Shown here: positions 1 through 64,000 of the stretch, one piece after another
How the letters are laid out: every line of letters begins with the position of its first letter
How positions within the stretch are numbered: position 1 is the first letter of the stretch
Assembly (NCBI GenBank): GCA_022703765.1
Contig: JAKJHQ010000001.1
Location: 17,854-81,853, forward strand
DNA length: 64,000 nucleotides
Reading direction: 5' to 3'
From: Candidatus Wallbacteria bacterium
GTDB taxonomy: Bacteria > Muiribacteriota > UBA9980
Notes under the pieces: model-generated
What the model was told of the DNA's origin: nothing
Databases searched by the model: none
The model's input: only the letters and a program-made list of their open reading frames with translations
Translations under genes and position numbers: made by a program

Positions 1-2308
1 TAATAACCTTTTTTGCCTCGGCGCTTTCCGTATCGAAGTCATCAGGAAGATCTGAAATAAGCATCGATAAGGGAGGATAAAATTTAATGTCTTTTTTATT
101 TGGGAGCCATGGTTTTGATTTTAAAATTTTTAAAATTTCAGTTTCTTCTTTTGGATTTTTTGCCGTTGAGTAATAAAACGGATTTATGTTTCGCTTAAAA
201 GCATCGATTATAAATCTCCATAAAACGCAGGACTTAGAGATTGAAATGTTATCTAACAAATTATCAATACCTATAATAACAGGCTCTTTAAATATCGATT
301 TTTTATCGACCGGATTTGTTTTAAATCCAAGTTTATTTAATAAATCAATGTCATTGCTTTTAAAAATGTCCTCATATTCTTCAGATAAAAAGCAAATGTC
401 CGGATTTCCTTCAAAGAACTCTTCTAACATATCGTTACCAGAATACTTCAAAGGCAAAAACAATTCATCAGGCATAAAATAAGACAATTTTCCGGATAAT
501 TTATTCAAGCCGAGAAAGATCCTGGTTTCTTTAAGTTTTTGAATTAAAAGTTGTTTATTAGTAATATCTTTTCGAAAAATTTCAATTATTTTCTTTATAT
601 GGCATATGTTTTGGTCAACGGACGGCAAGACATCTGAATTGTATAAAGGCAAAATAAATTTAATTACTTCATCGATTTCATCAGGCTTTTTAATTCCGAT
701 AAGACTAAAGAAATCTTTCGTTAAATCACTTTCTGATATTCGCCTTTTAACCATCGAAAAATATGTATTGTTTTCATCAAATAAAAACACTTGAGGCCGT
801 TCATTTTCATCAAAAGGTTTAATATGGGAATCATTTTCAAGCCGGATAAATGGTTTATGCCTTAACAAGCCATCAGACGCGCAAGCGGCGGACTTTTTCT
901 GCCATAAAGAAATGCTTTTAGAAAGATAAAAATAAAAGTCAATAACCCATTCGTCGGATTGTTTTAATATAAAATCCATATCGAAAAGATCGGCGAATTT
1001 ATTGCCATCTATATTGTTTACTCGCAGTTTTTGCCTAAAATATAAAGCCAAATCTCTATATTTAAAAATATCCGGATGGATCATCCTGGCATTTATATTT
1101 TTAGTTAGTATATTTAAATTATTGTTTTGAGATAATAAATTTAATAATCTTGAGTTTTCAGCGTAATATGCGTTTTTATATTCGACATATCCCTCGTCAT
1201 CGTTTGGAATCAACTGTTCTTCTGACATAAGTTTTTCAAAAACTTTTTCATACGCGCTTCTAAATCTACTTTTTATAGGAAAATCAGATTCGTTGATAGG
1301 CAAAATATTTAAAAAATCCGGATTTAAAAAACCAAGTTTTTTGATTGATAAGATGCTATCGGATATCAATGTTGATATTTCACTGTTTAATTTTAAATTC
1401 CAAACATCGGCAGGCGGCACATTGTCTCTGGCTGGAGTTGTTTTATAGGGGCCTTGCACTAGAAATTTTAAACGCGTATCTATGTTAGTGGGAAAATAAA
1501 CTACAAGCTTTGAATCACTAATTTCTCTTATAGTTTCCGTTTTTGTTTTATCATCGAATTCAATTTTATAAGCAATTTCAACTTTCAAGTCAAGTTCATT
1601 ATTTTCTTCACTATTTACTTTTCTCTTAAAAACAAGCCATTTTTCGCCAATTTTTTTTGTAATATCCGAAACTATAACGATGCTGGACTGGTCATCGATA
1701 ATATTTACCTTCTTTTCGATTATACCTGCGGAACTTTGATTGATCCGCCATTCAAGTTTTTGAATATAATTTAAAAAAAGGATTGTCCTTACGTCGATTT
1801 CAATCAATTTCTTTTTAATTAAATCATATATTTCGTCTTTTGATCTTTTTTTATGCTCGAATTTGAAAACAAATTTTGTAATCTCCGAATTGTATTGAGT
1901 TTCGATAAGTTCAGGCAAAACTAAATTTTTTATATTAAAACTGTAGGTTTTGGAATAAATTTCTGGAGAATTTGTTATAGCATATACCGACTTAAAACCA
2001 ATTCCAAATTTGCCGATTTTATTGACGTCATCTTTTTTCGTGCTGTTACCGATGCTGGTAATCGAAGCGACGTCTTTAAACAAAAAACTAACACCGTCAT
2101 GAAAAAATTCAAGCCGGTCATCAAACAAAATAAAACTGACCGATTTAGCTTTTTGATCTTCCGCATTTTGAATTAATTCATAAATAAAATGAGAAGGATC
2201 GTCGTATAATCCGGAAAATATTTCTTCAAAATTGAAATTATTGTTAGGTCTTTTTAGAGCGTCAAGATATATTTTTCTATCATTAATCAGCTCATTAAAA
2301 TCATTCAT
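1..2308 (-). CDS. Large sacsin/MORC-like GHKL (Bergerat-fold) ATPase. The N-terminus lies in the window; the C-terminus runs past the window start, so more than 769 aa are present.
   Basis: An open minus-strand frame runs from ATG at 2306-2308 (GGAGG RBS at 2316-2320) to position 1 with no stop. The N-terminus carries Bergerat motifs: FIYELIQNAEDQKA (motif I, ExxxNxxD), HDGVSF (motif II) and GKFGIGFKSVY (motif III, GxxGxG). The six-frame track misses it because the stop lies outside the window. Confidence 0.6.
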   Translation of the reverse strand, partial: MNDFNELINDRKIYLDALKRPNNNFNFEEIFSGLYDDPSHFIYELIQNAEDQKAKSVSFILFDDRLEFFHDGVSFLFKDVASITSIGNSTKKDDVNKIGKFGIGFKSVYAITNSPEIYSKTYSFNIKNLVLPELIETQYNSEITKFVFKFEHKKRSKDEIYDLIKKKLIEIDVRTILFLNYIQKLEWRINQSSAGIIEKKVNIIDDQSSIVIVSDITKKIGEKWLVFKRKVNSEENNELDLKVEIAYKIEFDDKTKTETIREISDSKLVVYFPTNIDTRLKFLVQGPYKTTPARDNVPPADVWNLKLNSEISTLISDSILSIKKLGFLNPDFLNILPINESDFPIKSRFRSAYEKVFEKLMSEEQLIPNDDEGYVEYKNAYYAENSRLLNLLSQNNNLNILTKNINARMIHPDIFKYRDLALYFRQKLRVNNIDGNKFADLFDMDFILKQSDEWVIDFYFYLSKSISLWQKKSAACASDGLLRHKPFIRLENDSHIKPFDENERPQVFLFDENNTYFSMVKRRISESDLTKDFFSLIGIKKPDEIDEVIKFILPLYNSDVLPSVDQNICHIKKIIEIFRKDITNKQLLIQKLKETRIFLGLNKLSGKLSYFMPDELFLPLKYSGNDMLEEFFEGNPDICFLSEEYEDIFKSNDIDLLNKLGFKTNPVDKKSIFKEPVIIGIDNLLDNISISKSCVLWRFIIDAFKRNINPFYYSTAKNPKEETEILKILKSKPWLPNKKDIKFYPPLSMLISDLPDDFDTESAEAKKVI

Positions 2309-2363
2309 TAAAAACCTCCAAAACTTCTAATTTATAGTTAATTACATACGATGAACGGCGGTT

Positions 2364-3050
2364 TTATCTTCTAAACGGATTAATGTCATTGTTAGTGTGC
2401 AAAAAAACGTCGCCAATCGGTCTCACCTTTCTGTAATCTGTTTCATTATTATATCCTCCGAATCTGTTAACAAACATGCCATTTGAGAGCAAATACCACT
2501 TGTAACCGTGCTTCAACTTAGAAATTCCATGTTCTTTCATTAATTCAAGCAACGGTTTGACGCTATTGCTATTAAGATAATTATGTACAGTATTTAAAAC
2601 TTTTCTAATTTGAAGATCTGTTTCGTCAAATTGTTTTAAAAATTGGGATATTTCAACTTCTTCGCCTTCTATGACGTCTTCAATTTCACCATCTTCAACT
2701 TCGCCGTCTTCAATAAATTCATAGTCTAAATTTTTTCCTTCCCAAAAAGGTTGTATATCTCTGTTTGATCTTATAAATACATCGCCCAGTGAAGGAACTT
2801 GAGATACATGTCCCTGCTTTGAGCCATATCTGTTAACAAAATCGCCATTGACTTTTAAAAACCATTTTAAGGCGCCGTTTTCATTGTGATACAAGCAATC
2901 TACATTCATCTTCTCCATTAATTTAATAAGTTTGTGAACGCTTGTGCCTTTCAACTGACATGTGCTTCCGATCGGGACTAAAATTCCAAGATCAAGTAAT
3001 TTTTGAAATCCTATTTCGTGAAAAAATTCTATTGAATCGCGTTTATTCAT
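2364..3050 (-). CDS. Hypothetical protein made of two tandem copies of an unrecognised ~95-aa domain (W.L..G.FVNR[YF]GG ... GDVF...N.I[NQ]PF), joined by an acidic linker.
   Basis: ATG at 3050 with a GGGAGGG RBS. The halves are internally duplicated: KWFLKVNGDFVNRYGSKQGHVSQVPSLGDVFIRSNRDIQPF and KWYLLSNGMFVNRFGGYNNETDYRKVRPIGDVFLHTNNDINPF. The same domain opens the CDS at 6826..7941. Confidence 0.55.
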   Translation of the reverse strand: MNKRDSIEFFHEIGFQKLLDLGILVPIGSTCQLKGTSVHKLIKLMEKMNVDCLYHNENGALKWFLKVNGDFVNRYGSKQGHVSQVPSLGDVFIRSNRDIQPFWEGKNLDYEFIEDGEVEDGEIEDVIEGEEVEISQFLKQFDETDLQIRKVLNTVHNYLNSNSVKPLLELMKEHGISKLKHGYKWYLLSNGMFVNRFGGYNNETDYRKVRPIGDVFLHTNNDINPFRR

Positions 3051-3063
3051 TTCGTCCCTCCCT

Positions 3064-3405
3064 TTACATATTTATAATTTTCCATTGAGCGCTCTGACTG
3101 GGCCTGCCCTCTACATCTTTAACGCGACATTTAATTTTATGCAGGATGATTGGAAAAGTCGGCGTAGAACGACCCCTGGGCCATTTTCCGTTGCTTTCAG
3201 TATATGTCCCTTTTTCTTTATCAAAACAGTGGTCGCTTAACATTCTTCCTATATCAGCATTATATGAATCGCATACTGAAGTATCTTTATCTCTTAAATA
3301 TTGGCCTTTGATGGCAATTATAACGTCAATCGTATAAAATAAAGTCTTGCCTTCATCACGCCATTTTTTGATTAATTCTTCAATAAAAGTAACATGATCG
3401 AACAT
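3064..3405 (-). CDS. Small hypothetical protein of about 113 aa. The start was moved to an internal ATG that has a GAGGTG RBS.
   Basis: ORF 3064..3417. An ATG at 3403-3405 is preceded by GAGGTG. It sits 13 nt upstream of the next gene in the same orientation. No recognisable motif. Confidence 0.4.
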   Translation of the reverse strand: MFDHVTFIEELIKKWRDEGKTLFYTIDVIIAIKGQYLRDKDTSVCDSYNADIGRMLSDHCFDKEKGTYTESNGKWPRGRSTPTFPIILHKIKCRVKDVEGRPSQSAQWKIINM

Positions 3406-3504
3406 ATCGCACCTCACAATTCCGATTTTTATCTAATTTATTTACTCACATAACTAATAATTCTAACTTATTTTAAAATCAAAAAAATTATTAATTTTTT
3501 TAAT

Positions 3505-4803
3505 TTATAATGTTTCAATCTTCTTAAATTTCTCGATAATACTCTCGGTCACTGACTTTTCCGTTCTCGTTACAGCCTTCATTATATCGTCTTTAAGAAT
3601 GTGGTCACGCTCGATGTCATTCCGGTCGAAGGCGTCGAAGGCGGCTTCATCAACGATGTGCGCTATGTCTGCGCCGGAATAACCGTCAAGTGCGGCGGCT
3701 ATGTCTATCATTTCGGTTTCGCCGATCTGGCAGGCTTTGTCTTTAAGGTTGATTTTAAGGATTTTTAGGCGTTCTTCGGCGTTCGGCAGGCCTACATAAA
3801 ATTTCTTGTCGAAACGGCCGGGACGGAGGAAAGCTTTGTCGATTTTCTGCGGCTCGTTAGTGGCAGCTATAATGATTATCTGGCGGTCTTTTTCGTTGAA
3901 GAGCGTGCTTAATTGCGATAAAAGGACCGGCGTGATGCGCTCCATAACCGACGACGACTGGCCGTCGCGGGTCTTTAATATCCACTCGGCCTCATCCATG
4001 AATAGCACGGCGCGCGGCTGGCGTGCGATCTCGCTGAATAATTTTTCGAGGTTCTCCTCGGCCTCGCCGGGATAGCCTATTATGAATGAAGGGGTTATTT
4101 CGAAGAATTTCGCCTGTATCTCGCTGCTGATCGCGCGGGCAATAAGGGTCTTGCCCGTGCCGGGCGGACCGTAAAGGAGCATTCCGCCCCCGACGCGCAG
4201 TTTGAATTTGTCGGCGCGCTCAGGGTCCTTTGCGGGCGCGATGATGCGGCTTCGGATGAAGTTTTTGACCTGGTCGAGGCCGGCTACCTGATCGAGGTCG
4301 AAGCCGGCTTCTATTATCTGGCCGGGCAGGGCGGGCGGTTCGGCGTCGATCTCGAGGAATTCTTTGAGTTCGGGCGGCATGTCTTCGAGCGTGCCGTAGA
4401 ATAGTTTCAAGACTTTTTCGGTGATATCGGGGCCGTGAACCGGATATTGCGGGTATGAAAAGCATCCGAATTTCGCCAGTTTTAACTTGATTATTTTATC
4501 CAGGCGATCGAATGCGTTTTCTATGTATAAGATATTTGCGGTGACGGGGCGGACTTTGACATGAAGCGGATATTCGCCGCGGAACGCGCCCGGAACGAGA
4601 TTATAACCCGGCCGGTCTTCCGCCGCGAAAACGCCTATAAGATTTTGCCTTTCGGCATTATAAAGAAAGCCTATATGGCCTTTTTCAATGCTCTGCAGGT
4701 TGGCGTGATCGTATTTTACGCCGCCGAAGACGCCTTTTTCGATGCATTCGGCCTCCGTTTTGTTGTTGCAGATCCTGAAAAAGCACGGAACTTTTATCCT
4801 CAT
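3505..4803 (-). CDS. DCD-domain (PUA-like, EVE/YTH-related) protein fused to a classical AAA+ ATPase.
   Basis: The N-terminus has DCD motifs: FRICNNKTEAECIEKGVFGG, GFLYNAERQNLIGVFAA and PGAFRGEYPLHVKVRPV. The AAA module has Walker A GPPGTGKT, Walker B VLFMDEAE and second-region-of-homology ATNEPQKIDKAFLRPGRFD. The start was set at the second Met (AGGGGTGG RBS 5 nt upstream); the longest ORF begins at 4857. Confidence 0.75.
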   Translation of the reverse strand: MRIKVPCFFRICNNKTEAECIEKGVFGGVKYDHANLQSIEKGHIGFLYNAERQNLIGVFAAEDRPGYNLVPGAFRGEYPLHVKVRPVTANILYIENAFDRLDKIIKLKLAKFGCFSYPQYPVHGPDITEKVLKLFYGTLEDMPPELKEFLEIDAEPPALPGQIIEAGFDLDQVAGLDQVKNFIRSRIIAPAKDPERADKFKLRVGGGMLLYGPPGTGKTLIARAISSEIQAKFFEITPSFIIGYPGEAEENLEKLFSEIARQPRAVLFMDEAEWILKTRDGQSSSVMERITPVLLSQLSTLFNEKDRQIIIIAATNEPQKIDKAFLRPGRFDKKFYVGLPNAEERLKILKINLKDKACQIGETEMIDIAAALDGYSGADIAHIVDEAAFDAFDRNDIERDHILKDDIMKAVTRTEKSVTESIIEKFKKIETL

Positions 4804-4893
4804 AAAGACCACCCCTGTTAATGAATTAATTTTATCAATTATAAATTTATTTGTCAAATAATAGTTTAAGTAGATTTGATATTTTTTTATATG

Positions 4894-5283
4894 CTATCTG
4901 CCGTCTTCCTGACTTTCAATCCTCGCGATGCGTTTTCTTAATTCCATTAATAATTGGAACATGTTCATCTTCCGGAACAGCATTTCGCTTCTCATTTCGC
5001 TTAGCGCTCTTTCTCTTAGTTTCGCCTGCCGTCTTTCTTCTTTCTCAAGCTCAATCCGCTTCTGCTCTTCGTACTGACGTTTTAGCACGTCCAGTTTTTC
5101 TTTTTGCTTTGCCTGGATTTGCTGCCGGTATAACTTGACGTAAAGCGGTGCAAATCCAATTATAGGTCCAAGGATCGCGATATAGGGATTTTCTAAAGCA
5201 TAGTTGCCGCATATAAAGATGACGGCGATAATAAAAATCATCGATTTGACGTATACCCATATAAAATCAAACAGCGTTACCAT
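4894..5283 (-). CDS. Small membrane protein with two predicted TM helices and a charged coiled-coil C-terminus.
   Basis: GAGGAGGT RBS. Hydrophobic N-terminal segments IFIIAVIFICGNYAL and ILGPIIGFAPLYV, then a K/E/R-rich heptad region. Co-oriented within the cluster. Confidence 0.5.
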   Translation of the reverse strand: MVTLFDFIWVYVKSMIFIIAVIFICGNYALENPYIAILGPIIGFAPLYVKLYRQQIQAKQKEKLDVLKRQYEEQKRIELEKEERRQAKLRERALSEMRSEMLFRKMNMFQLLMELRKRIARIESQEDGR

Positions 5284-5378
5284 ATAAATACCTCCTCATC
5301 ATATTTGTAATAGCCGGAAATGGCAATAACATGAATACGAAAAGTTTGCGCTAATTCACTAAATTTGCCTTCATATGA

Positions 5379-6818
5379 TTAAATCGCTTCATCATCTGGT
5401 ATCTGTACATATTCGTTCCGTGACCTTTCGGCGAGGTCCGCCCGGCCGCATTTTTCGTAATATTCAATAGACAGACGGAAATGTTCTCGCGCGCCCCGCA
5501 TCGCGCCATAGGCGGCGAACTCGAGCCCGGCCGAATAGTGGAGCCGGCCCATGTAAAGCGCATTGGTAACGCCGCGCTCGCCGGCAGTTGCGATAGCACG
5601 GCAGTAAAGTTTTAGAGTAGTTTCATGATCGTCAAGCGCGTTTGAATACGCGTCGCAAATGCTCAATAAATCGCGCAGGGGCCTCACGTTATCATCGGAT
5701 ATCAGGCCCAGGTATAATTCGGCGGCGAGAGGCAGATAAGTTTCCGCCGCACCGGTTTCGCTAATGGCGATTGCGGCTTCGGCAATGCCTTTGTATGCAT
5801 CGGCAAGCAGAATGTCGCGGCCAGGCGAAGACGGCATATCCGCAAGCAGGCCGGACGCCGCGCTGAACGCTTCTAAGGCGCCGCGATAGTCGGTTACACA
5901 CATAAGTGAAGAGCCGCCGGTGTTTTCGATAGAAGCGAATACCTCGGGATCGTTAATGCCGCACTCTATCGTATGGCGCTTCAGATCGGCGTTATAAGAG
6001 ATCGCCATGCCGTACCAGCCCAGCTCGGCGCAGGCAAGAAAAGCGAGCTCATAGGCTTCGCGAAGATCGGCATATGGAAAAGAAACCGCCGAAAAGGGTT
6101 TTGGCGGAATATTGCCCGAATGCTCCACCGCCGCATAGCCGTGCTTTTCAATTAAGCCCTCATAAACGGATATCGCGCTGTTTAACTGGCGGAACGCTTC
6201 TTCATATCTGTCGGCCTCCAACAAATAACGGCCGTAGCAGCAATAATAATCGGCGACGGCCGGATCGTTGAGACCGCGCGCCTTCAATATCTCGATCAGC
6301 GCAAGACGCATGTCTTCGCACGCGCCGGCATATTCTTTAAGGGCGCAATGCGCGGCCGCGCGCTTTTTTAATATCATATATTTTTGAACGCTTTCGCTAC
6401 TATCCAGGTCGGACGCCGCGCCGGCTGCGTCACGCCACATTTCTGAGTCGTCGAGGGCCTTTAACGCTTCTTCGAAGCTCCCGTTCTCAATATGGATATA
6501 TGCCGCCGAGTAAAATGCGGTAGCAATGCCGGCTTTGTCCACCGCGCCGCCGCGCACGAAAGTTATGAGCGCCGATTCTATTAATTTAAGCGCCTGCTCG
6601 AAACGGCCGGCGTCATACTCACGCCAGGCTTCTTCGAGCAGCGCACGCGCTCGGTCGGCGCTCGAGCCGGCAAATTCGTCAATACGCGAGGCTGCAAGAG
6701 CAGAAAGTTCACTTATCGAAGGGACCGGTTCATCGGCGGGATCGTTTTGAGCGGCGCCCTCTCCGTGAGGGGTCTGAAAATATTCATCGAGCCTGTCTAA
6801 AAATTCTGAATCGCCCAT
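5379..6818 (-). CDS. TPR-repeat protein.
   Basis: Repeated helical motifs with A/L/Y/G spacing typical of TPR, for example FEQALKLIESAL, YEEAFRQLNSAISVYEGL and ALYMGRLHYSAGLEF. GC-rich gene, 7 nt downstream of the preceding gene. Confidence 0.65.
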   Translation of the reverse strand: MGDSEFLDRLDEYFQTPHGEGAAQNDPADEPVPSISELSALAASRIDEFAGSSADRARALLEEAWREYDAGRFEQALKLIESALITFVRGGAVDKAGIATAFYSAAYIHIENGSFEEALKALDDSEMWRDAAGAASDLDSSESVQKYMILKKRAAAHCALKEYAGACEDMRLALIEILKARGLNDPAVADYYCCYGRYLLEADRYEEAFRQLNSAISVYEGLIEKHGYAAVEHSGNIPPKPFSAVSFPYADLREAYELAFLACAELGWYGMAISYNADLKRHTIECGINDPEVFASIENTGGSSLMCVTDYRGALEAFSAASGLLADMPSSPGRDILLADAYKGIAEAAIAISETGAAETYLPLAAELYLGLISDDNVRPLRDLLSICDAYSNALDDHETTLKLYCRAIATAGERGVTNALYMGRLHYSAGLEFAAYGAMRGAREHFRLSIEYYEKCGRADLAERSRNEYVQIPDDEAI

Positions 6819-6825
6819 AATAACT

Positions 6826-7941
6826 TCACCTTCTTCCGCCCGCGGGCTTTCTTTTTAAATAAGCCTCCAGCGTGACCGCAAGCTGCGGGTTAGCGCAGGC
6901 GACCTTCAGCATCTCATAAAAATAATCGCCTTCGAGCTCCCGGTAGGCGTCAAGTATATCTTTCCAGCCGATAAGCCTTACCCGCGAAGGATTGCAGCCC
7001 GCCGGACGCAATCCTTCTTCATAGTCAGGCGCGCTTCCCTCGCCGCGGGGGGCGCCGGTTAATTCGGCCAGCAATCCGGCTTCAAATTCAGCCGTAGGAG
7101 AAAGAATAAGGCCGACATGCGCAAAGTTTTCGGGCGGCATGGCGTTGCGCTCCATGATAGTATTTATAACAGGCATCTGCCTGCGCATCTGGGCGGCGAG
7201 ATCGGACGCCGTCACGTAGTCGTACATCTTCGCCTCGACCACCACCAGGAATTTTTCGCCGCACGCCGCGCGCAGCAATATAACGATATCCGGCGTGTCG
7301 CGCTTTATATGCCATACTTCCCGCCAATCCAGGGCGGATTCTTTGAGCGAATATTCGGTGTAGAAACATATTTCAGAATTCGAATATTCAGTTTTGATAA
7401 ATTTATCCGGAACGCCGGCCATTTTAAGAAAAATATGCAGACGGCTGAAACGGCCGCCGCAGACTATATTCGGAAATACGCATGAAGTCCAGTAGCGTTC
7501 TTTCCTGTTAAGCGGCAGCGAGTTTATCATATCGTTCATTTCACCGGCGCGCTCGAGATCGGTTGCGCGAAAGGCGCGGGCTGCAGAGCCCGGGAGTTCG
7601 GGGCGCCCGGACGGGTTCAAGCCGCCAGGTTTCTTGCAGTAAAAGGGATTAATGCGCCTGTTGGCCCCTCTAAATACCTCACCCATAGAAGAAACCGATG
7701 TTAGCTTAACCGGTTCGTCATGGCCGCCATAACGGTTTACGAAAACGCCGCCGGACTCCAGCGACCAGTCTTCGCCGAATTCCAGCCCGGAAACGCCTTT
7801 CTGCTCCATAAAAGCCATAAGCGGCGCAACGCTCGCGCCAGTAAGAATAAGCTTTTCACCGTTGATTATCCCGAGCTTCATAAGCTTGCATAGCCCCGCA
7901 GACTCCAAAAATACGGTAATGTTTTCAACAACGCCTTGCAT
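6826..7941 (-). CDS. Fusion of the unrecognised ~95-aa domain (N-terminus) to a PD-(D/E)xK nuclease-fold domain (C-terminus).
   Basis: AAAGGGGTGA RBS. The N-terminal copy is DWSLESGGVFVNRYGGHDEPVKLTSVSSMGEVFRGANRRINPF. The C-terminal half has a textbook motif, TPDIVILLRAACGEKFLVVVEAKMYD (PD ... ExK), with an upstream acidic EICFYTEYS. Confidence 0.6.
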   Translation of the reverse strand: MQGVVENITVFLESAGLCKLMKLGIINGEKLILTGASVAPLMAFMEQKGVSGLEFGEDWSLESGGVFVNRYGGHDEPVKLTSVSSMGEVFRGANRRINPFYCKKPGGLNPSGRPELPGSAARAFRATDLERAGEMNDMINSLPLNRKERYWTSCVFPNIVCGGRFSRLHIFLKMAGVPDKFIKTEYSNSEICFYTEYSLKESALDWREVWHIKRDTPDIVILLRAACGEKFLVVVEAKMYDYVTASDLAAQMRRQMPVINTIMERNAMPPENFAHVGLILSPTAEFEAGLLAELTGAPRGEGSAPDYEEGLRPAGCNPSRVRLIGWKDILDAYRELEGDYFYEMLKVACANPQLAVTLEAYLKRKPAGGRR

Positions 7942-7973
7942 ATTATCACCCCTTTTTAAATTATAAAATAAGA

Positions 7974-8080
7974 CTCATTTTTATTTCATGCGGGCAGGTA
8001 TTAGTGAATAGTGTACAGTGAATAGTGAATAATGAATAGTTAAGGTTGGGGATCGCCCTGCGAGCTTTATATATAAAATA
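7974..8080 (+). repeat. Intergenic repeat family, head module (H), copy 1.
   Basis: tcatttcatgcgggcagg, then tandem agtgaatag-like units, then the ggggatcgccctgcgagc hairpin, then tttatatataaaatat. About 85% identical to 32538-32640. Inverted copies lie at 37420-37523 and 43291-43355. Confidence 0.8.
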
Positions 8081-8288
8081 TAAAAATATTCTACCTACTT
8101 TTAATTTTAGCAAAATATTATAAAAAAGTCAATAATATTCAAAAATATTTTTACCCTTTTTTAAATATTATTACCCCCTTCTGTTTTAAGTTGATTTATC
8201 AATGCATTCCTTTATACCCAAAAGCTCCCACATCAGGCGGCATAATTAAAACGCTTACCATAAAACCATAATTTCAATTTACTGAACG

Positions 8289-8606
8289 CCATAATTGCTG
8301 CGCAGACGCGAGCGAAGCGCGCGTCTGCAAAATAAAAAAACAGAGATGAGCGGAGTAGATTTGAGAAAAAGAAATAATAAATTAGAGCAGAGTAAAGTTG
8401 AGTAGAAATTTTATAGAAAAAGAGAGAAGAGAGAAAGAAAGGCTAAATAAAGTAAAACAAAAAAAAGAGAAAAGCAAACCGAATTAAAGCCGCGTCAGAA
8501 AAGCAGTCGCCGCAAGGCAATAAAGCGTCAGGCAGTTTAGGGGTTGGAAGGGATTTTAAGGGAAGGAAGGGGCCATCGGCACCTTGCCTTCCCTTATCAA
8601 AAAACA
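8289..8606 (+). repeat. Composite structured element, copy 1. It has a perfect 9-bp-stem hairpin, a purine-rich tract of about 180 nt and a long imperfect palindrome.
   Basis: ccataattgctgcgcagacgcgagcgaagcgcgcgtctgcaaaa at 8289-8332. An A/G-rich tract at 8333-8520. aaagcgtcaggc...aggggttggaagggattttaagggaaggaaggggccatcggcaccttgccttcccttatcaaaaaa at 8522-8606. The same modules occur in the same order at 23590-23820. Confidence 0.75.
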
Positions 8607-8633
8607 GGATATTTAAATGGAATAATCGGGGTT

Positions 8634-9281
8634 TTATTTTTCCAGCCATTCGGTCAGTATGGATTTGATATTATTTACGGCCCTGCGTTTTTCGGGGCTG
8701 CTTTTGCCTATATACTGCGTATCCAGAAGGAATTGAAAGGTTTTCACGGCCAGTTCGTCGGATATTTGGGTTTGTCTGCCCGAAGAAAATCCGGAGGCGG
8801 TTTCTTCGCCGGCCTCTACGGAGCGTTCCGCGGAGTCGGCCTGCGGAGCCGGGGCCGCATGGGTTTCGGCTGTTTTAAGAAGTTCGGTCACGCCTTCGCG
8901 GTCGCCTTTTTCGATCGGGCTTTCATCCACAATATGAAGCGCTTCGGCGGCGTCGATTTCGTTGAACATGACCGATTTAAAAAGTTTGGACTGTTCGCTG
9001 GAAAATTCGGCCCATTTCCTGTCATGGTAAAGAAATCTTGAAAATACGCCTATTTCGAGCGGCGATATGACGGCCGCGTCGGCGCCCGCTTCTTTGATGA
9101 GAAGCATATATATCTTGCTGTTATCGATATCGGTTATGAATATGCGTTTATTCCAGCGTGCGAATTTATTGTTGAAGAAATCCGCGGCGTCGAATATGTC
9201 TTTCGACCGTTTGCGGAAGTCGGCGTTCAGGCCCTTTTCTGAAGGCGTCTTGAGCGCCACTATTACTTTGAAAATTTTCAT
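8634..9281 (-). CDS. Hypothetical protein.
   Basis: 215-aa ORF with an AAGGCGG RBS and mixed, non-repetitive composition. The overlapping plus-strand ORF (8544..9041) is G/F-rich, consistent with an antisense artefact. Confidence 0.5.
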   Translation of the reverse strand: MKIFKVIVALKTPSEKGLNADFRKRSKDIFDAADFFNNKFARWNKRIFITDIDNSKIYMLLIKEAGADAAVISPLEIGVFSRFLYHDRKWAEFSSEQSKLFKSVMFNEIDAAEALHIVDESPIEKGDREGVTELLKTAETHAAPAPQADSAERSVEAGEETASGFSSGRQTQISDELAVKTFQFLLDTQYIGKSSPEKRRAVNNIKSILTEWLEK

Positions 9282-9304
9282 ATGACCGCCTTGCTTTTTG
9301 GAAA

Positions 9305-10399
9305 TTATTTGATTTTACCAGCCGTTAATTTTTCGAAAGTTTCGTTCATCAACGGGTATTTAACTATGCCGAGTTTATAATCGAAATGCCACCATTCGTC
9401 TTCGTAAACTGTAAAGCCGGCCTTGTTCATATAGCGTTCTAAAAGTTTTCTGTGCCAGCGGGCGTTAGAGGTAGCGCCTTCGAATTTAGGCGAAGCGCGT
9501 TCGCTGAATTCGTCGTAGCCGCTGCCCATTTCGATCAACTTTCCGGTTTTGAGATCGTAAAGGCCGACATCCACTGCCGTGCCGCGATTATGGCGCGAGC
9601 CTTTCGACGGGTCGGCCACGAAATTTTTCTGCGCGGCAGGCGTCGCGTCGTAAAACATTTTAGTGACGTACCAGGGTCTGTAAGCGTCGTAAACTATCAT
9701 GGCGAGTCCGTGGCGTTCGAGCGAGCGGGCGACATATAAAAGGCCGTAAGCCGCCGGTTTCTGTAAAAACGCGCCGGGCGAGTCATAAAATTTAGCGCCC
9801 ATGAAGTTATTTTCGGTGGCGTAGCGGATATCAAAGATCAGGTTACCGCCGAGGTTTTTAAGGTCCACGAGTTCAGATTCGCATGTGGCGTCGGCTTCGC
9901 GCGGCGGCCCGGCGGAAAGCGCGGCGCGTTTTAATTCGCCGATCGGTTTGAGGGGTTTTATTTTATAAGTCCCGCCGTTTTCGGAGCCGTAAACAAGCTG
10001 TTTATAGAGAGTTCCGTTAACTTCGCAATGGAACCGGGCGCTTCTGACGGGCGCGTAAAATTCAACGGAGCGGATCCCGCCGGGGAGTGAATCGCCGGCG
10101 GAATAACGCATGCCGTTAATTTTTGAAAGGTTATAATACTTGCCGTCGCGGAGTATTTTTAAAACTCCGGAGTCTTCGAGAGCGATAAAGGAATCGCGTG
10201 CGTCGTTAATATTTTCATACCTTCCGAGCAGCGCTTCGATATCGGCGGCGGGGCGGGGCGGCGCCTGGCCGAAAACCTCATTGAACGAGGGTTCCGGCTG
10301 AAAAGCCGGCAGCGAAGATACGTCAAAGCATATAGCCAGCGCGGCAAATATAAAAACTAAAAGGTTAAAAAACCTCGTTTTATTTTTCATTAAGATCAA
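9305..10399 (-). CDS. Secreted D-Ala-D-Ala dipeptidase family protein (VanX/DdpX-like, peptidase M15) with an N-terminal extension.
   Basis: Signal peptide MKNKTRFFNLLVFIFAALAICF. YDAYRP, SRHNRGTAVDVGLYD (the zinc-binding SxHxxGxAxD motif) and EDEWWHFDYK (EWWH[FY]). Confidence 0.6.
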   Translation of the reverse strand: MILMKNKTRFFNLLVFIFAALAICFDVSSLPAFQPEPSFNEVFGQAPPRPAADIEALLGRYENINDARDSFIALEDSGVLKILRDGKYYNLSKINGMRYSAGDSLPGGIRSVEFYAPVRSARFHCEVNGTLYKQLVYGSENGGTYKIKPLKPIGELKRAALSAGPPREADATCESELVDLKNLGGNLIFDIRYATENNFMGAKFYDSPGAFLQKPAAYGLLYVARSLERHGLAMIVYDAYRPWYVTKMFYDATPAAQKNFVADPSKGSRHNRGTAVDVGLYDLKTGKLIEMGSGYDEFSERASPKFEGATSNARWHRKLLERYMNKAGFTVYEDEWWHFDYKLGIVKYPLMNETFEKLTAGKIK

Positions 10400-10423
10400 C
10401 CTTTCTTTTAAAGCGGTGGTTTA

Positions 10424-11935
10424 TTAATATACCGGCTCGATATTCTGCTTCCAGTATTCAAGGAGTGTAAATTCCATGTTAGTTCTGGAGCCTTTTAAAT
10501 TGACGACCGGCATCTGAACCGCCAGGGGCAAAAACACGGGGTCTTCGGAAACGGGCGACAGAGCGGCGTCGGTTTCGCGCTGTATGTTGTATCTGTACGG
10601 GTCCATATTACCGAAGAAGTATTCTTTAAAAAGCTTCTTCTGGGTCGTGGTAGCGCCGTAGGAGCGGTCGATGATCTGGGCCACCGAAGTATCAACGGGC
10701 ACCCAGCCGTAGTTCGGAAGATAAAACTCCGCCCAGAAATGTGGGCCTGCGATTCCGGGGATCAGCTGATAACCGCCGGAGGATTTAGCGGGAATTCCGA
10801 CGGCGCGGCAGAGCGCCGCGAAATACATGCTCTGCGCGCCGCAGTCGCCGTAACCGCGCTGGTGCACGTAAACGGATTCGGGCATGCCGGTAACGCCGAG
10901 GGCCAGGTGGGGCATAAGGCTGTATTTTATATTGTCGAGGACGTAAAAATAAATTTTACGGGCGGCGAGGTACGGATTTTTTTCACCGGCGGTTATTTCG
11001 AGGGCTTTAGCTTTTATTTCGGGCGTAACGGCGGTATTTTTATTATCGCGCGTATATTTTTTATAAAGCGGGCTTTCGACGTCGTATTCGCCGCAATTAG
11101 CGGGATCGATAACGAAGCGCTGTTCATAGCGTTTGTACATGAATTTGATTTCGATATCGAGGTCTTCTTTGAGTTCGGCCAGAGGCACTTCGAAGTAGGC
11201 AAGGCTTATGTCGGTATCGGGTTTGGGCAGGGATTTCAAATATTTCTGCGGCGAGAAAGATATGAAGCGCACGTCGGCCTGCGCGGAGCTGAGTATGGGC
11301 ATCGGGAACCACATCTGCAGAAGGCCGGTTTTGGGGAGTTTACCGCGCGGCACTTTAAGGGTCTGGACGCCAAGATAATCTACGGGATTGATATTGGTTA
11401 TAGAAGGCGGGGTGCAGACGCTCTTGCCGCTGGGCCTGAATATGATATCATAAAGCGCTTCGCAGGGTTTGCTTTTGCTTTTATCGACTTTTTTATAAAT
11501 GTCGTCGTCGCGGAAAAGCACGTTGGCGATGAAATTCTGCTGATAATAGGGTTTGCCGTCGATAAGTATGAAGTCGTTTATTTTACCGGTTTTAAACCAC
11601 GATTCGCGCTCGCCGTCGCCAAACGCGCGAAACGATCTGGCGGCGAGTTTTTTAGCTTCGGCTTCGCCGTATGGGTAGGTAACGAATATTTTTTCGATTT
11701 GTTTTAATCTATGGTTGGACTTAACGAGTATATCATCGTTATTTTCGCGGCCGGCTTCTCTTGCGGCGCGTTCGTACATTTTAACGGCCTTGAAGTAAGA
11801 CGAGTTCTTTTCGAGCTCGCACGCTTTAGAAAAAGTATCGGCCGATGCCGCAAAAGCGGGGCATACCGTTGAAAGTAAAAAAGCTAAAAAAATAAAGAGC
11901 GTTGAAGCTCTTTTAAGCCTGGACGTTAACTTCAT
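10424..11935 (-). CDS. Secreted transglutaminase-like (TGc) cysteine protease-fold protein.
   Basis: Signal peptide with a GGAGG RBS. Cys-His-Asp core context: YGDCGAQSMYFAALCRAVGIPAKSSGGY ... GPHFWAEFYLPNYGWVPVDTS. Confidence 0.6.
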   Translation of the reverse strand: MKLTSRLKRASTLFIFLAFLLSTVCPAFAASADTFSKACELEKNSSYFKAVKMYERAAREAGRENNDDILVKSNHRLKQIEKIFVTYPYGEAEAKKLAARSFRAFGDGERESWFKTGKINDFILIDGKPYYQQNFIANVLFRDDDIYKKVDKSKSKPCEALYDIIFRPSGKSVCTPPSITNINPVDYLGVQTLKVPRGKLPKTGLLQMWFPMPILSSAQADVRFISFSPQKYLKSLPKPDTDISLAYFEVPLAELKEDLDIEIKFMYKRYEQRFVIDPANCGEYDVESPLYKKYTRDNKNTAVTPEIKAKALEITAGEKNPYLAARKIYFYVLDNIKYSLMPHLALGVTGMPESVYVHQRGYGDCGAQSMYFAALCRAVGIPAKSSGGYQLIPGIAGPHFWAEFYLPNYGWVPVDTSVAQIIDRSYGATTTQKKLFKEYFFGNMDPYRYNIQRETDAALSPVSEDPVFLPLAVQMPVVNLKGSRTNMEFTLLEYWKQNIEPVY

Positions 11936-12143
11936 AAAAACCTCCGGTATATTTTATACAAACGCGCGCGAGTCATAAACCTCGGGCGCATTATCATTAT
12001 ATACCAAACAAAGCGGAGGTGTCAATAAATTAAAAGCCATGCCGGTCATAAATAATTAAAAACAAAAAAGATTTTTTTTATCGATAATCGTTAATTTTTA
12101 TGTTATAATAATCCAAAAATTTTTAGAATAAGGAACTGCAAAA

Positions 12144-13607
12144 ATGAGCTCCAGACAGGTAGAAGAAAACGGCCTTTTCGAACTGGCCGACGCGCACCGT
12201 GAAAACATAGAAAACAATTCACTTTACAGTGAAGACCTCAAGCCGGTAAGCATAGAAGAGCGCACATGGAGCAAAAAGCATATAGCTTCGCTATGGGCGG
12301 GCATGAGCATATGCATACCCACATATACGCTTTCGTCCGGGCTTATCACCAGCGGAATGAGCTGGCAGCAGGCGATTTTAACTATATTTCTGGGCAACCT
12401 TATAGTTTTGATACCCATGATTTTAATCGCGGCGGCGGGCACAAAATACGGAATACCGTATCCCGTTTTCTGCCGCGCGTCTTTTGGAACGCGCGGGGCG
12501 CATCTGCCTTTGCTATTACGCGCGGGGGTCGCCTGCGGCTGGTTCGGGATCAACTGCTGGATAGGCGGCGAGTTCATGTACATGGCGTTTGCGGGCTTCT
12601 TTCCGGCGCTGGCGCTTTACCCGCAGGCTAAATTTATAATATTCCTGCTGTTTCTGGCGGCGAATCTGGCAATCGCGTACCGCGGCCATGAAGCGGTCAA
12701 GATGCTCGAAGTTTACTGCGTACCGATACTTATCGCCATAGGAGTCGCGATAGCCGCATGGGCGATTTACGTCGCCGGTTCGCTTTCGGCGCTGCTCAAC
12801 GCCGGCGAAAAGTTCGCGCCGCTGCGCGCCTCGGCCACGAAATCTTTCGGCGAGCTTTTTCTGCCGTCGCTGAACGCAATGATATCATACTGGGCGCCGC
12901 TCGCGCTCAATATTTCCGATTTCACAAGGTTCGCCCGCAGCCAGAAAGACCAGGCGCTGGGGCAGCTTATAGGGCTTCCGCCGGCCATGGCGTTCTTTTC
13001 GATGGTAGGGGTTTTCGGAACGCTCGGTTCGATGATCGCCTTTAATGAAATGATATGGAACCCGGTTTACACGGTGGTGGCGTTTAAAATGCCGTGGTTA
13101 AGCCTTTTAGGCGGCATACTGGTTTTTATAGCGATAATAACCACAAATATAGCGGCTAACGTGGTGGGGCCGTCGAATATCTTTTCAAACCTCAGCCCGC
13201 AAAACATTCCTTACAGGTACGGCGTTTTAATAACGGGCTTCATAGGGCTCATCATTATGCCATGGAAGCTTTACGCCGAGCCTACCGGCTATATTTTCAA
13301 CTGGCTGGGCACTTACGGCTCTTTTCTGGGGCCGCTTACCGGGCTTTATATCGCCGACTACTATATAATCAAAAAGCGTTATTTAAGCATTTACGATCTT
13401 TATTCTGACGATTCAAAACTTTACGGCTACAGCGGCGGCGTTAATTACGTGGCATATCTGGCCTACGCCGTCTCGGTAACCCCTTTCGTAATGGATCTGG
13501 TTTTCGGTTCGTTCGGCGGCGCAGTCGTAAATAATTCGTGGTTCATCGGGCTGGCGCTTTCTCTGGCCGTTTATACGTCGCTGATGAGAATTTTCTACGG
13601 CAAATAA
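12144..13607 (+). CDS. NCS1-family nucleobase:cation symporter (a cytosine/purine/hydantoin/allantoin-type permease).
   Basis: Twelve-TM profile. N-terminus EERTWSKKHIASLWAGMSICIPTYTLSSGL ... PYPVFCRASFGTRGAHLP is typical of NCS1. AAGGAA RBS. Confidence 0.8.
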   Translation: MSSRQVEENGLFELADAHRENIENNSLYSEDLKPVSIEERTWSKKHIASLWAGMSICIPTYTLSSGLITSGMSWQQAILTIFLGNLIVLIPMILIAAAGTKYGIPYPVFCRASFGTRGAHLPLLLRAGVACGWFGINCWIGGEFMYMAFAGFFPALALYPQAKFIIFLLFLAANLAIAYRGHEAVKMLEVYCVPILIAIGVAIAAWAIYVAGSLSALLNAGEKFAPLRASATKSFGELFLPSLNAMISYWAPLALNISDFTRFARSQKDQALGQLIGLPPAMAFFSMVGVFGTLGSMIAFNEMIWNPVYTVVAFKMPWLSLLGGILVFIAIITTNIAANVVGPSNIFSNLSPQNIPYRYGVLITGFIGLIIMPWKLYAEPTGYIFNWLGTYGSFLGPLTGLYIADYYIIKKRYLSIYDLYSDDSKLYGYSGGVNYVAYLAYAVSVTPFVMDLVFGSFGGAVVNNSWFIGLALSLAVYTSLMRIFYGK

Positions 13608-14117
13608 TTTCTAACATAATATAATTTTTTTCAGACTGGTTCGATTTCATGATTTTGACTATAAAAAATTTTTCGCGAAAGTCGAAAATTTTCTGCAGTT
13701 TAGCTTCGTGCAAAGGCGGCTGCATTCGTTTTTTTTCACGTTTCCGCCCGTCCTTATTTGTGAAAGCCCTAATTTTATTAAACATATTACACATTCAGAC
13801 GAATCAGTATTTTTCGACTCATCCGTCACGTTATTTTTGCAGATTACAGGGCTTAAAAAAATAAGCGCCGTATTGGGTTTTTCGTTGAAGTATTTTAAAT
13901 AAGCTTTCACCATAATCCGCCAACGCTCCTTTCTGTTTTTACTTACGCAAAAAATATACAAAAGCACCGGTTATATTTTTATAAGCTGTTATAAAAATAC
14001 AACAACATATGAACGTTAAAGCATAATACATGCCTTAAAAAATATATTATGTTTGAATAAGCGGGAAAAGCGGAGCGTTTATTAGCTTTTTATAACCATC
14101 GTTCACGGTTTAAAAGT

Positions 14118-16442
14118 TTAATCGGTAATATTGAATTTTTTCATGAGTCGCCAGAGAGTCACCCGGCTGATGTTAAGAGCTTTAGACGTTTTGATTTTGT
14201 TATATTTATATTTAACAAGATATTCCAGAAGCGTTTCTATTCCAATTTCACATTTTTTACATTTCGTTTCTACCTGGTTACATTTCGTTTCAGCAAAAAG
14301 CGATTCGCCTTTACAATTCGTTTCATCATAATTTGCAACTATAGAATCTACTTTTTCTTTAATTATTTTGTTATAAAAAGCAGAATATTCTTCAGGCAGA
14401 TCGCTAAGTTTAATTTTTCCATCCCTGCAGATTATATATGCGTATTCCAGCATATTATATAGCTGCCTTGCATTTCCAGGAAAATCATAAGTTAGAAGTA
14501 TCGTCCTTACTTCATCCGATAAAGAGTTAATATTTTTATTTTCCTTAATGTTAAGTCTATTTATGAAACTATAAGCAAGCAGTTCGATATCTTCCCTGCG
14601 CTCCCGAAGAGGCGGTATATTAAAATAAATCACGCGCAACCTGTAAAAAAGATCTTCTCTGAATTTTCCTTCCTCAACAAGTTTTTTTAAATTCCTGTTG
14701 GTAGCCGCTATCAATCTGAAATTAACTTTCACGGTTTTTGCCGACCCCAGCGGTTCGAAACTTTTTTCTTCAATCACCCTAAGTAATTTAACTTGCAGAT
14801 GCATAGGAACTTCTCCAATTTCGTCAAGAAATATAGTTCCTTTATCGGCGGCGGCGAATTTGCCTGGTTTGTCGGTTTTGGCGTCCGTAAAAGCGCCTCT
14901 GACATAACCAAAAAGTTCTGATTCCAGAAGTGTTTCAGGAATCGCCCCGCAGTTTATAACTACGAAAGGGCCGCCATGCCGTGGAGATAAATTATGAATA
15001 GTTCTGGCTATAAGGCTTTTTCCGGTTCCGGACGGGCCTTCTATCATTACGTTACCGCCGCATTCTGAAATGGAAGGCAGCGTTTCAAAAACAAATTTCA
15101 TATATTCGCTTTTTCCAACGACATCTCCAAGCGTATAATTTTTTAACGATTCTTTTTTTACAAGATCGATTTTTTGTTCAAGCTCGATTTTTTCAGTAAC
15201 ATCAGTTACCAGAGCAAGCCTTCCGGCGGCATTGCCCTCGCGGTCCGTTAAAGCAGACGCTGACACTTTGACATATATTTTTTTGCCGCTTTTATGCTTG
15301 AGCAATGCTTCATAATGCCTGGCGTTTCCTCGAGTTAATTTTGAATAAACGTCATAATAAGAATTAAGATTGTCCTGATAAATAAATTCACCGACGTTTT
15401 TCTTTTCTATTTCGGCAGCAGTATACCCAATTATATTAGCCATTTGCCGGTTCAAATATATCGTATTGCCATTGTTATCGATAACCCAGAATCCTTCGCT
15501 GGACATTTCAATAAGTTCATGATAACGTTTTTCGCTCTCTATAAAGGCGTTTTCAACGTTAACGCGCGCGCTTATATCACGAACTAAAGTAATTATCGCC
15601 GGAATTTTTTGAAATTCTGTCATACTGGCGCTTATCTCTACCGGAAATACAGTTCCGTCACTTGCGACATAATGGGATTCATAAAGAAATTTTCCATACT
15701 TTTCAATTTTTTTAAGCCGAAAATCTATCTCTAACCGATGAAATTGAGCGTTAATATCCGCGATAGTCAATCCAATCAATTGATGTTTTTCATATTTTAA
15801 TTTTTGGCAGGCGTGTTCATTAACTTCAAGTATTTTTCCGCTCAAATCGGTAATAATGATTGAGTCGCTGATGGAAGCGAATATTTTTTTCAACTTTAGT
15901 TCAGAGTCAATTATAACTATTTCAGCCTTTTTATACTCGTTTATATCACTTATAGTCATACGGCAGGTTTTTTCTTCGCCGCACCCTTTCGCAATTGAAG
16001 ATCGAATCAAAACCCATTTTTTTTTATCGCCGCAATTCAGCCTTATTTCACAGTTCTGCGGCTCGCAAATTTGAAAAAGTTTTTTACAATGCATATAAAA
16101 AATATCCTGGTCCTGATAGCATATAAAATTCGTAAAATTAGCATTAACAAGTGCATCTCTTTTAAGCCCTAAAAATTCGGCCGCGGTATAATTAGCTTCT
16201 ATAATCAGCCCGTTTTCAGAAATGGTACAGTACCCCACGGGTGCAAGATCATATAATTCAAAATATTTTGCCTTCGAAACGTTAAGTTCGGCGTGAATTC
16301 TGCACAACTCTTCGTTTTGCATCTCCAGCTCAATTTGATAAATGCGGAGGTTATGAAGAAGTTTTCGAGTTTCTTCGAGAGAAAGAGAATCAATATCTCC
16401 ACAGCCGGTTATATATTTACGATTAACGTTAAAATTGCTCAT
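14118..16442 (-). CDS. Sigma-54-dependent transcriptional activator with N-terminal coiled-coil and PAS domains and no receiver domain. Its GAFTGA loop reads GAFTDA.
   Basis: GPSGTGKSLIARTIH Walker A. ESELFGYVRGAFTDA. FLDEIGEVP Walker B. R-finger region REDLFYRLRVIYFNIPPLRERREDI. C-terminal Fis-type HTH SKALNISRVTLWRLMKK. Confidence 0.85.
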   Translation of the reverse strand: MSNFNVNRKYITGCGDIDSLSLEETRKLLHNLRIYQIELEMQNEELCRIHAELNVSKAKYFELYDLAPVGYCTISENGLIIEANYTAAEFLGLKRDALVNANFTNFICYQDQDIFYMHCKKLFQICEPQNCEIRLNCGDKKKWVLIRSSIAKGCGEEKTCRMTISDINEYKKAEIVIIDSELKLKKIFASISDSIIITDLSGKILEVNEHACQKLKYEKHQLIGLTIADINAQFHRLEIDFRLKKIEKYGKFLYESHYVASDGTVFPVEISASMTEFQKIPAIITLVRDISARVNVENAFIESEKRYHELIEMSSEGFWVIDNNGNTIYLNRQMANIIGYTAAEIEKKNVGEFIYQDNLNSYYDVYSKLTRGNARHYEALLKHKSGKKIYVKVSASALTDREGNAAGRLALVTDVTEKIELEQKIDLVKKESLKNYTLGDVVGKSEYMKFVFETLPSISECGGNVMIEGPSGTGKSLIARTIHNLSPRHGGPFVVINCGAIPETLLESELFGYVRGAFTDAKTDKPGKFAAADKGTIFLDEIGEVPMHLQVKLLRVIEEKSFEPLGSAKTVKVNFRLIAATNRNLKKLVEEGKFREDLFYRLRVIYFNIPPLRERREDIELLAYSFINRLNIKENKNINSLSDEVRTILLTYDFPGNARQLYNMLEYAYIICRDGKIKLSDLPEEYSAFYNKIIKEKVDSIVANYDETNCKGESLFAETKCNQVETKCKKCEIGIETLLEYLVKYKYNKIKTSKALNISRVTLWRLMKKFNITD

Positions 16443-16462
16443 TTGCTATCCTTTTTTCATTT

Positions 16463-17806
16463 TCAAACAGCAGTTTCTGGTTCTTTTAAGCTTTTCGAAG
16501 CTTTTTCTTTCATATCGAAAGGTATGGTTACGACAAAGCGGCTGCCTGAGCCCAACCGGCTTTCGACAAAAATTTTTCCGTTAAGCATTTCGACTATGCC
16601 TTTAACAATTGAAAGGCCCAGCCCGGTTCCGCCGTAACGCCTCGTGCTGGAATCATCGACCTGATAAAATCTTTCAAAAATTTCATCAACGTCATCGCTT
16701 GAAATTCCTATGCCGGTATCGGAAACCTCAATAGATACATTCGAAACATTTTCTTTTTTTTCAGATTCATAAATTTTAACTTTGACTTCGCCTTTAGAGG
16801 TAAATTTGATAGCGTTCGCAATCAGGTTTACGATAATCTGTTTAATCCTGAAAGGATCGCCGTACAATTTATAATTTATAGCGGGGTCTATTTCATAGCC
16901 AAGCTCGATTTTTTTCTTTTCAGCAAGTATAGACATCATTTTTACAGTTTTTTCGGCAATATCATTGATATCGAATATATTTTTTTCGAGCTTTAACTTT
17001 TTCGCTTCGATTTTTGAAAAATCCATTATATCATTGATAATTTCCAGCAGATTATTTGACGAATATTTGATCCAGCCAACAAGCTCGGCCTGCCTGTCGT
17101 CGATCCCGCTCATCGAAACCAGCTGTGAAAAACCGATTATGGCGTTTAAAGGCGTGCGCAGCTCATGAGTTACATTGGCCAGGAACCTGCTTTTAGCGAT
17201 ATTGGCGGCTTCGGCTTTTTCCCTGGCGGCGATCAGCGATTCTTCGATAGTTTTAAGGTAGTTTATGTCGCTGACGGCGGTACGGCAAACCATTGCCCCT
17301 TGCTCGTCGCAGGCGGTTAGCGATTCGAGCCTCGCCCAGAAGCATGAAGAATCTTTTCTTTTAAGCCTCAACTCACAATTTCCGGAGAAGGGTTTTTTGA
17401 AAAGGTTCTTCCTGTAATGGTAATAGATATCCTGGTCCTCCGAATATATATAATCGGTAAAATGTTTTTTGACAAGTTCGTTTCTCTGCAGGCCGAGAAG
17501 GTTTGCAAGGGTAAGGTTAGCCTGTGTAATGACCCCTTTTTCGTCTATGCTCAGATATCCGTTGGGGGCCAGATCGTAAAGTTCGAAGTAACGCGCCACG
17601 GACAGTTCCAGCTCGTGCCGCGTCCTTCGTAATTCATCGTTCTGCATTTCCAGCTCGATCTGGTGCACGCGCAGTTCGTGTACCAGACGGCGGGCGTCTT
17701 CAATCGAGAGATTCTGTTCCGCATTATTTTCTTCATTAAGCGATTTTTGCTCCGCAACCCATCGCAGCCTGGCTATTTCATCCATAGCAGCTTGATTACC
17801 GGCCAT
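16463..17806 (-). CDS. PAS-sensor histidine kinase.
   Basis: HisKA H-box ANVTHELRTPLNAIIGFSQLV. HATPase_c N/G boxes NLIANAIKFT and DTGIGI ... GGTGLGLSIV. The N-terminal coiled-coil plus PAS resembles that of the gene at 14118..16442. Confidence 0.9.
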   Translation of the reverse strand: MAGNQAAMDEIARLRWVAEQKSLNEENNAEQNLSIEDARRLVHELRVHQIELEMQNDELRRTRHELELSVARYFELYDLAPNGYLSIDEKGVITQANLTLANLLGLQRNELVKKHFTDYIYSEDQDIYYHYRKNLFKKPFSGNCELRLKRKDSSCFWARLESLTACDEQGAMVCRTAVSDINYLKTIEESLIAAREKAEAANIAKSRFLANVTHELRTPLNAIIGFSQLVSMSGIDDRQAELVGWIKYSSNNLLEIINDIMDFSKIEAKKLKLEKNIFDINDIAEKTVKMMSILAEKKKIELGYEIDPAINYKLYGDPFRIKQIIVNLIANAIKFTSKGEVKVKIYESEKKENVSNVSIEVSDTGIGISSDDVDEIFERFYQVDDSSTRRYGGTGLGLSIVKGIVEMLNGKIFVESRLGSGSRFVVTIPFDMKEKASKSLKEPETAV

Positions 17807-17834
17807 AAATTACCTCACGATCAAATCTAAATTT

Positions 17835-20528
17835 TCAAAGTAAACCTTTAATGCGCTTTATTTCGGTAATTTCCGAAAATGTTATAACCGCGCCTTCGAT
17901 AACGTTTTCCATCGTACGGTAAGGCTGAATGCGCATCTGATACCATTGGCCGTCGGGCGTCTGCACTTCGGACTCTTTCGGTATCAACGTATCCAGAACC
18001 GTCCGGGTATCGTAAACGAGATCGGCGTAACCTTTGATTTTGCAAACTATATCGCTAATGGGCCTTCCTATGTCGGCGGAAATAAGGTTAATGACGCGCC
18101 TGACGGCGGGCGTGAAACGACGCACGCGAAGCTGATGATCGAGAAAAAGCGTGCCTATATTAGTTCCGGCGAGCAGGTTATTCATATCGTTATTCACCCG
18201 GGAAAGATCGGCCACTTTCTGCTGCAGTTCAGTATTTACAGTGGAGAGTTCCTCGTTGACCGATTGAAGCTCCTCTTTTGACGTTTCGAGCTCCTCGTTG
18301 GCCGACTGCAGTTCTTCGTTGACCGATTGAAGCTCTTCGTTGGCGGATTTAAGCTCTTCGTTCGAAGTCTCCATTTCTTCGAGCGTAGAGCGCAAATATT
18401 CTTCCTTGGCCTTCAAACGAAGTTCCAGCTCGTTTATTTTCGCAAGTTCGCCGCCGTCCGGCGGCGAGCCGGCATCTTCTTTTTTTATATAATTTTCGAG
18501 AGCGGTTTCACCGCCGTCTTCTAAAATAATCATAAACAGAGCGGGTGATCCTTCGGCGCAGGGCAGCGGCAGCGGTCTAACTTTTAAATCGACGTTAGTG
18601 AAATTGCCGTTAGTTTTTACTTTAAGCCCCGGATAACTGACCGGGGCGTTATTGGCCGCGGCCTTGTGAAGCGCGCTGGTGAGCTCGTAGCGCAATCCTT
18701 CGCGGGCCATTTTTAATACGTTCACTCCGGCTTCGCCCGGCGACGGTTCAAGATACTTGCCCGTTCGCCCGTGTATATATAAAATATCTCCGCGTTCGTT
18801 AACGATAACGCACGGCGGAGCGTACTGTAAAAGAAGCTCACGCTCGGTCATTTCACGGATTGAAATTTTGGCGGCCGCGACATTTTCGCGGGAACGTTTG
18901 GCCGCGAAATCGCGTTCCGCCATTGGAGTCATAATACTGGCGCGTGCGTGGGCGCCGGAACACGCGGTAATATCTTTTCGCTGATAAAGCTTCCATTTTC
19001 TGTCTATCACCGAAAATAAATCGGCGAAATCTCCTATCGATTCTGAATTTCCCAGAAACAAATAGCCGGAAGCGTTTAAGGCGTAATGAAACATGGGTAT
19101 GATTTTTTTTTGAAGCTCGCCGTCCATATAAATTAAAAGATTGCGGCAGCTTATAATATCTATTTTCGAAAACGGCGGGTCTTTAATAAGGCTCTGCTCC
19201 GAAAATATGAGCATATCGCGTATGATCTTTTTAATGCGGAAAGTCCCGTCTTCGGGATTATGAGTAAAAAAACGCGACAACCTTTCAGGCGAAATATCCG
19301 CCGCGATTGAAGCCGGATATATTCCGGCGCGGGCGGCCTCTATGGCTCGCGCGTCGATATCGGTGGCGAAAATCTGTATCTGGCATGAGCCTTTTAGCCG
19401 TTCGAGATGTTCTTGAAAAATAATAGCTATGGAATAAGCTTCTTCGCCAGTAGAACAGCCGCTCACCCAGACGCGTAAAGCCGTTCCGGAAGGCTTTTTG
19501 CTTAAAACAGATTCGACGATATTTTTATCGAAATTTTCGAAAGCTTCGGCGTCGCGGAAAAAATTAGTTACGCCGATAAGCAGGTCGCGAAAGAGCGCTT
19601 CAACTTCTTCCGGTTTTTTTTGAATGTATTGAACGTAATTTTCGAGCGTTTCTATTTTATTGACCATCATGCGTCTTTCGACGCGGCGTGATATGGTATT
19701 GGATTTATAATGTGAAAAATCATGGCCCGTAAATGAGCGAAGTATAATAAATATTTTTTTAAGAGCGTTTTCCGCTTTAACTTCGGACGCCGCCGAAGGG
19801 ACCAGGCCTTTACCGAAAGCGTTTTTAACGTAAGCGATCAATTGTTCCGGCATCTGCTGGGGAGTTAATATATAATCCACAAGTCCGGTGGCAATGGCGC
19901 TTCTGGGCATTCCGTCGTATTCGGTCGAATCGGGGCTCTGCGCCATGACCATTCCGCCTTCGCCCTTTACCGCGCGGATCCCGTGCATGCCGTCGTTTCC
20001 GGTTCCGGAAAGGACTATGCAAATGGAACGTTCTCGCTGGTCCTGCGCAAGTGAGCGGAAGAAAAAGTCTATAGGCAGCCTCATTCCACGGGGCGAAGAC
20101 GGCTCCATCAAATGAAGCGTACCGTTTAAAAAGGCCATGTCTTTATTAGGCGGAATTATATAGGCGCAGTCGGGCTGGACCTTCATCGCATCCTCGACCT
20201 CAAAAACCTTCATTCGCGTATAGCGTTTAACGAGCTCGGCGAGGATGCTTTTGTGGTCGGGCGCAAGGTGCTGCACGAGTACGAAAGCCATTCCGGTTTC
20301 GACGCCGGGCGGCATGGCTGAAAAAAAAGCCTCGAAAGCGCCGAGCCCTCCGGCCGACGCGCCGATGCCCACTACCGCAAAATTTGAGTTATCGGCGTTT
20401 TTTTTATGATTATCGCCGGTAATAACGGGGCCGCGGCCCGCGACGGATATTGCGGAAATCTTATCATCCGGCGTTATTATCTTTTTCTTCTTTGTAATAG
20501 CACACCTTCTAATCGCTAAATATTTCAA
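17835..20528 (-). CDS. CheB methylesterase / CheR methyltransferase fusion protein with a C-terminal coiled-coil and PAS-like region.
   Basis: CheB core AVVGIGASAGGLGAFEAFFSAMPP ... VLVQHLAPDH ... GTGNDGMHG. CheR region FFRDAEAFENF ... RVWVSGCSTGEEAYSIAII. Heptad repeats EELQSVNEELQSANEEL. The start is uncertain: the ORF opens on TTG and no in-frame ATG occurs before the CheB core. Confidence 0.85.
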   Translation of the reverse strand: MKYLAIRRCAITKKKKIITPDDKISAISVAGRGPVITGDNHKKNADNSNFAVVGIGASAGGLGAFEAFFSAMPPGVETGMAFVLVQHLAPDHKSILAELVKRYTRMKVFEVEDAMKVQPDCAYIIPPNKDMAFLNGTLHLMEPSSPRGMRLPIDFFFRSLAQDQRERSICIVLSGTGNDGMHGIRAVKGEGGMVMAQSPDSTEYDGMPRSAIATGLVDYILTPQQMPEQLIAYVKNAFGKGLVPSAASEVKAENALKKIFIILRSFTGHDFSHYKSNTISRRVERRMMVNKIETLENYVQYIQKKPEEVEALFRDLLIGVTNFFRDAEAFENFDKNIVESVLSKKPSGTALRVWVSGCSTGEEAYSIAIIFQEHLERLKGSCQIQIFATDIDARAIEAARAGIYPASIAADISPERLSRFFTHNPEDGTFRIKKIIRDMLIFSEQSLIKDPPFSKIDIISCRNLLIYMDGELQKKIIPMFHYALNASGYLFLGNSESIGDFADLFSVIDRKWKLYQRKDITACSGAHARASIMTPMAERDFAAKRSRENVAAAKISIREMTERELLLQYAPPCVIVNERGDILYIHGRTGKYLEPSPGEAGVNVLKMAREGLRYELTSALHKAAANNAPVSYPGLKVKTNGNFTNVDLKVRPLPLPCAEGSPALFMIILEDGGETALENYIKKEDAGSPPDGGELAKINELELRLKAKEEYLRSTLEEMETSNEELKSANEELQSVNEELQSANEELETSKEELQSVNEELSTVNTELQQKVADLSRVNNDMNNLLAGTNIGTLFLDHQLRVRRFTPAVRRVINLISADIGRPISDIVCKIKGYADLVYDTRTVLDTLIPKESEVQTPDGQWYQMRIQPYRTMENVIEGAVITFSEITEIKRIKGLL

Positions 20529-20712
20529 AAACGTTCAACCGCGTATAGGCTCTAAAAAAGATTTTATGCCCGGGTTCATAATTTATTTAAATCTTACTCT
20601 TTAATCCGGCATTTGTCAACATAAAATATCAATGCGCATAAATCATTAATAATATTGAAATTATTTTAATTATATGCTATTATCGTTTTTATATTTTTTC
20701 ACGGAGGCGATT

Positions 20713-21258
20713 ATGCAAAGGGAAGAAGCTTTAAATCTGGTCAAAAAATACGTTAAAAACAATAATTTAATCAAGCACATGCTCGCGGCCGAAACCGTAA
20801 TGAAGCATTTCGCCGCGCGCTTCGGCGAAGACGGTTCAGATTGGGCCATAGCGGGTCTTGTCCACGACATAGACGTAGAGATGACTAAAGACTGTCCCGG
20901 GCTGCACGGCAAAAAAAGCGCCGAAATTCTTAAAGCGAACGGTTTTTCCGACAGAATAATAGAAGCGGTGGCCAACCATCCCAAGGACGAACCCATGGGC
21001 GATAATATGTCTAAAATGTTATATTCCGCTGACCAGGTAACCGGCCTGATAGTCGCGGGCGCGCTTATCCATCCGGATAAAAAGCTCGCCGCGATCAACG
21101 GCGATTTCATAATGAAGCGGTTCAATGAAAAGCGGTTCGCGGCGGGCGCCAACCGCGACCGGATAAAGGCCGTCGAAAAAATGGGAATACCGCTTTCGGA
21201 ATTCATAGACGAATCGCTCAAGGCGATGCAGGCGATACATTCGGAAATAGGGCTTTAA
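20713..21258 (+). CDS. HD-domain (HDIG-type) phosphohydrolase family protein.
   Basis: H ... HD metal motif: HMLAAETVMKHFA ... AIAGLVHDIDVE. Start set at ATG 20713, which has a GGAGG RBS; the longer ORF from 20674 lacks one. Confidence 0.75.
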   Translation: MQREEALNLVKKYVKNNNLIKHMLAAETVMKHFAARFGEDGSDWAIAGLVHDIDVEMTKDCPGLHGKKSAEILKANGFSDRIIEAVANHPKDEPMGDNMSKMLYSADQVTGLIVAGALIHPDKKLAAINGDFIMKRFNEKRFAAGANRDRIKAVEKMGIPLSEFIDESLKAMQAIHSEIGL

Positions 21259-21339
21259 GCGTATATTAGCGCGCATTCGATGGCGCCGGGCCATGATTTT
21301 AAAAAAAAGAACATCTAGTATATAAGGAATTGATGATAT

Positions 21340-22338
21340 ATGAAAATCCTGCTGGTATATTTTTCGGCGACCGGAAACACCGCTTTTTACGCCAGAAGTC
21401 TCGCTTCGGCTATCGCGGGGCGAGGCCATCGCTGCGATCTTTTAGACGTAGAAAAGCGTTTCGATTTAAGGGCCGTATGGCATGCGGCCCCCGTGGTGCC
21501 GCGTTATATGATAGAAGCGCAGGCGCGCATTCCGCTGGAGACTCCTGTCGGTTCGCTCGTTTCGAGCGAAAATGAAATAAAAAACGAGGCCTTGATAGAA
21601 GCTTTCGATAAATTCGACAGGTATATCGCCAATTTCGATATAATAGGCTTCGGCTCGCCCGTTTATTTTTTCGAACCGGCGGCGGTATTTTCGAGTTTCA
21701 TTAAACTCATCCCCGTCCAGACCGGAAAAAAGGCGTTCACATTCGCTACGCACATGGAAGGGCCGGTATGGTTCCGTAAAAACATCAGGGAAGCTCTCGA
21801 GGCGAGGGGTTTTCGCATAATAGGGCATGCCGACGATCACATAATTCATACAGAGCTGCTGCCGGTAATGCCTAAATTCATCGCCGGCGAGGGCGTTCAA
21901 AAAGCTTATTTAAGATACCGCCGTCCGAGGATAAATAAGAAAATAAAAGCGTTTTTGGATTCGGTGAATTTAGTAAAAGGCGCCGCTCCCGATCAAATCC
22001 AGCCGGCCGAAGCCGGGCCGGTCCCGCAGATGGACCAGCTCGTAGGCGGCCTGGTAGAAAAGGCGCTTTACGCCACTCTTAAATTTTCGATGGGCAGCCG
22101 CATCATAAAAGAAAAATGCGTCAAATGCGGCCTTTGCGCGAGCAGCTGTCCCATGAAAATGATCCGCATGGACGCCGATACGGGATATCCAGTCAGAACC
22201 AGCCACTGCATGTACTGTCTGCGCTGCATAAACATCTGCCCGGTCGAAGCGGTATCTTACGCGCCGTTAAGCGACGGCAGGGCGCGTTTCAGGGGATTCG
22301 AAAAGCTGGAGGCGGCAGGGCGCATTCCGGCGCGTTAA
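21340..22338 (+). CDS. Flavodoxin-like domain fused to a 2x[4Fe-4S] ferredoxin domain.
   Basis: N-terminus KILLVYFSATGNTAFYARSLA (flavodoxin-like). C-terminus CVKCGLCASSCP ... CMYCLRCINICP (two CxxCxxCxxxCP clusters). AAGGAA RBS. Confidence 0.7.
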   Translation: MKILLVYFSATGNTAFYARSLASAIAGRGHRCDLLDVEKRFDLRAVWHAAPVVPRYMIEAQARIPLETPVGSLVSSENEIKNEALIEAFDKFDRYIANFDIIGFGSPVYFFEPAAVFSSFIKLIPVQTGKKAFTFATHMEGPVWFRKNIREALEARGFRIIGHADDHIIHTELLPVMPKFIAGEGVQKAYLRYRRPRINKKIKAFLDSVNLVKGAAPDQIQPAEAGPVPQMDQLVGGLVEKALYATLKFSMGSRIIKEKCVKCGLCASSCPMKMIRMDADTGYPVRTSHCMYCLRCINICPVEAVSYAPLSDGRARFRGFEKLEAAGRIPAR

Positions 22339-23333
22339 AGATCGTCCCGTGCGCTGAGGCGTTTTTCGCCCTTTTCCAGATAATTCAAAACATAATCCTT
22401 CACGGCGTCTTCGAGCGAATACGTTTCGAGCGTGGCGCCGGCGGAGGCGTTTTCGAATTTAGACATTTCGGCTCTGGTGTAATATTGGTATTTGTCGCGG
22501 ATCTCGACCGGCATATCGATGTAGTTAATCTTCTTCTTCATTTTAAGCGCGCTGAAAATAGCGGACGCCAGCTGGTTCCATGTAGAAGCGGTCCCGCTGC
22601 CTATATTGAATATTCCGTTTTTATGGGGGTTTTCGATGAAAAATCTCACGCGGTCCACGGCATGTTTCACGTATATGAAATCGCGCATCTGTTCGCCGTC
22701 TTTATATTCGGGCATATGCGATTTGAAAAGGCTGATCGACGAGTTTTCTTTTATCTGGTAGTACGCTTTATTTACGAGGCTTCTCATATCTTTTTTATGG
22801 TATTCGTTGGGCCCGAAGACGTTAAAAAATTTAAGGCCGGTGATTTTATCGAGAAGGTTGTTAGAGCGCGCGTACAGATCGAAAAGCTGTTTGGAATAGC
22901 CGTACATATTAAGCGGGCGGAGTTTTTCCATGACGGCGTCATCGTCGGAAAATCCGTTTTCGCCGGCGCCGTATGTGGCCGCGCTGCTGGCATAAATGAA
23001 TCTGATGCCGTTATTAACGCAGTACCATGCGAGAGTTTTGGTATATTCGTAATTATTGTTAATTAAATAGCGGCAGTCGGCTTCGGTTGTAGAAGAGCAC
23101 GCCCCCATATGAATTATGCAATCTATTTTATCGTTTTTAAACGAGCCGTTCCTGATATACTCTATAAAAGCGTCTCTTTCAAGATAATCGCTGAAGGCGA
23201 GCCCGCGCAGGTTCATCCACTTGTTGGAACTGGCGAGGTTATCGACCGCTATTATATTCTTTTCACCCATGGAGTTGAGTTTCCATATTATGGCGCTTCC
23301 GATAAATCCCGCGCCGCCCGTAACTATAATCAT
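22335..23333 (-). CDS. hldD: ADP-L-glycero-D-manno-heptose-6-epimerase.
   Basis: MIIVTGGAGFIGS ... AVDNL ... HMGACSSTTE ... YASSAATYG ... NVFGPNE ... NIGSG matches HldD/RfaD (SDR family) across the whole length. Confidence 0.9.
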   Translation of the reverse strand: MIIVTGGAGFIGSAIIWKLNSMGEKNIIAVDNLASSNKWMNLRGLAFSDYLERDAFIEYIRNGSFKNDKIDCIIHMGACSSTTEADCRYLINNNYEYTKTLAWYCVNNGIRFIYASSAATYGAGENGFSDDDAVMEKLRPLNMYGYSKQLFDLYARSNNLLDKITGLKFFNVFGPNEYHKKDMRSLVNKAYYQIKENSSISLFKSHMPEYKDGEQMRDFIYVKHAVDRVRFFIENPHKNGIFNIGSGTASTWNQLASAIFSALKMKKKINYIDMPVEIRDKYQYYTRAEMSKFENASAGATLETYSLEDAVKDYVLNYLEKGEKRLSARDDL

Positions 23334-23448
23334 TTAACGACCTCTAATCATTGATATTTCATTTATAAATTAACCGCAATATTATGTAATCCATCGCTTA
23401 TTCTATCATATAAAAGCTATTTAATAAAGTTTTTTTTGGGTTCCCTTT

Positions 23449-23536
23449 CATTTTGTATGGGAAAGGGCATCAGTGAAGTGCAGAGTTGATAGTGCATAGT
23501 GGATAGTGAAGGCTGGGGCTCGCCCTGCGAGCTCTA
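23449..23536 (+). repeat. Intergenic repeat family, head module (H), a diverged copy.
   Basis: cagtgaagtgcagagttgatagtgcatagtggatagtgaagg, then ctggggctcgccctgcgagctctat. Compare 7974-8080 and 32538-32640. Confidence 0.7.
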
Positions 23537-23589
23537 TTTGATTAACCGAAAGGTAAATATAAAACCCTTAAGGTAACTAACCCGTAAGC

Positions 23590-23820
23590 CATTATTGCAG
23601 CGCAGACGCGAGCGAAGCGCGCGTCTGCAAAAAAAACATAAATAAAAAGCTGAGCATAAAAGAAATTATAGCAACATAAGAAAAGAGCCTAGCAGAATTA
23701 AAGCGCCGATAGAAAAGCTGGCACTTCACAAAAATAAAGCGTCAGGCTAATCAGGGGTTGGAAGGGATTTTAAGGGAAGGCAGGGGCCATTGGCCCCTGG
23801 CCTTCCCTTATCAAAAAAAG
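23590..23820 (+). repeat. Composite structured element, copy 2 (hairpin, purine-rich tract and palindrome in the same order as 8289-8606).
   Basis: ccattattgcagcgcagacgcgagcgaagcgcgcgtctgcaaaa. A purine-rich tract. aaagcgtcaggc...aggggttggaagggattttaagggaaggcaggggccattggcccctggccttcccttatcaaaaaaag. Confidence 0.75.
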
Positions 23821-23882
23821 AAATATCTTTTTCATCATAAAACCGATATTAATAATCTACAAAAATTGCCGATATGTAAAAC

Positions 23883-24212
23883 ATGAAAAGTTTAAAATTT
23901 AAACAATTGCATATCATTTACCTTTTTCTATCGGTTTCACTGGTCACTTTTGCGATGGCCGGCTGCAGCGGTTCCAGCGATTCTTCGTCGTCGGCGCCGA
24001 ATTATTTATTCACCGAGCGTTATAACGCGCCCGAAGTGATTTCATATATAGACAAGTACGGCAATGATTTTGAAAAAACCCAGGCTATCGAAGCCGGAAG
24101 GGTATATGAAACCATGACGTGGCGTTCGAAGGGCGTGGCCATAAAATACCTTTACGACACCGGCCAGATAGTCAAAGAGGACCATTTTTCAACATATTCC
24201 ACTCAGCGGTAA
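23883..24212 (+). CDS. Small putative lipoprotein.
   Basis: Signal peptide plus lipobox, LVTFAMAGCSGSS. 109 aa. No clear RBS. Confidence 0.45.
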   Translation: MKSLKFKQLHIIYLFLSVSLVTFAMAGCSGSSDSSSSAPNYLFTERYNAPEVISYIDKYGNDFEKTQAIEAGRVYETMTWRSKGVAIKYLYDTGQIVKEDHFSTYSTQR

Positions 24213-24373
24213 AAAGGTTTTTAAAAATTGAGCTTAGCAATGTAAAATAAAAATGAAAAGGGTTTTGAAGATCAAAGCCCTTTTTTTTATTTTAATTCAA
24301 GATAAAAAATAAATTTATTTAAAAAAATCGGGAATAAATTAAAACGCCGGCCGTTATATTACCGGGTGAAGCG

Positions 24374-24940
24374 ATGAACGATAAAATTTCCGGGGACGAC
24401 AAAATTAAATACGCTTATACATTGGACCGCGGTAAAGGTTTTGAAGAGCTTTACAATTTTTACTATTCGGACATTTATTATTTCTTATTGAATATGTCGG
24501 CGGACTGCGAGCTTGCGCTGGATTTAACGCACGACGTTTTTATAAAAGCTTATAATCAGTCCGGAATCGAAGAATTCAAAATAAAAGCCTGGCTTTTCAG
24601 AGTGGCGGCCAATTGTTTTTATGAATATAAGCGTTCGTATTACAGAAGGGTCAAATATTACATAAACAATATATACAGGCTGATAGACCCTCCCGAAGAC
24701 GCTGAAATCAAATTTATAGAGCGGGCGAGCGAGGCGTGCGATAAGACCAGGCTTCGCGAATCCCTTAAAAAGCTCGATGAAAAAGACCGTTTGATAATAA
24801 CGCTGAGGTATTACAACGGCTTTTCTTACGAAGAGATCGCGGAATCGGCAGGCATAGAGGCGGGAACGGTAATGTCGAGGCTCCACAGGGCGAAGGAAAG
24901 GTTGAAGGAAGTGATGAGCGATGAACCGGGACAACGATAA
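24374..24940 (+). CDS. ECF-type RNA polymerase sigma factor (sigma-70 family, regions 2 and 4).
   Basis: Region 2: DLTHDVFIKAY ... AWLFRVAANCF. Region 4: ITLRYYNGFSYEEIAESAGIEAGTVMSRLHRAKERLK. Confidence 0.85.
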   Translation: MNDKISGDDKIKYAYTLDRGKGFEELYNFYYSDIYYFLLNMSADCELALDLTHDVFIKAYNQSGIEEFKIKAWLFRVAANCFYEYKRSYYRRVKYYINNIYRLIDPPEDAEIKFIERASEACDKTRLRESLKKLDEKDRLIITLRYYNGFSYEEIAESAGIEAGTVMSRLHRAKERLKEVMSDEPGQR

Positions 24941-25421
24941 GGAACGCGGCGTGGCATACGGCGCAGATGGCGGGGAAGAAAAATTTGAAAGCGAAATCGG
25001 GAAACTGTTCGCAGCCCAGGCCGAAGCCGACAAAAAAGCGGAAATATCAAGCATAAGAAATATAGAATATTCCAGAATAACCGGCGCTCAGGGTTCGAGG
25101 GGAGTTTCATTCTATTACTTTCTGAGCGCGTTTTTGGTTTTGTTTATAATCTTCATGGCGTATAACATATCGCAGGTGGCGAATGAAAAATTATCTTCCG
25201 GCGGGCCGGGAGGATATTTCAACGCGCCTTACGAACCGGAAGGCGATGCGGGCGATAATTATTCGGCGGCGGGCAAATATCTCGACCCGTTGAGCGCTCT
25301 GGCGTTTTTTGCGCTCGAAGGCGCAGCCATATTCGTTTTAATAATAATTTTAAGGTTTTTATTAAGCTGCGTTTTCTTTAAATCAGGCGCGCTGAATAAA
25401 AAAATCAATATTTTATCGTGA
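24921..25421 (+). CDS. Putative anti-sigma factor with a single TM segment.
   Basis: It overlaps the sigma gene by 20 nt. A soluble N-terminus is followed by the TM segment FYYFLSAFLVLFIIFMAY. This layout is typical of ECF sigma/anti-sigma pairs. Confidence 0.5.
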   Translation: MNRDNDKERGVAYGADGGEEKFESEIGKLFAAQAEADKKAEISSIRNIEYSRITGAQGSRGVSFYYFLSAFLVLFIIFMAYNISQVANEKLSSGGPGGYFNAPYEPEGDAGDNYSAAGKYLDPLSALAFFALEGAAIFVLIIILRFLLSCVFFKSGALNKKINILS

Positions 25422-25507
25422 CGCTTTTAAAGGGCGGAAGAGCGGCCGGGCGGCGCTATCCGTTAAAGAGTTAAAAACAGCAGAAATAAGCGAGGGGGGA
25501 AAAGCAT

Positions 25508-26818
25508 ATGAAAATAAATAAAAACGGGGCATTCGTATTTTTACCGGCGGCGGGCAGAGTAAAAAATATCGTAATATTAACATGCGTCCTTCTCTTTCTG
25601 GCGTTTCAGAGCGTTTTGATTTACGCGGTTTTTTTGAGTTTCAACGTCTCTTACAGCGCGACGGCGCCAAAAATAATACTCGATAAAACCGAAGAAATTT
25701 ATATATCGAAGCTCGCCGGGATATTAGAAACCGGCGGCCGGCTCTTCAACGATAAAATAAAAGAAACGCATTTAAAAGACAATATGGACACCGTCGAAAA
25801 TTTATTCATCAAAGAGCTGGATTCGGCGGTCGGCGATACTCTGGAATCGGTGCTTCTTTCGAGCAGGATCATATTCAACCGCGGATATTCGCTTAAAAAT
25901 TTAAGGACGATCGCTCGCGTACTCGAGGATTACGCAAAAATAAAGATCAAAAATAACGAACCAAAAAAGGCCGCAGCGGCGATAAATTCAATTTTATCGA
26001 TGGCGATGACGCCTCAGACCGGCTTTGATTCCGAAAAACCTTTGATTTGCAACATCTTCACCTATTCATTCAAAGCCCGCGCCACAAAGCTTATAGAAGA
26101 GCTGTTGAATTCGGGCGTCAAAATCGAAACGCAAGACCTGAATAAGCTTTGCGTAAAACTTATAAGGTACGAAGCCGCGAGCGACGATTTCGCGAAGACG
26201 ATAAAGCATGAAAAAGAGGCCTGCTTGAGAATGATAGAAGCCAATTTCTACGGCATCAACCCCAAAGCGGAACGCCTGGAGCGCATTTTAACGATAATGT
26301 TCATAAAGGGGACGGAGCTTTACTACGGCGATATCGCCGCGCAGTACAAAAAAATCATGGACGATTTAATAGCGGCCGCGGGCCTTGAATACGGCAAGGC
26401 CGTAAAAAAATTCGAAGAGCTCAACGAAGCGGAGCGCGCCATAAATAAAGCGCGGATTTATATTCTGGCCGTGCTTCAGTCTAAGATCAACCCGCTGGTT
26501 TTATGGGTAACCCCTTCCTGCGCGGAATATTACAATAAATTTACTGCACAGAGAGCGTTTACGAGCGCCGCCGTAATTAAATTAGCCGCGCGCGCCATAA
26601 AAGACGGCGAAGGCGCGGATAAAATCCCCGTGAAAATAGAGGATTTTAAAAGAATTCCGGAAATAAAAAGCAAGGAATGGATATTAAACGATCCGTTCAC
26701 GGGCAAACCGTTAATCTACAAAAAAAGCGAGACCGGCGAAATAACGCTTTACAGCGCGGGGTATAACGCCATAGACGACGGCGGCAGTTTTAAAGACAGC
26801 CGGGACATTAAACTTTAA
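25508..26818 (+). CDS. Hypothetical membrane-anchored protein, the third gene of the ECF sigma operon.
   Basis: GAGGGGGGA RBS. N-terminal TM segment IVILTCVLLFLAFQSVLIYAVFL, then a large mostly helical domain. Confidence 0.55.
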   Translation: MKINKNGAFVFLPAAGRVKNIVILTCVLLFLAFQSVLIYAVFLSFNVSYSATAPKIILDKTEEIYISKLAGILETGGRLFNDKIKETHLKDNMDTVENLFIKELDSAVGDTLESVLLSSRIIFNRGYSLKNLRTIARVLEDYAKIKIKNNEPKKAAAAINSILSMAMTPQTGFDSEKPLICNIFTYSFKARATKLIEELLNSGVKIETQDLNKLCVKLIRYEAASDDFAKTIKHEKEACLRMIEANFYGINPKAERLERILTIMFIKGTELYYGDIAAQYKKIMDDLIAAAGLEYGKAVKKFEELNEAERAINKARIYILAVLQSKINPLVLWVTPSCAEYYNKFTAQRAFTSAAVIKLAARAIKDGEGADKIPVKIEDFKRIPEIKSKEWILNDPFTGKPLIYKKSETGEITLYSAGYNAIDDGGSFKDSRDIKL

Positions 26819-26830
26819 ACTAAAAACTTG

Positions 26831-28186
26831 TTATTTATTCTCTACTGTCTGTTTATGAACTTTTCCGCGCGCGAGCGAGCAGAACATACCGGCAAGGCAC
26901 AGGACGGCGAAAATTGTAAAAGCCGTTCGTGAGCAGGCGAGGAATTTATCCAGGTTAGCGGGGCCGATCTGTTGTTTACCGACGTAAAGGGCGATGAGCA
27001 TGCTTGAAATACCCATGCTCATGGCCTGGCCGGTAGAGCGCATGGTGGAAAGAATGCCGGAAGCGACGCCGTAGTATCTTTTTTCGACGGAGCTCATAAC
27101 CGCGTTGATATTCGGCGATGAAAACAGCGCGAACCCGAAGCCTATCATCAATAAATTCAAAACTATCATATTAAGCGAAGTATCGGCCGAAATAGCAGCG
27201 AATAAAAAAAGGCCAATTCCTGTGAGCCCGATTCCGGCGGAAGCCAGAAGCATGGGCTCTATTTTTTCGGAAAGCTTTCCGATCACGGGCGAGAAAACGG
27301 CCATCATAATCGGTTGGGCTATTAAAACGGCCCCGGCCTGGCGGGGCGCCATGCCTTTATTATACTGAAGATAGAGGCTAAGGAGAAAAGTGAGGCCGAA
27401 AGTCGCGCTGTAATGTATGAGCGCGGCAAGGTTCGACAGCGCGAACTGCCGGTTGCCTTTAAAAATGTTAACGTTCAAAACGGGGCTATCCACGACGGTT
27501 TCAATGCGTATAAAAACGAAGCCGGTCAGCATGCCGGCCGCGATTATATAAAATCCTGCCGGGGTGGGCAGTTTTGTAAAACCGTATAAAAGAAGGCACA
27601 TCGAAAGAGAGAAAACGGCTGAGCCTGCATAGTCGAAGCGTTCGCCGTGCGATTCGCTGCGCTCCGATTTTACTCCGTAATAAGTCAACAGGGCCGCCTG
27701 CAGGCTTACGGCGAAAGAAAACCAGAATATGCTGCGCCATCCGAAAGCCTGGGTCATGAACCCGCCGGCGAAAGGCCCCGCGGATAAACCGGTGTATGTG
27801 GAAGCGACGGTAAGGCCGAGCGCGCGGCCGCGGCCTTCTCCGGGGAAGGCGGACATTAAAATGGCCATAGAAGTGGAAAAAATCATCGACGAGCTTATGC
27901 CCTGAAAGGTGCGAAACGCTATTAAAGAATGGATGGACCCTGAAAACGCGCAAAACGCGTTCGACAGGGTAAACAAGGTTATTCCGGTAAGATATATTTT
28001 TTTGCGTCCGTAAATGTCGGCGAGCCTGCCGAAAGGCACCATTAAAACGGCCGAAACGAGAAGATACGACATGGCCACCCAGCTCATAAGAACGGCGTCG
28101 GCGGCAAATTCGCTTCCTATGGCCGGAAGCGCCACGTTAATGGCGGAACCCACGAAAGGGTTGATGAAGGCCGTAGATATCGCCAT
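26831..28186 (-). CDS. MFS transporter (drug:H+ antiporter-like, EmrB/QacA type).
   Basis: Multi-TM protein. VNVALPAIG ... GRLADIYGRKK (MFS motif A, GRLxDxxGRK) ... FRTFQGISSS. Confidence 0.8.
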   Translation of the reverse strand: MAISTAFINPFVGSAINVALPAIGSEFAADAVLMSWVAMSYLLVSAVLMVPFGRLADIYGRKKIYLTGITLFTLSNAFCAFSGSIHSLIAFRTFQGISSSMIFSTSMAILMSAFPGEGRGRALGLTVASTYTGLSAGPFAGGFMTQAFGWRSIFWFSFAVSLQAALLTYYGVKSERSESHGERFDYAGSAVFSLSMCLLLYGFTKLPTPAGFYIIAAGMLTGFVFIRIETVVDSPVLNVNIFKGNRQFALSNLAALIHYSATFGLTFLLSLYLQYNKGMAPRQAGAVLIAQPIMMAVFSPVIGKLSEKIEPMLLASAGIGLTGIGLFLFAAISADTSLNMIVLNLLMIGFGFALFSSPNINAVMSSVEKRYYGVASGILSTMRSTGQAMSMGISSMLIALYVGKQQIGPANLDKFLACSRTAFTIFAVLCLAGMFCSLARGKVHKQTVENK

Positions 28187-28426
28187 GATAAGAACGGCTT
28201 TTTTTTCGGAATCGGACGCCTGATAATTTTGTATAATATCTGTTTTGATAGCTATTGTCCTTTCGGCTAAAAATTAAAAAAACAAGAGGTTGTTAATCAT
28301 TTAATACGATAAATAAGTTGATGCCGATTATACTATAAAAGTAATGCGCAAGTCAAATCCGCTGGCCGCGCGCCGCGTAAAAAGTTTTAAAAAGCCTGTA
28401 ATACGGCATTTTTTTAATGTTCTTTA

Positions 28427-28451
28427 TTTTTGTTACGGTTTATGTTATAAT
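28427..28451 (+). promoter_or_regulatory. Candidate sigma-70 promoter for ssb, with an extended -10 (TGtTATAAT).
   Basis: tgttataat at 28443-28451, about 35 nt upstream of the ssb ATG. T-rich upstream. The -35 is weak. Confidence 0.3.
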
Positions 28452-28485
28452 AGCCTCACCTTAATAACTATATGGAGGACGAAAA

Positions 28486-28964
28486 TGGCATCATCATTAA
28501 ATAAAGTGCAGTTAATCGGGCGCCTGGGCAAAGACCCCGAAGTGCGTTCCACGCCGACGGGCCGCACGGTTACAACCATAACCCTCGCCACTTCCGAAAC
28601 TTTCGGAAAAGACGCCGACCGCAAAGAAAAAACCGAATGGCATAAGATCATATTATGGGACAAGCTCGGCCAGCTGGCGGGCAATTACCTTCGCAAAGGC
28701 CGCCAGGTCTTTATAGAAGGCCGCATTACCTACCGTGACTATATGGACCGCGACAATATCAAGCGTTACGTGACTGAAATAGTCGCCAACAGCATGGTAT
28801 TTCTGGGTTCCAAAGATGAATCGGCCGGCGGCGGGCGTTCTTTTTCCAACGAACCGAACGCCGATTACGCTCCGGAACCGGCGGCGGACTTTTCTTCGCA
28901 GGACATGGATAAATACGCGGCTTCCATGCAAAATCTCGGAAGCGACGACGAGGTACCGTTTTAA
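28486..28964 (+). CDS. ssb: Single-stranded DNA-binding protein.
   Basis: OB fold: VQLIGRLGKDPEVRSTPTGRTVTTITLATSE ... WHKIILWDKLGQLAGNYLRKGRQVFIEGRI. Acidic C-terminal tail SDDEVPF. GGAGG RBS at the ATG at 28486. Confidence 0.9.
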
Positions 28965-28966
28965 AG

Positions 28967-29311
28967 ATGGGATTACGCTCGATCGAAGACATAGAAAACC
29001 AGGTCGAGGACGAAATCCTCAGAAACGCCGAAGAGCGTTACAGGGATGAAAACGACCGCGAATACGTCCTGGTTTTAAAGGCCAAAGACCTTATAATGGC
29101 CGATATGGCCGAAGGGCTTTTAAACGACAACGATATCGAAGTGATCAAAAAATCCGACAGCGCGAAGGGCATCTTCGGAGTGAGCATGTTTCCTCCGGCG
29201 CTTTACGTGCCGGCCGAAGATTTTGAGCGCGCGTTCGATATCCTTTCCGGGTGCGGTTTTTTCGACGAAACGGAAAACGAGATAGAATCCGATGTCGATG
29301 AAAATAAATAA
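28967..29311 (+). CDS. Small acidic protein, possibly DUF2007-like.
   Basis: Starts 2 nt after the ssb stop. YVLVLKAKDLIMADMAEGLLNDNDIEV ... ALYVPAEDFERAFDIL fits a DUF2007-type pattern. The family assignment is uncertain. Confidence 0.4.
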   Translation: MGLRSIEDIENQVEDEILRNAEERYRDENDREYVLVLKAKDLIMADMAEGLLNDNDIEVIKKSDSAKGIFGVSMFPPALYVPAEDFERAFDILSGCGFFDETENEIESDVDENK

Positions 29312-29335
29312 GCGGTTTTTCGTAAAAACTCAAAG

Positions 29336-31429
29336 ATGAATTTTAAAAATATTTCCGGATTAAAGCATCTTATAATCATATTATACATGGCGGGTTTTTT
29401 TATACCCGCCATTTTTAATAACGCGGCGGCGGCGCCGATAAGTGAAAACACCCGCACGCTCGAGGTAAAGCTGCGCTATAAAGCGGTCGATGAAATAAAC
29501 ATATCGTCCGCTTTTTTAGAGGAAGACAGCCGTTCGGAGGCGGGCGGAAGCCTTTTTAAAAACTTTCGCAACAGCCGTGTAATAAACGATTTCACGCTCG
29601 ACGGGGGGCTTCTTGTAACGGCCGGCGATTTCGGCGCAGGCTTAACGCGCATGGCATTCGCGGGCGAAAGCGGCGGCGCGGGAAATTTATTCGAAGAGCG
29701 CAAATACGAAAACGCATTTAAAACATTAAACGGCGGCGGCTGTTTCGGCGCCGAGTTAAGCGCGGCGGCCTTCGACGGCGATAATTTTTATTTCGGCGCC
29801 AGGGGCGGAGATTTAATAGAATTAAACGACAGGTCAATCAGGCGCATTTCAATAATCAGCGCGGCGGGCCGTTTCGGCATCAACAAGCTTAAATCTCGGG
29901 GCGGCGCGCTTTTCATACTGACGGCCGGCGGCGGGCTTTATATTTACGTTAAAAACAGGATTTATAAAATATCAGACCGCTCTCACGGCCTTCCATCGAA
30001 CGACGTAAACGACATAGATATATTCGAAAAAGATAATATAACATATCTGGCGCTCGCCCTTTCCGGCGGGAGCGTTATTTTAAAAGTCAACAGCTTCGAA
30101 GCCAACGATTTAGAGCGGGTTTATTTACAGAAATCGGCTTCTTCGTTCGACGCGGCTTTTTACGCGGACGGCAGCGTTTATTTCGGCGGGGCTTCGGGCC
30201 TCGAACGGGTTGAAATGTGCGCCGTTAATTTTGAAAAAGCCCTCGTTTTAAAAGATATATTCGTGACTTCGATAACCGGCGCGGGCGGCGGAAAAACAGC
30301 TGCGGACGGAAACCCGGCCATAATCTTTTCCACCTACGCGTCGGGCGTATTCAGGCTCGACTGCCGCGGCGGCGCTCCTATAAAATTGATAACGCAATCC
30401 AGGCTCGCTTCGCTCAAGGCAGCCGAAGGCATCAAAAAGGTCGAAGCCGGCGGGGACGGCCTTTATCTTCTTTCAAAAAACGCATTATTCAAATACGGCG
30501 GTTCGCGGCTGCAAATAATCGAGGAAAACAGGCGCGGTTTTTCCGATAAAATAACCGCGCTTTGCGAATATGCCGGCTATTTGTTCTGCGCCACGTTCGA
30601 CGGCGGAGTTTTCGTTTACGACCGCGGGCGCGCGGCGGATTTCGGTTCGCTCTGCGCGCAGAAGCTTTCGGGCGCGCAGACCAACGCCCTGGCGGCATTC
30701 GGAAATTACCTTTTAATAGGCTCTACCAGCGGGCTGGACGTATTCGATTACTCTTCGCGCCGCCTGGTTCCGCTTAAAAATCAGCTGGAAAGCCCGCGCG
30801 TAAATGCCCTGCACGTTTCCTCCGACAGGGCGTTCATAGGCACTTCCGCCGGAATATCGGTTCTGAAGGCCGACATGAGCGTCGAAAATATAAGCCTGGA
30901 CCCGAATATAATAGATAAACGCGTTTACTGCGTTTATTACGACCGGGCGGCGGATATAATTTATTTCGGCACTTACAGGGGTTTCGGCGAAATGAAGTAT
31001 TCATCGCGGCAGCTCAAGACTTATTTTACGATCAATTCCGCGATAGCCGATAACTGGATAACGGCCATAGCGCCTTACGGCGCAGATAATTTACTCGCGG
31101 CCACCTATGATCGGGGCATATCGCTTTTCAACGTCAGGACTAAAAAATTTACGCCGTTCGGCGCGAAAAACACTCTGCCTTCAAAAATGGTAAACGCCAA
31201 CGCGCTTTTTAATCACGGCGATTTCATTTTCGCAGGAACGTATAACGGCGGGCTCGCCTTAATAGACCGAGGCCGCGGCGGCCGCTTTAGGCATTTCAAC
31301 TCCAGAAACGCGATCATGTCCAACATGGTCACCTCATTTGCCGTTTATAAGGACATGATAGCGGCGGGCACTTTTTCGGGCATTTCGTTCATAAGGCAAA
31401 AAGACCTGCAAAGCGCGTTCGAGTTTTAA
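29336..31429 (+). CDS. Secreted beta-propeller-like repeat protein (two-component-regulator-propeller-like repeats).
   Basis: Signal peptide LIIILYMAGFFIPAIFNNAAAA. Recurrent G.GLY ... GL.SN.VN blades, for example GGGLYIYVKNRIYKISDRSHGLPSNDVNDI. Confidence 0.45.
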   Translation: MNFKNISGLKHLIIILYMAGFFIPAIFNNAAAAPISENTRTLEVKLRYKAVDEINISSAFLEEDSRSEAGGSLFKNFRNSRVINDFTLDGGLLVTAGDFGAGLTRMAFAGESGGAGNLFEERKYENAFKTLNGGGCFGAELSAAAFDGDNFYFGARGGDLIELNDRSIRRISIISAAGRFGINKLKSRGGALFILTAGGGLYIYVKNRIYKISDRSHGLPSNDVNDIDIFEKDNITYLALALSGGSVILKVNSFEANDLERVYLQKSASSFDAAFYADGSVYFGGASGLERVEMCAVNFEKALVLKDIFVTSITGAGGGKTAADGNPAIIFSTYASGVFRLDCRGGAPIKLITQSRLASLKAAEGIKKVEAGGDGLYLLSKNALFKYGGSRLQIIEENRRGFSDKITALCEYAGYLFCATFDGGVFVYDRGRAADFGSLCAQKLSGAQTNALAAFGNYLLIGSTSGLDVFDYSSRRLVPLKNQLESPRVNALHVSSDRAFIGTSAGISVLKADMSVENISLDPNIIDKRVYCVYYDRAADIIYFGTYRGFGEMKYSSRQLKTYFTINSAIADNWITAIAPYGADNLLAATYDRGISLFNVRTKKFTPFGAKNTLPSKMVNANALFNHGDFIFAGTYNGGLALIDRGRGGRFRHFNSRNAIMSNMVTSFAVYKDMIAAGTFSGISFIRQKDLQSAFEF

Positions 31430-31483
31430 AGGCATTGCGGCTGATTTCCTGAAGGCTATTTTTAGTGTATAGGCAGGCCGGTT

Positions 31484-32536
31484 ATGAAAAAATATACCGA
31501 CGCAATATTATTTTTTTTATATATACGCCGGTTTGCGGTTCTATTAGCCGCAGCGGCTCTTTTAACGGCGTTCGATTCGCCGTTTTTCATCTTTTCCGCC
31601 CGGGCGGAAGGTCTTAAAAACAGCTTTTACCGCGGCGAGCTTTCGAGCGGCGAGATACAAATCTATAACCGCATGGCCGATAAGTTCGACAGTATGCGCG
31701 GCGGCAAATATTCAAAAAAAGAGATATTCGCGGCGGCGGTAAATATTAATACCGGCAAGGTCGTTTTCGCGAGCGACCGCGATTTTTTTTACGGGCGCAA
31801 GATCTCGCCGGGCTCGATTATTAAGATATTCGATTACGCGCTTATATTAAAGCATATCAAAAACGCTTCAAGCGTAAAGTTTTATTGCAAAGACGAAAGC
31901 GTCTCCGGCGGGCGGCGCTACAACTGCTCTCAAAAAGGCGGGCACGGAGAAGTAGATCTGGAGTCGGCCTTTTGCAATTCATGCAATTTATATTTCAAAA
32001 AATTCATGGGTCTTATACCTCGGCGCGAGTTCGCCGGCGCTTTAAAAAGGTGCGGTTTTATAGATGAAGCCGAAGAAAAAGCCCTTTTAAAAGCTTCGAG
32101 CGAGCGTTACCTGCAGGCCGCGATAGGCGACGGCCCCGTAAAAGTTACGCCGCAAAAATTAATCGAACTCGTAACGTTTCTCGCGGCTCCCGATTCGCCG
32201 GCCTCGGCCGATGCGGGCGGATACCGTCTGGTTTTCGACGGCGGCTGCGCCGAAAAAATCAACTTCGCGATGCGCGGCGTCGTAACCCGCGGCACTGCAT
32301 TTAACGCCATGGCCGGAACGGATTGCGCGGCCAAAACCGGTTCAGCGGGGATTTCAGCACGCATAGAAAAGGGGAAAAAGATTATAATAACCAGCGGCGT
32401 TTTTTTATGCTATACTCCGTATATAAATCCAGAATACGCGATCATGACTTTCTGCGAACCGGGGACGGGCGGAATAGAGGCCGCCGGGCTCGCGCGCGAA
32501 TTAATTTCCGCCATAGGCGAACCGCTTATCAAATAG
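31484..32536 (+). CDS. Serine beta-lactamase / penicillin-binding-protein (transpeptidase-fold) family protein.
   Basis: SxxK (SPGSIIK), SxN (CNSCN) and KTG (AAKTGSAG) in the canonical order and spacing. N-terminal hydrophobic segment. Confidence 0.6.
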   Translation: MKKYTDAILFFLYIRRFAVLLAAAALLTAFDSPFFIFSARAEGLKNSFYRGELSSGEIQIYNRMADKFDSMRGGKYSKKEIFAAAVNINTGKVVFASDRDFFYGRKISPGSIIKIFDYALILKHIKNASSVKFYCKDESVSGGRRYNCSQKGGHGEVDLESAFCNSCNLYFKKFMGLIPRREFAGALKRCGFIDEAEEKALLKASSERYLQAAIGDGPVKVTPQKLIELVTFLAAPDSPASADAGGYRLVFDGGCAEKINFAMRGVVTRGTAFNAMAGTDCAAKTGSAGISARIEKGKKIIITSGVFLCYTPYINPEYAIMTFCEPGTGGIEAAGLARELISAIGEPLIK

Positions 32537-32537
32537 G

Positions 32538-32735
32538 CTCTTATTCATTTCATGTGGGCAAGTTTATTAGTGAACAGTGTAGAGTGGATAGTGAATAGTT
32601 AAGGCCGGGGCTCGCCCTGCGAGCTTTATATATAAAATATTAAAAACGCCTTATAGAAATTTCCAAAAGTCCTTTAGTTCTCAACTCTCCACTCTAAACT
32701 CTTAATTTAATTTAAATATTTTACCCATACGAGAT
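32538..32735 (+). repeat. Intergenic repeat element with head (H) and tail (T) modules.
   Basis: ttcatttcatgtgggcaagtttattagtgaacagtgtagagtggatagtgaatagttaaggccggggctcgccctgcgagctttatatataaaatat ... ttagttctcaactctccactctaaactcttaatttaatttaaatattttacccatac. Its reverse complement recurs at 37325-37523. Confidence 0.85.
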
Positions 32736-32890
32736 GAAAAAGAACCATCAAATAGTATATTCAGTTTTAAATATATTCTATGTCTTTTTCTTTAAAAACG
32801 CTCAAAAGCGGGTTTGCATTTTGCGGCAGGATATTGTATAATATATCCATTAAATTTACGGCAGCATATATATCAAACGGGAGGTATGAA

Positions 32891-34330
32891 ATGAAAAGTG
32901 TTATCGAAGACGTGTTCAAGCGTCTTAAAAACGGCGGCGCCAGCTATTCGGACATCAGAATTATAAACATGACCGAAGAAGGGGTCGCTACAAATAACGT
33001 TAAAGTCGATAATTATAATATTTCCACCGACGAAGGCTTCGGAATACGGGTATTTTATAACGGCGCCATGGGCTTCGCCTCGTCTAATATAGTAAACGAG
33101 AACGAAATCAGGCGCGTGGCGGATTTCGCTTTTTCCATAGCTAAAGCTTCGGCCCTGACGGTAGATAAGCCGGCTAAACTCGCCCCGTGCGACCCCGTAA
33201 AAGACAAATACGCCACTCATATAGAAATCGATCCGTTTAAAGTGTCGCTCGATGAAAAGCTCGGCCTTTTATTCGACTGCGAAGACCTTATGAGAACGGT
33301 AAAAGGCGTTTCGCTCACCAAGGGATTTTTAAAATTCTGGAAAACCGATAAAAAATTCTATTCGTCCGACGGCGCAGATATAGAGCAAACCATATACGAA
33401 TCGGGCGGCGGCATCGAATGCTATTCGATCGCCAACGGCGACTTTCAGAAACGCTCTTTCCCCAATTCGTTCCGCGGCAACTACGGCACGGCCGGATACG
33501 AATATATCAAAAAGCTCGGCCTGAAAGAAAATTCCGAAAGAATAGCCCGCGAATGCGCCGCCCTCATAGACGCTCCCCAGATGCCTTCGGGCCTGGCCAC
33601 CCTTATAATCGGCGGCTCCCAGCTCGGCCTTCAGGTGCACGAATCATGCGGCCACGCGGTAGAACTCGACCGCGTGCTGGGCCTTGAAGCGAGCTACGCC
33701 GGCACTTCTTTTTTAACGCTGGACAAGCGCGGCACTTTCAAGTACGGCTCTAAAATAGTCAATCTGGTGGCCGACGGCACGATCCCGGGCGGCCTGGGCT
33801 CGTTCAAATACGACGACGAAGGCGTTCCGGCGCAGAGGATCGAAATAGTCAAAGACGGAATTTTCATGAATTATCTTTCTTCGCGCGACACGGCGGCCTG
33901 CCTGAACGAAGCATCCAACGGCACGGCGCGCGCCGACGGCTGGGCGAGGATCCCCATAGTCAGAATGACCAACATAAATCTGGAACCCGGAGAACCCTCG
34001 CTGGAAGAGTTAATCGCCGACACCAAAGACGGCTATTTCATAGACACCAACACTTCATGGTCTATAGACGATAAGCGCGTAAACTTTCAGTTCGGCTGCG
34101 AAATCGCGTGGGAAATAAAAGACGGAAAACTCGGAAAAATCTTTAAAAACCCCACATATTACGGCATCACTCCCGAATTCTGGGGCAATTGCGACGCCAT
34201 ATGCAATAAAGACCATCAGGTAATATGGGGAACTCCGAACTGCGGCAAGGGCGAGCCCGGGCAGGTAATGCACGTCGCGCACCGCACTTCTCCGGCCAGA
34301 TTCAGAAATGTAAGGGTAGGTGTTAAATAA
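32891..34330 (+). CDS. tldD: TldD-family metalloprotease.
   Basis: HExxxH motif HESCGHAVELDRV and the GTSFL region. Start set at ATG 32891, which has a GGGAGG RBS; the longer ORF from 32780 runs into the repeat. Confidence 0.8.
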   Translation: MKSVIEDVFKRLKNGGASYSDIRIINMTEEGVATNNVKVDNYNISTDEGFGIRVFYNGAMGFASSNIVNENEIRRVADFAFSIAKASALTVDKPAKLAPCDPVKDKYATHIEIDPFKVSLDEKLGLLFDCEDLMRTVKGVSLTKGFLKFWKTDKKFYSSDGADIEQTIYESGGGIECYSIANGDFQKRSFPNSFRGNYGTAGYEYIKKLGLKENSERIARECAALIDAPQMPSGLATLIIGGSQLGLQVHESCGHAVELDRVLGLEASYAGTSFLTLDKRGTFKYGSKIVNLVADGTIPGGLGSFKYDDEGVPAQRIEIVKDGIFMNYLSSRDTAACLNEASNGTARADGWARIPIVRMTNINLEPGEPSLEELIADTKDGYFIDTNTSWSIDDKRVNFQFGCEIAWEIKDGKLGKIFKNPTYYGITPEFWGNCDAICNKDHQVIWGTPNCGKGEPGQVMHVAHRTSPARFRNVRVGVK

Positions 34331-34332
34331 TT

Positions 34333-35682
34333 ATGATTTTCGGTGAAAAAGAATTCAATAAAATTTACGATTATATAAAAAGCAATTCAAAATTCGACAA
34401 ATTCGACGTGCTCATAAACGCGTTCGACAGCAAGCTCACGCGCTTCGCCAACTCCATAATACATCAGAACGTAGCGGAAAAGAACTTCTCGGTCCTTCTG
34501 CGCGGCGTCAAAAATAACCGCGTCGGAGTGGCTTCGGTCAATTCGAACGACAGCGCCAAACTCGGAGCGCTGATTAAAAACGTAGAAACCATAATTTCAT
34601 TGAAAAAAGAGGACGAAGACGCCTGCATAGTTGATAAATGGGAAGAAATGCCGTCCTACACGCAATTCTGGAACGAAAACACGGCCAAACACACTCCGGA
34701 GCAGATGGCCAGATCCGTTGACGTCATCCTTAAAAAAGCGAAAAGCAATAAAATAGACGCGTTCGGCGCGTTCGAAGTGAATTTATCGGAGCTGTTCTTC
34801 GCGAACTCCTTCGGGCTTAAAAGGTACAATCCCGTCACCATGGCTTCGGTCAACGTGACCGCCATGGGCGATCAATACACATACGCCGGGCTTTCGCTCG
34901 GGCGCAACTGCGACGTTTCAAAGCTCGATTTCGACGCTATCGGCGACGAAGCCTGCGGCATATGCCTTAGGGCCAAAAATCCCGTGGACGTAGAGCCGGG
35001 CCGCTACGACGTAATTTTGTCGCATCAGGCCGGCGAGCACCTTTTCGGCATGCTCAGCTATCTGGGGTTTTCGGCGCGCAGTTACCAGGAAGGCCGAAGC
35101 TTCCTCTGCGGAAAACTTGGAACTAAAATATGCGGCGAAAATATAACTCTGTGGGACGACGGCCTGGACGTAAACGGTCAGCCGATGCCCTTCGATTTCG
35201 AGGGCGTTAAAAAAGAAAAAGTGACGCTCATTGAAAACGGAGTGGCAAAAAATATAGTCTACGACACCAAAACCGCGAAAAAAGACAATAAAAAATCCAC
35301 CGGGCATGCGCTTCCGGCCAATTCTTCCTACGGCCCGCTGCCATGGAACCTTTTCGTCAAACCCGGCGACAAAACCAAAGAAGAAATGATCAAGTCCACT
35401 AAAAAAGGGCTTCTGATAACTTCGTTTCATTATGTAAATATAGTGAATCCGCGTGAAACCACGATAACCGGCATGACAAGAAACGGCACGTTCATGATAG
35501 AAGACGGAAAAGTGACCCGCCCCATCAAGAACCTGCGCTTTACCGAAAGCATCTGCACGGCGCTTTCTAACGTAGAGGCGCTCGGAAACGACCCGAAACT
35601 CATGGGCGATTCGTTCGGCGGCACCGTGCTTCCGACGATGAAAATAAAGGGCTTCAACTTCACTTCAAAAACGGAGTTTTAA
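34333..35682 (+). CDS. pmbA: PmbA/TldE-family protein, the partner of TldD.
   Basis: C-terminal TGMTRNGTFMIEDGKV is typical of the PmbA/TldD family. It starts 2 nt after the tldD stop. Confidence 0.8.
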   Translation: MIFGEKEFNKIYDYIKSNSKFDKFDVLINAFDSKLTRFANSIIHQNVAEKNFSVLLRGVKNNRVGVASVNSNDSAKLGALIKNVETIISLKKEDEDACIVDKWEEMPSYTQFWNENTAKHTPEQMARSVDVILKKAKSNKIDAFGAFEVNLSELFFANSFGLKRYNPVTMASVNVTAMGDQYTYAGLSLGRNCDVSKLDFDAIGDEACGICLRAKNPVDVEPGRYDVILSHQAGEHLFGMLSYLGFSARSYQEGRSFLCGKLGTKICGENITLWDDGLDVNGQPMPFDFEGVKKEKVTLIENGVAKNIVYDTKTAKKDNKKSTGHALPANSSYGPLPWNLFVKPGDKTKEEMIKSTKKGLLITSFHYVNIVNPRETTITGMTRNGTFMIEDGKVTRPIKNLRFTESICTALSNVEALGNDPKLMGDSFGGTVLPTMKIKGFNFTSKTEF

Positions 35683-35685
35683 AGC

Positions 35686-37239
35686 TTATAATATCCTGTA
35701 AATTTCCACAGGAGCTTCTTTGCCTTTAAGCAAGGTTTCACCCGCTTTTTCGAATTCAATATTCGCAGGAGCGGGTGAAATCTTTTTATAAACGTCTGAA
35801 GTTATGAGGATATCGGCCTTGTAATCTTTAGTTTTCGATTCTATGCGGGAAGCTATATTGACGGTATCGCCGATGACGGTATATTCAAGGCGCGACGAAG
35901 TGCCTATATTTCCGGCCACCAGCGTTCCGGTATGGATTCCGATCCCGAATTTAATTTCTCCGGCGGGCTTGACGCCGTTTTTATTGAACTCTTCGAGCGC
36001 GCCGCGCATTTTAACGGCCGACAGCACCGCGTCGCGCACGTGATCGGCGGAACCGAGAGAAGGCACATAAATCGCCATCACGGCGTCGCCTATAAATTTA
36101 TTTATGACGCCGTGATTTTCGATAATCGGCGCGGTTATGTAAGAAAAATAAGAATTGAGCATTTCGACGAGCTGCCTTGCGCTGATTTTTTCGGATATGC
36201 TCGTGAAATTCCTTATATCGCAAAACAAAACAGTGGCTTCTATCTCTTCGCCGCCGGGGTCCATTTTGCCGCTTTTCAAAAGTTCGCGCGCGACTTCTAT
36301 GGATACGTACTTGCCGAAAGTTTCGCGCAAAAGTTCGCGTTCGCGAAGCTGGGAGGTCATCACGTTAAAGTGAGACTTTATCCTGGCGATTTCATCGGTG
36401 AAATAAATCCTTGATTTAACGTTAAAATCTCCGGCGGCAAGCCTTTTCATTTTTTCCGAAAGGTCGTCGAGAGGTTTTTGAAGATTTTTAACGATAAATG
36501 CCACGCCGAGCGTCATCGGCGTGAAAGCTCCGACTAAAACCAGGTTCCAGAGAAAATCGGACTGGTCGCCGGAAACGGGAAACGAATTAACCGTAAAAAG
36601 ATAAATCAGCGTAAGCGGAATAACAGCGGTGGATATTACGAGCATTATTATTTTAGCGGCTATGGATATCTGATAGCCTTCTTTCATTCGGTACAGCTCT
36701 TCTTCTTCGTATAAAAAACCGATATAATCTCCCGCGCCGCCGAATAGAAGGGTGTCTAAAAATACGGCCGCGAAGCATAGCTGCACAATAACCGAAAGCG
36801 CCATTGCCGGAAGGTTATATTTAAAAAAATACGCCCAGACGATAAAATTTCTATAAATTACGATATGGGCGCAGACTTTAGCCACAAAGACCGATATGAA
36901 AATGCCGAATATGTCGCGGTATATAAAAGCGATTTTCCGGCGGGCGGCCGAGCGGTTTTCGGGCGTGGGATTTTTTGAAAAGCGCCATAGCGGGATAAAC
37001 CATAAGCCAAACATCACCAGCATAAAAGAAAAGCCGAAAGCTATCCAGTTGAATTTTACGCCGGAGCCGTAATCGATGACGGAGCGGATCTTCTCTTTAT
37101 CCCCGAGGCCCGTGACCGCCATATAAAAAAATATAGTGAAGATGGAATCTACGCCGAGAGTGTAAAACGGCGTTATCATTACCTGATAAAGGTTTCCAAG
37201 CGGAAGTTTTTTAGAATCCGGCTTTAATTCATCGTTCAT
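35686..37239 (-). CDS. Membrane class III adenylate/guanylate cyclase with a HAMP-like linker.
   Basis: N-terminal multi-TM region. CHD motifs ATVLFCDIRNFTSISE ... FIGDAVMAIY ... GIGIHTGTLVAGNIGT ... YTVIGDTVNIASRIE. Confidence 0.85.
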   Translation of the reverse strand: MNDELKPDSKKLPLGNLYQVMITPFYTLGVDSIFTIFFYMAVTGLGDKEKIRSVIDYGSGVKFNWIAFGFSFMLVMFGLWFIPLWRFSKNPTPENRSAARRKIAFIYRDIFGIFISVFVAKVCAHIVIYRNFIVWAYFFKYNLPAMALSVIVQLCFAAVFLDTLLFGGAGDYIGFLYEEEELYRMKEGYQISIAAKIIMLVISTAVIPLTLIYLFTVNSFPVSGDQSDFLWNLVLVGAFTPMTLGVAFIVKNLQKPLDDLSEKMKRLAAGDFNVKSRIYFTDEIARIKSHFNVMTSQLRERELLRETFGKYVSIEVARELLKSGKMDPGGEEIEATVLFCDIRNFTSISEKISARQLVEMLNSYFSYITAPIIENHGVINKFIGDAVMAIYVPSLGSADHVRDAVLSAVKMRGALEEFNKNGVKPAGEIKFGIGIHTGTLVAGNIGTSSRLEYTVIGDTVNIASRIESKTKDYKADILITSDVYKKISPAPANIEFEKAGETLLKGKEAPVEIYRIL

Positions 37240-37324
37240 TTTTTACCCTGCGCATAATATAAATTTCATGGTTTTATAATTTTACATCATCCGGCCGGAT
37301 AAATCAATAAATTTGGTTATTTTT

Positions 37325-37523
37325 CATATAGTATGGGTAAAATATTTAAATTAAGTTAAGAGTTCAGAGTGGAGAGTTGAGAACTAAAGGACTTTTGAAA
37401 ATTTCTATAAGGCGTTTTTAATATTTTATATATAAAGCTCGCAGGGCGAGCCCCAGCCTCAACTATTCACTATCCACTCTACACTATCCACTGATAAACT
37501 TACCCACATGAAATGAATAAGAG
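37325..37523 (-). repeat. Intergenic repeat element (T+H modules), an inverted copy of 32538-32735.
   Basis: The reverse complement is about 90% identical to 32538-32735 (agttcagagtggagagttgagaactaaagg ... gctcgcagggcgagccccagcctcaactattcactatccactctacactatccactgataaacttacccacatgaaatgaataagag). Confidence 0.85.
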
Positions 37524-37651
37524 TCATAAATTTATATATAATACCCTGCAAATCTTGACTTATGCGTCAAAAAATGTTATAAATGACATATGATAATTTT
37601 GCGATCGTTTTTTATCGTTAATTTAACGGCCGCGCTTTTTGAGGTGATATA

Positions 37652-38272
37652 GTGAAGAAAGTCAGCCTGGACAGCCTTGAAGCAGAAATGAAAATAGCAC
37701 AGACGATTACGATTCCGTTTACCGAAGTCACGCTGGTTGAATGCGGGACGATGCTCAACGAGCCGGCCGTTTTGCTGCTTAAAAGCATGGGAATAAACGA
37801 AGTCAGCGTTTACGAAGAAAGCGAGCTCAGGGAAATGGCCCTCGAAGCCGCCGCCGAAGCCGATAAAGGCCAGAAGGTCAGGCAGGTACTCATAGTTGAC
37901 GACGAGCGCGAGATATGCAATTATATCGGCGAAGTGGTCACCAGCCAGGGCTTCAAGCCAAGAGTCGCGCTGAGCGCGGCCGACGCATGGAACCGCCTGG
38001 CGAGCGATCCTTCTATAAACGATGTTTTTCTTGATATAATGATGCCGGAAATGAACGGGATCGAATTTCTCAATAAAGTAAGAAACGAACTCGGAAGAAA
38101 CGTGAACGTAGTGATGGTCACCGCCAAAAAAACCATAGAAGACGTAGTGGTGGCCAAAAAGCTCGGAATCGTAGATTATATAATGAAGCCTTTCACGCCC
38201 GACAGAATAGTAAAAGCTCTGCAGATGATGGCCGAAAAAAAAGGGAAGACGCTTCAGTCGCAGCAGAATTAA
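37652..38272 (+). CDS. Stand-alone response-regulator receiver protein with an N-terminal extension of about 80 aa.
   Basis: REC motifs VLIVDDE, DVFLDIMMPEMNG, VVMVTA and the Lys in IMKPF. GTG start with a GAGGTGA RBS. Confidence 0.75.
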   Translation: MKKVSLDSLEAEMKIAQTITIPFTEVTLVECGTMLNEPAVLLLKSMGINEVSVYEESELREMALEAAAEADKGQKVRQVLIVDDEREICNYIGEVVTSQGFKPRVALSAADAWNRLASDPSINDVFLDIMMPEMNGIEFLNKVRNELGRNVNVVMVTAKKTIEDVVVAKKLGIVDYIMKPFTPDRIVKALQMMAEKKGKTLQSQQN

Positions 38273-38349
38273 ATTCGAAGCGCGGTTTTCAAATACGCGG
38301 CGCCCGCAAATTATTACAGGGCGTCTTCGCGGCAAGGAGTCATTAAGCG

Positions 38350-38946
38350 ATGAATGAAAGCGGTAAAGAACCAAAATTATCTTTCGAGCTCAACGAATCC
38401 GAAAAAGACGAGTTATTAAAGCTCGCGCGGCGCGCGCTCGAAATGCATGTAAAAGAAAGAAAGACGCCTGATTTCAAAACGGAAAGCGGGATTTTGAATA
38501 CGAAATGCGGGGCGTTCGTAACGCTTCACAAAAACGGCGATTTACGCGGCTGCATCGGATATATAGAAGCTTACAAACCCCTTTATCAGACCATAATAGA
38601 AATGGCCCAGGCCGCATCCACCAAAGACAGCCGTTTCGAGCCGGTCACTCCCGGCGAGCTCGGCGAAATAGACATCGAGCTTTCGGTCCTGTCGCCGCTG
38701 GAAAAAATCACCGACTTTTCAAAAATAATAATAGGCGTGCACGGCCTTCTCGTCAGGCAGGGATATTATTCCGGGCTTCTTCTGCCGCAGGTCGCCGTAG
38801 AGTGGAACATGAGCGTGGAAGTTTTTTTAGAGGAGACCTGCCGCAAGGCCGGCCTTCCGCGAAACGCTTATAAGAACGGCGCTGACGTTTATTATTATTC
38901 CGCCCAGGTCTTCGGCGAAAAAACGCGAAACGGCCTTTCCGCCTGA
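38350..38946 (+). CDS. AMMECR1-domain protein.
   Basis: CGAFVTLHKNGDLRGCIGYIE ... AAST(K)DSRF ... HGLLV ... GLLLPQVA are hallmark AMMECR1 motifs. AAGGAG RBS. Confidence 0.85.
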   Translation: MNESGKEPKLSFELNESEKDELLKLARRALEMHVKERKTPDFKTESGILNTKCGAFVTLHKNGDLRGCIGYIEAYKPLYQTIIEMAQAASTKDSRFEPVTPGELGEIDIELSVLSPLEKITDFSKIIIGVHGLLVRQGYYSGLLLPQVAVEWNMSVEVFLEETCRKAGLPRNAYKNGADVYYYSAQVFGEKTRNGLSA

Positions 38947-39028
38947 AAATTCTCAAAATCCATGCGCTCTATTTTTAAAGCATTCAATATTCTTAATATA
39001 TTATACGTCCGCGCGGGCGTATAAAAAA

Positions 39029-39062
39029 AAGGCGCCGGTAAAAGGGCGCCCTTTTTTTTTAT
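39029..39062. terminator. Bidirectional rho-independent terminator between two convergent genes.
   Basis: aaaaaaaaGGCGCCggtaaaagGGCGCCCtttttttttt. A GC stem flanked by an A-tract and a T-tract. Confidence 0.55.
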
Positions 39063-39082
39063 TTAACTTTTCACGCCGTTTT

Positions 39083-41476
39083 CTAGCCGTTCATACGCAA
39101 AGAGGCTGTTTTGATTATGCGCGCGGCGGCGAGATGGCCGTTAAATTCGGCTATATAAGCCGCGGTTTTACCGTCGTTATCCTTAGCTTCGGCCGAAGCG
39201 CCGCAATTGATGAGGATTTTTATTATATCTTCGTTTCCGTTGTGGGCGGCCGCTATCAGGGGCGTTTTTCCTCCCGCGTCCGCCGCGTTGCAATCGGCTT
39301 TATTGTTAACGAGCAATTGTACGGCCTCAAAATTATTGGCTGCGGCGCTTTCTATAAGCGGGGTCCTTTCGTCGTTGTCCCTTTCGTTTACGTTTGCGCC
39401 GGAGCTTATAAGGGCTTTCATCGACTGAATGTAGCCTCCGCGCGCCGCTTCCATAAGCGCCGTGCGGCCCTTTACGTCGCGCGCGTTGACGTTCGCGCCG
39501 TGTTTAATGAGATTGAGGGCGATCTCGAAATTGCCGCGAAGGGCCGCTTCCATAAGCGGCGTCCTTTCGTTGTCGTCGGCCGCGTTCACGTCGGCGCCGG
39601 CCTCTATCAGCCTGTTGCAGAAAGAGGTCTTGCCGAGCAGCGCGGCGTCGTGCAGAGCGCTGCGGCCGTTGTCGTCGAGCGCCTTCACGTCGGCGTCGCT
39701 GGCTATAAGCGCTTTTACGATATCCATATTTTCGCCGTAAATCGACGCGGCGGCTTCGTGAAGGGGGGTTTTGCCGTTATCGTCTTTCAGGTTTACGGCC
39801 GCGTTTTTCTTTAAAACGGTCCTTATGAACTCCCAGTTGCCTCGAAGCACGGCGTCGTGCAGAGCGCTTCTTCCTTCGTCGTCGCGGGCGTTTATATCGG
39901 CGCCGTTTTCGACGAGAAGCGAAGTTATCAGAGCGCTGTTGGCAGAAAACGAAGCGGCGGCTTCATGCAGGGCGCTGCGCCCGCTGTCGTCGCGGCTGTT
40001 AATGTTTACGCCCTTTTCGATAAGCACTTTAACGGCCTCGGCGCCGTTTTTGCCCGAAGCGTAGATAAGCGCGGTGCGGCCTTTGTTGTCTTTCGCGTTT
40101 ACGTCGAGGCCTTTATCGATAAGCACTTTTAAAGTTTCTATATTGTTGAGGTTCTCCTGCGAAAATAAAACGGTTTTGCCGTCGTTATCGCGGTTATTCA
40201 CGTTTATTCCGCTTTCTACGAGCATTTTAAATATGGCGTCGTAGCCTTTTTCGCGGGCCAGGGCGAGCGCGGTTTTGCCGTCGTTGTTTTTAACGTCAAC
40301 GTCGGCGCCGGCGGTTATGAGGCCTCTTACCACGTCGTAATGGCCGTTTTCTACGCCCATTATGAGCGCGCTCCTGCCGAGGCGGTCTTTGGCGTCTATA
40401 TTGGCGCAGCGCGTCGCGAGAAGGTTAACCACGTTGGCATGGCCGGCTTCGGCGGCTTTCATGAGCGCCACGGAACGGCAGTTATCGCAAATGTTGGCGT
40501 CGGCGCCTTTTTCGACGAATAACCTCACTATGTCTATATGGCCCTTTTCGGCGGCGCTCATAAGGGCCGTGGCGCAATAATTGGTTTGCGCGTTTATGTC
40601 GGCGCCACGGTTGATAAGCAGTTCGGCGATTTCGGCATGCCCCTTTTCGGCGGCGTACATCAGCGCCGTCGTGCAGCATGTCGTCTTGGCGTTTATGTCG
40701 GCGCCGCTGTGAACGAGGAGCCGCGTTATTTCTTTATTTCCGTGATCGGCCGCGATCATGAGGGCGGTGATCATGGAAGACGAGTATTCGTTGACGTTCG
40801 CGCCGTTTTCCAGAAGCAGCTTTACGTTTTCGCAGTCGTTGCAATCTACGGCCTCCATCAGGGCCGTTCTTCCGTTTTCGTCCCTGAGGTTGACGTCGGC
40901 GTTAAGGTTGATAAGCAGTTTAGCCGTTTCCGTGCGGCCGCATTCGCAGGCGCGCATAAGCGGAGTGCGGCCCCTGGAATCCCTGGCGTTGACGTTGACT
41001 CCGTGATGGACAAGATACCTCACTATGGCGATCTGGCCGCACTCGGCCGTTTCGTTGATGGCCGTTTCCACCCATTTTCTCGCGGGATCGAATTCGTGTC
41101 CGTTTTTTATGAAAAGATCGGCCACGTTGTCGTAGCCGCGCCAGATGGCGAACATCAGAGAGTCCCAACCCTCGCGGTCTTTCATTGTAGAGTCCGCTCC
41201 GCTGGCTAAAAGCATTTCGCATATATCGTAATAACCGCGCCAGGCCGCGAACATAAGCGGGGTCCACCCGTCTTCCGTCGCCGCGTTAACGTTAGCCTCG
41301 TTATCTACGAGCAATTTTACGGTATCGAGATAACCCTTTTTAACGGCTTTATGCAGCGCCGTTTCGCCGTCGATTCCGCAGTAGTCGATATCGGCCTTTT
41401 TTAAAATTAAAACCCTTAATAATTCATTGTTTCCGCGTCTCGCCGCGTCGATTAAATTTTCATTTATCTTTTCCAT
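39083..41476 (-). CDS. Ankyrin-repeat protein with about 24 tandem ANK repeats.
   Basis: Repeated G.T(A/P)L(H/M).AA..G(H/Y)..(I/V)V..L(L/I)..GA(D/N)VNA units throughout. Start set at ATG 41476, which has an AGGAGG RBS; the ORF extends to 41563 without one. Confidence 0.85.
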   Translation of the reverse strand: MEKINENLIDAARRGNNELLRVLILKKADIDYCGIDGETALHKAVKKGYLDTVKLLVDNEANVNAATEDGWTPLMFAAWRGYYDICEMLLASGADSTMKDREGWDSLMFAIWRGYDNVADLFIKNGHEFDPARKWVETAINETAECGQIAIVRYLVHHGVNVNARDSRGRTPLMRACECGRTETAKLLINLNADVNLRDENGRTALMEAVDCNDCENVKLLLENGANVNEYSSSMITALMIAADHGNKEITRLLVHSGADINAKTTCCTTALMYAAEKGHAEIAELLINRGADINAQTNYCATALMSAAEKGHIDIVRLFVEKGADANICDNCRSVALMKAAEAGHANVVNLLATRCANIDAKDRLGRSALIMGVENGHYDVVRGLITAGADVDVKNNDGKTALALAREKGYDAIFKMLVESGINVNNRDNDGKTVLFSQENLNNIETLKVLIDKGLDVNAKDNKGRTALIYASGKNGAEAVKVLIEKGVNINSRDDSGRSALHEAAASFSANSALITSLLVENGADINARDDEGRSALHDAVLRGNWEFIRTVLKKNAAVNLKDDNGKTPLHEAAASIYGENMDIVKALIASDADVKALDDNGRSALHDAALLGKTSFCNRLIEAGADVNAADDNERTPLMEAALRGNFEIALNLIKHGANVNARDVKGRTALMEAARGGYIQSMKALISSGANVNERDNDERTPLIESAAANNFEAVQLLVNNKADCNAADAGGKTPLIAAAHNGNEDIIKILINCGASAEAKDNDGKTAAYIAEFNGHLAAARIIKTASLRMNG

Positions 41477-41970
41477 CTCGAGCCTCCTTTCGATTATAAT
41501 TTTCCGAACTGTTTTTAATAATATAATAAAGCCGGAATGCGCGCCGAAAAAACGCGCAATCAATAATTACGCCCGCGCAAATAAATTATGAAAAAGGAAT
41601 ATTGAGATTAGGCGATTCTTTAGGGGATAGACAATATATAAGCCGGCCGGGGCGGCACGCAATCAGACGATCTATAAAACCGAAGAGAAGCGCAATATTA
41701 CATTTTTTGAATATAACGCGCGGCCCGTTTATTAATTTTATGCCTGAAACGCTCATATATTTACCCCCTTTCCCGAAAAAGGAAAAGAAAGGGATTGTTA
41801 AAGAAAAAATCAATTCCCTATATTTATTGTATCAATAATTCCGGCATTTGTCAAAACAAAATCGATATTTTTTATTTTATTTTTTTTACTTACCTTTTTC
41901 AATGATTTTATGGTATAATGTCTTTAATCAATATTTAATTAAATTTCTTTATATAAGCAAAAGGTAATTT

Positions 41971-43308
41971 ATGAAAAAAAGATTCATGCTATATCTTTTC
42001 ATAACGATAGCTTTGACCTCCTCTATAATAACCGTCTTTATTGGCGCTTATTCAAAATCCGTCATATCCGAAAATCTTGAAAATATCAAAAACGACACTG
42101 CTCTGAGGCTGGAAAATCAATTTATCATATACGACAATTTTTTACTGATGATAGAAAGCGAGCTGAAACAAAAGGCTAAAAAAGCGCTTTTAAATTTGTC
42201 GTCCGGTTTTTCCACTTACGAATCCACCCAAAAACCTTCCGCTGAAGATTTAAAAATTCTCGCTGCCGCAAACGGAGTAGATGAAATATATTTCATTAAC
42301 AAGAGCGGCCTTGTCTACAATACATCCTTTAAAACCGACCTCAATTTAAATTTAATGGCCATTACCGATTTCGCGCCGTTTTTGACAAGCGTATTCCATA
42401 AAAACGAAGTCGTTTTTCACCGGCTTTCAAATTCGACGCTTACGGGGGCGATCAATCTTTATGGTTATTATTACCCGAAAGACCGCGAATACGCCATTGA
42501 AGTATCATTAAACGTAAACGATTATCTTAACAAAATTTCTCCTAATTTCTGGCAGAAGACCATTAAAAATATATTTCACAGCCAGTTGAAGTATGTTTCA
42601 TACTTAAAGCAAATCGATATTTACGCCATGAACGATAAAAAAATCTGGTCTTTCATTAACGAAGGCAAGGCTGTAACGCTTAATCAGGAAATGCTCGAAA
42701 GAATTTTTAAAGAAAAAGAAGTCAAGCTCGCTCACGAAAATTTTTTGACTGTCTATAAAGCGATTTCATTCGAAAACAAAGATAATTCATGGTCGCCGTC
42801 GCAGGTAATACTGGAAATGAACTTCGACTACGGGGCCATAGATAAGTTCGAAACGCAGGTAATTTTCTATTCGTTCATAGTCTGCATAGCGATAATACTT
42901 CTCTCTTTCCTGATATCGTCTAAAATACTAAACAATTATATAACAAAAAGGATCATAAATATCAACGATGCTCTAAAAGAAGTCGCCGGCGGTAATTATT
43001 CCATAGTTATTAAAGACGAAGGCGACGATGAAATAACCGAAATCACATCCAATGTCAACGAAATGAGCGCAACCATATTCAAGCATGTAAGCTCGCTCGA
43101 AGAGCTCATGCCCATTTGCGCTTCGTGCAAAAAGATACGCGACGACAAAGGCTACTGGGAACAGGTTGAAAGTTATTTCACCCGGCGTTCCGGAATCAAA
43201 TTTTCTCACGGAATGTGCCCGGATTGCACTAAAAAATACTATCCTGAATATTACAACAAAAAAATGGCCGCCGCCCAAAAAGATGAGAGAGGCGAGCCCC
43301 AGCATTAA
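41971..43308 (+). CDS. Membrane sensor protein with a periplasmic domain, a HAMP-like linker and a C-terminal Cys4 (CxxC-x29-CxxC) module.
   Basis: Two TM segments (LFITIALTSSIITVFIGAY; IVCIAIILLSFLISS). A HAMP-like linker (DALKEVAGGNYSIVIKDEGDDEITEITSNVNEMSATI). C-terminus PICASCKKIRDDKGYW ... FSHGMCPDC. The last ~6 codons and the stop lie inside a repeat fragment. Confidence 0.7.
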   Translation: MKKRFMLYLFITIALTSSIITVFIGAYSKSVISENLENIKNDTALRLENQFIIYDNFLLMIESELKQKAKKALLNLSSGFSTYESTQKPSAEDLKILAAANGVDEIYFINKSGLVYNTSFKTDLNLNLMAITDFAPFLTSVFHKNEVVFHRLSNSTLTGAINLYGYYYPKDREYAIEVSLNVNDYLNKISPNFWQKTIKNIFHSQLKYVSYLKQIDIYAMNDKKIWSFINEGKAVTLNQEMLERIFKEKEVKLAHENFLTVYKAISFENKDNSWSPSQVILEMNFDYGAIDKFETQVIFYSFIVCIAIILLSFLISSKILNNYITKRIININDALKEVAGGNYSIVIKDEGDDEITEITSNVNEMSATIFKHVSSLEELMPICASCKKIRDDKGYWEQVESYFTRRSGIKFSHGMCPDCTKKYYPEYYNKKMAAAQKDERGEPQH

Positions 43309-43355
43309 CCATTCACTATCCACTCTACACTATACACTGATACACATCCCACACG
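43291..43355 (-). repeat. Partial copy of the repeat head module, in inverted orientation.
   Basis: ggcgagccccagcattaaccattcactatccactctacactatacactgatacacatcccacacgaaa, compared with 37440-37520. Confidence 0.7.
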
Positions 43356-43441
43356 AAAAGAAAAAAAGCCTGTTTTTAAATCCCGCTTAAAAAAAAACAA
43401 AAATATCTTTTAAAAAAAATAAAATTATGATATAATTTTAA

Positions 43442-44884
<1,443 letters not shown>

Positions 44885-44899
44885 GGGAAGGTATCAGCT

Positions 44900-45208
44900 A
44901 TGCCCCCTAAATATAAATTCGAAATAGTGACAATGGATTCGCTGGTCTTCTCCGCCGAAGACGTCGAGTCGGTCATAATGCCGGCGGCAAAAGGCTATCT
45001 CGGAGTGCTGCAGGGCCACACGCCTTATATAACGCAGCTTTCCTCCGGCGACGTTACCATAAAAAAAGACGCAGCTTCGCCCGTTAACGATGCAGAATGG
45101 TCCGTCAGCGGAGGGTTCGCAAAAATACTCCCGGGTTCGGTAACTATATTCGCCGATAAAGTAGAAGAAAAGCGCGTCCACAAAGACGAAAAGCATACGC
45201 AGAAATAA
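44900..45208 (+). CDS. atpC: F-type ATP synthase epsilon subunit.
   Basis: FEIVTMDSLVFSAEDVESVIMPAAKGYLGVLQGHTPYITQL is an epsilon N-terminal beta-sandwich signature. It lies directly downstream of atpD. Confidence 0.85.
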   Translation: MPPKYKFEIVTMDSLVFSAEDVESVIMPAAKGYLGVLQGHTPYITQLSSGDVTIKKDAASPVNDAEWSVSGGFAKILPGSVTIFADKVEEKRVHKDEKHTQK

Positions 45209-45228
45209 ACGCAAAGTAAAATACGCTA

Positions 45229-45272
45229 AAAAAGCCGTCCGATTTAATTAAAATCAGGCGGCTTTTTTATTT
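45229..45272. terminator. Probable rho-independent terminator after atpC. It may be bidirectional, since convergent genes meet here.
   Basis: aaaaagccgtccgatttaattaaaatcaggcggcttttttattt. An imperfect stem (agccgtccgat / atcaggcggct) plus a T-run. Confidence 0.5.
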
Positions 45273-45314
45273 AATATCATTGGCCGCGGCAGGCGATTTT
45301 AAAAAATTATCCTG

Positions 45315-46259
45315 TTAAGATTTATTGCCGCCGTTTTCGATAATTTTTTTAATGGCTTCGATTTCCTTGAGCAGCGAAACGTTCGCCTCTTCGCGGTTTT
45401 TTAAATTTTCTTTTCTGAGGCGCTCTATGGCTTCGGTAAGCTGTTCGTTGGCGAGTTTTCGGTTGCTGGCGTTTTCCTTTCTGAAATTATGAAGCTCGGC
45501 CTGCATCGCGTCGAGCATTTTTTCTAGAGTCAGAGTATTATCCGAAGTCATTTCGTCAACGAATACTGCATTCGCTATGGACAGGCCCAGTATGCCGCCC
45601 ACGATCACCGCTATCATAAAGTAAATCCTTATGACGATGGCCGCCCCGGCGCTGGTCGTTGCCCGGGCCGCAATCTCGTCTGGAATGCCGTACCAGCCTT
45701 CTATGGTAAAGACCTTAAACATCGTATAGGCTGAAATCATAGGATTGGAGAAGTATTCAGGCGCAATCGACGCGAACAGGATAGTCGCTCCCATCGAAAA
45801 GATTATATTGAGCAGCAGAAGCGCCAGGAAAACGGCGATCGAAGCCTTGAGCGCGCGTTTTACGCCAAGCCAAATTTTCGGCCCGTCGGGTACGAAACGC
45901 AGCAATTTGAAAAAACGGGCGAGGCGACCCAGGCGCAATATCAAAACGGCCGAAAATATTTTAACGTCGAAAAAAGGTTCCAGCAGTGTAGGCGTGCTGG
46001 TTATAACCACGAAGAAATCGAAGCGGTTCCAGTTATTGTCCCAGTATTCTTCGCTGTCTAAATACATCATTTTCAGAACGGCTTCCACTATGAAATAAAT
46101 GACGCAGCAGTAATCCACCCATATCAGCCTGCCGGCCGTGGCCGCCGAAACGTCCGGAAAGGCGTCGAGAAACATGACGGCCGCGTTGAGCATGATAACG
46201 CTTATTACGGTTTTTTCGGATATGATAAAATTGACGATTTTACTTTCGATTGTTTTCAT
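45315..46259 (-). CDS. Voltage-gated ion channel family protein (6-TM, NaChBac-like) with a C-terminal coiled-coil.
   Basis: S4-like LILRLGRLARFFKLLRF. Pore-loop-like TMFKVFTIEGWYGIP. C-terminal heptad region. Confidence 0.7.
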   Translation of the reverse strand: MKTIESKIVNFIISEKTVISVIMLNAAVMFLDAFPDVSAATAGRLIWVDYCCVIYFIVEAVLKMMYLDSEEYWDNNWNRFDFFVVITSTPTLLEPFFDVKIFSAVLILRLGRLARFFKLLRFVPDGPKIWLGVKRALKASIAVFLALLLLNIIFSMGATILFASIAPEYFSNPMISAYTMFKVFTIEGWYGIPDEIAARATTSAGAAIVIRIYFMIAVIVGGILGLSIANAVFVDEMTSDNTLTLEKMLDAMQAELHNFRKENASNRKLANEQLTEAIERLRKENLKNREEANVSLLKEIEAIKKIIENGGNKS

Positions 46260-46283
46260 AACTGCATGATTTTAAATTATATT

Positions 46284-47522
46284 TTATAAGGAGTCAATCA
46301 ATTTTTCAAATTCATCTATATTTTTAAAGACGCGCGCCTTTTTTTCGATTTTTTCCAGATACGCCGAAGCGGCGCCGCCGGTATAGTCGAGCTCGTTAAA
46401 ATCCCTGCCTGCGCAAATAATATTAACGGCAGCGGGGAGCGCAAGGTCTTCGGCGAACTTAAGGTTAGCGAGATTTCCGGCGCCTATGGGAAAATCGCAT
46501 ACCACCACGGCCGAACTCGCTTTAATATATTCTAAATTTTTTATATAGTTTTCTTCGCTTATGGGCCTGTAAGGCTCTTCTTCGACCATCGGCACCGAAT
46601 TAGCCCGGCAGAAGCGCCAGTCGGAGTCGCCGGCGTTCAGCACACCGCAGCTGACGCTGAAATTGCGTTCGATGAGCCTCGCTATTATTTTTTCGCCGGA
46701 GCCGCCGCCGCAAATAACATGCACCCTGCCGCGGACCCCGCCGGAGCCGGGCCGGGCGTTCGAAAAACCCGCCGCGCCGAAAAAAACGGAGCCGAGCGTT
46801 CTGTAGTTGAGCACTTCGAACGGAGCGCCCTGTTTGAGTATCCGCCCGTCGTTTATGAGTATTATTTCACCGCAGTAATACGCCGCCATGTTTAAATCGT
46901 GCAAAATAGCGGCCACGGTAATGCCTCTTTCCGCGTGTTCTTTTTTTAAGATTTCAAAAAAGGCCTGCTGGTTTTTATAATCGAGATACGAAACCGGCTC
47001 GTCAAGAAGAAGGACGCGCGGCTTTCTAAGGAGCACAAAAACGAGCTGCACCAGGCGCGCTTCGCCGCCCGACATGGAGGCGATACTCCTGTTTTTTAAA
47101 TATGAAATATTCAATTTTTCTAATAATTCGTCTATTTCCGAGCAGCTTGTCTTGGAGGGGTCGGCGTTTGAAAGCTTTAAATACTCGTAAGCCGAAAGCC
47201 TGAGGCCGTCTTCGCTTTGCTGCGGGATATAGGCGCGTTCCCGGGCGAGTTCGCCCGCCGTGACTTTCGCGAGCTCCCGCCCGAAAAATTCGAGACTGCC
47301 CGCATATCCTTTTCTATAACCGAGCATGATATCGAGAAGGGTGGATTTTCCGGCGCCGTTAGGCCCTACTATGGCCGCGAAAGAGCCGGCTTCGATAGCG
47401 AAATTGATTCCGTTTATTATATTTTCGTCTTCTCCTTCGAAGCGATAGGTAAGAGCGGCCGCGCGAAATGCAGGCGGCGCGGCGTTACCGGCGTTACTGG
47501 AGCCTTTGTTATCCGTTCGCAC
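46284..47522 (-). CDS. ABC transporter ATP-binding protein (FecE/BtuD-like) with an extra C-terminal domain of about 160 aa.
   Basis: GPNGAGKSTLL Walker A, MSGGEARLVQL signature, LLLDEPVSYLD Walker B. Residues ~250-412 (VHVICGGGSGEKIIARL ... VVVCDFPIGAG) are not part of a standard ABC ATPase. Confidence 0.8.
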   Translation of the reverse strand: MRTDNKGSSNAGNAAPPAFRAAALTYRFEGEDENIINGINFAIEAGSFAAIVGPNGAGKSTLLDIMLGYRKGYAGSLEFFGRELAKVTAGELARERAYIPQQSEDGLRLSAYEYLKLSNADPSKTSCSEIDELLEKLNISYLKNRSIASMSGGEARLVQLVFVLLRKPRVLLLDEPVSYLDYKNQQAFFEILKKEHAERGITVAAILHDLNMAAYYCGEIILINDGRILKQGAPFEVLNYRTLGSVFFGAAGFSNARPGSGGVRGRVHVICGGGSGEKIIARLIERNFSVSCGVLNAGDSDWRFCRANSVPMVEEEPYRPISEENYIKNLEYIKASSAVVVCDFPIGAGNLANLKFAEDLALPAAVNIICAGRDFNELDYTGGAASAYLEKIEKKARVFKNIDEFEKLIDSL

Positions 47523-48519
47523 GCGCGCCCGCCTTCCGCTGCCCGGCTAAAAGAAATATGAAAAAAGGCGCTCCTACGAGGCTCGTGATAATGCCTATCG
47601 GAAAATTTATGGAATCGGCGGCGGTGCGCGAAATCAGATCGCAATATATGAGCATGGTGCCGCCGAGAACGAACGAAAATGGAAGCAGAATCCTGTGGGA
47701 ATCGCCCACCATTATCCTGGCCGCGTGAGGCACGATAAGGCCTACAAAACCTATAATTCCGGTCTGTGAAACGATAAGGGCGCATATCAGCGAGGCTATA
47801 ACTAAAAATTTTATCTTATAATAGTTCTGGTCCACTCCGATCGAAAACACCGTCTTTTCGTTTATCCTTAAAAGGTCAAGTATATGCGAATATTTTAATA
47901 TATAGCAGGCGGCGCCAACGACGAATAAATACGTATAAATTATCTGATCGGCGTACCTGACGTCCAGCGAACCCATAAGCCAGAAAAAAATATTCTGCAT
48001 GTCTTTCGAAAGGTACATGACCACCGTTAAAAAACTTGAAAAAAAACTGTTCAGGGCTATTCCGGTAAGTATTAAATTATAGCTGGAAAACTTGCGCGCG
48101 TAAGATATGGCCATGACCGCGCCTACCGACAATATAGCGCCGGTAAAAGCGAAAGCCGATATAGCGAGCGAAGAATGGAACTTCATGGTTATCGCGAGCG
48201 CCGAAAACAGTGCCGCGCCCGCGGAAATTCCTAGCATGAAAGGGTCCGCCAGATAATTTTTTAGCGACGACTGATACACCACGCCCGCGAAAGCGAGGCC
48301 CGCGCCCGTTATAAAAGCCGCGGCCATCCTGAGCACGCGCATCTTTAAAATGGCGTGATACCGGCCGTCCGCCTGGCTTTTAAGCATAAGAAAACCGGCG
48401 ATCTCGCCCGGCGGGATCGCGGCCTGGCCGAGGGAAAAAGAAAGCGCCGCGCCCGCGACGCAAAGCGATAACGCGGTTATAAAATAGAAATACGGTTTAA
48501 AACGGATATCGGTCGTCAT
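47509..48519 (-). CDS. ABC transporter permease of the FecCD/BtuC family.
   Basis: Nine to ten TM segments. The C-terminal GIITSLVGAPFFIFLL region is typical of FecCD. It overlaps the ATPase gene by 14 nt. Confidence 0.85.
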   Translation of the reverse strand: MTTDIRFKPYFYFITALSLCVAGAALSFSLGQAAIPPGEIAGFLMLKSQADGRYHAILKMRVLRMAAAFITGAGLAFAGVVYQSSLKNYLADPFMLGISAGAALFSALAITMKFHSSLAISAFAFTGAILSVGAVMAISYARKFSSYNLILTGIALNSFFSSFLTVVMYLSKDMQNIFFWLMGSLDVRYADQIIYTYLFVVGAACYILKYSHILDLLRINEKTVFSIGVDQNYYKIKFLVIASLICALIVSQTGIIGFVGLIVPHAARIMVGDSHRILLPFSFVLGGTMLIYCDLISRTAADSINFPIGIITSLVGAPFFIFLLAGQRKAGARANG

Positions 48520-48531
48520 AATTTTTACGGC

Positions 48532-49455
48532 TCACTCGGCGGGAGTTATTTCTTCCGCTTCGATCCGGCCTTCTGGATAAAGCCTGTTGTAAAGATCGAG
48601 CACGGCTTCTATCACGCGCGGGCCCGGCCTGACGTATATGTTGTAATCTATTTTAATTATATTGGAGTCTTTCACGGCGATCAAATTAGAAAATCCCGGC
48701 CGCAGGGCTATTTCTTCGGTTTTAGCGTCGTAGGCCGCCACGATGAACTCCGGATTGTTTTCGATGACCTTTTCAAGGCTCACCGAAAGATTGTCGAGAT
48801 TGACTTCGTTAAATATATTTACGCCCTGAGCCGCGTTAATGATCTGGTTAATGAACGAAGCGCCGCCTACCGTCATGGGCGGATCGCCCCATATTTCAAA
48901 ATATACCGAGCGCACTATATTTTTTTGTTTTTTGCGTATCAGCGACGAGAGGTTTTTCATCTTTTTTCTAAGCTGAGAGCTGTTTTTCGGCGCCTTAAGA
49001 AGCCCGGCCGCCTTATCTATGGAATCGAATATGCTTTCGATGGAGCTCAAATCAAGGCTCACGGTTTTAACGCCGAACGAATTTAATATTTCCTCCTCGT
49101 TGGCGCGCAGCCCCTTCATTGAAAAAACCGCGTCCGGCTTAATTTCGAGGAGCTTTTCGTAGTTGATATTAAGGTCGCCTATTTTCTGGATATCTTTAGC
49201 TTCCTGAGGATAATCGCATAACGTCGTAACGCCCTTTACCATAGAGCCCGCGCCTATATAAAATAAAATTTCCGTCACCGCCGGCGAACTGGATACTATG
49301 CATACTGGCCTGGTTTCAAACGAGATAGCGCTTTCGGCCGCGCCCGAAAGCGCTTCGCCTTCGCCCTGCGCGAAAGCCGGATAAAAAAACCCGCTCAAAG
49401 CCAATAACGCCAGAACGGCGCGCCACGTTTTTTTTAAAATACTCGAATTCTTCAT
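48532..49455 (-). CDS. Periplasmic substrate-binding protein (Fe3+-siderophore / cobalamin type, BtuF/FecB-like).
   Basis: Signal peptide. PVCIVSSSPAVTEILFYIGAG ... PDAVFSM matches the PBP type III pattern. AAAGGTGAA RBS. Confidence 0.75.
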   Translation of the reverse strand: MKNSSILKKTWRAVLALLALSGFFYPAFAQGEGEALSGAAESAISFETRPVCIVSSSPAVTEILFYIGAGSMVKGVTTLCDYPQEAKDIQKIGDLNINYEKLLEIKPDAVFSMKGLRANEEEILNSFGVKTVSLDLSSIESIFDSIDKAAGLLKAPKNSSQLRKKMKNLSSLIRKKQKNIVRSVYFEIWGDPPMTVGGASFINQIINAAQGVNIFNEVNLDNLSVSLEKVIENNPEFIVAAYDAKTEEIALRPGFSNLIAVKDSNIIKIDYNIYVRPGPRVIEAVLDLYNRLYPEGRIEAEEITPAE

Positions 49456-49503
49456 CGATTCACCTTTTCTAATTTTATTACGTTATTTTATGAATTTTGC
49501 AAT

Positions 49504-50127
49504 CTATAATATTTGCGTTACCGACATTCCGTCTTCGTAACCGAAAAAATAATTTCGGACCGCTCCTTTCATTTCAAGCTCTTTTAAATAATCCAGATAA
49601 CGGCGAAGCCCTTCGACTATGCTTTTATGCCGCCCTAGAGTTTTTTCGGGCTCCAGCACTCCCTGAAAATAAATATCGTCCGAAAAAACCACCGCCCCCT
49701 TTTTGAGAAACGGCAAAAAAGATTCCAGAATTTCACGGTACTGCCTTTTCATGGCGTCTATGAATAAAAAATCCACTGCGGAAAAAGACGCCGCGGATTC
49801 TTTCAGGCGTTCCACCGCGTCGCCCGATATAACCTCTAATACGCCGTTTGCGATAAAAGGCGCCATATTCTGGCTTATCATTTCAAAACGGCGGGCGTCT
49901 TTTTCAAAGGCCGTAACCCGCCCGTTGTTTCTGACGGCGGCGTTGACCAGATAACCCGTAGCGTAACCGTTGGCGCAGCCCACTTCGACAATATTCCTGG
50001 CGCCGGTAAGGCATGCGAGCATTTCCAGAAACTTTCCGGTGGAAGGCGAAACGGAAGGAATCGACTCCCTGGCCGATTCCTCTCTGATCAAATTAAACAG
50101 CTTCTCGCCGCATATTTTTAAATCCAT
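49504..50127 (-). CDS. Class I SAM-dependent O-methyltransferase (family 3, caffeoyl-CoA OMT-like).
   Basis: Motif I VEVGCANGYATGYL and DFLFIDA (post-I acidic). Length and order fit O-MTase family 3. Confidence 0.75.
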   Translation of the reverse strand: MDLKICGEKLFNLIREESARESIPSVSPSTGKFLEMLACLTGARNIVEVGCANGYATGYLVNAAVRNNGRVTAFEKDARRFEMISQNMAPFIANGVLEVISGDAVERLKESAASFSAVDFLFIDAMKRQYREILESFLPFLKKGAVVFSDDIYFQGVLEPEKTLGRHKSIVEGLRRYLDYLKELEMKGAVRNYFFGYEDGMSVTQIL

Positions 50128-50192
50128 ACAAGCTTTAATCTCCGTATAAAATTAAGCGGGCCGCGGCCGCAAAAAAACTCGCGCATTCGGGT

Positions 50193-52019
50193 TTATAGTT
50201 TTTCGACGCTTTTGATTATATCTGAAGCGTCTATCTTATAAACTCTTCCGTCCAGCGTTCCGCAAATCACGAATTTATCCGAATAAGTGACCGAAAAGCA
50301 GCCGCCGATCGACGCTATCGGAAAAAATCCGTAAACCTTGGAGTTATTGTCACCCCACATCCTGATTATAGCGAAAAGATCTTCGCCGTTGACGGCGAAC
50401 ATTAAATTATCGTTATATCTTACCGCGTCGATGGCATAAACGCACTTCAGCTTTTCAGAAGAATTATAACGGTCGTATTTTTCGGTTTTTTTATCGTATC
50501 TGATAAGTTCGTAAGGTTCCTTTTCGCGGCGTTCGAACGAAAACCACACGCTGGCCGGTTCGTCGTAAACGAAAGCCGGGTGATCTCTGAGCAGATCGCG
50601 ATTGAATATCTTCTTTAAAATTTTCGGCCTGGCCTGCGCGCTGTCGTATTTGAACGCGGCCGGATCGAAGGAAGGCATTTTATCGGTTATAACGCCGCAG
50701 TCGCTTGTTACGAGCATGTAATTAAGGCCCAGCGAAACCGGCTGTTGATAAACTATAAGGCTCTGCAGCCTGCACTTTTTAACTCCGGCGAATTTTTCGT
50801 AAGGAACGGTGAACCATCTTGCGAGTTTGATGTCGTAATAAAAAATCGCCTCGAAATTGGCGAGGTAAAGTTTTTCGCCGTAATAGCAAATTGAATACCA
50901 CATGCTGTTTTCAAAAAGCTCGTCGATGCCGATATCGGTGGCCAGCGGCCCGGAAAGATCGATCATATAAACCGTAGAAGGCGTCCCCACGAATAAAAAC
51001 TCGCCGTCGCCCGCCATGGCTATAATATCGCACGGCTGGATATATTCGTGCATGAATTTTTCGAGCCGCGGTTTCTTTTCTTTCTCTTTTTCTTTTTCGC
51101 CTTCTTTTATTTCATAGGCCTCGCCGGATGGCATAAAGTAAAGGCCGGCATTAGTGGCTATATAAAGTTTGTCTTTATATTTATAAAGAAATTTAACGGC
51201 AAGCTCGCCAGTTTTGACGTTTATTTCGCCCGTTTTCGACGCGGCTTCCGCCCCTGTGCCCGCCGCGTCAGGCGAAGCCTGCGAATCGGGGCCGGAAGAA
51301 TATCCGAGCGCTACTTCGTCCGTTTTGACCGCCAGGTGGTACTCGCCGCTTTCCCCGGTTTTTTCGACGGGTTCCAGTTTCATAGCGTTAATGAGCCTGA
51401 GCATGGCGATTTCCCTGTTAGTGTCTTTTGCGAGCCTGTAATCGTAAAGCTCGACGCCGAGCGAATCTATATCGGAAAACATAAGCGAGCTCATACGCTC
51501 CGCGAAAGTCAGGGCCGGTTCGACTTCGTTCGAATCTCCGGGAGCGGGTTTCGTAAGAGCGGCCTCGTCCGTTTTTTTCACTTCCGCAAGCGGGCGCTTC
51601 GCCTGCTGAACCGTTTCGGTTTTAAGCGCGGCGGGCTGCTTTACGGGCGGCTGTTTGACCGAAGGCGTAATTACCTTTTTAAATTGCGCGGGGGTCTCGC
51701 TGACTATGGAAGTAGCGAGCCTCGTCCGGCCCGATTTCGGCCCCGAATCGATCGCGCCCACTTTAGGCGGTTCTTTTTTGGCGAGCAGATTTTTTTCGAG
51801 TTTAGAACGCTCTTCCATGGTTCTTTTACGGGCCGCCTCCGCCTCTTCCTGCTTGCGCCGCTCCTCGAGCTGCCTGGCAAGAAATTTAGAGTCCTGGGTT
51901 TTTCGTATGGAACTGCCGAGGCCGAAAGACGCCAGCATCAAGATATTGATTATTATAAAGCAGGCGATATCGGCGCCGCCGATAAAAAATCCCCTGTCGT
52001 TTCTGTCGCTGAATTTCAT
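50193..52019 (-). CDS. Hypothetical membrane-anchored protein with a charged coiled-coil region and a C-terminal beta-rich (propeller-like) domain.
   Basis: N-terminal TM segment IACFIIINILMLASFGLG, then a K/E/R-rich stretch, then a C-terminal region with repeated aromatic beta-strand motifs. Confidence 0.5.
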   Translation of the reverse strand: MKFSDRNDRGFFIGGADIACFIIINILMLASFGLGSSIRKTQDSKFLARQLEERRKQEEAEAARKRTMEERSKLEKNLLAKKEPPKVGAIDSGPKSGRTRLATSIVSETPAQFKKVITPSVKQPPVKQPAALKTETVQQAKRPLAEVKKTDEAALTKPAPGDSNEVEPALTFAERMSSLMFSDIDSLGVELYDYRLAKDTNREIAMLRLINAMKLEPVEKTGESGEYHLAVKTDEVALGYSSGPDSQASPDAAGTGAEAASKTGEINVKTGELAVKFLYKYKDKLYIATNAGLYFMPSGEAYEIKEGEKEKEKEKKPRLEKFMHEYIQPCDIIAMAGDGEFLFVGTPSTVYMIDLSGPLATDIGIDELFENSMWYSICYYGEKLYLANFEAIFYYDIKLARWFTVPYEKFAGVKKCRLQSLIVYQQPVSLGLNYMLVTSDCGVITDKMPSFDPAAFKYDSAQARPKILKKIFNRDLLRDHPAFVYDEPASVWFSFERREKEPYELIRYDKKTEKYDRYNSSEKLKCVYAIDAVRYNDNLMFAVNGEDLFAIIRMWGDNNSKVYGFFPIASIGGCFSVTYSDKFVICGTLDGRVYKIDASDIIKSVEKL

Positions 52020-52058
52020 AAATCATTCACTATCCACGCAAAGCCGCAAGCGGTCATT

Positions 52059-54044
52059 TTAGTTAAGCCCCGTCACTTCAAAAATTTCAACGGGCTCGCG
52101 TTTGCCTTTGACCATTATAGCGTCCAGAGTTTTAACCTGCACGCGGTCTTTAACCAGCTCGTAAGTGGCCCTGGATATAAGCACCTGGCCGGCCCCCGCG
52201 TTGGCTTCGATGCGCGCGGCGGTATTGACCGCGTCGCCTATGGCTGTGTAGTTCATCATCTTCGTCGATCCTACCATGCCCACTACCACGTCGCCGGTGT
52301 TGATTCCTATTCCCACGTTGACAGCCGTTTTTCCTTCGCGGATAAGCTGTTCGCGTATTTTAGCGCATTCGTTTTTGATGGCTATGGCCGCGGCGATGGT
52401 GTTATACGCGTCGTCTTCCACTTTCGTGCTCATCGGAGCGCCGAAAAGGGCCATGAGCGCGTCGCCTATATATTTATCGATAGTCCCGCCGTTGGCGAGA
52501 ATTATATCGGTCATAGCGGAGTGGAAGCGGTTGACTATATCTAAAACGACTTCCGGATTTCCGGCAAGCGTTTCGCTCATAGAAGTGAATCCTCTAATAT
52601 CGGCGAAAAACATCGTGATGGCCCTTCTTTTTCCGCCGAGAGAAAGGCTCGCGGGATTGTTCATTATTTCTTCTATGACCTTCGGGGAAACGAATTTATC
52701 GAATATGCTCCTGATCTTCTTTTTCTCTTCGCGTTCTTTGTCGGAAAGCTGCTTTATGTTCTGCAGGTCGCGTTTGGAAAGTTCAAGGTCTCCGGCATTT
52801 TTAAGCGCCCATGCCGCGACGTCGGCGATCAGTTTTATTAATTTTTTGGTTTCGTCGTTTAATTCGAAAGTGTCGAAAACTTCTTCGCAGTTGATGACGC
52901 CTATGATTTTATTGCCGGCGTCCATCGATACGCTGAATTCGCTTTTGATGTCGAATTCTTTCGAAAACGGCTCGTACTCGGATATTTTTCTGAGCTCTTC
53001 GCCCGTATAAAACCCGCCCTCGCGCGAAACCTTGGTTATTATGGTTTCCTCTTCGAGCGGGATGTTCATATTCATATATCTCTGAGGGTCGATATGCTTT
53101 TCGGAACATCCGAGAGGGTATATCGAATGAAATTTGGGATTCGAGACCCACACCGAAACCGATTTCGCTCCGATCTGGCGGGCGAAAAGCTTAGTGACGC
53201 GCTCTATAATTTCATCGGTTTTTTGATTGGATATTAGTTCGTGTATCTGAATAAGTGTTTCACCCAGGCGGCGCGACTTGACGTTCAGGTCGTTTTTCAT
53301 CTTAGTTATGACGTCCATGTCTTTCTGGGCCTCGTCGAAATCTTTGCGCTTGTCTATAAGCTTTTTAAGCTGCATTATTTGCGATTTTAAGTCTTCGATG
53401 ACTGAACGGGAATTTATATTTTTTTCGCGAAGGTCGGTCGCCACGATTGAAATGTAAGAGCCTATAAGCGTAAAAATGGCCATCAGCAAAAACGTGGGGC
53501 GGAAATTGACTATGAGCCCCATGGCGTAAAAGAGCATCGCTATAAGGCATATCGCTAAAATAGCCGGGATCGCGATTTGTTTATCGTAATAAAGGGAAAC
53601 GGTTATAATAAGCGCAAGATACGCCGAAAAAAAGAAAAAAGCCGGAACCGCCGGAGAAAACAGGCCGAGTATCGCAATAACACCCAGAGGCGCCACTACG
53701 TATTTCACGAAATCCGCGTCGAAAATTTTCTGGAATATATCTCCGCCGGCCGACGCGCCGCCCGATACCGGGACGACCGCCGCCTGTTTTACCTGCTGGG
53801 CGGCGTGGCCGTGGGAATTATCGGAAGGCTGGCCCGCGGCCGCCGCGGCGTCGGAAAAGTTTTTCTTGAGGTAAGACGAAGCGAGAAGTTTTATGGCGGT
53901 GCTCTTATCGCGCGCCAGCGTTTCCAGTATCTTTTTAGCGCGCGGCTCGTTAGAGTCGGCTAGCTCGGCCAGCGCCGCGCGCTTTGCGGCGTCGGCCGAA
54001 GCGCCCGAAATATTTTTTTCTAATTTATCGAAATCGATTGCCAT
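52059..54044 (-). CDS. Class III adenylate/guanylate cyclase with N-terminal TM helices and a GAF-like domain.
   Basis: CHD motifs MFFADIRGFTSMSE ... YIGDALMALFGAP ... GIGINTGDVVVGMVGS ... YTAIGDAVNTAARIE. The upstream region is GAF-like. Confidence 0.85.
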   Translation of the reverse strand: MAIDFDKLEKNISGASADAAKRAALAELADSNEPRAKKILETLARDKSTAIKLLASSYLKKNFSDAAAAAGQPSDNSHGHAAQQVKQAAVVPVSGGASAGGDIFQKIFDADFVKYVVAPLGVIAILGLFSPAVPAFFFFSAYLALIITVSLYYDKQIAIPAILAICLIAMLFYAMGLIVNFRPTFLLMAIFTLIGSYISIVATDLREKNINSRSVIEDLKSQIMQLKKLIDKRKDFDEAQKDMDVITKMKNDLNVKSRRLGETLIQIHELISNQKTDEIIERVTKLFARQIGAKSVSVWVSNPKFHSIYPLGCSEKHIDPQRYMNMNIPLEEETIITKVSREGGFYTGEELRKISEYEPFSKEFDIKSEFSVSMDAGNKIIGVINCEEVFDTFELNDETKKLIKLIADVAAWALKNAGDLELSKRDLQNIKQLSDKEREEKKKIRSIFDKFVSPKVIEEIMNNPASLSLGGKRRAITMFFADIRGFTSMSETLAGNPEVVLDIVNRFHSAMTDIILANGGTIDKYIGDALMALFGAPMSTKVEDDAYNTIAAAIAIKNECAKIREQLIREGKTAVNVGIGINTGDVVVGMVGSTKMMNYTAIGDAVNTAARIEANAGAGQVLISRATYELVKDRVQVKTLDAIMVKGKREPVEIFEVTGLN

Positions 54045-54065
54045 TTTATTCCAAAACTTTTGAAT

Positions 54066-54116
54066 TAAAAAAGCCGCATAATATCCCTGAATTCATTGTC
54101 GGAAAAACATGCGGCC
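54066..54116 (-). terminator. Possible terminator after the minus-strand gene at 54136..54921.
   Basis: On the minus strand: aaggccgcatg, a loop of about 30 nt, then atgcggc followed by tttttt. Confidence 0.35.
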
Positions 54117-54135
54117 TTGATTTTTAGATTTATAA

Positions 54136-54921
54136 TTACTTTACGAGTTCCATTTTAGTCTTGAGATTGACCGTCGTTTTAACTTTTTTAACGGCCGGTC
54201 CGAGGTTGGGCGAGTCGTTTTCGATTTCCTGGTCCATCTTCATATCGTTTTGAGTTTCTACCCTTACTATATGGCCTTTTTCGATATCGAAATATATCTT
54301 GCCCGAGCCTTTAGCGTCGATCGTTTTAACTTCGGGGCCGACGCTGATGTTCTGGTCTATGACGGCGCATTTGCGGCCGGCTATCTGCCTGACTTCTTTC
54401 AAGTGGTATTCGATTTTCATCGGAATGGGCTGTTTAACGTCGGTCGACCATTTTTTACCGACTTCGACCATTCCTTCGGGAAAGCTTATAGAAACCGAAA
54501 TAGGATCGTAATTTGAATCGTAGGAAGTCGCGCCCAAAAGTTCGCCGCGTTTGGTTATGGTCATATATACGGTGTTCCCGACGTTTTTAAGATCTTCATA
54601 TGCGCCGGTGGCGTTTTTAGCTTTACCGGACAGTATCTTAGTTTGAATGTCTATATTGGAGTTTTTATTGTTGACGTATAAAACGCTCTGCTCTACCTGC
54701 ATTTTAACATCGACAGGCGCTTCGCCTTTATTGCCGGCGGTTTCCATAACGGTAGTGCCGTTCATGGTTATATCGTATTTGAATTTATCGCCCGGTTTGT
54801 ATTTGTATTCGAGGCTGACTTTTTCAGCCGCGAAAGCGCCGCCGCTCAACACGAGCGTGAAAATAAAAATGATAACCGCGATTGAATGACTTTTAAAAGC
54901 TTTCGATTTTAATAAAAACAT
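54136..54921 (-). CDS. Hypothetical secreted or periplasmic protein.
   Basis: AGGAGGG RBS. Signal peptide IAVIIFIFTLVLSGGAFAAEK. Predicted to be beta-rich. No diagnostic motif. Confidence 0.55.
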   Translation of the reverse strand: MFLLKSKAFKSHSIAVIIFIFTLVLSGGAFAAEKVSLEYKYKPGDKFKYDITMNGTTVMETAGNKGEAPVDVKMQVEQSVLYVNNKNSNIDIQTKILSGKAKNATGAYEDLKNVGNTVYMTITKRGELLGATSYDSNYDPISVSISFPEGMVEVGKKWSTDVKQPIPMKIEYHLKEVRQIAGRKCAVIDQNISVGPEVKTIDAKGSGKIYFDIEKGHIVRVETQNDMKMDQEIENDSPNLGPAVKKVKTTVNLKTKMELVK

Positions 54922-55089
54922 TTTGCCCTCCTGATATAATAATCATGTCTATTATAGATAAATAATCAGCTTTTGTCAATAAAAAATAATCAGCCGACCT
55001 GAAAATAAATATTTTTAAAAAATTTTTATTGACATTCAACCGCTTTTGATGTATAATAAAATCTTTCACAAAATAAATGGAGGTAAGTA

Positions 55090-55623
55090 ATGAAAAAATA
55101 TTTTTCACTTCTCACTATCGTGATATTCCTTCTCGCTAACTTCGCGGCAGCTTCGGCCGCCGATAATAAAGGCGCCAAAAAGCCTAAACCGAAACCGTCC
55201 GCGCAGTCCACTCAGACGAACAACAACAACGGAAATAACAACGACAACGGCGGCGGAAATTCAAACGGAAACTGCTCTGGCGAAAATCACGGCAACTGCA
55301 ATTCCGGCAATGGTTCCAATAACGGAAACTGCAATCATTCAAATAACGGCTCAAACGGAAACTGCAACCAGTCTAACCATCAGAGCCACCCCGCTTCAAA
55401 CGCTTCATCCGGCAACGCTTCCGTTCCCGATAACGGCGATAACGCTTCGTCAAACGGTTCAAATTCAGGCCCCGACAGCTATGACGACGGCGGCGACCCT
55501 TACACCGGCTCTTCTTCTAACGACGACGGTCCGGATTCCACCGGCGGATACTCCGGCTGCGGCGATTCATGGAGCGGCTCCAACAGCGGCGGCTTCGACG
55601 GCTCCGGATCGGTATCGTTTTAA
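55090..55623 (+). CDS. Secreted low-complexity Asn/Gly/Ser-rich protein with periodic Cys in GNC units.
   Basis: GGAGGT RBS. Signal peptide LLTIVIFLLANFAAASAA. Repeats NGNCSGENHGNC NSGNGSNNGNC NHSNNGSNGNC NQSNH. Confidence 0.5.
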   Translation: MKKYFSLLTIVIFLLANFAAASAADNKGAKKPKPKPSAQSTQTNNNNGNNNDNGGGNSNGNCSGENHGNCNSGNGSNNGNCNHSNNGSNGNCNQSNHQSHPASNASSGNASVPDNGDNASSNGSNSGPDSYDDGGDPYTGSSSNDDGPDSTGGYSGCGDSWSGSNSGGFDGSGSVSF

Positions 55624-55773
55624 TCCCCTTAATCTCATTACAAATTTAAAATACAGGCTATTTTTTAATAATTAAATATAAGCGGACGGTATTAGATAAC
55701 GTGATTATAAATTATAAGCTCATGTTAAAAAATTACCGGCCGCTTTTGTTTTATGGAGCGGCCGGCATGTTTA

Positions 55774-56583
55774 TCAGCTTTTATCGAGCCTGCTTTTAAC
55801 GTATTCGATTTCCATAACAAGGCTGTTATCGGATTGGATTTCCAGCAGCTTTTTATAATAATACAGCGATTCGTTGAACTGGCCGAGCTTTCTATAAAGC
55901 TTCGCAAGCGCGGAAATAATGACCGGATCGTCCGGGGCTATAGAATAAGCTTTTAAATAGCATATAAGCGAGCGTTCGGTATCGCCGACGTTCAATAACA
56001 CTTTAGCCCTGTCTTTGAGCAAATCGGGGTCTACAGGGTCCAGTTCGAGTGCTTTATCGATGCATTTAAGCGATTCCACGAATTTATGTTTTATAGTCGA
56101 AATAAGCCCCTGCTCGGCGAGAACCAGGCCCTTAAAATACCATGCCGTTTTTTCGAGCGGGTTTAATTCCAGGGATTTGTCGAAATAAGTTAAAGCTTCT
56201 TTGTAGTTTCCGTATATCTGGTAAATGTGTCCGATTTTAAGATAAGCCCGGCTGTTGTCAGGCTCTATTTCCAGCAGGCGGTTATAGCATTTAAGGGCCT
56301 CTTCGTAACGGTTGACGTCTATAAGCGCTATGCCCTTGCGCTCCAGCACGCCCGTATCCGAAGGATCTATGTCGAGTAGCATATCGTAACAGCACAGCGC
56401 TTCGTCGTAGCGCTTAAGGCTCACAAGCGCCACGCCTTTATAAAACATCGCGCAGGTGAAGCTTTCGTCTAAAAACAGGGCCTGGTTATAACAGGCTATG
56501 GCTTCATCGAGTGCGCCGGACTCCAGAAGCGCGTTGCCGTTAATATATATTTTATCAACATAATTATCGAATTGTTCAAACAT
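55774..56583 (-). CDS. TPR-repeat protein.
   Basis: About seven tandem 34-aa TPR units, for example AIACYNQALFLDESFTCAMFYKGVALVSLKRYDEAL. Confidence 0.8.
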   Translation of the reverse strand: MFEQFDNYVDKIYINGNALLESGALDEAIACYNQALFLDESFTCAMFYKGVALVSLKRYDEALCCYDMLLDIDPSDTGVLERKGIALIDVNRYEEALKCYNRLLEIEPDNSRAYLKIGHIYQIYGNYKEALTYFDKSLELNPLEKTAWYFKGLVLAEQGLISTIKHKFVESLKCIDKALELDPVDPDLLKDRAKVLLNVGDTERSLICYLKAYSIAPDDPVIISALAKLYRKLGQFNESLYYYKKLLEIQSDNSLVMEIEYVKSRLDKS

Positions 56584-56613
56584 TTTAAAACTTCTTCGTT
56601 CACGGTCAAAATA

Positions 56614-58953
56614 TCATGACTCTTTTACTTTAAGTTTTAGCGTTCTGCGGATTTCATCTTCGAAGCGCCTTATTTCGGCCCTTAACTCATTTATAGAGGC
56701 GCTTTCGACCGCCGCGCCCCTTTTCATAATGTCTTCGAGCGCCGCAAGCAGCCTTCCCAGTTTTACGGCCGAAATATTAAAAGCTTCGGCCTTGAATTTA
56801 TTTATAATTAATTTCATAAAACCGTTATCGCCGGAGCGCCTGGCTTCATCGATTAAATTAATATATCCGCCGGCGGTATCCATAAATTCACTGACGGCTT
56901 TTATAGATTTTTCATCGAAAGCGGAAAATTTTTGGGCGAAGCGTTCGTAATCAAAAACTTCGCGCTTGACTGCGCCCTTAACGTCTTCTGTTTCATTATG
57001 TTTTTCAGACGGAGCTTTTTTATATTTGCGGCTTTTATAAACCAGGCATAATGTTTTGGTAAGATCGGGCAGCACTATCGGTTTTGAAAGGTAAGCGTTC
57101 ATTCCGCATTCGAAGCAATATTCGACGTCCGATTTAAGCGCGCTGGCCGTCAGCGCTATTATCGGCGTATCTATATTTTTCTGCCTGAGAATAGTCGTAG
57201 TTTCATAGCCGTCCATCAACGGCATGCACACGTCCATCAAAATGAGGTCGAATTGTTCGCTCATGGCTTTTTCAATGGCCTCCGGGCCGTCCGCCGCTTG
57301 AGAAACCGTGCAGCCGAGCATTTTAAGCATTTTAACTCCGAGGTTCAGGTTCATTTCGCTATCGTCGACTATCAGAATTTTAAGCTTAAGCCTTTTGAGC
57401 TCGGCAGCCCAGTCTATACGTTCTTCTCCGGCGCGTGATTCGGACGACGGCTGCGCCTTCAAAAACGGCAGGACGAAACTAAAACAGCTGCCTTCGTTAA
57501 CGGCGCTCATGACTTTTATGCCGCCGCCTCCCATAAGCCTTACAAGCTTTTCAGAGATTACGAGCCCCAGGCCGGTTCCGCCGAATTTGCGGGTATGCGA
57601 CGCGTCGGCCTGGATGAAAGAAGAAAACAGTTTTTTCTGATTTTCTTCGGAAATTCCTATGCCTTCGTCGATAACTGAAATTTTGATGTCGCAGCTGACC
57701 TCTGTTTCGTTTTCGAGCGAGGCGATCAGTTTAATCGTTTTATTTTCAGGCGTGAATTTTATAGCGTTATTTACAAGGTTTAAAACGACCTGTTTTAACC
57801 TGACTATATCGCCAAGTAAAGGCATATCGCAGATTCCGGCAAATTCCGTCGATATATTTTGAGATCTTCTGCCCGCCTCGAACTTTACTATAGTTATAAC
57901 ATCGAGCAGCGCCTGTTTCAAAATAAATTCCGAAGATTCTATCTCGACCTTTTCCGCTTCGATCTTTGAAAAATCGAGAATGTCGTTAATTAAATTCAAA
58001 AGCGTGCCCGCGCATGTTTTTACATTGTTTAAATACTGGCTCTGCTGATGGTCTACGCTGGTCCTGAAAAGCAATTCTGAAAATCCGATTATTCCGTTGA
58101 GCGGGGTTCTTATCTCATGGCTCATATTGGCTATAAAACGGCTTTTGGCTATATTGGATTTTTCCGCCTGCGCCCTTGCTTCGTTCAGGCCGTCTTCCAT
58201 CGCATAGCGGTCCGTTTCGTCTATGGCATAAAATAGATAAACGTCTTCATGTATATGTTTAATAAAAATATTCCATATTTTAGAAGAGAAAGAAGCCTTT
58301 TTAATAAGCCCGGTATCGTTCTGGCTGTCGAATTCGAATAAATAACGCGAGCCGCCGCATTGAAATTCTAAAGCGTTTTTTTCGTTATCGCCGCTTGCGC
58401 GTTCGAAAGATTTAATAATATTGAGCATAGAATGCCCTATTTCGTTGAAGAAACGGTTATGATTCACGAAAGAAGAGTTGGCCCGGCGCACTTTTCGGCC
58501 CGATGAAAATAAGGCGACCGGATAAGGAAGGCTTTCAAGGATAAGTTCGTTGAAGTATATTTCGGTCTGGAGGTCTTTTTCGCTTTCTTTGCGATATGTG
58601 ACGTCGGAGAGTGTGAGTATTATATTTTCTTTGCAGGCGGAAGCGGACAATCTTACCCAAACCTGCCGGCCGTTAGAGTTATCGCCGGCCTCGATATTTA
58701 GCGGCGCGCCGCCTTTTGGTATAGAATCGAGCTTGCCGCTTAATTCGGCGTCGAAAAAAAGCTTAATCTGCCCTTCTGGAGAGGCGTGCTTTGTATAAGT
58801 TAAATTCACTTTATCCATTAACTTAAAAGCGGCTTGATTTGAAATCAGCGCCTCAAATCCGCCTTCGACGCACTTACGCAGGATGACGATGCCGTCGGAA
58901 GAATTATTTAATATATGGTCAAGCAACTCATGCCTTAATTCTGGATTGTTCAT
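56614..58953 (-). CDS. Hybrid sensor histidine kinase: PAS, HisKA, HATPase_c and REC domains, plus a C-terminal Hpt-like helical domain.
   Basis: ANMSHEIRTPLNGIIGFSELL. HATPase N/G boxes. REC region KILIVDDSEMNLN ... DLILMDVCMPLMDG ... KP. The C-terminal helical region lacks an obvious phospho-His. Confidence 0.9.
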   Translation of the reverse strand: MNNPELRHELLDHILNNSSDGIVILRKCVEGGFEALISNQAAFKLMDKVNLTYTKHASPEGQIKLFFDAELSGKLDSIPKGGAPLNIEAGDNSNGRQVWVRLSASACKENIILTLSDVTYRKESEKDLQTEIYFNELILESLPYPVALFSSGRKVRRANSSFVNHNRFFNEIGHSMLNIIKSFERASGDNEKNALEFQCGGSRYLFEFDSQNDTGLIKKASFSSKIWNIFIKHIHEDVYLFYAIDETDRYAMEDGLNEARAQAEKSNIAKSRFIANMSHEIRTPLNGIIGFSELLFRTSVDHQQSQYLNNVKTCAGTLLNLINDILDFSKIEAEKVEIESSEFILKQALLDVITIVKFEAGRRSQNISTEFAGICDMPLLGDIVRLKQVVLNLVNNAIKFTPENKTIKLIASLENETEVSCDIKISVIDEGIGISEENQKKLFSSFIQADASHTRKFGGTGLGLVISEKLVRLMGGGGIKVMSAVNEGSCFSFVLPFLKAQPSSESRAGEERIDWAAELKRLKLKILIVDDSEMNLNLGVKMLKMLGCTVSQAADGPEAIEKAMSEQFDLILMDVCMPLMDGYETTTILRQKNIDTPIIALTASALKSDVEYCFECGMNAYLSKPIVLPDLTKTLCLVYKSRKYKKAPSEKHNETEDVKGAVKREVFDYERFAQKFSAFDEKSIKAVSEFMDTAGGYINLIDEARRSGDNGFMKLIINKFKAEAFNISAVKLGRLLAALEDIMKRGAAVESASINELRAEIRRFEDEIRRTLKLKVKES

Positions 58954-59027
58954 TCAGGCACCATTTAATATGAATTAGTCAATAACGCAATAAAAATCCG
59001 GATGATAAAAAGTCTTTATTAAATCAA

Positions 59028-59471
59028 CTAATTATTGAGTTTGTTGAATATTTTATCTAAATCAATTTTTTCGGCCTGAGGCGCGGGTTTCATTTCCTCG
59101 TTGACTCCTTTTTTGTAATTGAGTTCATTCATTTTTCTGATGAAGTCTCTCATTGAAAAAGGTTTCTGAATATAGTCGTTCATGCCGGCCGCCAGGCATT
59201 TTTCTTTTTCGAAATAAGCCGTAAGCGCTACTATTAATCCTGAATACCCCGCGATTCTTAGCGTTCTGGTGGCTTCGATGCCGTCCATTACAGGCATCTG
59301 GACGTCCATAAAAACTATGTCGTAAGTTTCTTTAAGCGCGGCTTCAACGGCTATGGCGCCATTTTCTACCCACTTGATTTCATAAATCGAATTCGACGAT
59401 AAAATTTCATAAATAAGTGATGCCGTCTTTAAATCGTCTTCTACTAAAAGGATTTTAACTTTTTCTAACAT
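59028..59471 (-). CDS. Single-domain response regulator (CheY-like receiver).
   Basis: GGAGGGTG RBS. KILLVEDD ... DIVFMDVQMPVMDG ... LTAY ... KP. Confidence 0.85.
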   Translation of the reverse strand: MLEKVKILLVEDDLKTASLIYEILSSNSIYEIKWVENGAIAVEAALKETYDIVFMDVQMPVMDGIEATRTLRIAGYSGLIVALTAYFEKEKCLAAGMNDYIQKPFSMRDFIRKMNELNYKKGVNEEMKPAPQAEKIDLDKIFNKLNN

Positions 59472-59633
59472 ACTGCACCCTCCGAACCGTTAAAACTCCA
59501 ATAATACATTTCCCGATATTTTTCAGGTTACAATAATTATACTACAAAATTTCAAATTTGTCATATTATTTTTTTAGTAAATTACAGTCATTTACAACTA
59601 TTTTGGTATAGTATGACCACGATCGCATCCTGG

Positions 59634-61505
59634 CTATTCTTTCCGTCCGGCTTCGCCCGTAATTTCAAAAACTTCTTGGAGGCGGCTTTTGCCGCGCAAT
59701 ATGATAGGCTCGAGGCGCCTGTATTTTATCCTGTCTCCCACGGATTTCAAAACGCTTTCAGAGATAAGTATCTGGCCTTTTTTCGCCTGGCTTTCAAGGC
59801 GCGCCGCCGTATTTACGGTATCCCCGAGCGCGCTGTATTCCTTATGCCTTTCAGTGCCGAGATTTCCTATAAAAGCTTCGCCTGCGTTGATGCCTATTCC
59901 TATTTCGAGCGTCTGATCGGCCTTTTCGCTCCACTTGAGTCTCATTTTCTTCAATTCCTCCATCATCTCCATGGCCGTCTTGACCGCCTTATACGGCGCA
60001 TCCTCTATTTCGATAGGGGCCCCGAAGAGGACCATTATGGCGTCTCCGATAAATTTATCTATGGTGCCGCCGTTTTTAAAAATTATCGCCGTCATTTTAT
60101 TGAAATATTCATTAAGAAGTTTGCTGATATCTTTCGGGTCCATATTTTCCGACATAGCCGTGAAACCCCTTATATCGGCGAACATGACGGTTATATTTTT
60201 TTTGATGCCGCTGTTGGACTGCTCTATTTCGAGCCTGGTTATGTGCCTTGCCACTTCGGGCGAAACATATTTGTTCAATACGGACATCAATATTTTACTC
60301 TCGCGGCTTATAAGGTAATATTTATTGAGCGACATCGCGGCGAAAAGGATAAAAACGGCCGTGATGGCAAGAAAGCAGTTGAGCAGCAGGCCGTAATTTA
60401 CGAAAAATACGAAGCACAAAAAAAGTATGGCGATTGAGGCGGCGAGAAAAACAAACAGGCCGGCTATCGGGCTGACGCATGAAAAGATAAAAGCCGGGCC
60501 GATAGTCACAAAATAGCCGGCGGCAAATTCTTTAAAGGGCGAAGGGCGTTTTATGGAAGACCCTCGCAGAAGCGAGTCGGCTATATTCGCCAGAATGACG
60601 ACGCCATATTCCTGCTTCTGGCGTTTAAAAAGGTTGAAAGAAAGCGCCGGCACGTCCTGATAGTCCCTGTGGACAGGCGAAACCGAGCCGACGACGACCG
60701 CTTTGTCTTTTAAAAGCCGCTGATAGACTTTTTTTTGTGCGGCACCCGCATCCATAAGGTCAGCCAGCGATATTATATGAAAGTTATTATGGGATCCGGC
60801 ATAGTGTATATAAGAAGCCTGACCGTCCGTTTCGATATAGGAGTGAAGCGCGCGGGAAGGTTTTTCCAGAAATTCTATCACGGCGCCGGATTCGGGAATC
60901 GAAATATCGTATAAAGCGCTCATCATAGCAAGCGGAAGCGAGTTATAAATGGTTTTCCCGTCTTTTATTACGGGCCTGTATTTTCTTTTCACGCCGTCGT
61001 GGTCGGTATTTATACCCCTGAAAATATTGACGAATCCGTATATCAAATTAGAAGGCGCGTTTTTAGTTTCAAGCGGTTCCACGTAAACATCGACCGGCCT
61101 CGAAAAATCGAATTCGGTCTTAAAGTATGAGCTGAGCACGACATTTCGGTTAAACCGCCCTATGGATTCAAGAAGGCGCGTTTCTTCGCTGGACCCGCTT
61201 TTTAATTCGAATATGACGTCGAAAGCGAGAACCGACGGCGAATAATAAGCCATCTCGTCTATAAGGCTGGAATAAACCGGTTTCGGTATGACTCCGGTCT
61301 TGTTTTTATCGTATCTGGCGAGCGCCGCGTCGTCGATGCCTATTATTACCACCTTATCCGATTTTTTTTCCGGGCTTCTCAAGTTTGTAAACGCGTCATA
61401 GGAAAAGTTCAGCAAATATACGCTTATATTCGAAAAGTATAAAACCGAATATACCAATAGCGATATCAGCAATACCAGAACCGTATTTTTTTCAAGTAAC
61501 TTCAT
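59634..61505 (-). CDS. Adenylate/guanylate cyclase with a CHASE2 sensor domain.
   Basis: N-terminal TM, CHASE2-like periplasmic region (VVIIGIDDAAL ... VLAFDVIFE), several TM helices, and CHD motifs VMFADIRGFTAMSE ... FIGDAIMVLFGAP ... GIGINAGEAFIGNLG ... YSALGDTVNTAARLE. Confidence 0.9.
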   Translation of the reverse strand: MKLLEKNTVLVLLISLLVYSVLYFSNISVYLLNFSYDAFTNLRSPEKKSDKVVIIGIDDAALARYDKNKTGVIPKPVYSSLIDEMAYYSPSVLAFDVIFELKSGSSEETRLLESIGRFNRNVVLSSYFKTEFDFSRPVDVYVEPLETKNAPSNLIYGFVNIFRGINTDHDGVKRKYRPVIKDGKTIYNSLPLAMMSALYDISIPESGAVIEFLEKPSRALHSYIETDGQASYIHYAGSHNNFHIISLADLMDAGAAQKKVYQRLLKDKAVVVGSVSPVHRDYQDVPALSFNLFKRQKQEYGVVILANIADSLLRGSSIKRPSPFKEFAAGYFVTIGPAFIFSCVSPIAGLFVFLAASIAILFLCFVFFVNYGLLLNCFLAITAVFILFAAMSLNKYYLISRESKILMSVLNKYVSPEVARHITRLEIEQSNSGIKKNITVMFADIRGFTAMSENMDPKDISKLLNEYFNKMTAIIFKNGGTIDKFIGDAIMVLFGAPIEIEDAPYKAVKTAMEMMEELKKMRLKWSEKADQTLEIGIGINAGEAFIGNLGTERHKEYSALGDTVNTAARLESQAKKGQILISESVLKSVGDRIKYRRLEPIILRGKSRLQEVFEITGEAGRKE

Positions 61506-61528
61506 AACCGGGCCTTTTGAAATAAAAT

Positions 61529-62194
61529 TTATTTATCGTTGACAACGGGGTTGTTATCGACTTTGCCTTTGTAGTAATATTCCTGTTCGGTTTTATCGTA
61601 AAAATCGTAAGGCTTAACCTCTATTTTTTTAGCGCCGGCCTTATCGTAGAAAAGCTGCTGTCCGGCCGCCACTTCGGTGTCGGCGCCTTTATAGTTGACG
61701 TTCACTTTTCCGTTTACCAGTGCCACTTTCAGCTGCGACGGATCGTTTTCGACCTTTCCCTTGGTCTGGCGTATTGAAACCACCGCGTCGTCGGCGGTTA
61801 TTTCAAGTGTGCTGGTGCGCTGGTCGGCGGGAGGGACGAAGAAAGTGAGTATGCCGTTAATAAGGTTTATAACGAAAGTTTTGCTTTCGCTTTTAAGCGG
61901 TTTTATCTCGCATCTGGCGTTTTCTTTAGAGGTTTTCGAAGCGAAAAGCATGAGCTCGTAGTTGTCCTGCTTATATTTTATGAGTGCGTACGAATCCGGG
62001 CCCACTTCGACGATATCGCCGGCTTTAAGCGAATCGCCGGTTTTGGCCGGTTTTGAATTGACGCTGAAAGTCCCTGAAGATTCGGCTATCGAGGCCAGAA
62101 CGCCGTCGGAAGAAGCTCCGCCGCCCTGCCTGAAAGCGAAAAAACATCCCGCGGCGGCCGCGACGATAACTATTAAAATCAAAACGTTTTTGTT
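61529..62194 (-). CDS. FecR-domain-like protein, secreted or membrane-anchored.
   Basis: Start at the second Met, which has a GGGAGAG RBS. N-terminal hydrophobic LILIVIVAAAAGCFF. Beta-rich region; V.LI.G.L is FecR-like. It lies directly upstream of the CHASE2 cyclase, a recurring gene pairing. Confidence 0.5.
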   Translation of the reverse strand, partial: NKNVLILIVIVAAAAGCFFAFRQGGGASSDGVLASIAESSGTFSVNSKPAKTGDSLKAGDIVEVGPDSYALIKYKQDNYELMLFASKTSKENARCEIKPLKSESKTFVINLINGILTFFVPPADQRTSTLEITADDAVVSIRQTKGKVENDPSQLKVALVNGKVNVNYKGADTEVAAGQQLFYDKAGAKKIEVKPYDFYDKTEQEYYYKGKVDNNPVVNDK

Positions 62195-62256
62195 CATAAA
62201 ATCTCTCCCTTTCATAATTCGGTATTTTTAGTTTATTTTTATTTTTGGTTCTTTCT

Positions 62257-62320
62257 CATATCGTATGGGTAAAATATTTAAATTAAGTTAAAAGTTCAGA
62301 GCGGAGAGTTGAGAACTAAA
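62257..62320 (-). repeat. Partial copy of the repeat tail module (T).
   Basis: catatcgtatgggtaaaatatttaaattaagttaaaagttcagagcggagagttgagaactaaagg, compared with 37325-37390. Confidence 0.75.
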
Positions 62321-62329
62321 GGCGGCCGC

Positions 62330-64000
62330 TCAGCGGTCGCGCTGCCCGACATATTCCTTGATTCTGGCCGCGTTGAGGCCGTCGCCGTATCTCGCCCTGA
62401 GCATGTTATATTCTTCTTCGCTTATGCCGTATTTATTACGCAAAAACTCGTCGCGGCTCACTCCGTCATTAGAAGCGACCGCCAGGTCGCGGTTAAATTC
62501 AAGATTGAACATGATATCTTCGTTACTCAGCAGCGCTTTAAGGTTTCCGGAAATATTCATGTTAATGGCAAGAGTCATTACTTCCAGAGTGGAATCCAGG
62601 TTGGTCAGTATGCGGTTTATGTCCCAGAAATATTTTATCTTATTGGCCACCACGCGGTATTTGCTATTGATAAGATCGTCTATCAGGTCGTTTTTGGCGA
62701 GTTCGGACTTTAAATAAGCCGATCCGGCGTCGAATTTATCGGGGCCGTACCTGCGGGCCTCGATAAGTTTGATGTTGTCCTGGGTATTTTTAAATTCGGT
62801 ATTGACGTATCCGCTCTGCGGGATGTGGGCTGTTATCTGGTTCACTTCGTTAAAAGCCGACATTTCCCTCACTAAATTGTGCAGCTCGCGCGGCGCGGCG
62901 GTATCGTAATTTTTAGCCGCGAGATCGTTGAGCTTTTCGAGCGCGCCTTTTATTCCGCCGAAGGTAAAGTGCGCCGGCAGCTGTTTTACTTCGAGCCTTA
63001 TTATATCCATCATGCTTTTATCTTTATAGTCGAGAAATTCATCGTAGCGGTTGCCGAGAAAACTGGCAAGCATAACCGAAACGGTGTCCTGCGTGCCTTT
63101 TTGAAGAAAATCGCAGACCTCCCCGAGCGGGATCTGTATCTGATCGGCCGTCTGAAGCGCCAGCTGGGCTTTTTTTCGGTAAATAGAAATGACGCTCGTT
63201 AATTTATCCGCGGCGCTCAGGTCAGGATCCGCCGCGGCGTCGGTTATGGCGTCGGCCCATTCGGACTGCAGGCAGTTATTGAAATCGAAAACATATATTA
63301 TGAAATAAACCGATCTGAAAAATTCCTCAGCCTTTTTTTTGTATTCCGGCTCGAGTTTTTTTGCGTTCAGCGCATAATAATTAAACATCAAGGGCGGAGG
63401 GGTTTTGGCGCAAAGCCAGTCGAAAACTGCGTCGACGTTATTTGAAATAGCCGTTTCGGAACCGTTTAAAAGGTCTTTCATATTGCGCACGAACTCGCGC
63501 CGGCTGTTTTCGAAAAGTTTTTCCTGAAACTCGCTGTAAACCTCGGATGATAGGCTTTCCTGAGGGCACATAACTTTCGTGGACAATAAAAACGGATGTT
63601 CGTCGGACGGGCCGCCGTATTTGATTTTAATATCGATATTTTTTAAAATGCCATGAAGGCTGTTTTCGCTTTCATCGGCGATCGAAAGGTCGAAACTGTA
63701 TTTTTGAAGGTCTTCGACGTTTAAAAAGGCTTTTGAAACGCCGGGTTTATCTTCCTGCGAAAGCAGCGCGCCTATATTTTCGACTTTAAAAAGCCCGAAA
63801 TAATAGCAAGTTTTATCTGAAGAATTTTTTGCGTAAGCTATGACCGGAAAGTCGGTAACAGTAAAGGAATAATCTTTTCCGCCAAGCGCGTCTGAAAGGT
63901 TTTCGTCTTTATTTATAAAATAAACTCCGTCGGAGTTTTTAACGACAGCGTTATTGATATTTTTTAAAAAATAAGGGTTTACCTGAAGCTGGTCTTTGAT
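62330..64000 (-). CDS. Large hypothetical protein whose N-terminus lies beyond the window end.
   Basis: The minus-strand frame is open from 64000 down to the stop at 62330. The ORF track starts at a TTG at 63586 only because no ATG/GTG/TTG occurs in-frame between 63587 and 64000. No recognisable domain. Confidence 0.6.
   Translation of the reverse strand: MKDQLQVNPYFLKNINNAVVKNSDGVYFINKDENLSDALGGKDYSFTVTDFPVIAYAKNSSDKTCYYFGLFKVENIGALLSQEDKPGVSKAFLNVEDLQKYSFDLSIADESENSLHGILKNIDIKIKYGGPSDEHPFLLSTKVMCPQESLSSEVYSEFQEKLFENSRREFVRNMKDLLNGSETAISNNVDAVFDWLCAKTPPPLMFNYYALNAKKLEPEYKKKAEEFFRSVYFIIYVFDFNNCLQSEWADAITDAAADPDLSAADKLTSVISIYRKKAQLALQTADQIQIPLGEVCDFLQKGTQDTVSVMLASFLGNRYDEFLDYKDKSMMDIIRLEVKQLPAHFTFGGIKGALEKLNDLAAKNYDTAAPRELHNLVREMSAFNEVNQITAHIPQSGYVNTEFKNTQDNIKLIEARRYGPDKFDAGSAYLKSELAKNDLIDDLINSKYRVVANKIKYFWDINRILTNLDSTLEVMTLAINMNISGNLKALLSNEDIMFNLEFNRDLAVASNDGVSRDEFLRNKYGISEEEYNMLRARYGDGLNAARIKEYVGQRDR

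Follow-up and report, generated by a model that had tools for sequence, protein, structure and literature searches.

The locus described here raises the question of what is done by a protein that combines an N-terminal DCD domain with a classical AAA+ ATPase and whose gene lies near putative defence genes. The locus is situated in a stretch of 64,000 nucleotides, termed the window, from Candidatus Wallbacteria bacterium. PUA-like readers (EVE, YTH, SRA and ASCH) occur in defence as specificity modules on nucleases or on the McrB GTPase; new here is the joining of a PUA-like, reader-type module to a protein unfoldase. For two decades the DCD domain has been associated with programmed cell death in plants, and we know of no biochemical function for it. 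The literature searched held no description of the DCD-AAA fusion.

3505..4803, minus strand: DCD-AAA gene, an ORF of 432 aa plus stop codon with Pfam matches to DCD, AAA and AAA_lid_3; public exact match OQA79402.1
4829..4857, minus strand: promoter-like site TTGACA-17-TAAAAT with extended −10 TG, directly upstream of the ATG; a consensus match only

An earlier note, made from the sequence alone, had placed the gene at 3505-4857. This range holds as the maximal ORF, which opens with a TTG, but translation almost certainly begins at the ATG at 4803, because the residue numbering of that note agrees with this start and because the GenBank deposit OQA79402.1 consists of the identical 432 aa. The TTG at 4857 supplies the first base of the −35 box in the promoter-like site, which matches the consensus at 11 of 12 positions and was the top-scoring site in positions 1-10000 of the window. 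A ribosome-binding-like GGGGTGG precedes the ATG, and the gene seems, from these matches, to have a promoter of its own.

4384..4803, minus strand: DCD module, aa 1-140, PUA-like EVE/YTH fold
4309..4383, minus strand: variable linker, aa 141-165, weakly conserved and indel-rich in family alignment A1

All of the peptides quoted in the earlier note, as well as GPPGTGKT and FMDEAE, were located in this one minus-strand ORF: FRICNNKTEAECIEKGVFGG at aa 9-28, GFLYNAERQNLIGVFAA at aa 45-61 and PGAFRGEYPLHVKVRPV at aa 71-87. The N-terminal DCD domain proposed there had been made to depend on a profile match, and one was obtained above the cut-off (PF10539, Dev_Cell_Death; aa 11-89, E 3.5e-13, 49.9 bits against 27.8); all 83 other relatives scanned matched the same model. 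The module also has the EVE/YTH-type pseudo-barrel fold of the PUA-like superfamily, in agreement with the relationship suggested in that note. For plant DCD domains, Tenhaken et al. reportedly described FGLP-like, LFLFN-like and PAQV-like signature motifs in 2005. These motifs are present in the family, with the consensus CFFMxC..TE.EC..GLFG, GFLLN and AW.G.FPAQVKV, and take the forms GVFGG, GFLYN and AFRGEYPLHVKV in the window copy. Conserved aromatics are located at F8, F26, F46, F59, W/F74 and F/Y78. The clade to which the window copy belongs has His in place of the Gln81 conserved across DCD domains and Phe in place of Trp74, and its DCD ligand may, therefore, not be the one bound by other family members. 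Across the family these modules are basic, with a median pI of about 9 and a mean net charge of +4, whereas the protein as a whole is close to neutral. When all PDB chains were searched with the DCD profile, the sole match was one expected by chance (E 0.96), indicating that no DCD structure has been solved. Binding of modified bases by DCD domains is a prediction of Bell et al. [quoted passage not shown]

3508..4308, minus strand: single classical-clade AAA+ module plus lid, aa 166-432 (PF00004, AAA_lid_3, invariant motifs)
4147-4170, minus strand: Walker A (GPPGTGKT, aa 212-219)
4066-4077, minus strand: pore loop GYPG
3985-4002, minus strand: Walker B (FMDEAE, aa 268-273)
3808-3864, minus strand: second region of homology with R327/R330

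The canonical AAA module with a second region of homology that had been read from the sequence was recovered in Pfam searches as PF00004 (aa 208-338, E 1.3e-33) and AAA_lid_3 (aa 367-395, E 2.8e-7), with R327 and R330 in place; taken with the DCD match, these results lie well outside what chance would give. Its assignment to the classical clade and not to that of McrB was likewise upheld: the nearest solved proteins in the PDB are Cdc48/p97/VAT, through both D1 and D2, while the McrB-type AAA_5 model scores only 23 bits on the window protein and covers only the P-loop (aa 208-236). By sequence, the module is closest to D2 of Cdc48/p97. Walker A, Walker B, sensor-1 N316, the Arg fingers R327/R330 and a G-Y/F-P-G pore loop are invariant in the family; the window copy also contains GYSGADI, and the sensor-2 Arg is replaced by Ala. 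Judged by these motifs, the Cdc48-like ATPase is catalytically intact.

The fusion defines a conserved family, for which more than 115 clusters at 90% identity were found. Its proteins, of about 430 aa, share one architecture, are 41-94% identical and occur in archaea as well as in ten or more bacterial phyla; sources include Bacteroidales, Kryptonium, Planctomycetota, Omnitrophota, Ignavibacteria, WOR-3, Thermotogaceae, Wallbacteria, Pacearchaeota and Promethearchaeota. The distribution is patchy, involving only some genomes in distant phyla and archaea, as is typical of horizontal transfer. No relatives were detected in IMG/VR viral contigs, sequenced phages or PLSDB plasmids, and a phage-borne or anti-restriction origin was rejected for this reason. 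Among the best 150 DCD cluster representatives, the Cdc48-like fusion was the commonest recognisable multidomain form (11-12 representatives; FokI-type, methylase and AAA_5 fusions had 1-2 each), counts that are biased by the query, as the family's own profile was used for retrieval.

Neighbouring genes were clustered across 38 non-redundant loci. In 11 of these, a restriction-modification (RM) gene of type I or type III was present within 6 kb of the DCD-AAA gene, a raw count. The gene often sits inside the RM operon, on the same strand and with 4-bp overlaps or gaps of <20 bp, as in the orders HsdM-MNT-HEPN-HsdS-x-DCD_AAA-HsdR (L018), Mod-DCD_AAA-Res (L010), DCD_AAA-Mod-AbiJ/HEPN-Res (L047) and HsdR-YgjP-DCD_AAA (L056); L093, L068, L005, L002 and L069 are further RM-embedded loci. 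Standalone DCD proteins end type I operons, after YgjP (L029); no useful literature was found on YgjP together with type I restriction. Other defence neighbours were RmuC, PDDEXK_3, Schlafen/AlbA_2, RAMP and HEPN-MNT. Because a domain with the fold of modified-base readers is joined to an unfolding motor and relatives often lie within restriction gene clusters, the protein is probably a previously undescribed accessory factor in defence against viruses.

1..2308, minus strand: Tiamat-like TmtA, N-terminal 769 aa (sacsin-type GHKL ATPase); the gene runs past the window start
2364..3050, minus strand: 228-aa protein with two copies of a 'C1' domain
3064..3417, minus strand: 117-aa protein, downstream of the DCD-AAA gene
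4894..5283, minus strand: 129-aa predicted membrane protein with a charged tail, an ORF immediately upstream of the DCD-AAA gene
5379..6818, minus strand: 479-aa TPR protein (TPR_12, 1.9e-8)
6826..7941, minus strand: 371-aa protein with an N-terminal 'C1' domain (aa 1-100) and a C-terminal PD-(D/E)xK nuclease-fold domain
8634..9281, minus strand: 215-aa conserved protein 'C9', syntenic in L003 and L026

Within the window, the restriction-type candidate is the TmtA fragment (PADLOC TmtA, E 7.3e-66; Pfam SACS, 2.7e-18). By sequence this neighbour conforms to the Tiamat model, its C-terminal part, outside the window, being judged via the L025 orthologue, which is full length (1056 aa), 89% identical to the fragment and contains SACS, HATPase_c_3 and the nuclease-like NOV_C. 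These statements on Tiamat rest on PADLOC models and on one sentence of a preprint; the preprint text of Millman et al. contains no mention of Tiamat. A TmtA gene follows the DCD-AAA gene in all four loci of the window's clade, and TmtA proteins only 25% identical occur beside DCD-AAA proteins that are 93% identical. The PD-(D/E)xK nuclease that the earlier note had placed next to the fusion is indeed nearby, but lies two genes upstream in this clade, and no nuclease partner was conserved across the 38 loci. Each half of the 228-aa protein matches aa 8-101 of the 371-aa protein, and an 85% identical orthologue is present in L025, as is, at the same position, a 90% identical orthologue of the 117-aa protein, for which searches with family models gave no match. 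The 129-aa membrane protein has a 98% identical copy at the same position in L033; its matches to KwaA and S_4TM were weak and sub-threshold and were left out of account. TPR proteins hold the matching place in L003 and L026. The 'C9' protein shows 46% identity to proteins at the same relative position in these two loci and had no significant Pfam match; a weak, sub-threshold match to PvuII was set aside.

We tentatively favour, at somewhat less than even confidence, a reading in which the DCD-AAA protein remodels other proteins while tethered to nucleic acid and thereby aids restriction-type defence; it would be a 'reader-unfoldase' of the host, linked to defence islands. A hexameric ring is expected from the example of all characterised AAA+ proteins of the classical clade, and six basic DCD domains of EVE/YTH fold would hang from it by flexible linkers. 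These domains would dock the ring on nucleic acid marked by a given base modification or by some related nucleotide cue; ATP hydrolysis would then drive pulling on a resident protein, leading to its unfolding or extraction, and this remodelling would support or control the neighbouring restriction-type effector. In the window, this effector would be the Tiamat-like TmtA GHKL-nuclease with the C1-domain and PD-(D/E)xK proteins and, elsewhere, a type I or type III RM enzyme. We infer the DCD ligand, the protein substrate, the hexamer and the outcome for phage or host. Several observations count against this reading: nucleic-acid binding by the DCD domains is a prediction, whereas the measured ligands are proteins; there is no universal partner gene among the 38 loci, and several loci (L027, L009 and L011) have no defence neighbour beside the DCD-AAA gene; the tally of RM neighbours is a raw count; and the apparent promoter of the gene counts against assuming co-transcription with the neighbours.

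In an alternative explanation, DCD acts as a protein-binding N-domain and nucleic acid is not read at all; the enzyme would unfold particular proteins, for example those of phages, anti-restriction proteins or toxins of the host. The N-domain of Cdc48 likewise binds proteins and that of Lon is also PUA-like, and we regard this explanation, together with these candidate substrates, as a serious but unlikely alternative to tethered remodelling.

The earlier note had proposed modification-dependent nucleic-acid targeting along the lines of McrB, which would amount to type IV restriction with a different motor: the ring would translocate or clamp modified DNA and hand it to the PD-(D/E)xK protein or TmtA for cutting. 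To our knowledge, classical-clade AAA proteins thread polypeptides and not duplex DNA. This counts against the proposal, as do the low AAA_5 score of a core that is not of the McrB type, the lack of an McrC-like partner and of a nuclease conserved across the family, and the complete restriction enzyme already present in most RM-embedded loci. The interpretation given to the fusion in that note is partly supported, and its McrB-like mode of action is quite improbable.

The position of the gene between Mod or HsdS and Res or HsdR would also fit a dedicated, operon-encoded restriction alleviation in which DCD reads host-type methylation and the ring strips or unfolds HsdR, Res or TmtA engaged on the cell's own chromosome, in some operons with the YgjP metallopeptidase. 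The pairing with YgjP after HsdR, seen for both the fusion (L056) and the standalone DCD proteins (L029), argues for such self-protection, and the degradation of DNA-engaged EcoKI by ClpXP, as cited in PMC12707154, provides a precedent. This proposal is entirely inferential, including the recognition of m6A or m4C by DCD, and many family members lack adjacent RM genes; we consider it decidedly improbable. ASCH proteins such as YqfB and ZmASCH are hydrolases that act on a modified base. A role of the DCD module as a modified-base hydrolase, or of the protein in RNA or ribosome quality control, with coincidental defence neighbours, is very improbable given the patchy distribution typical of horizontal transfer, the recurrent same-strand embedding in RM operons and the variable neighbourhoods typical of defence islands.

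If tethered remodelling is correct, some restriction-type systems would include a step of nucleic-acid-guided protein remodelling that no current model of type I, type III or Tiamat defence includes. If self-protection were true, the protein would be a modification-guided 'segregase' encoded within the operon, the first of its kind to serve self/non-self control in prokaryotic immunity, and would parallel the way in which eukaryotic Cdc48/p97 works with SprT/Wss1-type proteases on proteins bound to DNA. Bacterial members of the family also make the search for the DCD ligand tractable, and the analysis corrects the database names 'FtsH 4' and 'transitional ER ATPase'.

McrB of the type IV McrBC system includes archaeal YTH-McrB and PUA-like-McrB forms, but the motor here is a Cdc48-like ATPase of the classical clade and not a GTPase of the AAA_5/McrB clade, and neither an adjacent McrC nor a conserved nuclease partner accompanies it. 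The prokaryotic DCD proteins of Bell, Wolf and Koonin 2020 share the DCD domain, the association with type I restriction and the predicted role as modified-base readers in defence; the fusions described there are to PD-(D/E)xK, McrB-like and Rossmann methyltransferase domains, and a classical AAA+ fusion is unmentioned in the text (PMC7641849). In sequence, the ATPase module matches the unfoldases Cdc48/p97/VAT, PAN, FtsH and Vps4 best and has in common with them Walker A/B, sensor-1, two Arg fingers, AAA_lid_3, an aromatic pore loop and the Ala in place of the sensor-2 Arg. Unlike Cdc48/p97/VAT, the protein has a single ATPase module, not two, and its N-domain is DCD instead of a double-psi barrel. 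All NCBIfam scores were far under their cut-offs. The window copy is named 'FtsH 4' in GenBank, and this identity was rejected: FtsH_fam scored 149.6 against a cut-off of 600, no M41 peptidase match was obtained, and the protein terminates 30 residues past the AAA lid and has neither the protease domain nor the membrane anchor that the name implies. IetAS, in which the AAA+ ATPase IetA is paired with the protease IetS, also uses a classical-type AAA+ ATPase for phage defence. PADLOC has no model for DCD-AAA, and its IetA model matches only the AAA part (aa 188-421, E 4e-30); the NCBIfam IteA score of 94.6 falls short of the cut-off of 510. Pfam searches found no IetS-like protease gene in the window locus, and membership was rejected on the partial match and the missing IetS. 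The models for IetA show no DCD domain in it. A functional precedent for an unfoldase gene inside hsd operons is ClpXP, an AAA+ unfoldase that acts on a DNA-engaged type I motor in what PMC12707154 cites as established restriction alleviation; ClpX, however, is a housekeeping unfoldase of another clade, encoded outside the RM operon and without a nucleic-acid reader domain.

The protein encoded on the minus strand at 3505-4803 (DCD-AAA) is best read as a nucleic-acid-tethered protein remodeller that would help or control restriction-type effectors, a proposal that we hold tentatively and in which ring formation, the identity of the DCD ligand and the protein being pulled are what we infer. The earlier note had placed a DCD (PUA-like) domain fused to an AAA+ ATPase at 3505-4857. 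This range was found to be a single open reading frame on the minus strand, the plus-strand translation containing many stop codons, and every peptide quoted in the note was found in its translation. The maximal frame starts with TTG at 4857 and encodes 450 amino acids (aa), while an ATG at 4803 gives a 432-aa protein with the N terminus MRIKVPCFF, in agreement with the residue numbering of the note. The ATG was supported as the start, in place of the TTG, by the presence of the exact 432-aa sequence in a public collection (OQA79402.1; metagenome-assembled genome 'bacterium ADurb.Bin243'), by a promoter-like site whose first base is the TTG at 4857 (TTGACA-17 nt-TAAAAT with an extended -10, 11/12 matches, the top-scoring such site of the first 10 kb) and by a purine-rich GGGGTGG immediately 5' of the ATG. 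Near-identical copies of OQA79402.1 carry the label Candidatus Wallbacteria. Matches to PF10539 and PF00004 within one 432-aa protein bore out the fusion, which is genuine and far beyond chance. The GenBank entry OQA79402.1 is misnamed 'ATP-dependent zinc metalloprotease FtsH 4', as the protein lacks both a protease domain and a membrane anchor.

The Pfam family Dev_Cell_Death (PF10539) matched aa 11-89 with an E value of 3.5e-13 (49.9 bits versus a cut-off of 27.8). Fold matches of the N-terminal module were, with their scores, PH1033/UPF0310 of EVE type (13.6), several YTH domains, some solved with m6A RNA (10-11), the modification-dependent endonuclease VcaM4I (10.1), ASCH (8.7), THYN1 bound to 5mC DNA (7.8) and the N-domains of two archaeal McrB proteins (6.6-7.1); Foldseek ranked them identically, with a probability of 1.00. 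Since the profile and the EVE/YTH-type fold matches were both significant, and neither a missing DCD or PUA-like match nor an unrelated fold was found, the proposed PUA-like N terminus was upheld. No solved DCD structure was found by a sequence search of PDB chains. The family consensus (CFFMxC, TE.EC, GLFG, GFLLN and AW.G.FPAQVKV) agrees with the plant DCD signature; in the window copy and its closest relatives, His replaces the pan-DCD conserved Gln81 and Phe replaces Trp74. Standalone DCD proteins of ∼138 aa span the entire 140-residue module. The module is basic (median pI of about 9, mean net charge of +4), the whole protein being near neutral, which is weakly consistent with nucleic-acid binding. 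[quoted passage not shown] 2020, PMC7641849); we consider this alternative unlikely.

A single AAA+ module of the classical clade occupies the C-terminal 270 residues (PF00004, E value of 1.3e-33, aa 208-338; AAA_lid_3, aa 367-395). Walker A (GPPGTGKT), Walker B (DEAE), sensor-1 (N316), the second region of homology (R327 and R330), GYSGADI at the position of the sensor-2 arginine of other clades, and a G-Y/F-P-G pore loop that lines up with the Cdc48 D2 loop MW(Y/F)G showed little or no variation across 25 diverse members. Motors of this kind are known to thread polypeptides. The best solved relatives were Cdc48, p97 and archaeal VAT, with D1 and D2 both matching, and the nearest NCBIfam families were PAN, CDC48, FtsH and CdvC, with every score far under the family cut-off. 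The McrB-type family AAA_5 matched only the P-loop, in keeping with the classical, non-McrB clade named in the earlier note. Membership tests assigned DCD-AAA to the DCD domain family and the classical AAA+ clade and rejected FtsH, McrB and IetA. The protein thus carries a modified-base-reader fold that a flexible linker joins to a catalytically intact Cdc48-like module. The McrB-like model of the earlier note, for which the motor is of a different clade and a conserved nuclease partner is lacking, is improbable. A W-A/G-x-x-R-G motif was conserved at the C-terminal end of most family members (last 15 columns of the family alignment); neither the window protein nor its closest relatives have it.

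Among 5.8 billion proteins searched, >115 clusters of ∼430-aa proteins combined DCD, AAA and lid and were 41 to 94% identical to the query. Named members are called 'AAA family ATPase', 'transitional endoplasmic reticulum ATPase' or similar; the latter JGI name overlooks the DCD domain. Hosts in one-genome-per-species contigs, all of them metagenome-assembled genomes, were Wallbacteria, Kryptonium/Thermokryptus, WOR-3, Planctomycetota, Bacteroidales, Ignavibacteria, Thermotogaceae, Omnitrophota, a deltaproteobacterium, Pacearchaeota and Promethearchaeota, and this patchy distribution points to spread by horizontal transfer. IMG/VR viral contigs, sequenced phages and PLSDB plasmids yielded no relatives. 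When 1.84 billion cluster representatives were searched with a profile, 1925 DCD proteins were detected (E < 0.001); among the best 150, a sample biased toward the query's own family, a Cdc48-like module was present in 11 to 12 and other recognisable fusions were less frequent (FokI cleavage domain, 2; DNA methylase, 1; AAA_5, 1; NYN RNase, 2; eukaryote-type CCCH fingers, 5).

In the window, DCD-AAA lies within the following block.
8634-9281, minus strand: 215-aa protein, no family assignment, upstream edge of the block (46% identity in loci L003 and L026)
6826-7941, minus strand: 371-aa protein, C1 domain and PD-(D/E)xK
5379-6818, minus strand: TPR protein
4894-5283, minus strand: 129-aa predicted membrane protein with a lysine/glutamate-rich tail, directly upstream of DCD-AAA
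3505-4803, minus strand: DCD-AAA
3064-3417, minus strand: 117-aa protein
2364-3050, minus strand: 228-aa protein, two C1 copies
1-2308, minus strand: large Tiamat-like gene leaving the window (PADLOC TmtA, E value of 7.3e-66; Pfam SACS, 2.7e-18)

The 129-aa protein is 98% identical in locus L033, its sole matches (KwaA and the S_4TM effector domain) being weak and sub-threshold. C1, which makes up residues 1-100 of the 371-aa protein, is an undescribed domain with the motif FVNRYGG...GDVF...N..INPF and a confident AF2 model (pLDDT > 90); it had no Pfam match. It occurs fused to PD-(D/E)xK, as a tandem pair and, once, in an ankyrin-repeat protein (L001 2572-4821, aa ∼470-605), always beside DCD-AAA and TmtA genes. 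Tiamat is a single-gene system with a PD-(D/E)xK domain according to one preprint. L003 and L026 (DCD-AAA 61% identical) carry a 220-aa protein, a TPR protein, a C1 plus PD-(D/E)xK protein, a small gene and DCD-AAA, with TmtA next where the contig continues. L025 (87%) is collinear with the window on the downstream side; its TmtA orthologue is 89% identical (1056 aa; SACS, HATPase_c_3 and NOV_C), with a Mokosh-like helicase 3' of it. In L001 (93%) the middle gene differs and TmtA is just 25% identical (L001 4939-8575 versus window 1-2308); the TmtA cassette was swapped there and the slot kept. As TmtA followed DCD-AAA in 4/4 clade loci extending far enough, even after cassette replacement, we take this as evidence of a functional link beyond mere proximity. 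The G+C content drops sharply at exactly the 3' end of DCD-AAA (window 1-3417 versus 3505-8000), from 44 to 50% in DCD-AAA to 21 to 37% in the TmtA gene and preceding small genes, with the same step in all four related loci (window, L025, L001 and L003). From 9305 onward, genes resemble ordinary housekeeping genes as judged by eye; if they are, the island would end near 9300.

Neighbours were clustered for 38 non-redundant loci, and recurrent or adjacent ones were annotated. No universal partner gene was found among them. A type I or type III restriction-modification gene lay within 6 kb in 11/38 loci, a descriptive count, and DCD-AAA was often inside such an operon on the same strand. Its placements were as follows.
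L018: HsdM, MNT, HEPN, HsdS, 77-aa gene, DCD-AAA, HsdR (4-bp overlaps at both DCD-AAA ends)
L010: UvrD/PD-(D/E)xK helicase-nuclease, Mod, DCD-AAA, Res (gaps of 2 and 17 nt)
L047: DCD-AAA, Mod, AbiJ/HEPN, Res
L056: HsdR, YgjP-like metallopeptidase, DCD-AAA
L093 and L068: between or beside hsd genes
L005 and L069: preceded by ResIII helicases
L002: beside RmuC, Mod, MNT-HEPN and Res, adjoining an integrase fragment
L006, L053 and L020: PDDEXK_3, Schlafen/AlbA_2 and RAMP neighbours, respectively
L065: ClpP-like SDH-type serine protease gene (2522-3463) directly 3', seen once, a possible unfoldase-protease pair

No defence-related neighbours were seen at L027, L009 and L011. Repeated insertion between restriction-enzyme subunit genes is a stronger argument than the proximity count. 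At L093 (8019-9290), within a type I hsd operon, DCD-AAA is broken into two pieces, one of 284 aa and an AAA-lid piece of 119 aa, through either a frameshift that made it a pseudogene or a misassembly. Standalone DCD proteins occupy a similar place (HsdM, HsdS, HsdR, YgjP/SprT-like, DCD). The YgjP/SprT-like metallopeptidase lies between HsdR and the DCD gene at L029-L032 (e.g., L029 5266-6417) and L056 (7156-9287), hence with standalone 138-aa proteins and the fusion alike, and this arrangement resembles the eukaryotic SprT/Wss1-type protease-Cdc48 pairing. Under a self-protection variant, the ring would strip a restriction motor from methylated self DNA; ClpXP acts likewise on EcoKI (PMC12707154), and YgjP stands alongside HsdR and DCD in several operons. 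This variant is attractive, wholly inferential and, in our estimate, quite improbable. The distribution is a poor fit to a housekeeping or enzymatic function of the DCD domain, which we consider very improbable.

These analyses showed that DCD-AAA is host-encoded and horizontally spread, and that it recurs within restriction operons or ahead of Tiamat. PADLOC contains no model for it, and no description of a DCD-classical AAA fusion was found in the open-access literature searched, so that one may exist elsewhere. The nearest described systems are McrB with PUA-like N-domains, prokaryotic DCD fusions (Bell et al. 2020), Cdc48/VAT and IetA. DCD-AAA is alike in plan to the known combinations of reader and ring NTPase in restriction contexts, but its motor is of the protein-unfolding kind.

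Follow-up and report, generated by a model that had tools for sequence, protein, structure and literature searches.

The gene at 6826..7941 (minus strand) of the window, i.e. of the whole 64,000-nucleotide stretch of Candidatus Wallbacteria DNA that was analysed, very probably encodes a real restriction-enzyme-fold nuclease of an uncatalogued family. We consider it rather probable that the product is a metal-dependent endonuclease, with DNA as the likeliest substrate, and that it is the effector of a nuclease-TPR cassette in which the TPR protein and the N-terminal domain of the nuclease itself serve control or sensing.

The nuclease gene and its motif

The gene starts with the ATG at 7941, preceded by the ribosome-binding site GGGGTG, and its product is labelled as a hypothetical protein at NCBI (HPG58124.1 / OQA79399.1; Candidatus Wallbacteria / bacterium ADurb.Bin243). 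The gene and the codons of its conserved residues are located as follows.

6826..7941, minus strand: PD-(D/E)xK-type nuclease gene, 371 aa, two-domain protein (N-terminal domain, linker and core)
7228..7290, minus strand: codons of the catalytic hairpin (D218 at 7288-7290, E236 at 7234-7236, K238 at 7228-7230)
7498-7500, 7354-7356, 7189-7191 and 7177-7179, minus strand: codons of the further residues E148, E196, Q251 and Q255, respectively, from family conservation

A first-pass annotation of this DNA had described a textbook PD-(D/E)xK motif in the gene, i.e. an acidic residue followed by PD and then by E-A-K. These elements are present verbatim in the minus-strand translation, which holds the peptide quoted there exactly (...EICFYTEYSLKES...TPDIVILLRAACGEKFLVVVEAKMYD). 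The motif residues are E196/E201 (within TEYSLKES), P217-D218 and E236-A-K238, and 17 residues separate D218 from E236.

The frequency of the pattern was compared with that in shuffled sequences, using the 54 open reading frames of the window that are at least 150 aa long. PD-x(10-25)-[DE]xK was found in 4 of them against 4.35 expected, and the three-part pattern E...PD...ExK in 3 against 2.0. In other words, the bare PD...ExK pattern is no rarer than chance and alone proves nothing. The motif is significant because its residues are conserved across the family, not because the pattern is rare, and the word textbook is therefore justified by the near-invariance of the residues but not by the rarity of their arrangement.

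Conservation and distribution of the family

A search of 5.8 billion proteins returned 37 relatives of the nuclease, none of which is informatively named or contains a Pfam domain. In the resulting alignment of 38 sequences the columns of E201, D218, E236, K238, Q255 and H275 are invariant, as are those of P143, R146 and K147 further upstream. Searching 1.84 billion cluster representatives (50% identity) with a profile extended the family to 763 proteins at E <= 0.001, 598 of which lie at E <= 1e-10. Conservation was then counted over about 181 family sequences from this profile search.

R146: kept in 173 of 174 sequences of the family alignment
E148: 173 of 174
E196: 178 of 180
E201: 154 of 181
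D218: 180 of 181
E236: 178 of 181
K238: 179 of 181
Q251: 178 of 181
Q255: 180 of 181

E148, E196, D218, E236, K238, Q251 and Q255 thus each show a conservation of 98-99% over about 180 members. E201 is less conserved, and therefore the relevant upstream acidic residues are E196 and probably also E148, with which helix alpha1 begins. The family signature reads LPxNRKERY ... (F/Y)TEY ... TPD ... EAKM(Y/F) ... Q...Q, where LPxNRKERY corresponds to residues 142-150 of the window protein.

The family is patchily distributed, with members in Ignavibacteriota, Bacteroidota, Myxococcota, Actinomycetota, Chloroflexota, Planctomycetota and other phyla. At least 62 loci were found in 185,579 species genomes, and none of 50,697 phage and 72,556 plasmid records gave a tblastn match.

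Catalogued families did not account for these proteins. The window protein matched no model of Pfam, NCBIfam or PADLOC. None of the 38 first-round members, each searched individually, gave a family match in Pfam, PADLOC and PHROGs, and no nuclease-family Pfam model reached E <= 1 for any of them. Sequence searches of the PDB with the single protein and with profiles of 38 and 130 sequences were likewise negative, and the family was not matched by the sequence profiles of Mrr_cat, NucS, McrC, HamA/DUF1837, SduA/DUF4263, Cap4 and PDDEXK_1-n.

Most members are stand-alone proteins of about 280-300 aa in which the core is combined with a C-terminal domain (about 90 aa; pattern GR.GG..G...D...G.W....YE...N.NWF). 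The window protein lacks this C-terminal domain and has the N-terminal domain and a disordered linker in its place. The genes next to some of the stand-alone relatives are type I RM, BrxR, DISARM, IetA, TIR or resolvase genes, and those next to others are housekeeping genes. Neighbour clustering, together with Pfam and PADLOC searches of 133 flanking ORFs (from crude ORF calls), revealed no recurrent partner, only scattered defence genes. The stand-alone neighbourhoods are mostly heterogeneous and do not demonstrate an enrichment in defence islands.

Predicted structure and domain organisation

An AlphaFold2 model was built from the 38-sequence alignment (mean pLDDT 83.3, with core blocks mostly at 90-97). 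In this model the protein is divided into three parts.

7636..7941, minus strand: N-terminal domain (N-dom), residues 1-102, alpha/beta, confidently modelled
7522..7635, minus strand: linker, residues 103-140, low-confidence or disordered (pLDDT 46-59), with a length that varies among homologs (alignment gaps)
6847..7521, minus strand: PD-(D/E)xK core, residues 141-365, delimited by motif, conservation and model

The elements of the modelled core are the following.

148-160: helix alpha1, which opens with E148
191-195: strand beta1
196-202: short helix after beta1, which bears E196
219-224: strand beta2, with D218 directly before it
230-237: strand beta3, with E236 inside it and K238 just after it
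245-265: helix alpha2, which bears Q251 and Q255
273-279: strand beta4, followed by a helix and by beta5 (321-325)

The predicted core is an alpha-beta-beta-beta-alpha-beta fold in which the motif residues occupy their canonical places, with one helical insert between beta1 and beta2. The first-pass annotation had proposed the canonical restriction-endonuclease-fold arrangement and had named this core geometry as the feature to look for in a predicted structure; the model contains it, with the motif residues at the usual strand and helix positions. NucS/EndoMS and Mus81 are among the structural matches.

No structural neighbour of N-dom was found in the PDB. The domain occurs twice more in the window, in the 228-aa ORF at 2364..3050 (minus strand), with identities of 37-39% and E values of 9e-20 and 8e-16. 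When all retrieved loci and the whole window were scanned with an HMM, it was found nowhere outside the nuclease subfamily and this ORF. A profile search of the 5.8-billion-protein set gave a single match, a split N-dom fragment of one related locus (L019), and missed known N-dom proteins, so the reach of that search is doubtful. We also considered whether N-dom could be, in permuted form, the C-terminal domain that the stand-alone members carry, and rejected the idea (hhalign probability 0.3%).

Genomic context

The nuclease gene lies in a co-directional array, given here in the direction of transcription.

8634..9281, minus strand: gene of 215 aa, 67-70% identical across loci, which heads the variable island
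7942-8633: AT-rich spacer of 692 bp between the 215-aa gene and the nuclease
8104..8132, minus strand: promoter-like site (TTGACT-17-TAAAAT, -10 extended by TG); in loci L006 and L017 it is conserved ahead of the homologous gene
8002..8085, minus strand: conserved non-coding leader block, which ends in 5.6 tandem heptamers (TATTCAC-like, 8002-8040)
5379..6818, minus strand: TPR partner, 479 aa (Pfam TPR_12), with its start codon 7 nt past the nuclease stop
4894..5283, minus strand: protein of 129 aa, two predicted TM helices plus a charged tail of coiled-coil type, with weak KwaA/S_4TM similarity only
3505..4857, minus strand: DCD (PUA-like) domain fused to an AAA+ ATPase of the classical type (IetA/CDC48-like); the gene has a promoter-like site of its own at 4857..4829
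3064..3417, minus strand: ORF of 117 aa
2364..3050, minus strand: protein of 228 aa, two copies of N-dom with an acidic linker between them, seen in this genome only
1..2308, minus strand: sacsin-like HATPase, which extends beyond the start of the window

The leader (77 nt, 8010-8085) is 88% identical to its counterpart in locus L005, although identity between the nucleases of the two loci is only about 52%. The first-pass annotation had placed the nuclease first in a cluster, and this holds insofar as the gene follows a 692-bp spacer with a promoter-like site, but the conserved 215-aa gene is located just upstream of that spacer. No structured RNA or tRNA was detected over the window with Rfam (gathering threshold) and ARAGORN. 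The 215-aa protein showed a borderline match to RocC (E 0.013), a weak lead to a FinO/ProQ-type RNA chaperone; hhalign against E. coli ProQ (approximate sequence) gave a probability of 1% and thus did not confirm this assignment.

The gene cluster around the nuclease is a mosaic rather than a single conserved system. The genes for the 117-aa, 228-aa and sacsin-like proteins are found in a segment of 30-34% GC, as opposed to 45-53% elsewhere. The homolog of the 129-aa protein in L006 sits between the nuclease and TPR genes.

Neighbour clustering was carried out on 61 non-redundant loci; the N-dom subfamily is represented by 11 loci. In seven loci of this subfamily a homologous TPR gene adjoins the nuclease (L001, L005, L006, L017, L018 and L019 among them), other TPR proteins do so in L015 and L020, and L021 has a cut ORF homologous to that of L015; locus L013 has no TPR neighbour. 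The TPR gene is the only one that is consistently linked across the related loci, and the DCD-AAA+, 117-aa, 228-aa and sacsin-like genes show no such consistent linkage. The annotation had cast the gene as the likely effector nuclease. An effector role in the cluster is an inference only, and we propose it for the pair of nuclease and TPR partner.

The 215-aa gene is upstream of the nuclease in 7 loci, and in L001, L005 and L018 the order is 215-aa gene, nuclease, TPR, VIT-vWA. In L079 and L081, VIT-vWA directly follows the 215-aa gene and the nuclease and TPR genes are absent between them. The nuclease-TPR pair therefore behaves as an insertable cassette, and its site in the genomes of Candidatus Wallbacteria is a variable island that also contains genes of toxin-antitoxin and defence types. 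We note that the N-dom loci come from related organisms, and part of the gene-order conservation could therefore be inherited synteny.

The other neighbours vary from locus to locus: VIT-vWA, a 95-aa protein, PolIII-alpha-NTPase-like and Schlafen/AlbA_2 proteins in L001, L005, L018 and L006, an AAA+ protein and a 2650-aa helicase in L020, and a 159-aa protein with a 690-aa TPR protein in L015, L019 and L021. The islands contain ParE/Phd, CopG/BrnA, Schlafen-AlbA_2, helicase and sacsin/NOV_C genes.

Comparison with known systems and alternative explanations

The predicted core has sequence and fold features that define the PD-(D/E)xK superfamily, namely the order of fold elements, D218 before beta2, E236 and K238 at beta3, and E148/E196 as upstream acidic residues. 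No sequence-profile link connects the family to the N.BspD6I/FokI cleavage domains, the LlaBIII Mrr-like nuclease, the Cap4 nuclease domain, AF1548 or NucS, and compared with those nucleases it has its own signature and the helical insert between beta1 and beta2. By analogy, the nuclease would work like a restriction-fold effector of the Avs3/4, Cap4, FokI or Mrr type while standing outside their sequence families. Among the PADLOC v2 models of known and candidate anti-phage systems, the window protein has 0 matches. Four distant members of the family match PDC-S26 weakly (best E 0.0013, over 20-55 residues centred on the PD...ExK segment), whereas neither the window protein nor the majority of the family does so; as the resemblance does not reach beyond the region of the catalytic motif, it is not indicative of membership.

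Avs3 and Avs4 are antiviral STAND proteins in which an N-terminal REase-fold effector is combined with a TPR sensor. The pairing of a nuclease with a TPR module is reminiscent of this design. The Wallbacteria pair differs in that it is devoid of a STAND/NTPase domain, the TPR part being a separate polypeptide that matches TPR models only, and in that the nuclease bears an unrelated N-terminal domain.

A second resemblance is to the EAD-coupled effectors of NTP-dependent conflict systems, in which an adaptor domain is common to the effector and a core component (Kaur, Burroughs, Iyer and Aravind 2020; PMC7159879). Here too, a small non-enzymatic N-terminal domain of the effector reappears in a second protein of the array, namely the 228-aa protein, and VIT-vWA and TPR components are found in the same islands. 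However, N-dom matches no Pfam domain family, the EAD models included, and the second N-dom protein is not fused to a core NTPase or vWA component; it was seen in this genome only, with none in the other N-dom loci within 10 kb or less on each side. A type II restriction-modification system is distinguished by its methyltransferase, and no gene between 2364 and 13607, nor any of the N-dom loci, has a methyltransferase domain.

McrBC type IV restriction combines a reader domain and an AAA+ motor (McrB) with the PD-(D/E)xK nuclease McrC. The window offers a similar set, as a DCD domain, of the type that reads modified bases, is fused to an AAA+ module in the same co-directional array as the nuclease (PF10539, E 3.7e-13, with intact Walker motifs). 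The DCD-AAA+ protein, encoded three genes downstream, would read modified invader DNA and recruit or activate the nuclease, in the way McrB acts on McrC. Two points speak for such an arrangement: a close homolog lies two genes past the nuclease in Wallbacteria locus L020, and McrBC-type systems are known to be partnered by EVE/DCD readers (PMC7641849). We nevertheless find it unlikely. The AAA+ module falls in the classical CDC48/FtsH/IetA-like clade (PF00004) and not in the McrB GTPase clade, no family member matches McrC, and the DCD-AAA+ gene has its own strong promoter-like site. It accompanies the nuclease in only 2 of the 11 N-dom loci, and in L081 it occurs where the nuclease is absent, about 5.6 kb from the 215-aa gene and beside a helicase.

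The 7-nt gap between the two genes is the sort of tight coupling expected if the nuclease were a toxin and the TPR protein its neutraliser, so that the pair would stabilise the island by addiction instead of defending the cell against phages. The mobile behaviour of the cassette and the abundance of ParE/Phd and CopG/BrnA modules in the surrounding islands point the same way. The TPR partner, however, is a large repeat scaffold (479-546 aa) unlike the usual small antitoxins, and most of the family has no partner, which is hard to square with unconditional toxicity. A plain toxin-antitoxin pair is about as unlikely an explanation as the McrBC-like one, and in mechanism it overlaps with the reading of the nuclease as a TPR-controlled effector.

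If the nuclease served housekeeping DNA repair or recombination, in the manner of NucS/EndoMS, Mus81 or a resolvase, then NucS/EndoMS and Mus81 among the structural matches and the housekeeping genes around some stand-alone relatives would be readily understood. The sparse and patchy spread of the family argues against this, with 62 loci as a lower bound in 185,579 species genomes, and so do the changing neighbourhoods, the presence or absence of the cassette between the 215-aa gene and VIT-vWA, and the failure of NucS and other repair-family HMMs to match. We regard a repair function as very unlikely.

That the fold is a binding-only module without nuclease activity, or the motif a coincidence as its frequency in shuffled sequence would permit, is the least probable explanation by our estimate, because catalytic positions that are near-invariant across hundreds of divergent sequences are an active-site signature rather than a product of decay or chance, and the fold prediction is in independent agreement.

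Proposed function

The reading that we prefer, an endonuclease effector controlled within a nuclease-TPR cassette, can be put as follows. The nuclease would cut in a manner dependent on a divalent metal (Mg), DNA being its likeliest substrate. It would be the damaging half of the two-gene cassette, with the TPR protein as its partner, and the TPR protein and N-dom would restrain the nuclease or detect the trigger. The role of the TPR protein and N-dom may be filled by the fused C-terminal domain in the much larger stand-alone branch.

A more far-reaching version, which we find doubtful, holds that the pair is a new two-gene anti-invader system. The TPR protein would sense an invader protein and release or assemble the nuclease through N-dom, which would represent a new fold with a coupling or regulatory function. 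The tandem N-dom protein of 228 aa would then compete for this interface as a decoy or adaptor, and may be the product of an anti-defence gene of a mobile element, and the stand-alone branch of roughly 760 clusters would be a widespread, so far uncatalogued single-gene defence nuclease.

Significance

In itself the finding is correct and useful but unsurprising: the gene is of an expected kind, a further restriction-fold nuclease in a variable island, and no new mechanism is involved. The new elements are the large family, so far uncatalogued, the N-terminal domain that has no structural neighbours and the pairing with a TPR protein that does without an NTPase. The family is a sizeable new branch of the restriction-endonuclease superfamily, with about 763 clusters at 50% identity in many bacterial phyla; it is missing from Pfam, NCBIfam, PADLOC and the PDB, and its identity is visible through structure prediction only.

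The Wallbacteria form provides a compact test case for the control of a restriction-fold effector by a TPR protein and a small domain, with no NTPase. Should the pair turn out to act in defence, the Avs principle of a TPR sensor joined to a nuclease would be carried over to a format of two genes with no NTPase. Otherwise, several hundred proteins now labelled as hypothetical would still gain a usable annotation.

The leader of the nuclease gene and the c2 protein

A block of the spacer that precedes the nuclease gene and the gene on the spacer's other side are both conserved:

8002-8085, minus strand: conserved leader block of the nuclease gene, within the spacer 7942-8633
8634-9281, minus strand: c2, 215 aa

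A 77-nt block of the leader is 88% identical to that of the related locus L005, which is far above the conservation of the proteins between the two (about 52%). At its end there are 5.6 tandem heptamers of the TATTCAC type, and the leaders of L001 and L005 carry different short tandem repeats. The block had no match in Rfam; it could serve as an array of operators or act as a regulatory RNA.

The c2 protein is 67-70% identical across loci, i.e. more conserved than the nuclease, and in every case it stands at the head of the variable island, with VIT-vWA immediately after it in L079 and L081. A globular domain forms its N-terminal part, and a low-complexity linker of acidic character connects this to a helical tail of 45 aa. 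RocC, a protein with a FinO domain, gave a weak match (E 0.013), which hhalign did not bear out.

Genes accompanying the cassette

Two further genes of the window are considered here:

4894-5283, minus strand: small protein with two transmembrane helices
3505-4857, minus strand: DCD-AAA+ fusion gene

The helices of the small protein are followed by a coiled-coil tail rich in charge, and its similarity to both KwaA and the SMODS-associated 4TM effector is weak (E about 0.001-0.01). In L006 its homolog (1474-1779) separates the nuclease gene from the TPR gene.

The fusion gene joins DCD, a PUA-like domain of the modified-base-reader type, to an AAA+ ATPase of the classical type with a resemblance to IetA, an anti-phage ATPase. 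Translation may really begin at an ATG around 4803 and not at the annotated TTG at 4857; the corresponding length in L007 is 432 aa. Near homologs in L020 and L081 adjoin very large SF1 helicases.

GC content falls sharply in window 1-3500 (30-34% vs 45-53% elsewhere), and this segment looks like a separate acquisition. It contains a 117-aa ORF, the ORF with N-dom in tandem and, cut off by the start of the window, a sacsin-like HATPase gene. In L007 this last gene is complete and encodes a 1056-aa protein that has both a SACS and a NOV_C domain.

In the sister loci L001 (12840-18487), L005, L018 and L006 the nuclease-TPR cassette is adjoined by a recurring downstream set:

VIT-vWA protein, about 800 aa
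small Q/N-rich protein, 95-185 aa
361-420-aa protein, matching the PolIII-alpha NTPase domain in its N-terminal part only
Schlafen/AlbA_2-HATPase_c_4 protein

Variability within the nuclease family

At their C-terminus, proteins of the stand-alone branch have an uncharacterised domain about 90 aa long (family alignment A1, columns about 505-620) with the pattern GR.GG..G...D...G.W....YE...N.NWF, which is doubled in some members (P0024, P0026) and has no match in Pfam or PDB. In a crude GC3 filter the family member failed while its neighbours passed in 12 out of 50 loci. All 12 are above 55% GC (L004, L045, L053, L057 and L059 are among the high-GC loci concerned), and the result hints that the family member there is atypical in composition and was acquired horizontally.

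Follow-up and report, generated by a model that had tools for sequence, protein, structure and literature searches.

The pneumococcal BOX element is reportedly assembled from modules in the order boxA–boxB(n)–boxC, and REP units, about 35 nt long, occur in inverted pairs and are linked to a RAYT gene. Homopurine mirror repeats can form H-DNA or intramolecular triplexes of the purine motif, a motif favoured in DNA over RNA. Among insertion sequences of the ISL3 family, one with the end GGCTCTTC and an 8-bp duplication has been described, and ISArsp7 has an IRL that begins GGCTCTTCGCGG... and an 8-bp duplication (PMC6305408).

The window, the whole 64-kb stretch of DNA analysed here, contains two loci, A and B, that resemble several of these systems in part. 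The best explanation, to which a probability of about 0.6 is given, is that both are mosaics of two unrelated repeat families: an ISL3-like MITE (MITE-1), present as its left half (module M1), and a longer unit, U, a probable + strand RNA repeat containing a GC hairpin with a 9-bp stem (M3), a purine-rich spacer, a purine segment (R1) and a terminal purine/pyrimidine hairpin (M5).

MITE-1 is like the ISL3 family in its GGCTCTT / GGTTCTT termini, its terminal inverted repeats of about 25 nt and its 8-bp AT-rich target duplications, and unlike it in having no transposase gene with these ends in the DNA examined. It is also set apart by subterminal arrays of four to six heptamers and an internal GC hairpin, neither of which is, to our knowledge, a described ISL3 feature.

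U shares with BOX a multicopy, modular and orientation-independent intergenic character, predicted stable RNA folds, and conserved 5′ and 3′ modules able to pair around a middle of variable length or copy number. This is analogy, not homology: the sequences are not similar, U lacks convincing inverted termini and carries a mirror repeat, its middle is a purine-rich, slippage-prone tract where BOX has a defined boxB, and its host is an uncultured candidate phylum. Like the REP/BIME sequences of E. coli and REPINs, U has intergenic palindromes with compensated stems, forms mosaics with other motifs and occurs at many loci, but it is ten times longer than a REP, asymmetric and has no RAYT-like partner that could be seen. 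IS200/IS605-type PATEs and their guide-RNA scaffolds resemble U in the absence of target duplications and of long inverted termini, in hairpins near both ends, in a sharp right boundary about 9 nt past a hairpin and in TTGAT at the left; in U, however, the hairpins of the two ends have unrelated sequences, the one on the left lies about 70 nt inside the unit, and no TnpA, TnpB or IscB gene adjoins any copy. As in H-DNA and purine-motif triplex repeats, U has R1, a short loop and a second purine segment (R2) on one strand, with R1 mirroring R2 and the pyrimidine partner of R2 on the same strand, making an R·R-Y fold-back geometrically possible. Unlike in those repeats, the mirror lies inside a repeated element and co-varies with a hairpin, any triplex is hypothetical, and R1 is predicted to take part in an ordinary helix with the 5′ region.

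Module order and independence at loci A and B

As the initial annotation had proposed, and at the positions it gave, loci A and B carry the same modules in the same order: the 27-nt hairpin GCAGACGCG-AGCGAAGCG-CGCGTCTGC is identical at 8302–8328 and 23602–23628, and the final ~86 nt of the two copies are 91% identical. This likeness is far above chance. M1 recurs at five places in the window and at 51 loci in three related MAGs (many at contig ends), and the core of M5, the last module, at 78 metagenome loci. The description of the modules required several corrections. The tandem units, first read as spaced at 8–9 nt, have a period of 7 (AGTGnAT), and the subterminal heptamer array of copy A comprises 5.6 copies of TAGTGAA at 8002–8040 on the + strand (TRF). 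The long palindrome is a true palindrome only at 8557–8596 and 23771–23810, the preceding GGGGTTGGAAGGGA lying outside it as a mirror repeat of its 5′ arm, and the purine tract, put at about 150–180 nt, measures 212 nt in copy A, where 75% of it is purine, and 126 nt in copy B, where the share is 69%. The small hairpin exists, though with an imperfect stem in copy A (GGGGATCGCC); TTTATATAT comes after it in canonical copies, and a scan flagged it as terminator-like in copy B. Terminator scans upheld the statement that the two large hairpins have no downstream T-run and are not simple terminators.

The proposal of a non-autonomous mobile element holds for the heptamer and small-hairpin module, which is half of a MITE, and is not supported for the whole, which splits into two independent families. 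A single composite mobile element or a single long RNA, running from the heptamers through the terminal palindrome, would be in keeping with the shared module order at the two window loci and seven further MAG loci, with an M1 that, when present, always lies upstream of and co-oriented with U (seven cases, against 0/0/0 for the other arrangements), and with an identical M1–U junction, GCGAGCTCTATTTGATT, at three loci (window copy B, L048 and L051); yet the M1 hairpin is found upstream of only 7 of 73 U copies (about 10%, in a sample seeded on the last module) and is missing from the other 66, as at L046, where U adjoins a gene. About 30 M1 copies are instead paired with M2, the right half of MITE-1, and the two then make up a 210-bp MITE that has duplications of its own. 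Where M1 does precede U, 87 to 642 nt separate them, unrelated inserts included, and the two vary independently between near-identical strains: L107, 98.3% identical to the window up to 23438 at locus B, then has no M1 and a different U, and in L087, 97.5% identical at locus A, the MITE was inserted separately, about 350 nt away from U, and retains a right end and a target duplication. The view of one composite is already largely refuted and retains hardly any probability, and U is an independent unit. That the seven M1 neighbours are all upstream and in the same orientation is not fully explained by independent insertion.

At locus A the MITE half and U are separated by ordinary AT-rich intergenic DNA (8091–8232) that has no repeat matches and is also present in L087; a promoter scan found a promoter-like site within it, TTGACT-17-TAAAAT, at 8132–8104 on the - strand.

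MITE-1, a miniature element with ISL3-like ends

The heptamer units and small GC hairpin constitute the left half of an ISL3-like MITE of about 210 bp, whose full copies are numerous, 174–227 bp long and devoid of any ORF. In full copies the left end can be aligned for about 75 nt with the reverse complement of the right end, at a mean column identity of 69%, and the subterminal heptamers, which are probably transposase-binding sites, are inverted between the two ends, with AGAGTnn as the right-half counterpart. Target duplications of 8 bp match at 8/8 positions in 11 of 21 distinct full copies and at 7/8 in a further six, so that 17/21 reach at least 7/8 as against 1.4% of mismatched flank pairs, and the targets are 87% A+T. 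No autonomous ISL3 element or transposase gene with MITE-1 ends was present among the collected loci; such a partner would be flanked by GGCTCTTATTCATTTCATGTGGG.

Two of the five M1 copies in the window are accompanied by M2, and there is one solo M2. Copy A (7964–8090, + strand), which aligns with the left ends of full copies, comprises the left repeat GACTCATTTTTATTTCATGCGGG, the heptamer array, the imperfect-stemmed small hairpin GGGGATCGCCCTGCGAGC (8048–8065, + strand; repeat family D6) and the tail TTTATATATAAAATAT, its right half being deleted. Copy B (23438–23534, + strand; aligned with full copies) consists of the left repeat GGGTTCCCTTTCATTTTGTATGGG, heptamers at 23471–23512 and the hairpin at 23515–23532, and is joined directly to U. 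Only the left half of MITE-1 is present at both loci, and the right half was lost from each by deletion: the right end and the target duplication TAAAATAA/TATAATAA are retained in L087, the ortholog of locus A, and the right end is absent at locus B. The two full copies, C (32536–32746, + strand, flanked by the 8-bp duplication ATCAAATA) and D (37315–37525, - strand, flanks AAATTTAT), are 94% identical. Copy E (43291–43362, - strand) is a truncated M1 that overlaps the stop codon of a HAMP-domain gene (41971–43308), and copy F (62245–62322, - strand) is the solo M2, at the ortholog of which, L037, a full MITE-1 with the duplication TTAAAAAA is found. The orthologs L087 and L037 thus have a mini or full MITE-1 where the window keeps halves.

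Architecture and covariation of U

The 9-bp hairpin, the purine tract and the terminal palindrome belong to U, a separate multicopy unit of 266–526 nt. The 78 metagenome loci with the M5 core yielded 51 distinct full copies, so that at least that number exists in related uncultured digester bacteria. Each has, in order, a conserved 5′ region with the box GCCATTATTGC, the GC hairpin M3, an expandable A/G-rich spacer, the box AATAAAGCGTCAGGC, the purine segment R1, the hairpin M5 and a short A tail. The invariant boxes of U read GCCAUUAUUGC and AAUAAAGCGUCAGGC. The middle tract varies from 63 to 324 nt among copies, with 13–14-nt tandem units in L017 and L051, and the spacer is always purine-rich on the same strand (66–78% in 51/51 copies).

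Copy A is complete on the + strand at 8233–8604, its 5′ domain being matched by nhmmer at 8242–8332 (E = 2e-18) and its 3′ domain at 8481–8602 (E = 2e-32). The box GCCATAATTGC, with the consensus GCCATTATTGC, lies at 8288–8298 and is near-invariant across the 51 copies; a sigma-54 promoter at this box was rejected, the -24 element being absent when the consensus was compared by eye. M3, supported by covariation and followed by an A-run, occupies 8302–8328, and the variable purine-rich tract, 75% purine and with a weak small-hairpin region GCCGCGTCAGAAAAGCAGTCGCCGC, extends over 8329–8518. The second box (8519–8533) is near-invariant and kept even in the diverged copies L057 and L111b. R1 (8540–8553), the mirror of the 5′ arm of M5, would also be the 3′ strand of a predicted closing helix; M5, with its purine 5′ arm and pyrimidine 3′ arm, follows at 8557–8596 (inverted repeat I7), and comparison of copies places a sharp right boundary at the tail ATCAAAAAA (8596–8604). 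Copy B, also complete and on the + strand, spans 23536–23819 (5′ domain 23536–23633, E = 2.5e-22; 3′ domain 23695–23816, E = 1.5e-38) and comprises M3 at 23602–23628 (identity with copy A, covariation), the purine-rich tract at 23629–23732 (composition), R1 at 23754–23767 and M5 at 23771–23810 (inverted repeat I7, folding).

Both large hairpins are maintained by compensatory substitutions, as expected from the selection on structure that the initial annotation had suggested. In the alignment of U, 95.6% of cells are paired, against 30–45% with the partners slid, and in eight pairs both partners have changed, a number that 0/500 shuffles attain (their mean is 2.5). Five pairs covary in M3, for which at least eight compensated and fully paired stem variants were found (GCAGAC/GTCTGC, GCAAAC/GTTTGC, GCATAC/GTATGC, GCATTC/GAATGC, GCAGCC/GGCTGC, GCAGGC/GCCTGC, CGGGCC/GGCCCG and CGGGAC/GTCCCG), and the M5 pair 324:343 (X:Y) occurs as GC in 17 copies, CG in three, AU in two, and UA and UG in one each. 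The diverged copies L057 and L111b have entirely different yet perfectly paired M3 and M5 sequences. A 23-codon frame that crosses M5 on the - strand was dismissed: M5 is not coding because the length of its loop shifts by 1–2 nt, and its changes are compensatory. The small hairpin CCGGC-AGAAAA-GCCGG, with just 73% of cells paired, was treated as weak.

The structure and the composition bias of U are specific to the + strand. M3 shows four G·U intermediates on that strand and none of the reverse kind (A·C); variation through G·U alone assigns the structure to the + strand. Thermodynamic calling of the strand was uninformative, both strands folding with z-scores of about -5.4 and -5.8. In the predicted closing helix, 96% of pairs are formed and the 5′ side varies only as Y/Y/R facing an invariant G/G/U, this invariant 3′ partner being partly within the search seed. 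Compensatory changes in it were read by eye in L057 and L111b; its predicted pairs GCC:GGC and UGC:GCG never vary and fail in L111b, and single-sequence folds did not always recover the helix and did not recover it in diverged copies.

R1 mirrors the purine arm of M5 at 14/18 positions in canonical copies, copy B included (0/2000 shuffles reach this), 17/20 in L057 (0/2000) and 16/18 in L111b (5/2000). Across these three sequence lineages the mirror repeat changes alongside the M5 hairpin, a pattern for which ordinary base pairing gives no account. Positions correspond as G:G and A:A/T, with the pyrimidine complement available on the same strand. This fits a purine-motif triplex and was counted against an RNA reading.

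The nature of U and its significance

The likeliest reading is that U is a structured RNA element present in many copies. It would be transcribed on the + strand and act as RNA, with the 5′ region pairing with the segment that precedes the last hairpin and so closing the molecule, while the purine spacer would stay single-stranded; such an RNA would start near TGTTGACTTACC and end near ATCAAAAAAA. A candidate promoter, TTGATT-N17-TAAAAC, is conserved without change of spacing and stops some 7 nt short of the closing helix, though it is weak, has a -10 without the final T and was not called by the scan, and at the 3′ end, where M5 is followed by AUCAAAAAAA, no intrinsic terminator was called. 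U had no match to Rfam at the gathering threshold anywhere in the window, the best result of a permissive scan of copy B being ar35 (21.4 bits against a threshold of 45, E = 0.066). A full-text literature search for the motifs and MAG names gave no matching paper, and the motifs of both M1 and U were absent from viral contigs.

By analogy with pneumococcal BOX, the likeliest role of U is that of a selfish or domesticated structured repeat, and regulation of adjacent genes is less likely. A cis-acting signal, whether leader, attenuator, terminator or mRNA-stabilising 3′ structure, is very improbable: U is intergenic in every case, has strong hairpins and is followed in several copies by a TTGACA-type promoter at 15–25 nt, but it shows no orientation bias towards downstream genes (27 co-oriented, 23 opposed) or upstream ones (16 and 22), neither strand has a U-run after a hairpin, and the genes flanking the copies are unrelated among themselves. 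No recurrent gene was found beside U, the sole cluster consisting of spurious ORFs within another repeat.

It is possible, at odds well short of even, that U is instead a non-autonomous DNA mobile element whose hairpins and mirror repeat (as H-DNA or a single-strand triplex) are recognised as DNA by a transposase or recombinase encoded elsewhere, much as in REPIN/RAYT, IS200/IS605-type or IS110-type systems, any transcription being incidental. The sharp ends of the 51 or more distinct copies, the 5′-truncated L086 and L088 with intact 3′ ends, the different U at the same site in the 98.3%-identical strain and the other MITEs nested around U all point this way, as do the homopurine mirror repeat, conserved under its G:G and A:A/T code, and a short imperfect inverted repeat, TTGAT(T)AA ... 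TTATCAA; moreover, G·T is the best-tolerated mismatch in single-stranded DNA too. Yet a closing helix with three to four G·U among eight pairs in most copies is implausible for DNA, the purine bias is strand-specific, M3 and M5 are unrelated in sequence, unlike IS200/IS605 ends, and no recurrent neighbouring protein lies near the copies. No target duplication was present in any U copy whose flanks were inspected, and at orthologous sites with flanks 80–94% identical U diverges at about the rate of the flanks. All orthologous flanks compared carry U because the loci were selected on it.

Several narrower candidates were rejected. A classical MITE is at variance with the missing target duplication and with ends consisting only of the short imperfect repeat, and an IS200/IS605-type element with the unrelated end hairpins, M3 (GCAGACGCGCGC...) and M5 (AAGGGAAGG...). 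SINE-like retroposition, suggested by the A tail and the 5′-truncated copies, was set aside as the inspected copies have no flanking direct repeats, and gene conversion as orthologous copies of U resemble each other no better than their flanks do.

A more speculative and, on balance, unlikely proposal is that U represents a novel class of structured RNA (or single-stranded DNA) in many copies, with a two-state, switching 3′ domain, which would alternate between the ordinary closing helix with the 5′ region and an intramolecular purine-motif triple helix or G-quadruplex, in which the conserved G-tracts of the mirror repeat would fold back on the terminal hairpin. If the proposal were true, an uncultured bacterial phylum would hold a natural R·R-Y triplex element, U, kept by three-way covariation.

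It is now possible to assign to named families dozens of intergenic repeats that break assemblies in a little-known candidate phylum of anaerobic digesters, and many contig ends of the related MAGs fall within such repeats. MITE-1 is an ordinary addition to a known class. U is of greater interest, being long, present in many copies and absent from Rfam and from the literature searched: transcription would make it a new family of bacterial RNAs, unusual in fold, and action as DNA a repeat built of motifs prone to non-B DNA structures.

Composition of the two intergenic loci

The initial annotation described two look-alike intergenic stretches, copy A (7974-8606) and copy B (23449-23820), and both were found at these places with the described modules. 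Their pairwise alignment gave a mean column identity of 72%, with blocks of identity in the tandem units, the small hairpin, the 27-nt hairpin (the same in both) and the final ~90 nt. The tandem units exist, but as the heptamer AGTGnAT (TRF period 7, 5.6 copies, 8002-8040) rather than the agtgNatag type; the long palindrome is real, yet a window repeat search confined the palindrome proper to 8557-8596 and 23771-23810; and the purine-rich tract, put at ~150-180 nt, measured 212 nt (75% purine) in copy A and 126 nt (69%) in copy B. The small hairpin, which is followed by TTTATATAT in canonical copies, is scored as terminator-like in copy B by scan.

The modules had been taken for one composite element, a view that was not supported: they split into M1, one half of a MITE, and an independent repeat unit, U. 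The window repeat search found M1 (terminal sequence, heptamers and small hairpin) five times, at 7964-8090, 23438-23534, 32536-32645, 37416-37525 (-) and 43291-43362 (-), and the hairpin, purine and palindrome part only twice. A metagenome scan for U, with 23 nt of its last module as query, matched 78 loci in assemblies from anaerobic digesters and activated sludge. These yielded 51 distinct copies at full length, which measure 266-526 nt and have sharp ends. In order, U comprises a conserved 5' region (aAGTTGATTaACC ... ATAAAAC ... TTGACTTACC ... GCCATTATTGC); the hairpin M3 and an A-run; a purine-rich tract that ranges from 63 to 324 nt and contains units of 13-14 nt in tandem in L017 and L051; a weak small hairpin; AATAAAGCGTCAGGC; GGGGTTGGAAGGGA-TTTT; the terminal hairpin M5; and ATC followed by 5-8 A.

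M1 may or may not accompany U and does not belong to it. The M1 hairpin lay within 1.2 kb of U in only 7 of 73 copies in an M5-seeded sample, and at L046 U adjoins a gene without M1. The related locus L107, 98.3% identical to window 20694-23438 with identity ending exactly at the M1 start, is without M1 and carries a different U (M3 stem CGGGAC/GTCCCG). M1 was upstream of U and co-oriented in all seven neighbour cases, and the junction GCGAGCTCTATTTGATT was found at three different loci; this arrangement of side and orientation is non-random and only partly explained.

Other sequences were observed around U. At L130 1520-1570 (-) and L131 300-357, U is immediately preceded by heptamer-like TTAGTGA / TTAGTGT repeats but no M1 hairpin, which hints at a further tie between heptamer arrays and the U left border. 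A third repeat family, MITE-2, sits between M1 and U at many related loci and nowhere in the window; its long inverted ends (TTTTAGCTGGTAGTTTGGGCAGGGCGCCAGAyAATTTTTT ... AAAAATTwTsTCTGGCCCCTGCTAcGAGCTTAAAA) enclose a GC-rich core, and it occurs at L017 3560-3760 (-), L020 4900-5060, L047 2560-2860 (-) and L051 1990-2200, and further in L009, L036, L045, L082, L105, L106, L109, L118 and L121. Spurious 65-95-aa ORFs within it form a cluster. In the 20-30 nt past the A tail, ATATTGAATTTTATTTTA is common to a subset of U copies at different loci (L047, L052, L079, L105, L109); either the right border of a subfamily may lie farther out, or a different repeat may adjoin U there. Canonical TTGACA-N17-TAnAAT promoters of the downstream gene lie 15-25 nt past the A tail at L051, L066, L088, L108 and L123.

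MITE-1 and its remnants

M1 is joined to the right half of MITE-1, M2, at 32536-32746 and 37315-37525, and M2 stands alone at 62245-62322 (-). M2 repeats the M1 start in inverted, diverged form, left ends and reverse-complemented right ends aligning over ~75 nt, heptamers included. When species-representative genomes were scanned for the small hairpin, 52 loci matched; 51 belong to three uncultured, related MAGs (ADurb.Bin243, UBP16_UBA6123 and JPNA_metabat.86) outside any named phylum in NCBI taxonomy, where many are at contig ends; the M1+M2 unit is present at ~30 of the scanned loci. The 8-nt flanks of 21 distinct full copies (174-227 bp) matched perfectly in 11 and with one mismatch in 6, against a match of at least 7/8 in just 1.4% of control trials pairing flanks from different copies, and target sites were 87% A+T. 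The termini GGCTCTT / GGTTCTT and the 8-bp duplication resemble the ISL3 family, as exemplified by ISArsp7 (IRL GGCTCTTCGCGG..., 8-bp duplication; PMC6305408). These flank duplications, AT-rich targets and ISL3-like termini mark M1+M2 as a MITE; no transposase gene bearing MITE-1 ends was found among the loci examined.

The origin of the halves is visible from near-identical strains. L087, 97.5% identical to the window around locus A, has there a mini-MITE with both ends, the duplication TAAAATAA/TATAATAA and ~100 nt missing from the window, and L037 has a full MITE-1 with duplication TTAAAAAA where the window retains M2 alone. MITE-1 is a previously unreported element, but of the familiar MITE class.

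Several MITE-1 remnants lie close to genes. The truncated copy at 43291-43362 (-) provides the final six codons and stop (43291-43308) of a HAMP-domain gene (41971-43308), and the insertion therefore remodelled its C-terminus. Solo M1 halves at L024 1830-1896 (-) and L026 4183-4272 end within ~30-60 nt of a co-oriented gene's start codon, and M1 may therefore affect neighbouring gene expression. Facing the gene at 6826-7941 (-) are a good promoter-like TTGACT-17-TAAAAT site in the AT-rich spacer at 8132-8104 (-), transcription from which would cross the MITE half in reverse-complement orientation, and a hybrid promoter-like site at 7989-7960 (-) with its -35 (ATGAAA) within the MITE terminal repeat.

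Elsewhere in the window, positions 1-3500 form a low-GC island (28-34% GC, against 42-56% in the next 4.5 kb and 46% window-wide) with no ORF of at least 80 aa at 483-2363, which suggests foreign or decayed DNA. A large gene at 39083-41563 (-) has a long run of 99-nt (33-aa) repeats, as would fit an ankyrin-type repeat protein, and an in-frame 21-nt / 63-nt tandem repeat (18247-18393) lies within an 897-aa gene (17835-20528 (-)).

Structural conservation and the mirror repeat of U

The proposed selection on structure was borne out by compensatory changes in M3 and M5. In an alignment of 24 short U copies, 95.6% of cells in the consensus fold were paired, compared with 30-45% when partners were slid, and 8 pairs changed on both sides (shuffle mean 2.5; observed value reached by 0/500 shuffles). 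Five covarying pairs fall in M3, whose outer stem has at least eight fully complementary versions across all loci and which an unrelated hairpin replaces in L111. One M5 pair was seen as G:C, C:G, A:U, U:A and U:G, and in the diverged copies L057 and L111b the M5 stems are very different yet still perfectly paired. A coding reading of M5 was ruled out because the loop length shifts by 1-2 nt. G·U intermediates in M3 numbered four on the + strand and none of the reverse kind, and the spacer is 66-78% purine on one strand throughout in 51/51 copies. These patterns point to structural selection on the + strand.

A closing helix is predicted between YYRACU..CC of the 5' region and GGGGUUGG. Its 5' side shows only pairing-preserving variation opposite invariant G/G/U, and the helix would fail on the opposite strand. 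Compensatory changes read by eye were C:G to U:A in L057, and C:G to A:U and A:U to U:A in L111b.

The segment preceding M5 mirrors the M5 purine arm rather than complementing it. In canonical copies GGGGTTGGAAGGGA mirrors AGGGAAGG-X-AGGGG, and the corresponding pairs are GGGAGAGATTGGGGAG | GAGGGGAAAGAGAGGG in L057 and GGGATAGGGATGGGG | GGGGAAGGGAAAGGG in L111b; G is opposite G in every case, and A is opposite A or T. When the upstream segment was shuffled, the mirror score was reached in 0/2000 (canonical), 0/2000 (L057) and 5/2000 (L111b) trials. Read as sequence, the pattern follows the code for an antiparallel purine-motif triple helix, which the R1-loop-R2-loop-Y2 geometry (purine segment, then the purine and pyrimidine arms of M5) would permit; the G-tracts could also form a quadruplex. 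Since the predicted closing helix takes its 3' strand from the same segment, helix and triplex would be mutually exclusive.

Possible nature of U

The favoured reading (probability about 0.6) is that M1 is what remains of an ISL3-like MITE, with heptamers that are probably multiple transposase-binding sites, and that U is a multicopy structured element acting as a + strand RNA. Pairing between its 5' and 3' parts would close such an RNA, a hairpin would stabilise the 5' side, the purine spacer would stay flexible and single-stranded, and a hairpin domain would form the 3' side; the behaviour of U resembles that of pneumococcal BOX elements. Support is much firmer for the mosaic and the MITE than for the RNA: TTGATT-N17-TAAAAC makes a poor candidate promoter, scans found no terminator for U, single-sequence folds are ambiguous and the triplex code, if anything, favours DNA.

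The main rival, that U is a non-autonomous mobile element at the DNA level, is considered less likely. The initial annotation had offered a non-autonomous mobile element, which holds for M1 as half of a MITE with 8-bp duplications and is less likely for U, whose inspected copies had neither target duplication nor a convincing inverted terminus; unlike the ends of IS200/IS605 elements, its two hairpins are unrelated to each other. U was present at orthologous sites in relatives with 80-94% identical flanks, diverging at about the same rate as those flanks, and a near-identical strain holds a different U copy at locus B; U is therefore both long-lived and replaceable.

A regulatory structure had also been suggested initially, and the genes beside U gave little backing to one that acts on neighbours. 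Of the downstream genes, 27 were co-oriented with U and 23 opposed; of the upstream genes, 16 were co-oriented and 22 opposed; and no protein family recurred next to U. A role as leader, attenuator or 3'-stabiliser is unlikely because orientation is random and no adjacent family recurs. No Rfam family matched U, a full-text literature search found its motifs in no paper, and U is not viral, with no occurrence in viral contigs. Within the broad kind of structured intergenic repeats U is new, and the mirror repeat, its most unusual feature, could set it beyond that kind.

Follow-up and report, generated by a model that had tools for sequence, protein, structure and literature searches.

Two nearly identical repeats stand in inverted orientation on either side of three genes in a 64-kb stretch of DNA from a Candidatus Wallbacteria bacterium (the whole stretch analyzed, hereafter the window), which raises the question of whether repeats and genes form one structure or came together by separate events. 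The initial annotation, which had put the identity at about 90% over roughly 190 nt, considered non-autonomous MITE- or REP-like elements, a composite structure or recombination hotspots, and noted that the segment could invert. The resemblance proved stronger than this: a repeat search of the window returned inverted arms at 32538-32747 and 37314-37523, 210 nt long, 94% complementary and 4566 nt apart, and BLASTN with the element as query recovered the second copy with E = 1e-91. The gene content proposed for the approximately 4.6 kb between the arms was borne out by Pfam, as follows:

32891-34330: TldD
34333-35682: PmbA
35686-37239, minus strand: HAMP/guanylate-cyclase-domain protein (hereafter the cyclase)

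Also in agreement with the earlier description, no transposase was detected within or adjoining the segment, either by Pfam or in the precomputed Pfam annotation of identical contigs. A tRNA/tmRNA scan returned none. As detailed below, the two repeats are very probably two independent insertions of one 211-bp non-coding MITE, probably mobilized by an ISL3 transposase.

Anatomy of the 211-bp element

The limits of the element were set from its TIRs and the 8-bp duplication that flanks it. The following features were defined at the two sites:

32528..32535: left target-site duplication of copy 1, ATCAAATA
32536..32746, plus strand: MITE copy 1, complete, 211 bp
32536..32558, plus strand: left TIR of copy 1, GGCTCTTATTCATTTCATGTGGG
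32569..32603, plus strand: subterminal heptads AGTGAAC AGTGTAG AGTGGAT AGTGAAT AGTTAAG, read from the sequence
32610..32624, plus strand: central G+C-rich hairpin GCTCGC-CCT-GCGAGC, followed by TTTATATAT
32671-32705: inverted and diverged counterpart of the heptads
32724..32746, plus strand: right TIR of copy 1, CCCATACGAGATGAAAAAGAACC
32747..32754: right target-site duplication of copy 1, ATCAAATA
37307..37314: target-site duplication of copy 2, ATAAATTT (plus strand)
37315..37525, minus strand: MITE copy 2, also complete at 211 bp, with 93.8% identity to copy 1
37526..37533: second target-site duplication of copy 2, ATAAATTT

Both copies carry imperfect TIRs (GGCTCTTATTCATTTCATGTGGG / GGTTCTTTTTCAT.TCGTATGGG) of approximately 26 bp, and the ends are conserved across 23 copies. 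When the left end of copy 1 was compared with the reverse complement of its right end, 20 of the 26 terminal bases matched; the two values obtained for the TIRs are 20/26 and 18/26. The heptads follow the consensus AGTGNAN and form inverted subterminal arrays; the two arms match each other in a self-comparison and pair in the predicted fold. The central hairpin is kept, with small variants, in copies that were ascertained by their TIRs alone. The element has no coding capacity, its longest stop-free stretch being 36 aa, and its G+C content is 35%, compared with 46% for the window. Copy 1 was 100% identical in the same-species contigs L082-L084, L086 and L107.

Target-site duplications and empty sites

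A search for target-site duplications, one of the checks proposed at the outset, revealed a separate perfect 8-bp repeat at each copy. At copy 1, the PBP-transpeptidase gene (31484-32536) ends in a TAG stop made up of the last two bases of the duplication and the first G of the MITE. Copy 2 occupies the intergenic space separating two divergent genes, that of the cyclase (start at 37239, minus strand) and that of a response regulator (37652-38272, plus strand). Among the full copies of the family, 15 of 29 were flanked by perfect 8-bp duplications and 7 of 29 by duplications with one mismatch; in contrast, the shifted-register controls gave 0/464 and 3/464, respectively. The target sites of the full copies are 90% A+T.

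Relatives that have the genes without the flanking repeats, also anticipated as a check, were found, and their empty sites are precise at both positions. Contigs L103-L105, in which the genes have the same order and orientation, are 86-96% identical in the DNA adjoining the two sites; they show a single copy of each 8-mer with uninterrupted flanks, and the BLAST segments abut at the empty sites with an overlap of 6-8 nt. The empty site of copy 1 in L103-L105 reads ...GTTAAATAGTATATTC..., with the TAG stop unchanged, and that of copy 2 in L105 reads GGATAAATCAATAATTTTATATATAAC. Neither site holds an element in the more distant relatives L069, L087, L088 and L089/L091, where the gene order is PBP, tldD, pmbA, cyclase (opposite strand), response regulator and AMMECR1, although UBA6123 bears the MITE family elsewhere.

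These observations bear directly on the composite-structure option, according to which a MITE-bounded mobile unit would have brought tldD, pmbA and the cyclase gene to this place. In favor of such a unit, the copies are inverted around 4.6 kb and turn their A ends outward; however, the duplications are particular to each copy and the outer flanks are unlike (ATCAAATA on the left and ATAAATTT on the right), the same three genes are found with the same neighbors in at least six relatives that have neither element, and a transposase is absent nearby. This option is thus almost certainly wrong, and the presence of MITEs on both sides of tldD-pmbA-cyclase is an ordinary coincidence; existing knowledge of these three genes is unchanged by the finding.

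Orientation of the segment between the copies

Two independent insertions in opposite orientation could still turn the 4.6-kb segment into an invertible cassette, flipped either by RecA recombination of one copy with the other or by a site-specific switch. For rare homologous recombination, inverted repeats of 211 bp with 93.8% identity and a perfect match of at most 33 nt in a row are physically sufficient. Nevertheless, only the parental junctions were present in five junction-spanning same-species assemblies from different samples (L082, L083/L107, L084, L085/L108 and L086), which are consensus sequences from which a minor subpopulation could escape, and the orientation is the same in all the relatives without the elements. 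No recombinase gene that could invert the segment was found. Moreover, little would change upon inversion, because the promoter-like sites of tldD (32813-32842) and of the cyclase gene (37307-37279) lie inside the segment. We consider the invertible cassette highly improbable.

Regarding the proposal of a recombination hotspot, the sole identity switch was observed in L103, whose identity changes from approximately 94% to approximately 100% near window position 34000, a change that may reflect an assembly chimera; this point is inside tldD, away from the elements, and the candidate was discarded.

Copy number, spread and genomic context

The initial annotation held that the flanking arrangement would be unremarkable if the repeat turned out to be ubiquitous, and this is largely what we observed. 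Six copies of the family are present in the window, and among the loci examined from the ADurb.Bin243 bin, which is fragmented, there are 16 full, 14 end-cut and 15 partial copies, at least 45 in all. Since the family is abundant, finding two copies around a group of genes is nothing out of the ordinary. Full copies are known from three Wallbacteria genome bins; at the loci examined, UBA6123 has 4 full copies, and JPNA has 1 full and 8 partial copies. A metagenome scan with the TIRs alone, whose pattern required both ends, detected further copies in digester and sludge metagenomes, and all 9 of the loci retrieved were MITEs. A BLASTN search of plasmid and phage collections gave no match to the element, and 15 non-Wallbacteria matches to a 19-nt core pattern (Streptomyces, Bradyrhizobium and others) contained no element and were dismissed as chance G+C-rich sequences.

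The 23 full copies whose context was examined are all intergenic, and their orientation relative to the neighboring genes is unbiased (9, 6, 3 and 2 across the four arrangements). Identity between the two window copies is 93.8%, compared with 94.8-96.2% to copies in another species, so that nothing sets the pair apart. Between species, MITE copies are approximately 95% identical and coding DNA approximately 79%, which is not what simple vertical neutral decay predicts.

This unusual uniformity across species is one of several properties that would suit an intergenic repeat maintained by the host or a small RNA (REP/BIME-like, a terminator or an mRNA-stability element), or a MITE co-opted for such a role. 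Stable folding is predicted (-54.5 and -59.5 kcal/mol, z = -4.0 and -4.8), TTTATATAT comes directly after the central G+C hairpin, copy 1 lies in sense orientation immediately 3' of the PBP stop codon, and a second repeat family reuses the heptad-hairpin module. Even so, the fold is equally good on both strands because the arms are inverted, the unbiased orientation does not fit a terminator or promoter role, the central hairpin was not listed by the terminator scan, and Rfam at the gathering score gave no match in the whole window. In addition, the TIRs and 8-bp duplications are unlike REP/BIME, insertion is proven by the duplications and empty sites, and copies decay by deletion. From these results, a host-maintained repeat appears improbable, and the non-autonomous MITE, one of the options first proposed, is supported by its TIRs and 8-bp duplications, by its many copies at dispersed positions and by the precise empty sites of relatives.

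Possible parent of the MITE

The ends of the element, GGCTCTT and GGTTCTT, together with its 8-bp duplications, suggest an ISL3-family parent. In the literature, ISL3 elements and a MITE derived from ISL3 are described with ends GGCTCTTCG... or GGGTCTTCGGA and with duplications of 8 bp, some of them in A+T-rich targets (PMC6305408; PMC11448079; PMC9782665). The Wallbacteria MITE resembles the M. aeruginosa (Microcystis aeruginosa) MITE with GGCTCTTCG ends (PMC11448079), ISArsp7 (PMC6305408) and Tn7546 (PMC9782665) in its GG(C/T)TCTT ends, its 8-bp and often A+T-rich target duplication, and its short non-coding body with many dispersed copies. Its ends agree with the ISL3 pattern GG(C/G)TCTT but share only these first 7 bases with the published ones, to which they are otherwise unrelated; it also differs from the ISL3 systems in its long inverted subterminal heptad arrays and central hairpin, in that its cognate transposase was not found in the DNA searched, and in its host, a member of an uncultured candidate phylum (Wallbacteria). 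A tblastn search with the ISPpu12 ISL3 transposase (TnpA, from pWW0) gave no match in the window and approximately 100 loci, which represent a small fraction of each genome, and a fuzzy TIR search of the same DNA for an autonomous element with matching ends returned MITEs only.

Judging from the 7 terminal bases and the duplication length, ISL3 is the most likely assignment. Other families that generate 8-bp duplications, such as the IS1595 and IS256 groups, are less likely alternatives.

On this basis, we propose that a transposase acting in trans would cut or copy the MITE at its inverted repeats and insert it between genes in A+T-rich DNA, with 8 bp of the target duplicated in the process. 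The enzyme would most likely be of the ISL3 family and act by copy-out-paste-in, given that ISL3 uses circular copy-out intermediates (PMC7986276), and the heptads may be its binding sites. Copy 1 inserted at the PBP stop codon, upstream of the tldD promoter, with the stop codon preserved, and copy 2 between the divergent cyclase and response-regulator genes; the neighboring genes were presumably unaffected.

Relation to other intergenic repeats

Abundant intergenic MITEs of approximately 100-200 bp with TIRs include the Correia elements of Neisseria, RUP and ERIC/IRU, which form long hairpins on transcription and often adjoin gene ends. The Wallbacteria MITE is similar in its abundance, intergenic location, TIRs, long hairpin fold and proximity to gene ends. 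However, the target duplicated by Correia elements is TA, and they contain promoter and IHF sites that are well defined, whereas the duplication described here is of 8 bp. The REPs, on the other hand, are palindromes of 20-40 nt mobilized by RAYT (TnpA-REP), without the TIRs or target duplications that the 211-bp element has.

The practical value of the MITE lies chiefly in annotation and assembly, since it accounts for contig breaks in Wallbacteria genome bins, for over-extended or altered gene ends, and for apparent structures such as the bracketed tldD-pmbA-cyclase segment. It is the first mobile-element family described for an uncultured candidate phylum, and because its insertions differ between lineages that are approximately 90% identical, it provides a marker of recent transposition.

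Truncated copies and a larger mosaic repeat

The four shorter fragments of the family reported initially do exist, with slightly shifted limits, but they are not of one kind: two are deletion relics and two belong to a larger repeat, as indicated below.

7961..8086, plus strand: A-type module (TIR-like end, heptads, central hairpin), left part of the mosaic repeat 7997-8604
23447..23537, plus strand: A-type module, left part of the second mosaic repeat copy, 23477-23818
43291..43375, minus strand: relic, left (A) half of the MITE, with the break within the central hairpin
62246..62322, minus strand: relic, right (B) half of the MITE, with the left half and its flank deleted

At the site orthologous to 62246..62322, a near-complete copy with flanks TTAAAAAA is present in the sister genome JPNA_metabat.86 (L043). 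A plus-strand HAMP gene (41971-43308) takes its final codons (GEPQH) and its stop from the relic at 43291..43375, and the C-terminus of this gene (43291-43308) is an example of the over-extended or altered gene ends mentioned above.

The larger mosaic repeat reuses the left module of the MITE and has no TIR pair and no target duplication. The presence of this module in a repeat without TIRs suggests that the MITE may have had a less straightforward origin than simple internal deletion of an IS. We also give some credence, though not much, to the idea that the heptad-hairpin module is more than transposon baggage, given its identity of approximately 95% between species and its reuse in the larger repeat. 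Either the MITE, together with its transposase, would at present be spreading horizontally among Wallbacteria that share anaerobic digesters, or selection would act on the module at the protein or RNA level, different repeats having captured it. The 3' module of the larger repeat is a single long hairpin that hardly varies and in which only one pair covaries; this was insufficient to call it an RNA, and Rfam searches by E-value threshold of 7900-8700 and three loci gave nothing credible. REP/BIME sequences of enterobacteria are intergenic and palindromic and have a modular mosaic arrangement, and it is in this mosaic modularity that the larger repeats at 7997-8604 and 23477-23818 resemble them.

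Structure of the inverted pair

A repeat search of the window identified an inverted repeat with arms at 32538-32747 and 37314-37523, 210 nt long, 94% complementary and 4566 nt apart (E = 1e-91 for the second arm against the first, BLASTN). The initial annotation had described near-identical inverted repeats bracketing tldD, pmbA and an adenylate cyclase gene, and the arrangement proved slightly stronger than claimed. The arms enclose the genes for TldD, PmbA and, on the opposite strand, a HAMP/cyclase protein. The window TldD matches OQA79378.1 ('bacterium ADurb.Bin243') exactly, and the relatives are named Candidatus Wallbacteria in the sources. TldD most likely starts at 32891, behind GGAGG, which yields 479 aa as in all orthologues; several public gene calls lengthen it to 516 aa by using an ATG at 32780 (32780-32890). 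Base-by-base inspection showed both arms to be full-length units of 211 bp, with the following features:

32536-32746 (+), copy 1
37315-37525 (-), copy 2
32569-32603, heptad array AGTGAAC AGTGTAG AGTGGAT AGTGAAT AGTTAAG, inside the end of copy 1
32610-32624, G+C-rich hairpin GCTCGC-CCT-GCGAGC, mid-element, followed by TTTATATAT
32671-32705, diverged inverted counterpart of the heptad array in copy 1
32528-32535 and 32747-32754, duplication ATCAAATA on both sides of copy 1
37307-37314 and 37526-37533, duplication ATAAATTT on both sides of copy 2

The two ends of the element form an imperfect inverted repeat, GGCTCTTATTCATTTCATGTGGGCAA against the inverse of GGTTCTTTTTCATCTCGTATGGGTAA; of 26 bases, 20 match in copy 1 and 18 in copy 2. 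The inverted subterminal position of the heptads suggests that they are transposase-binding sites. No open reading frame is present (at most 36 aa without a stop), and the element's G+C content is 35%, against 46% for the window. Because the arms are inverted, either strand is predicted to form a single long hairpin (-54.5 and -59.5 kcal/mol, z = -4.0 and -4.8). We consider this element almost certainly a MITE.

Two separate insertions

Perfect 8-bp direct repeats flanked 15 of 29 full copies, drawn from the window, three genome bins and metagenome contigs (a few being one locus from different assemblies), and a single mismatch was present in another 7; in shifted-register controls the corresponding values were 0/464 and 3/464. 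The insertion targets are 90% A+T. Each copy is its own insertion. Both elements were found, in the same orientation, in same-species contigs from five samples (L082-L086, L107, L108). Both sites are empty in the close relatives L103-L105, whose DNA next to them is 86-96% identical to that of the window: the sequence is GGCGAACCGCGAGTTAAATAGTATATTCAG at site 1 and GGATAAATCAATAATTTTATATATAAC at site 2, each with a single 8-mer and unbroken flanks, and the BLAST segments adjoin with a 6-8 nt overlap. More distant Wallbacteria (L069, L087, L088, L089/L091; coding DNA 72-82% identical) keep the gene order PBP, tldD, pmbA, cyclase (opposite strand), response regulator and AMMECR1, and no MITE copy was observed at this locus in them. 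The empty sites and the kept gene order indicate that both elements entered the locus after its lineage diverged from that of L104/L105, when the genes already had their present arrangement. A composite structure, as had been suggested, is not borne out: the separate duplications and the empty sites in relatives exclude a composite transposon. That the elements bracket tldD, pmbA and the cyclase gene is coincidental, two insertions having occurred in a genome rich in repeats.

Inversion of the segment between the copies is physically possible, but every assembly carried a single orientation, no recombinase was found, and putative promoters lie inside the segment, which leaves the proposed invertible cassette without support. 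Sigma-70-like sites, identified by consensus match only, were located on the gene side of both insertions, at 32813-32842 for tldD (conserved as TGTATAAT in relatives) and at 37307-37279 for the cyclase gene. The TAG stop of the PBP gene was preserved when copy 1 inserted: TA belongs to the duplication, and the G is now the first base of the element, in place of the flank G that follows TA in the empty site. Nor did the elements behave as a recombination hotspot, since the sole identity switch detected lies inside tldD, away from them: L103 (JAHZTK010013363.1, aligned to 29000-37077) is L104-like and 81-95% identical to the window up to ~34000 (88-95% in tldD and just upstream), and about 96-100% identical from there to the contig end at 37077. 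This contig may represent a strain recombinant or a chimeric assembly.

Two other arrangements were observed at this locus. In L081:1-50, a population variant from a different sample, the left end of copy 1, TTCATGTGGGTAAGTTTATTAGTGAATAGTT, runs straight into window position 32806 onward; this is either a deletion derivative that lost most of the element and 59 nt of flanking DNA, or an artefact of assembly. In L069, a relative without the MITE, the cyclase/response-regulator spacer (12570-12640) contains ATAATTTCAC(A) in five or six tandem repeats, which may be regulator-binding sites.

Distribution of the family

A search of 185,579 species representatives with a 19-nt core pattern placed the element in only three genome bins, all uncultured: ADurb.Bin243 (40 blocks), UBP16_UBA6123 (4) and JPNA_metabat.86 (9). 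Another 15 hits were chance G+C-rich matches where the element is absent. In the matched blocks of ADurb.Bin243, 16 copies are full and 15 partial, and another 14 run off a block or contig end. A metagenome scan using both ends alone recovered nine loci, every one a MITE with duplications, in samples of digesters and activated sludge. The element represents a well-defined MITE family of an uncultured phylum, not described before and recently active.

Compared pairwise, 23 full copies had a median identity of 89%. The window pair (93.8% identical; longest common perfect run, 33 nt) is not special among them. The window copies are 94.8-96.2% identical to those of a different species, UBA6123 (L001, L066), whereas the tldD-pmbA-cyclase DNA of that species (L091) is 78.8% identical to the window; horizontal spread, a conserved master copy or a binning error could each account for this. 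All 23 full copies lie between genes, frequently tens of bases or less from a gene end. A host REP-like or sRNA element is argued against by the target-site duplications, the unbiased orientation of these 23 copies relative to neighbour genes, the equal folding of both strands and the absence of an Rfam match; the MITE may secondarily have been co-opted for a host role.

Possible transposase

Described members of the ISL3 family have 8-bp duplications, and their ends are GGCTCTTCGCGG in ISArsp7 (PMC6305408), GGCTCTTCG in a Microcystis IS and its MITE (PMC11448079) and GGGTCTTCGGA in Tn7546 (PMC9782665). ISL3 transposition proceeds via circular copy-out intermediates (PMC7986276). The GGCTCTT/GGTTCTT ends and the duplication of our element fit this family, the shared features being seven bases and a length, and we lean towards assigning it there; the MITE family is probably ISL3-dependent. 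Fuzzy end searches, the metagenome scan with both ends and tblastn with the ISPpu12 transposase, covering a small part of each genome, retrieved no autonomous partner and no ISPpu12 match.

Truncated copies and a mosaic repeat

The four shorter matches noted initially do exist; two are MITE halves, and the other two differ, belonging to a larger mosaic repeat:

43291-43375, left half of the MITE, cut in the central hairpin
62246-62322, right half of the MITE
7961-8086 and 23447-23537, left modules of the mosaic repeat
7997-8604 and 23477-23818, window copies of the mosaic repeat

The orthologue of 62246-62322 in JPNA_metabat.86 is nearly complete and flanked by TTAAAAAA; in the window lineage, the left half was lost by deletion. 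The HAMP gene 41971-43308 now ends within the truncated MITE at 43291-43375, which contributes its final codons (GEPQH) and stop (43291-43308). The gene's 445-aa length is common to the L105 lineage as well.

The mosaic repeat (340-790 nt) comprises MITE-like heptads and the core hairpin, a variable middle, a hairpin GCAGACGCG...CGCGTCTGC, a purine-rich stretch and a nearly invariant terminal module, ...AAGCGTCAGGC..GGGGTTGGAAGGGATTTTAAGGGAAGG...CCTTCCCTTATCAAAAAA (also given as AAGGGAAGG..CCTTCCCTTATCAAAAAA). It showed no evident TIR pair, target duplication or Rfam match. At least eight further copies occur at other loci, including L062:2531-2879, L058:6241-6762, L057:2227-2795, L018:4775-5323, L061:1802-2591, L013:3160-3890 and L007:140-914. 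A diverged version occupies the PBP-tldD spacer of UBA6123 (L089:4900-5900). The copies in L057, L061, L013 and L018 harbor a nested third MITE-like module with inverted ends GGGCAGGGGCCAGACAA...TTGTCTGGCCCCTGC, which occurs as a short version of about 60 nt and a long one of about 190 nt. Only the reuse of the left module in a second repeat family and the uniformity of MITE copies across species are mildly surprising.

The 826-aa protein encoded at 39083-41563 (-) consists almost wholly of ankyrin repeats, which accounts for the 99-nt periodicity of its DNA, and a series of 21-nt repeats (18247-18393) lies within the gene for a CheB-CheR-PAS fusion protein (17835-20528, -).
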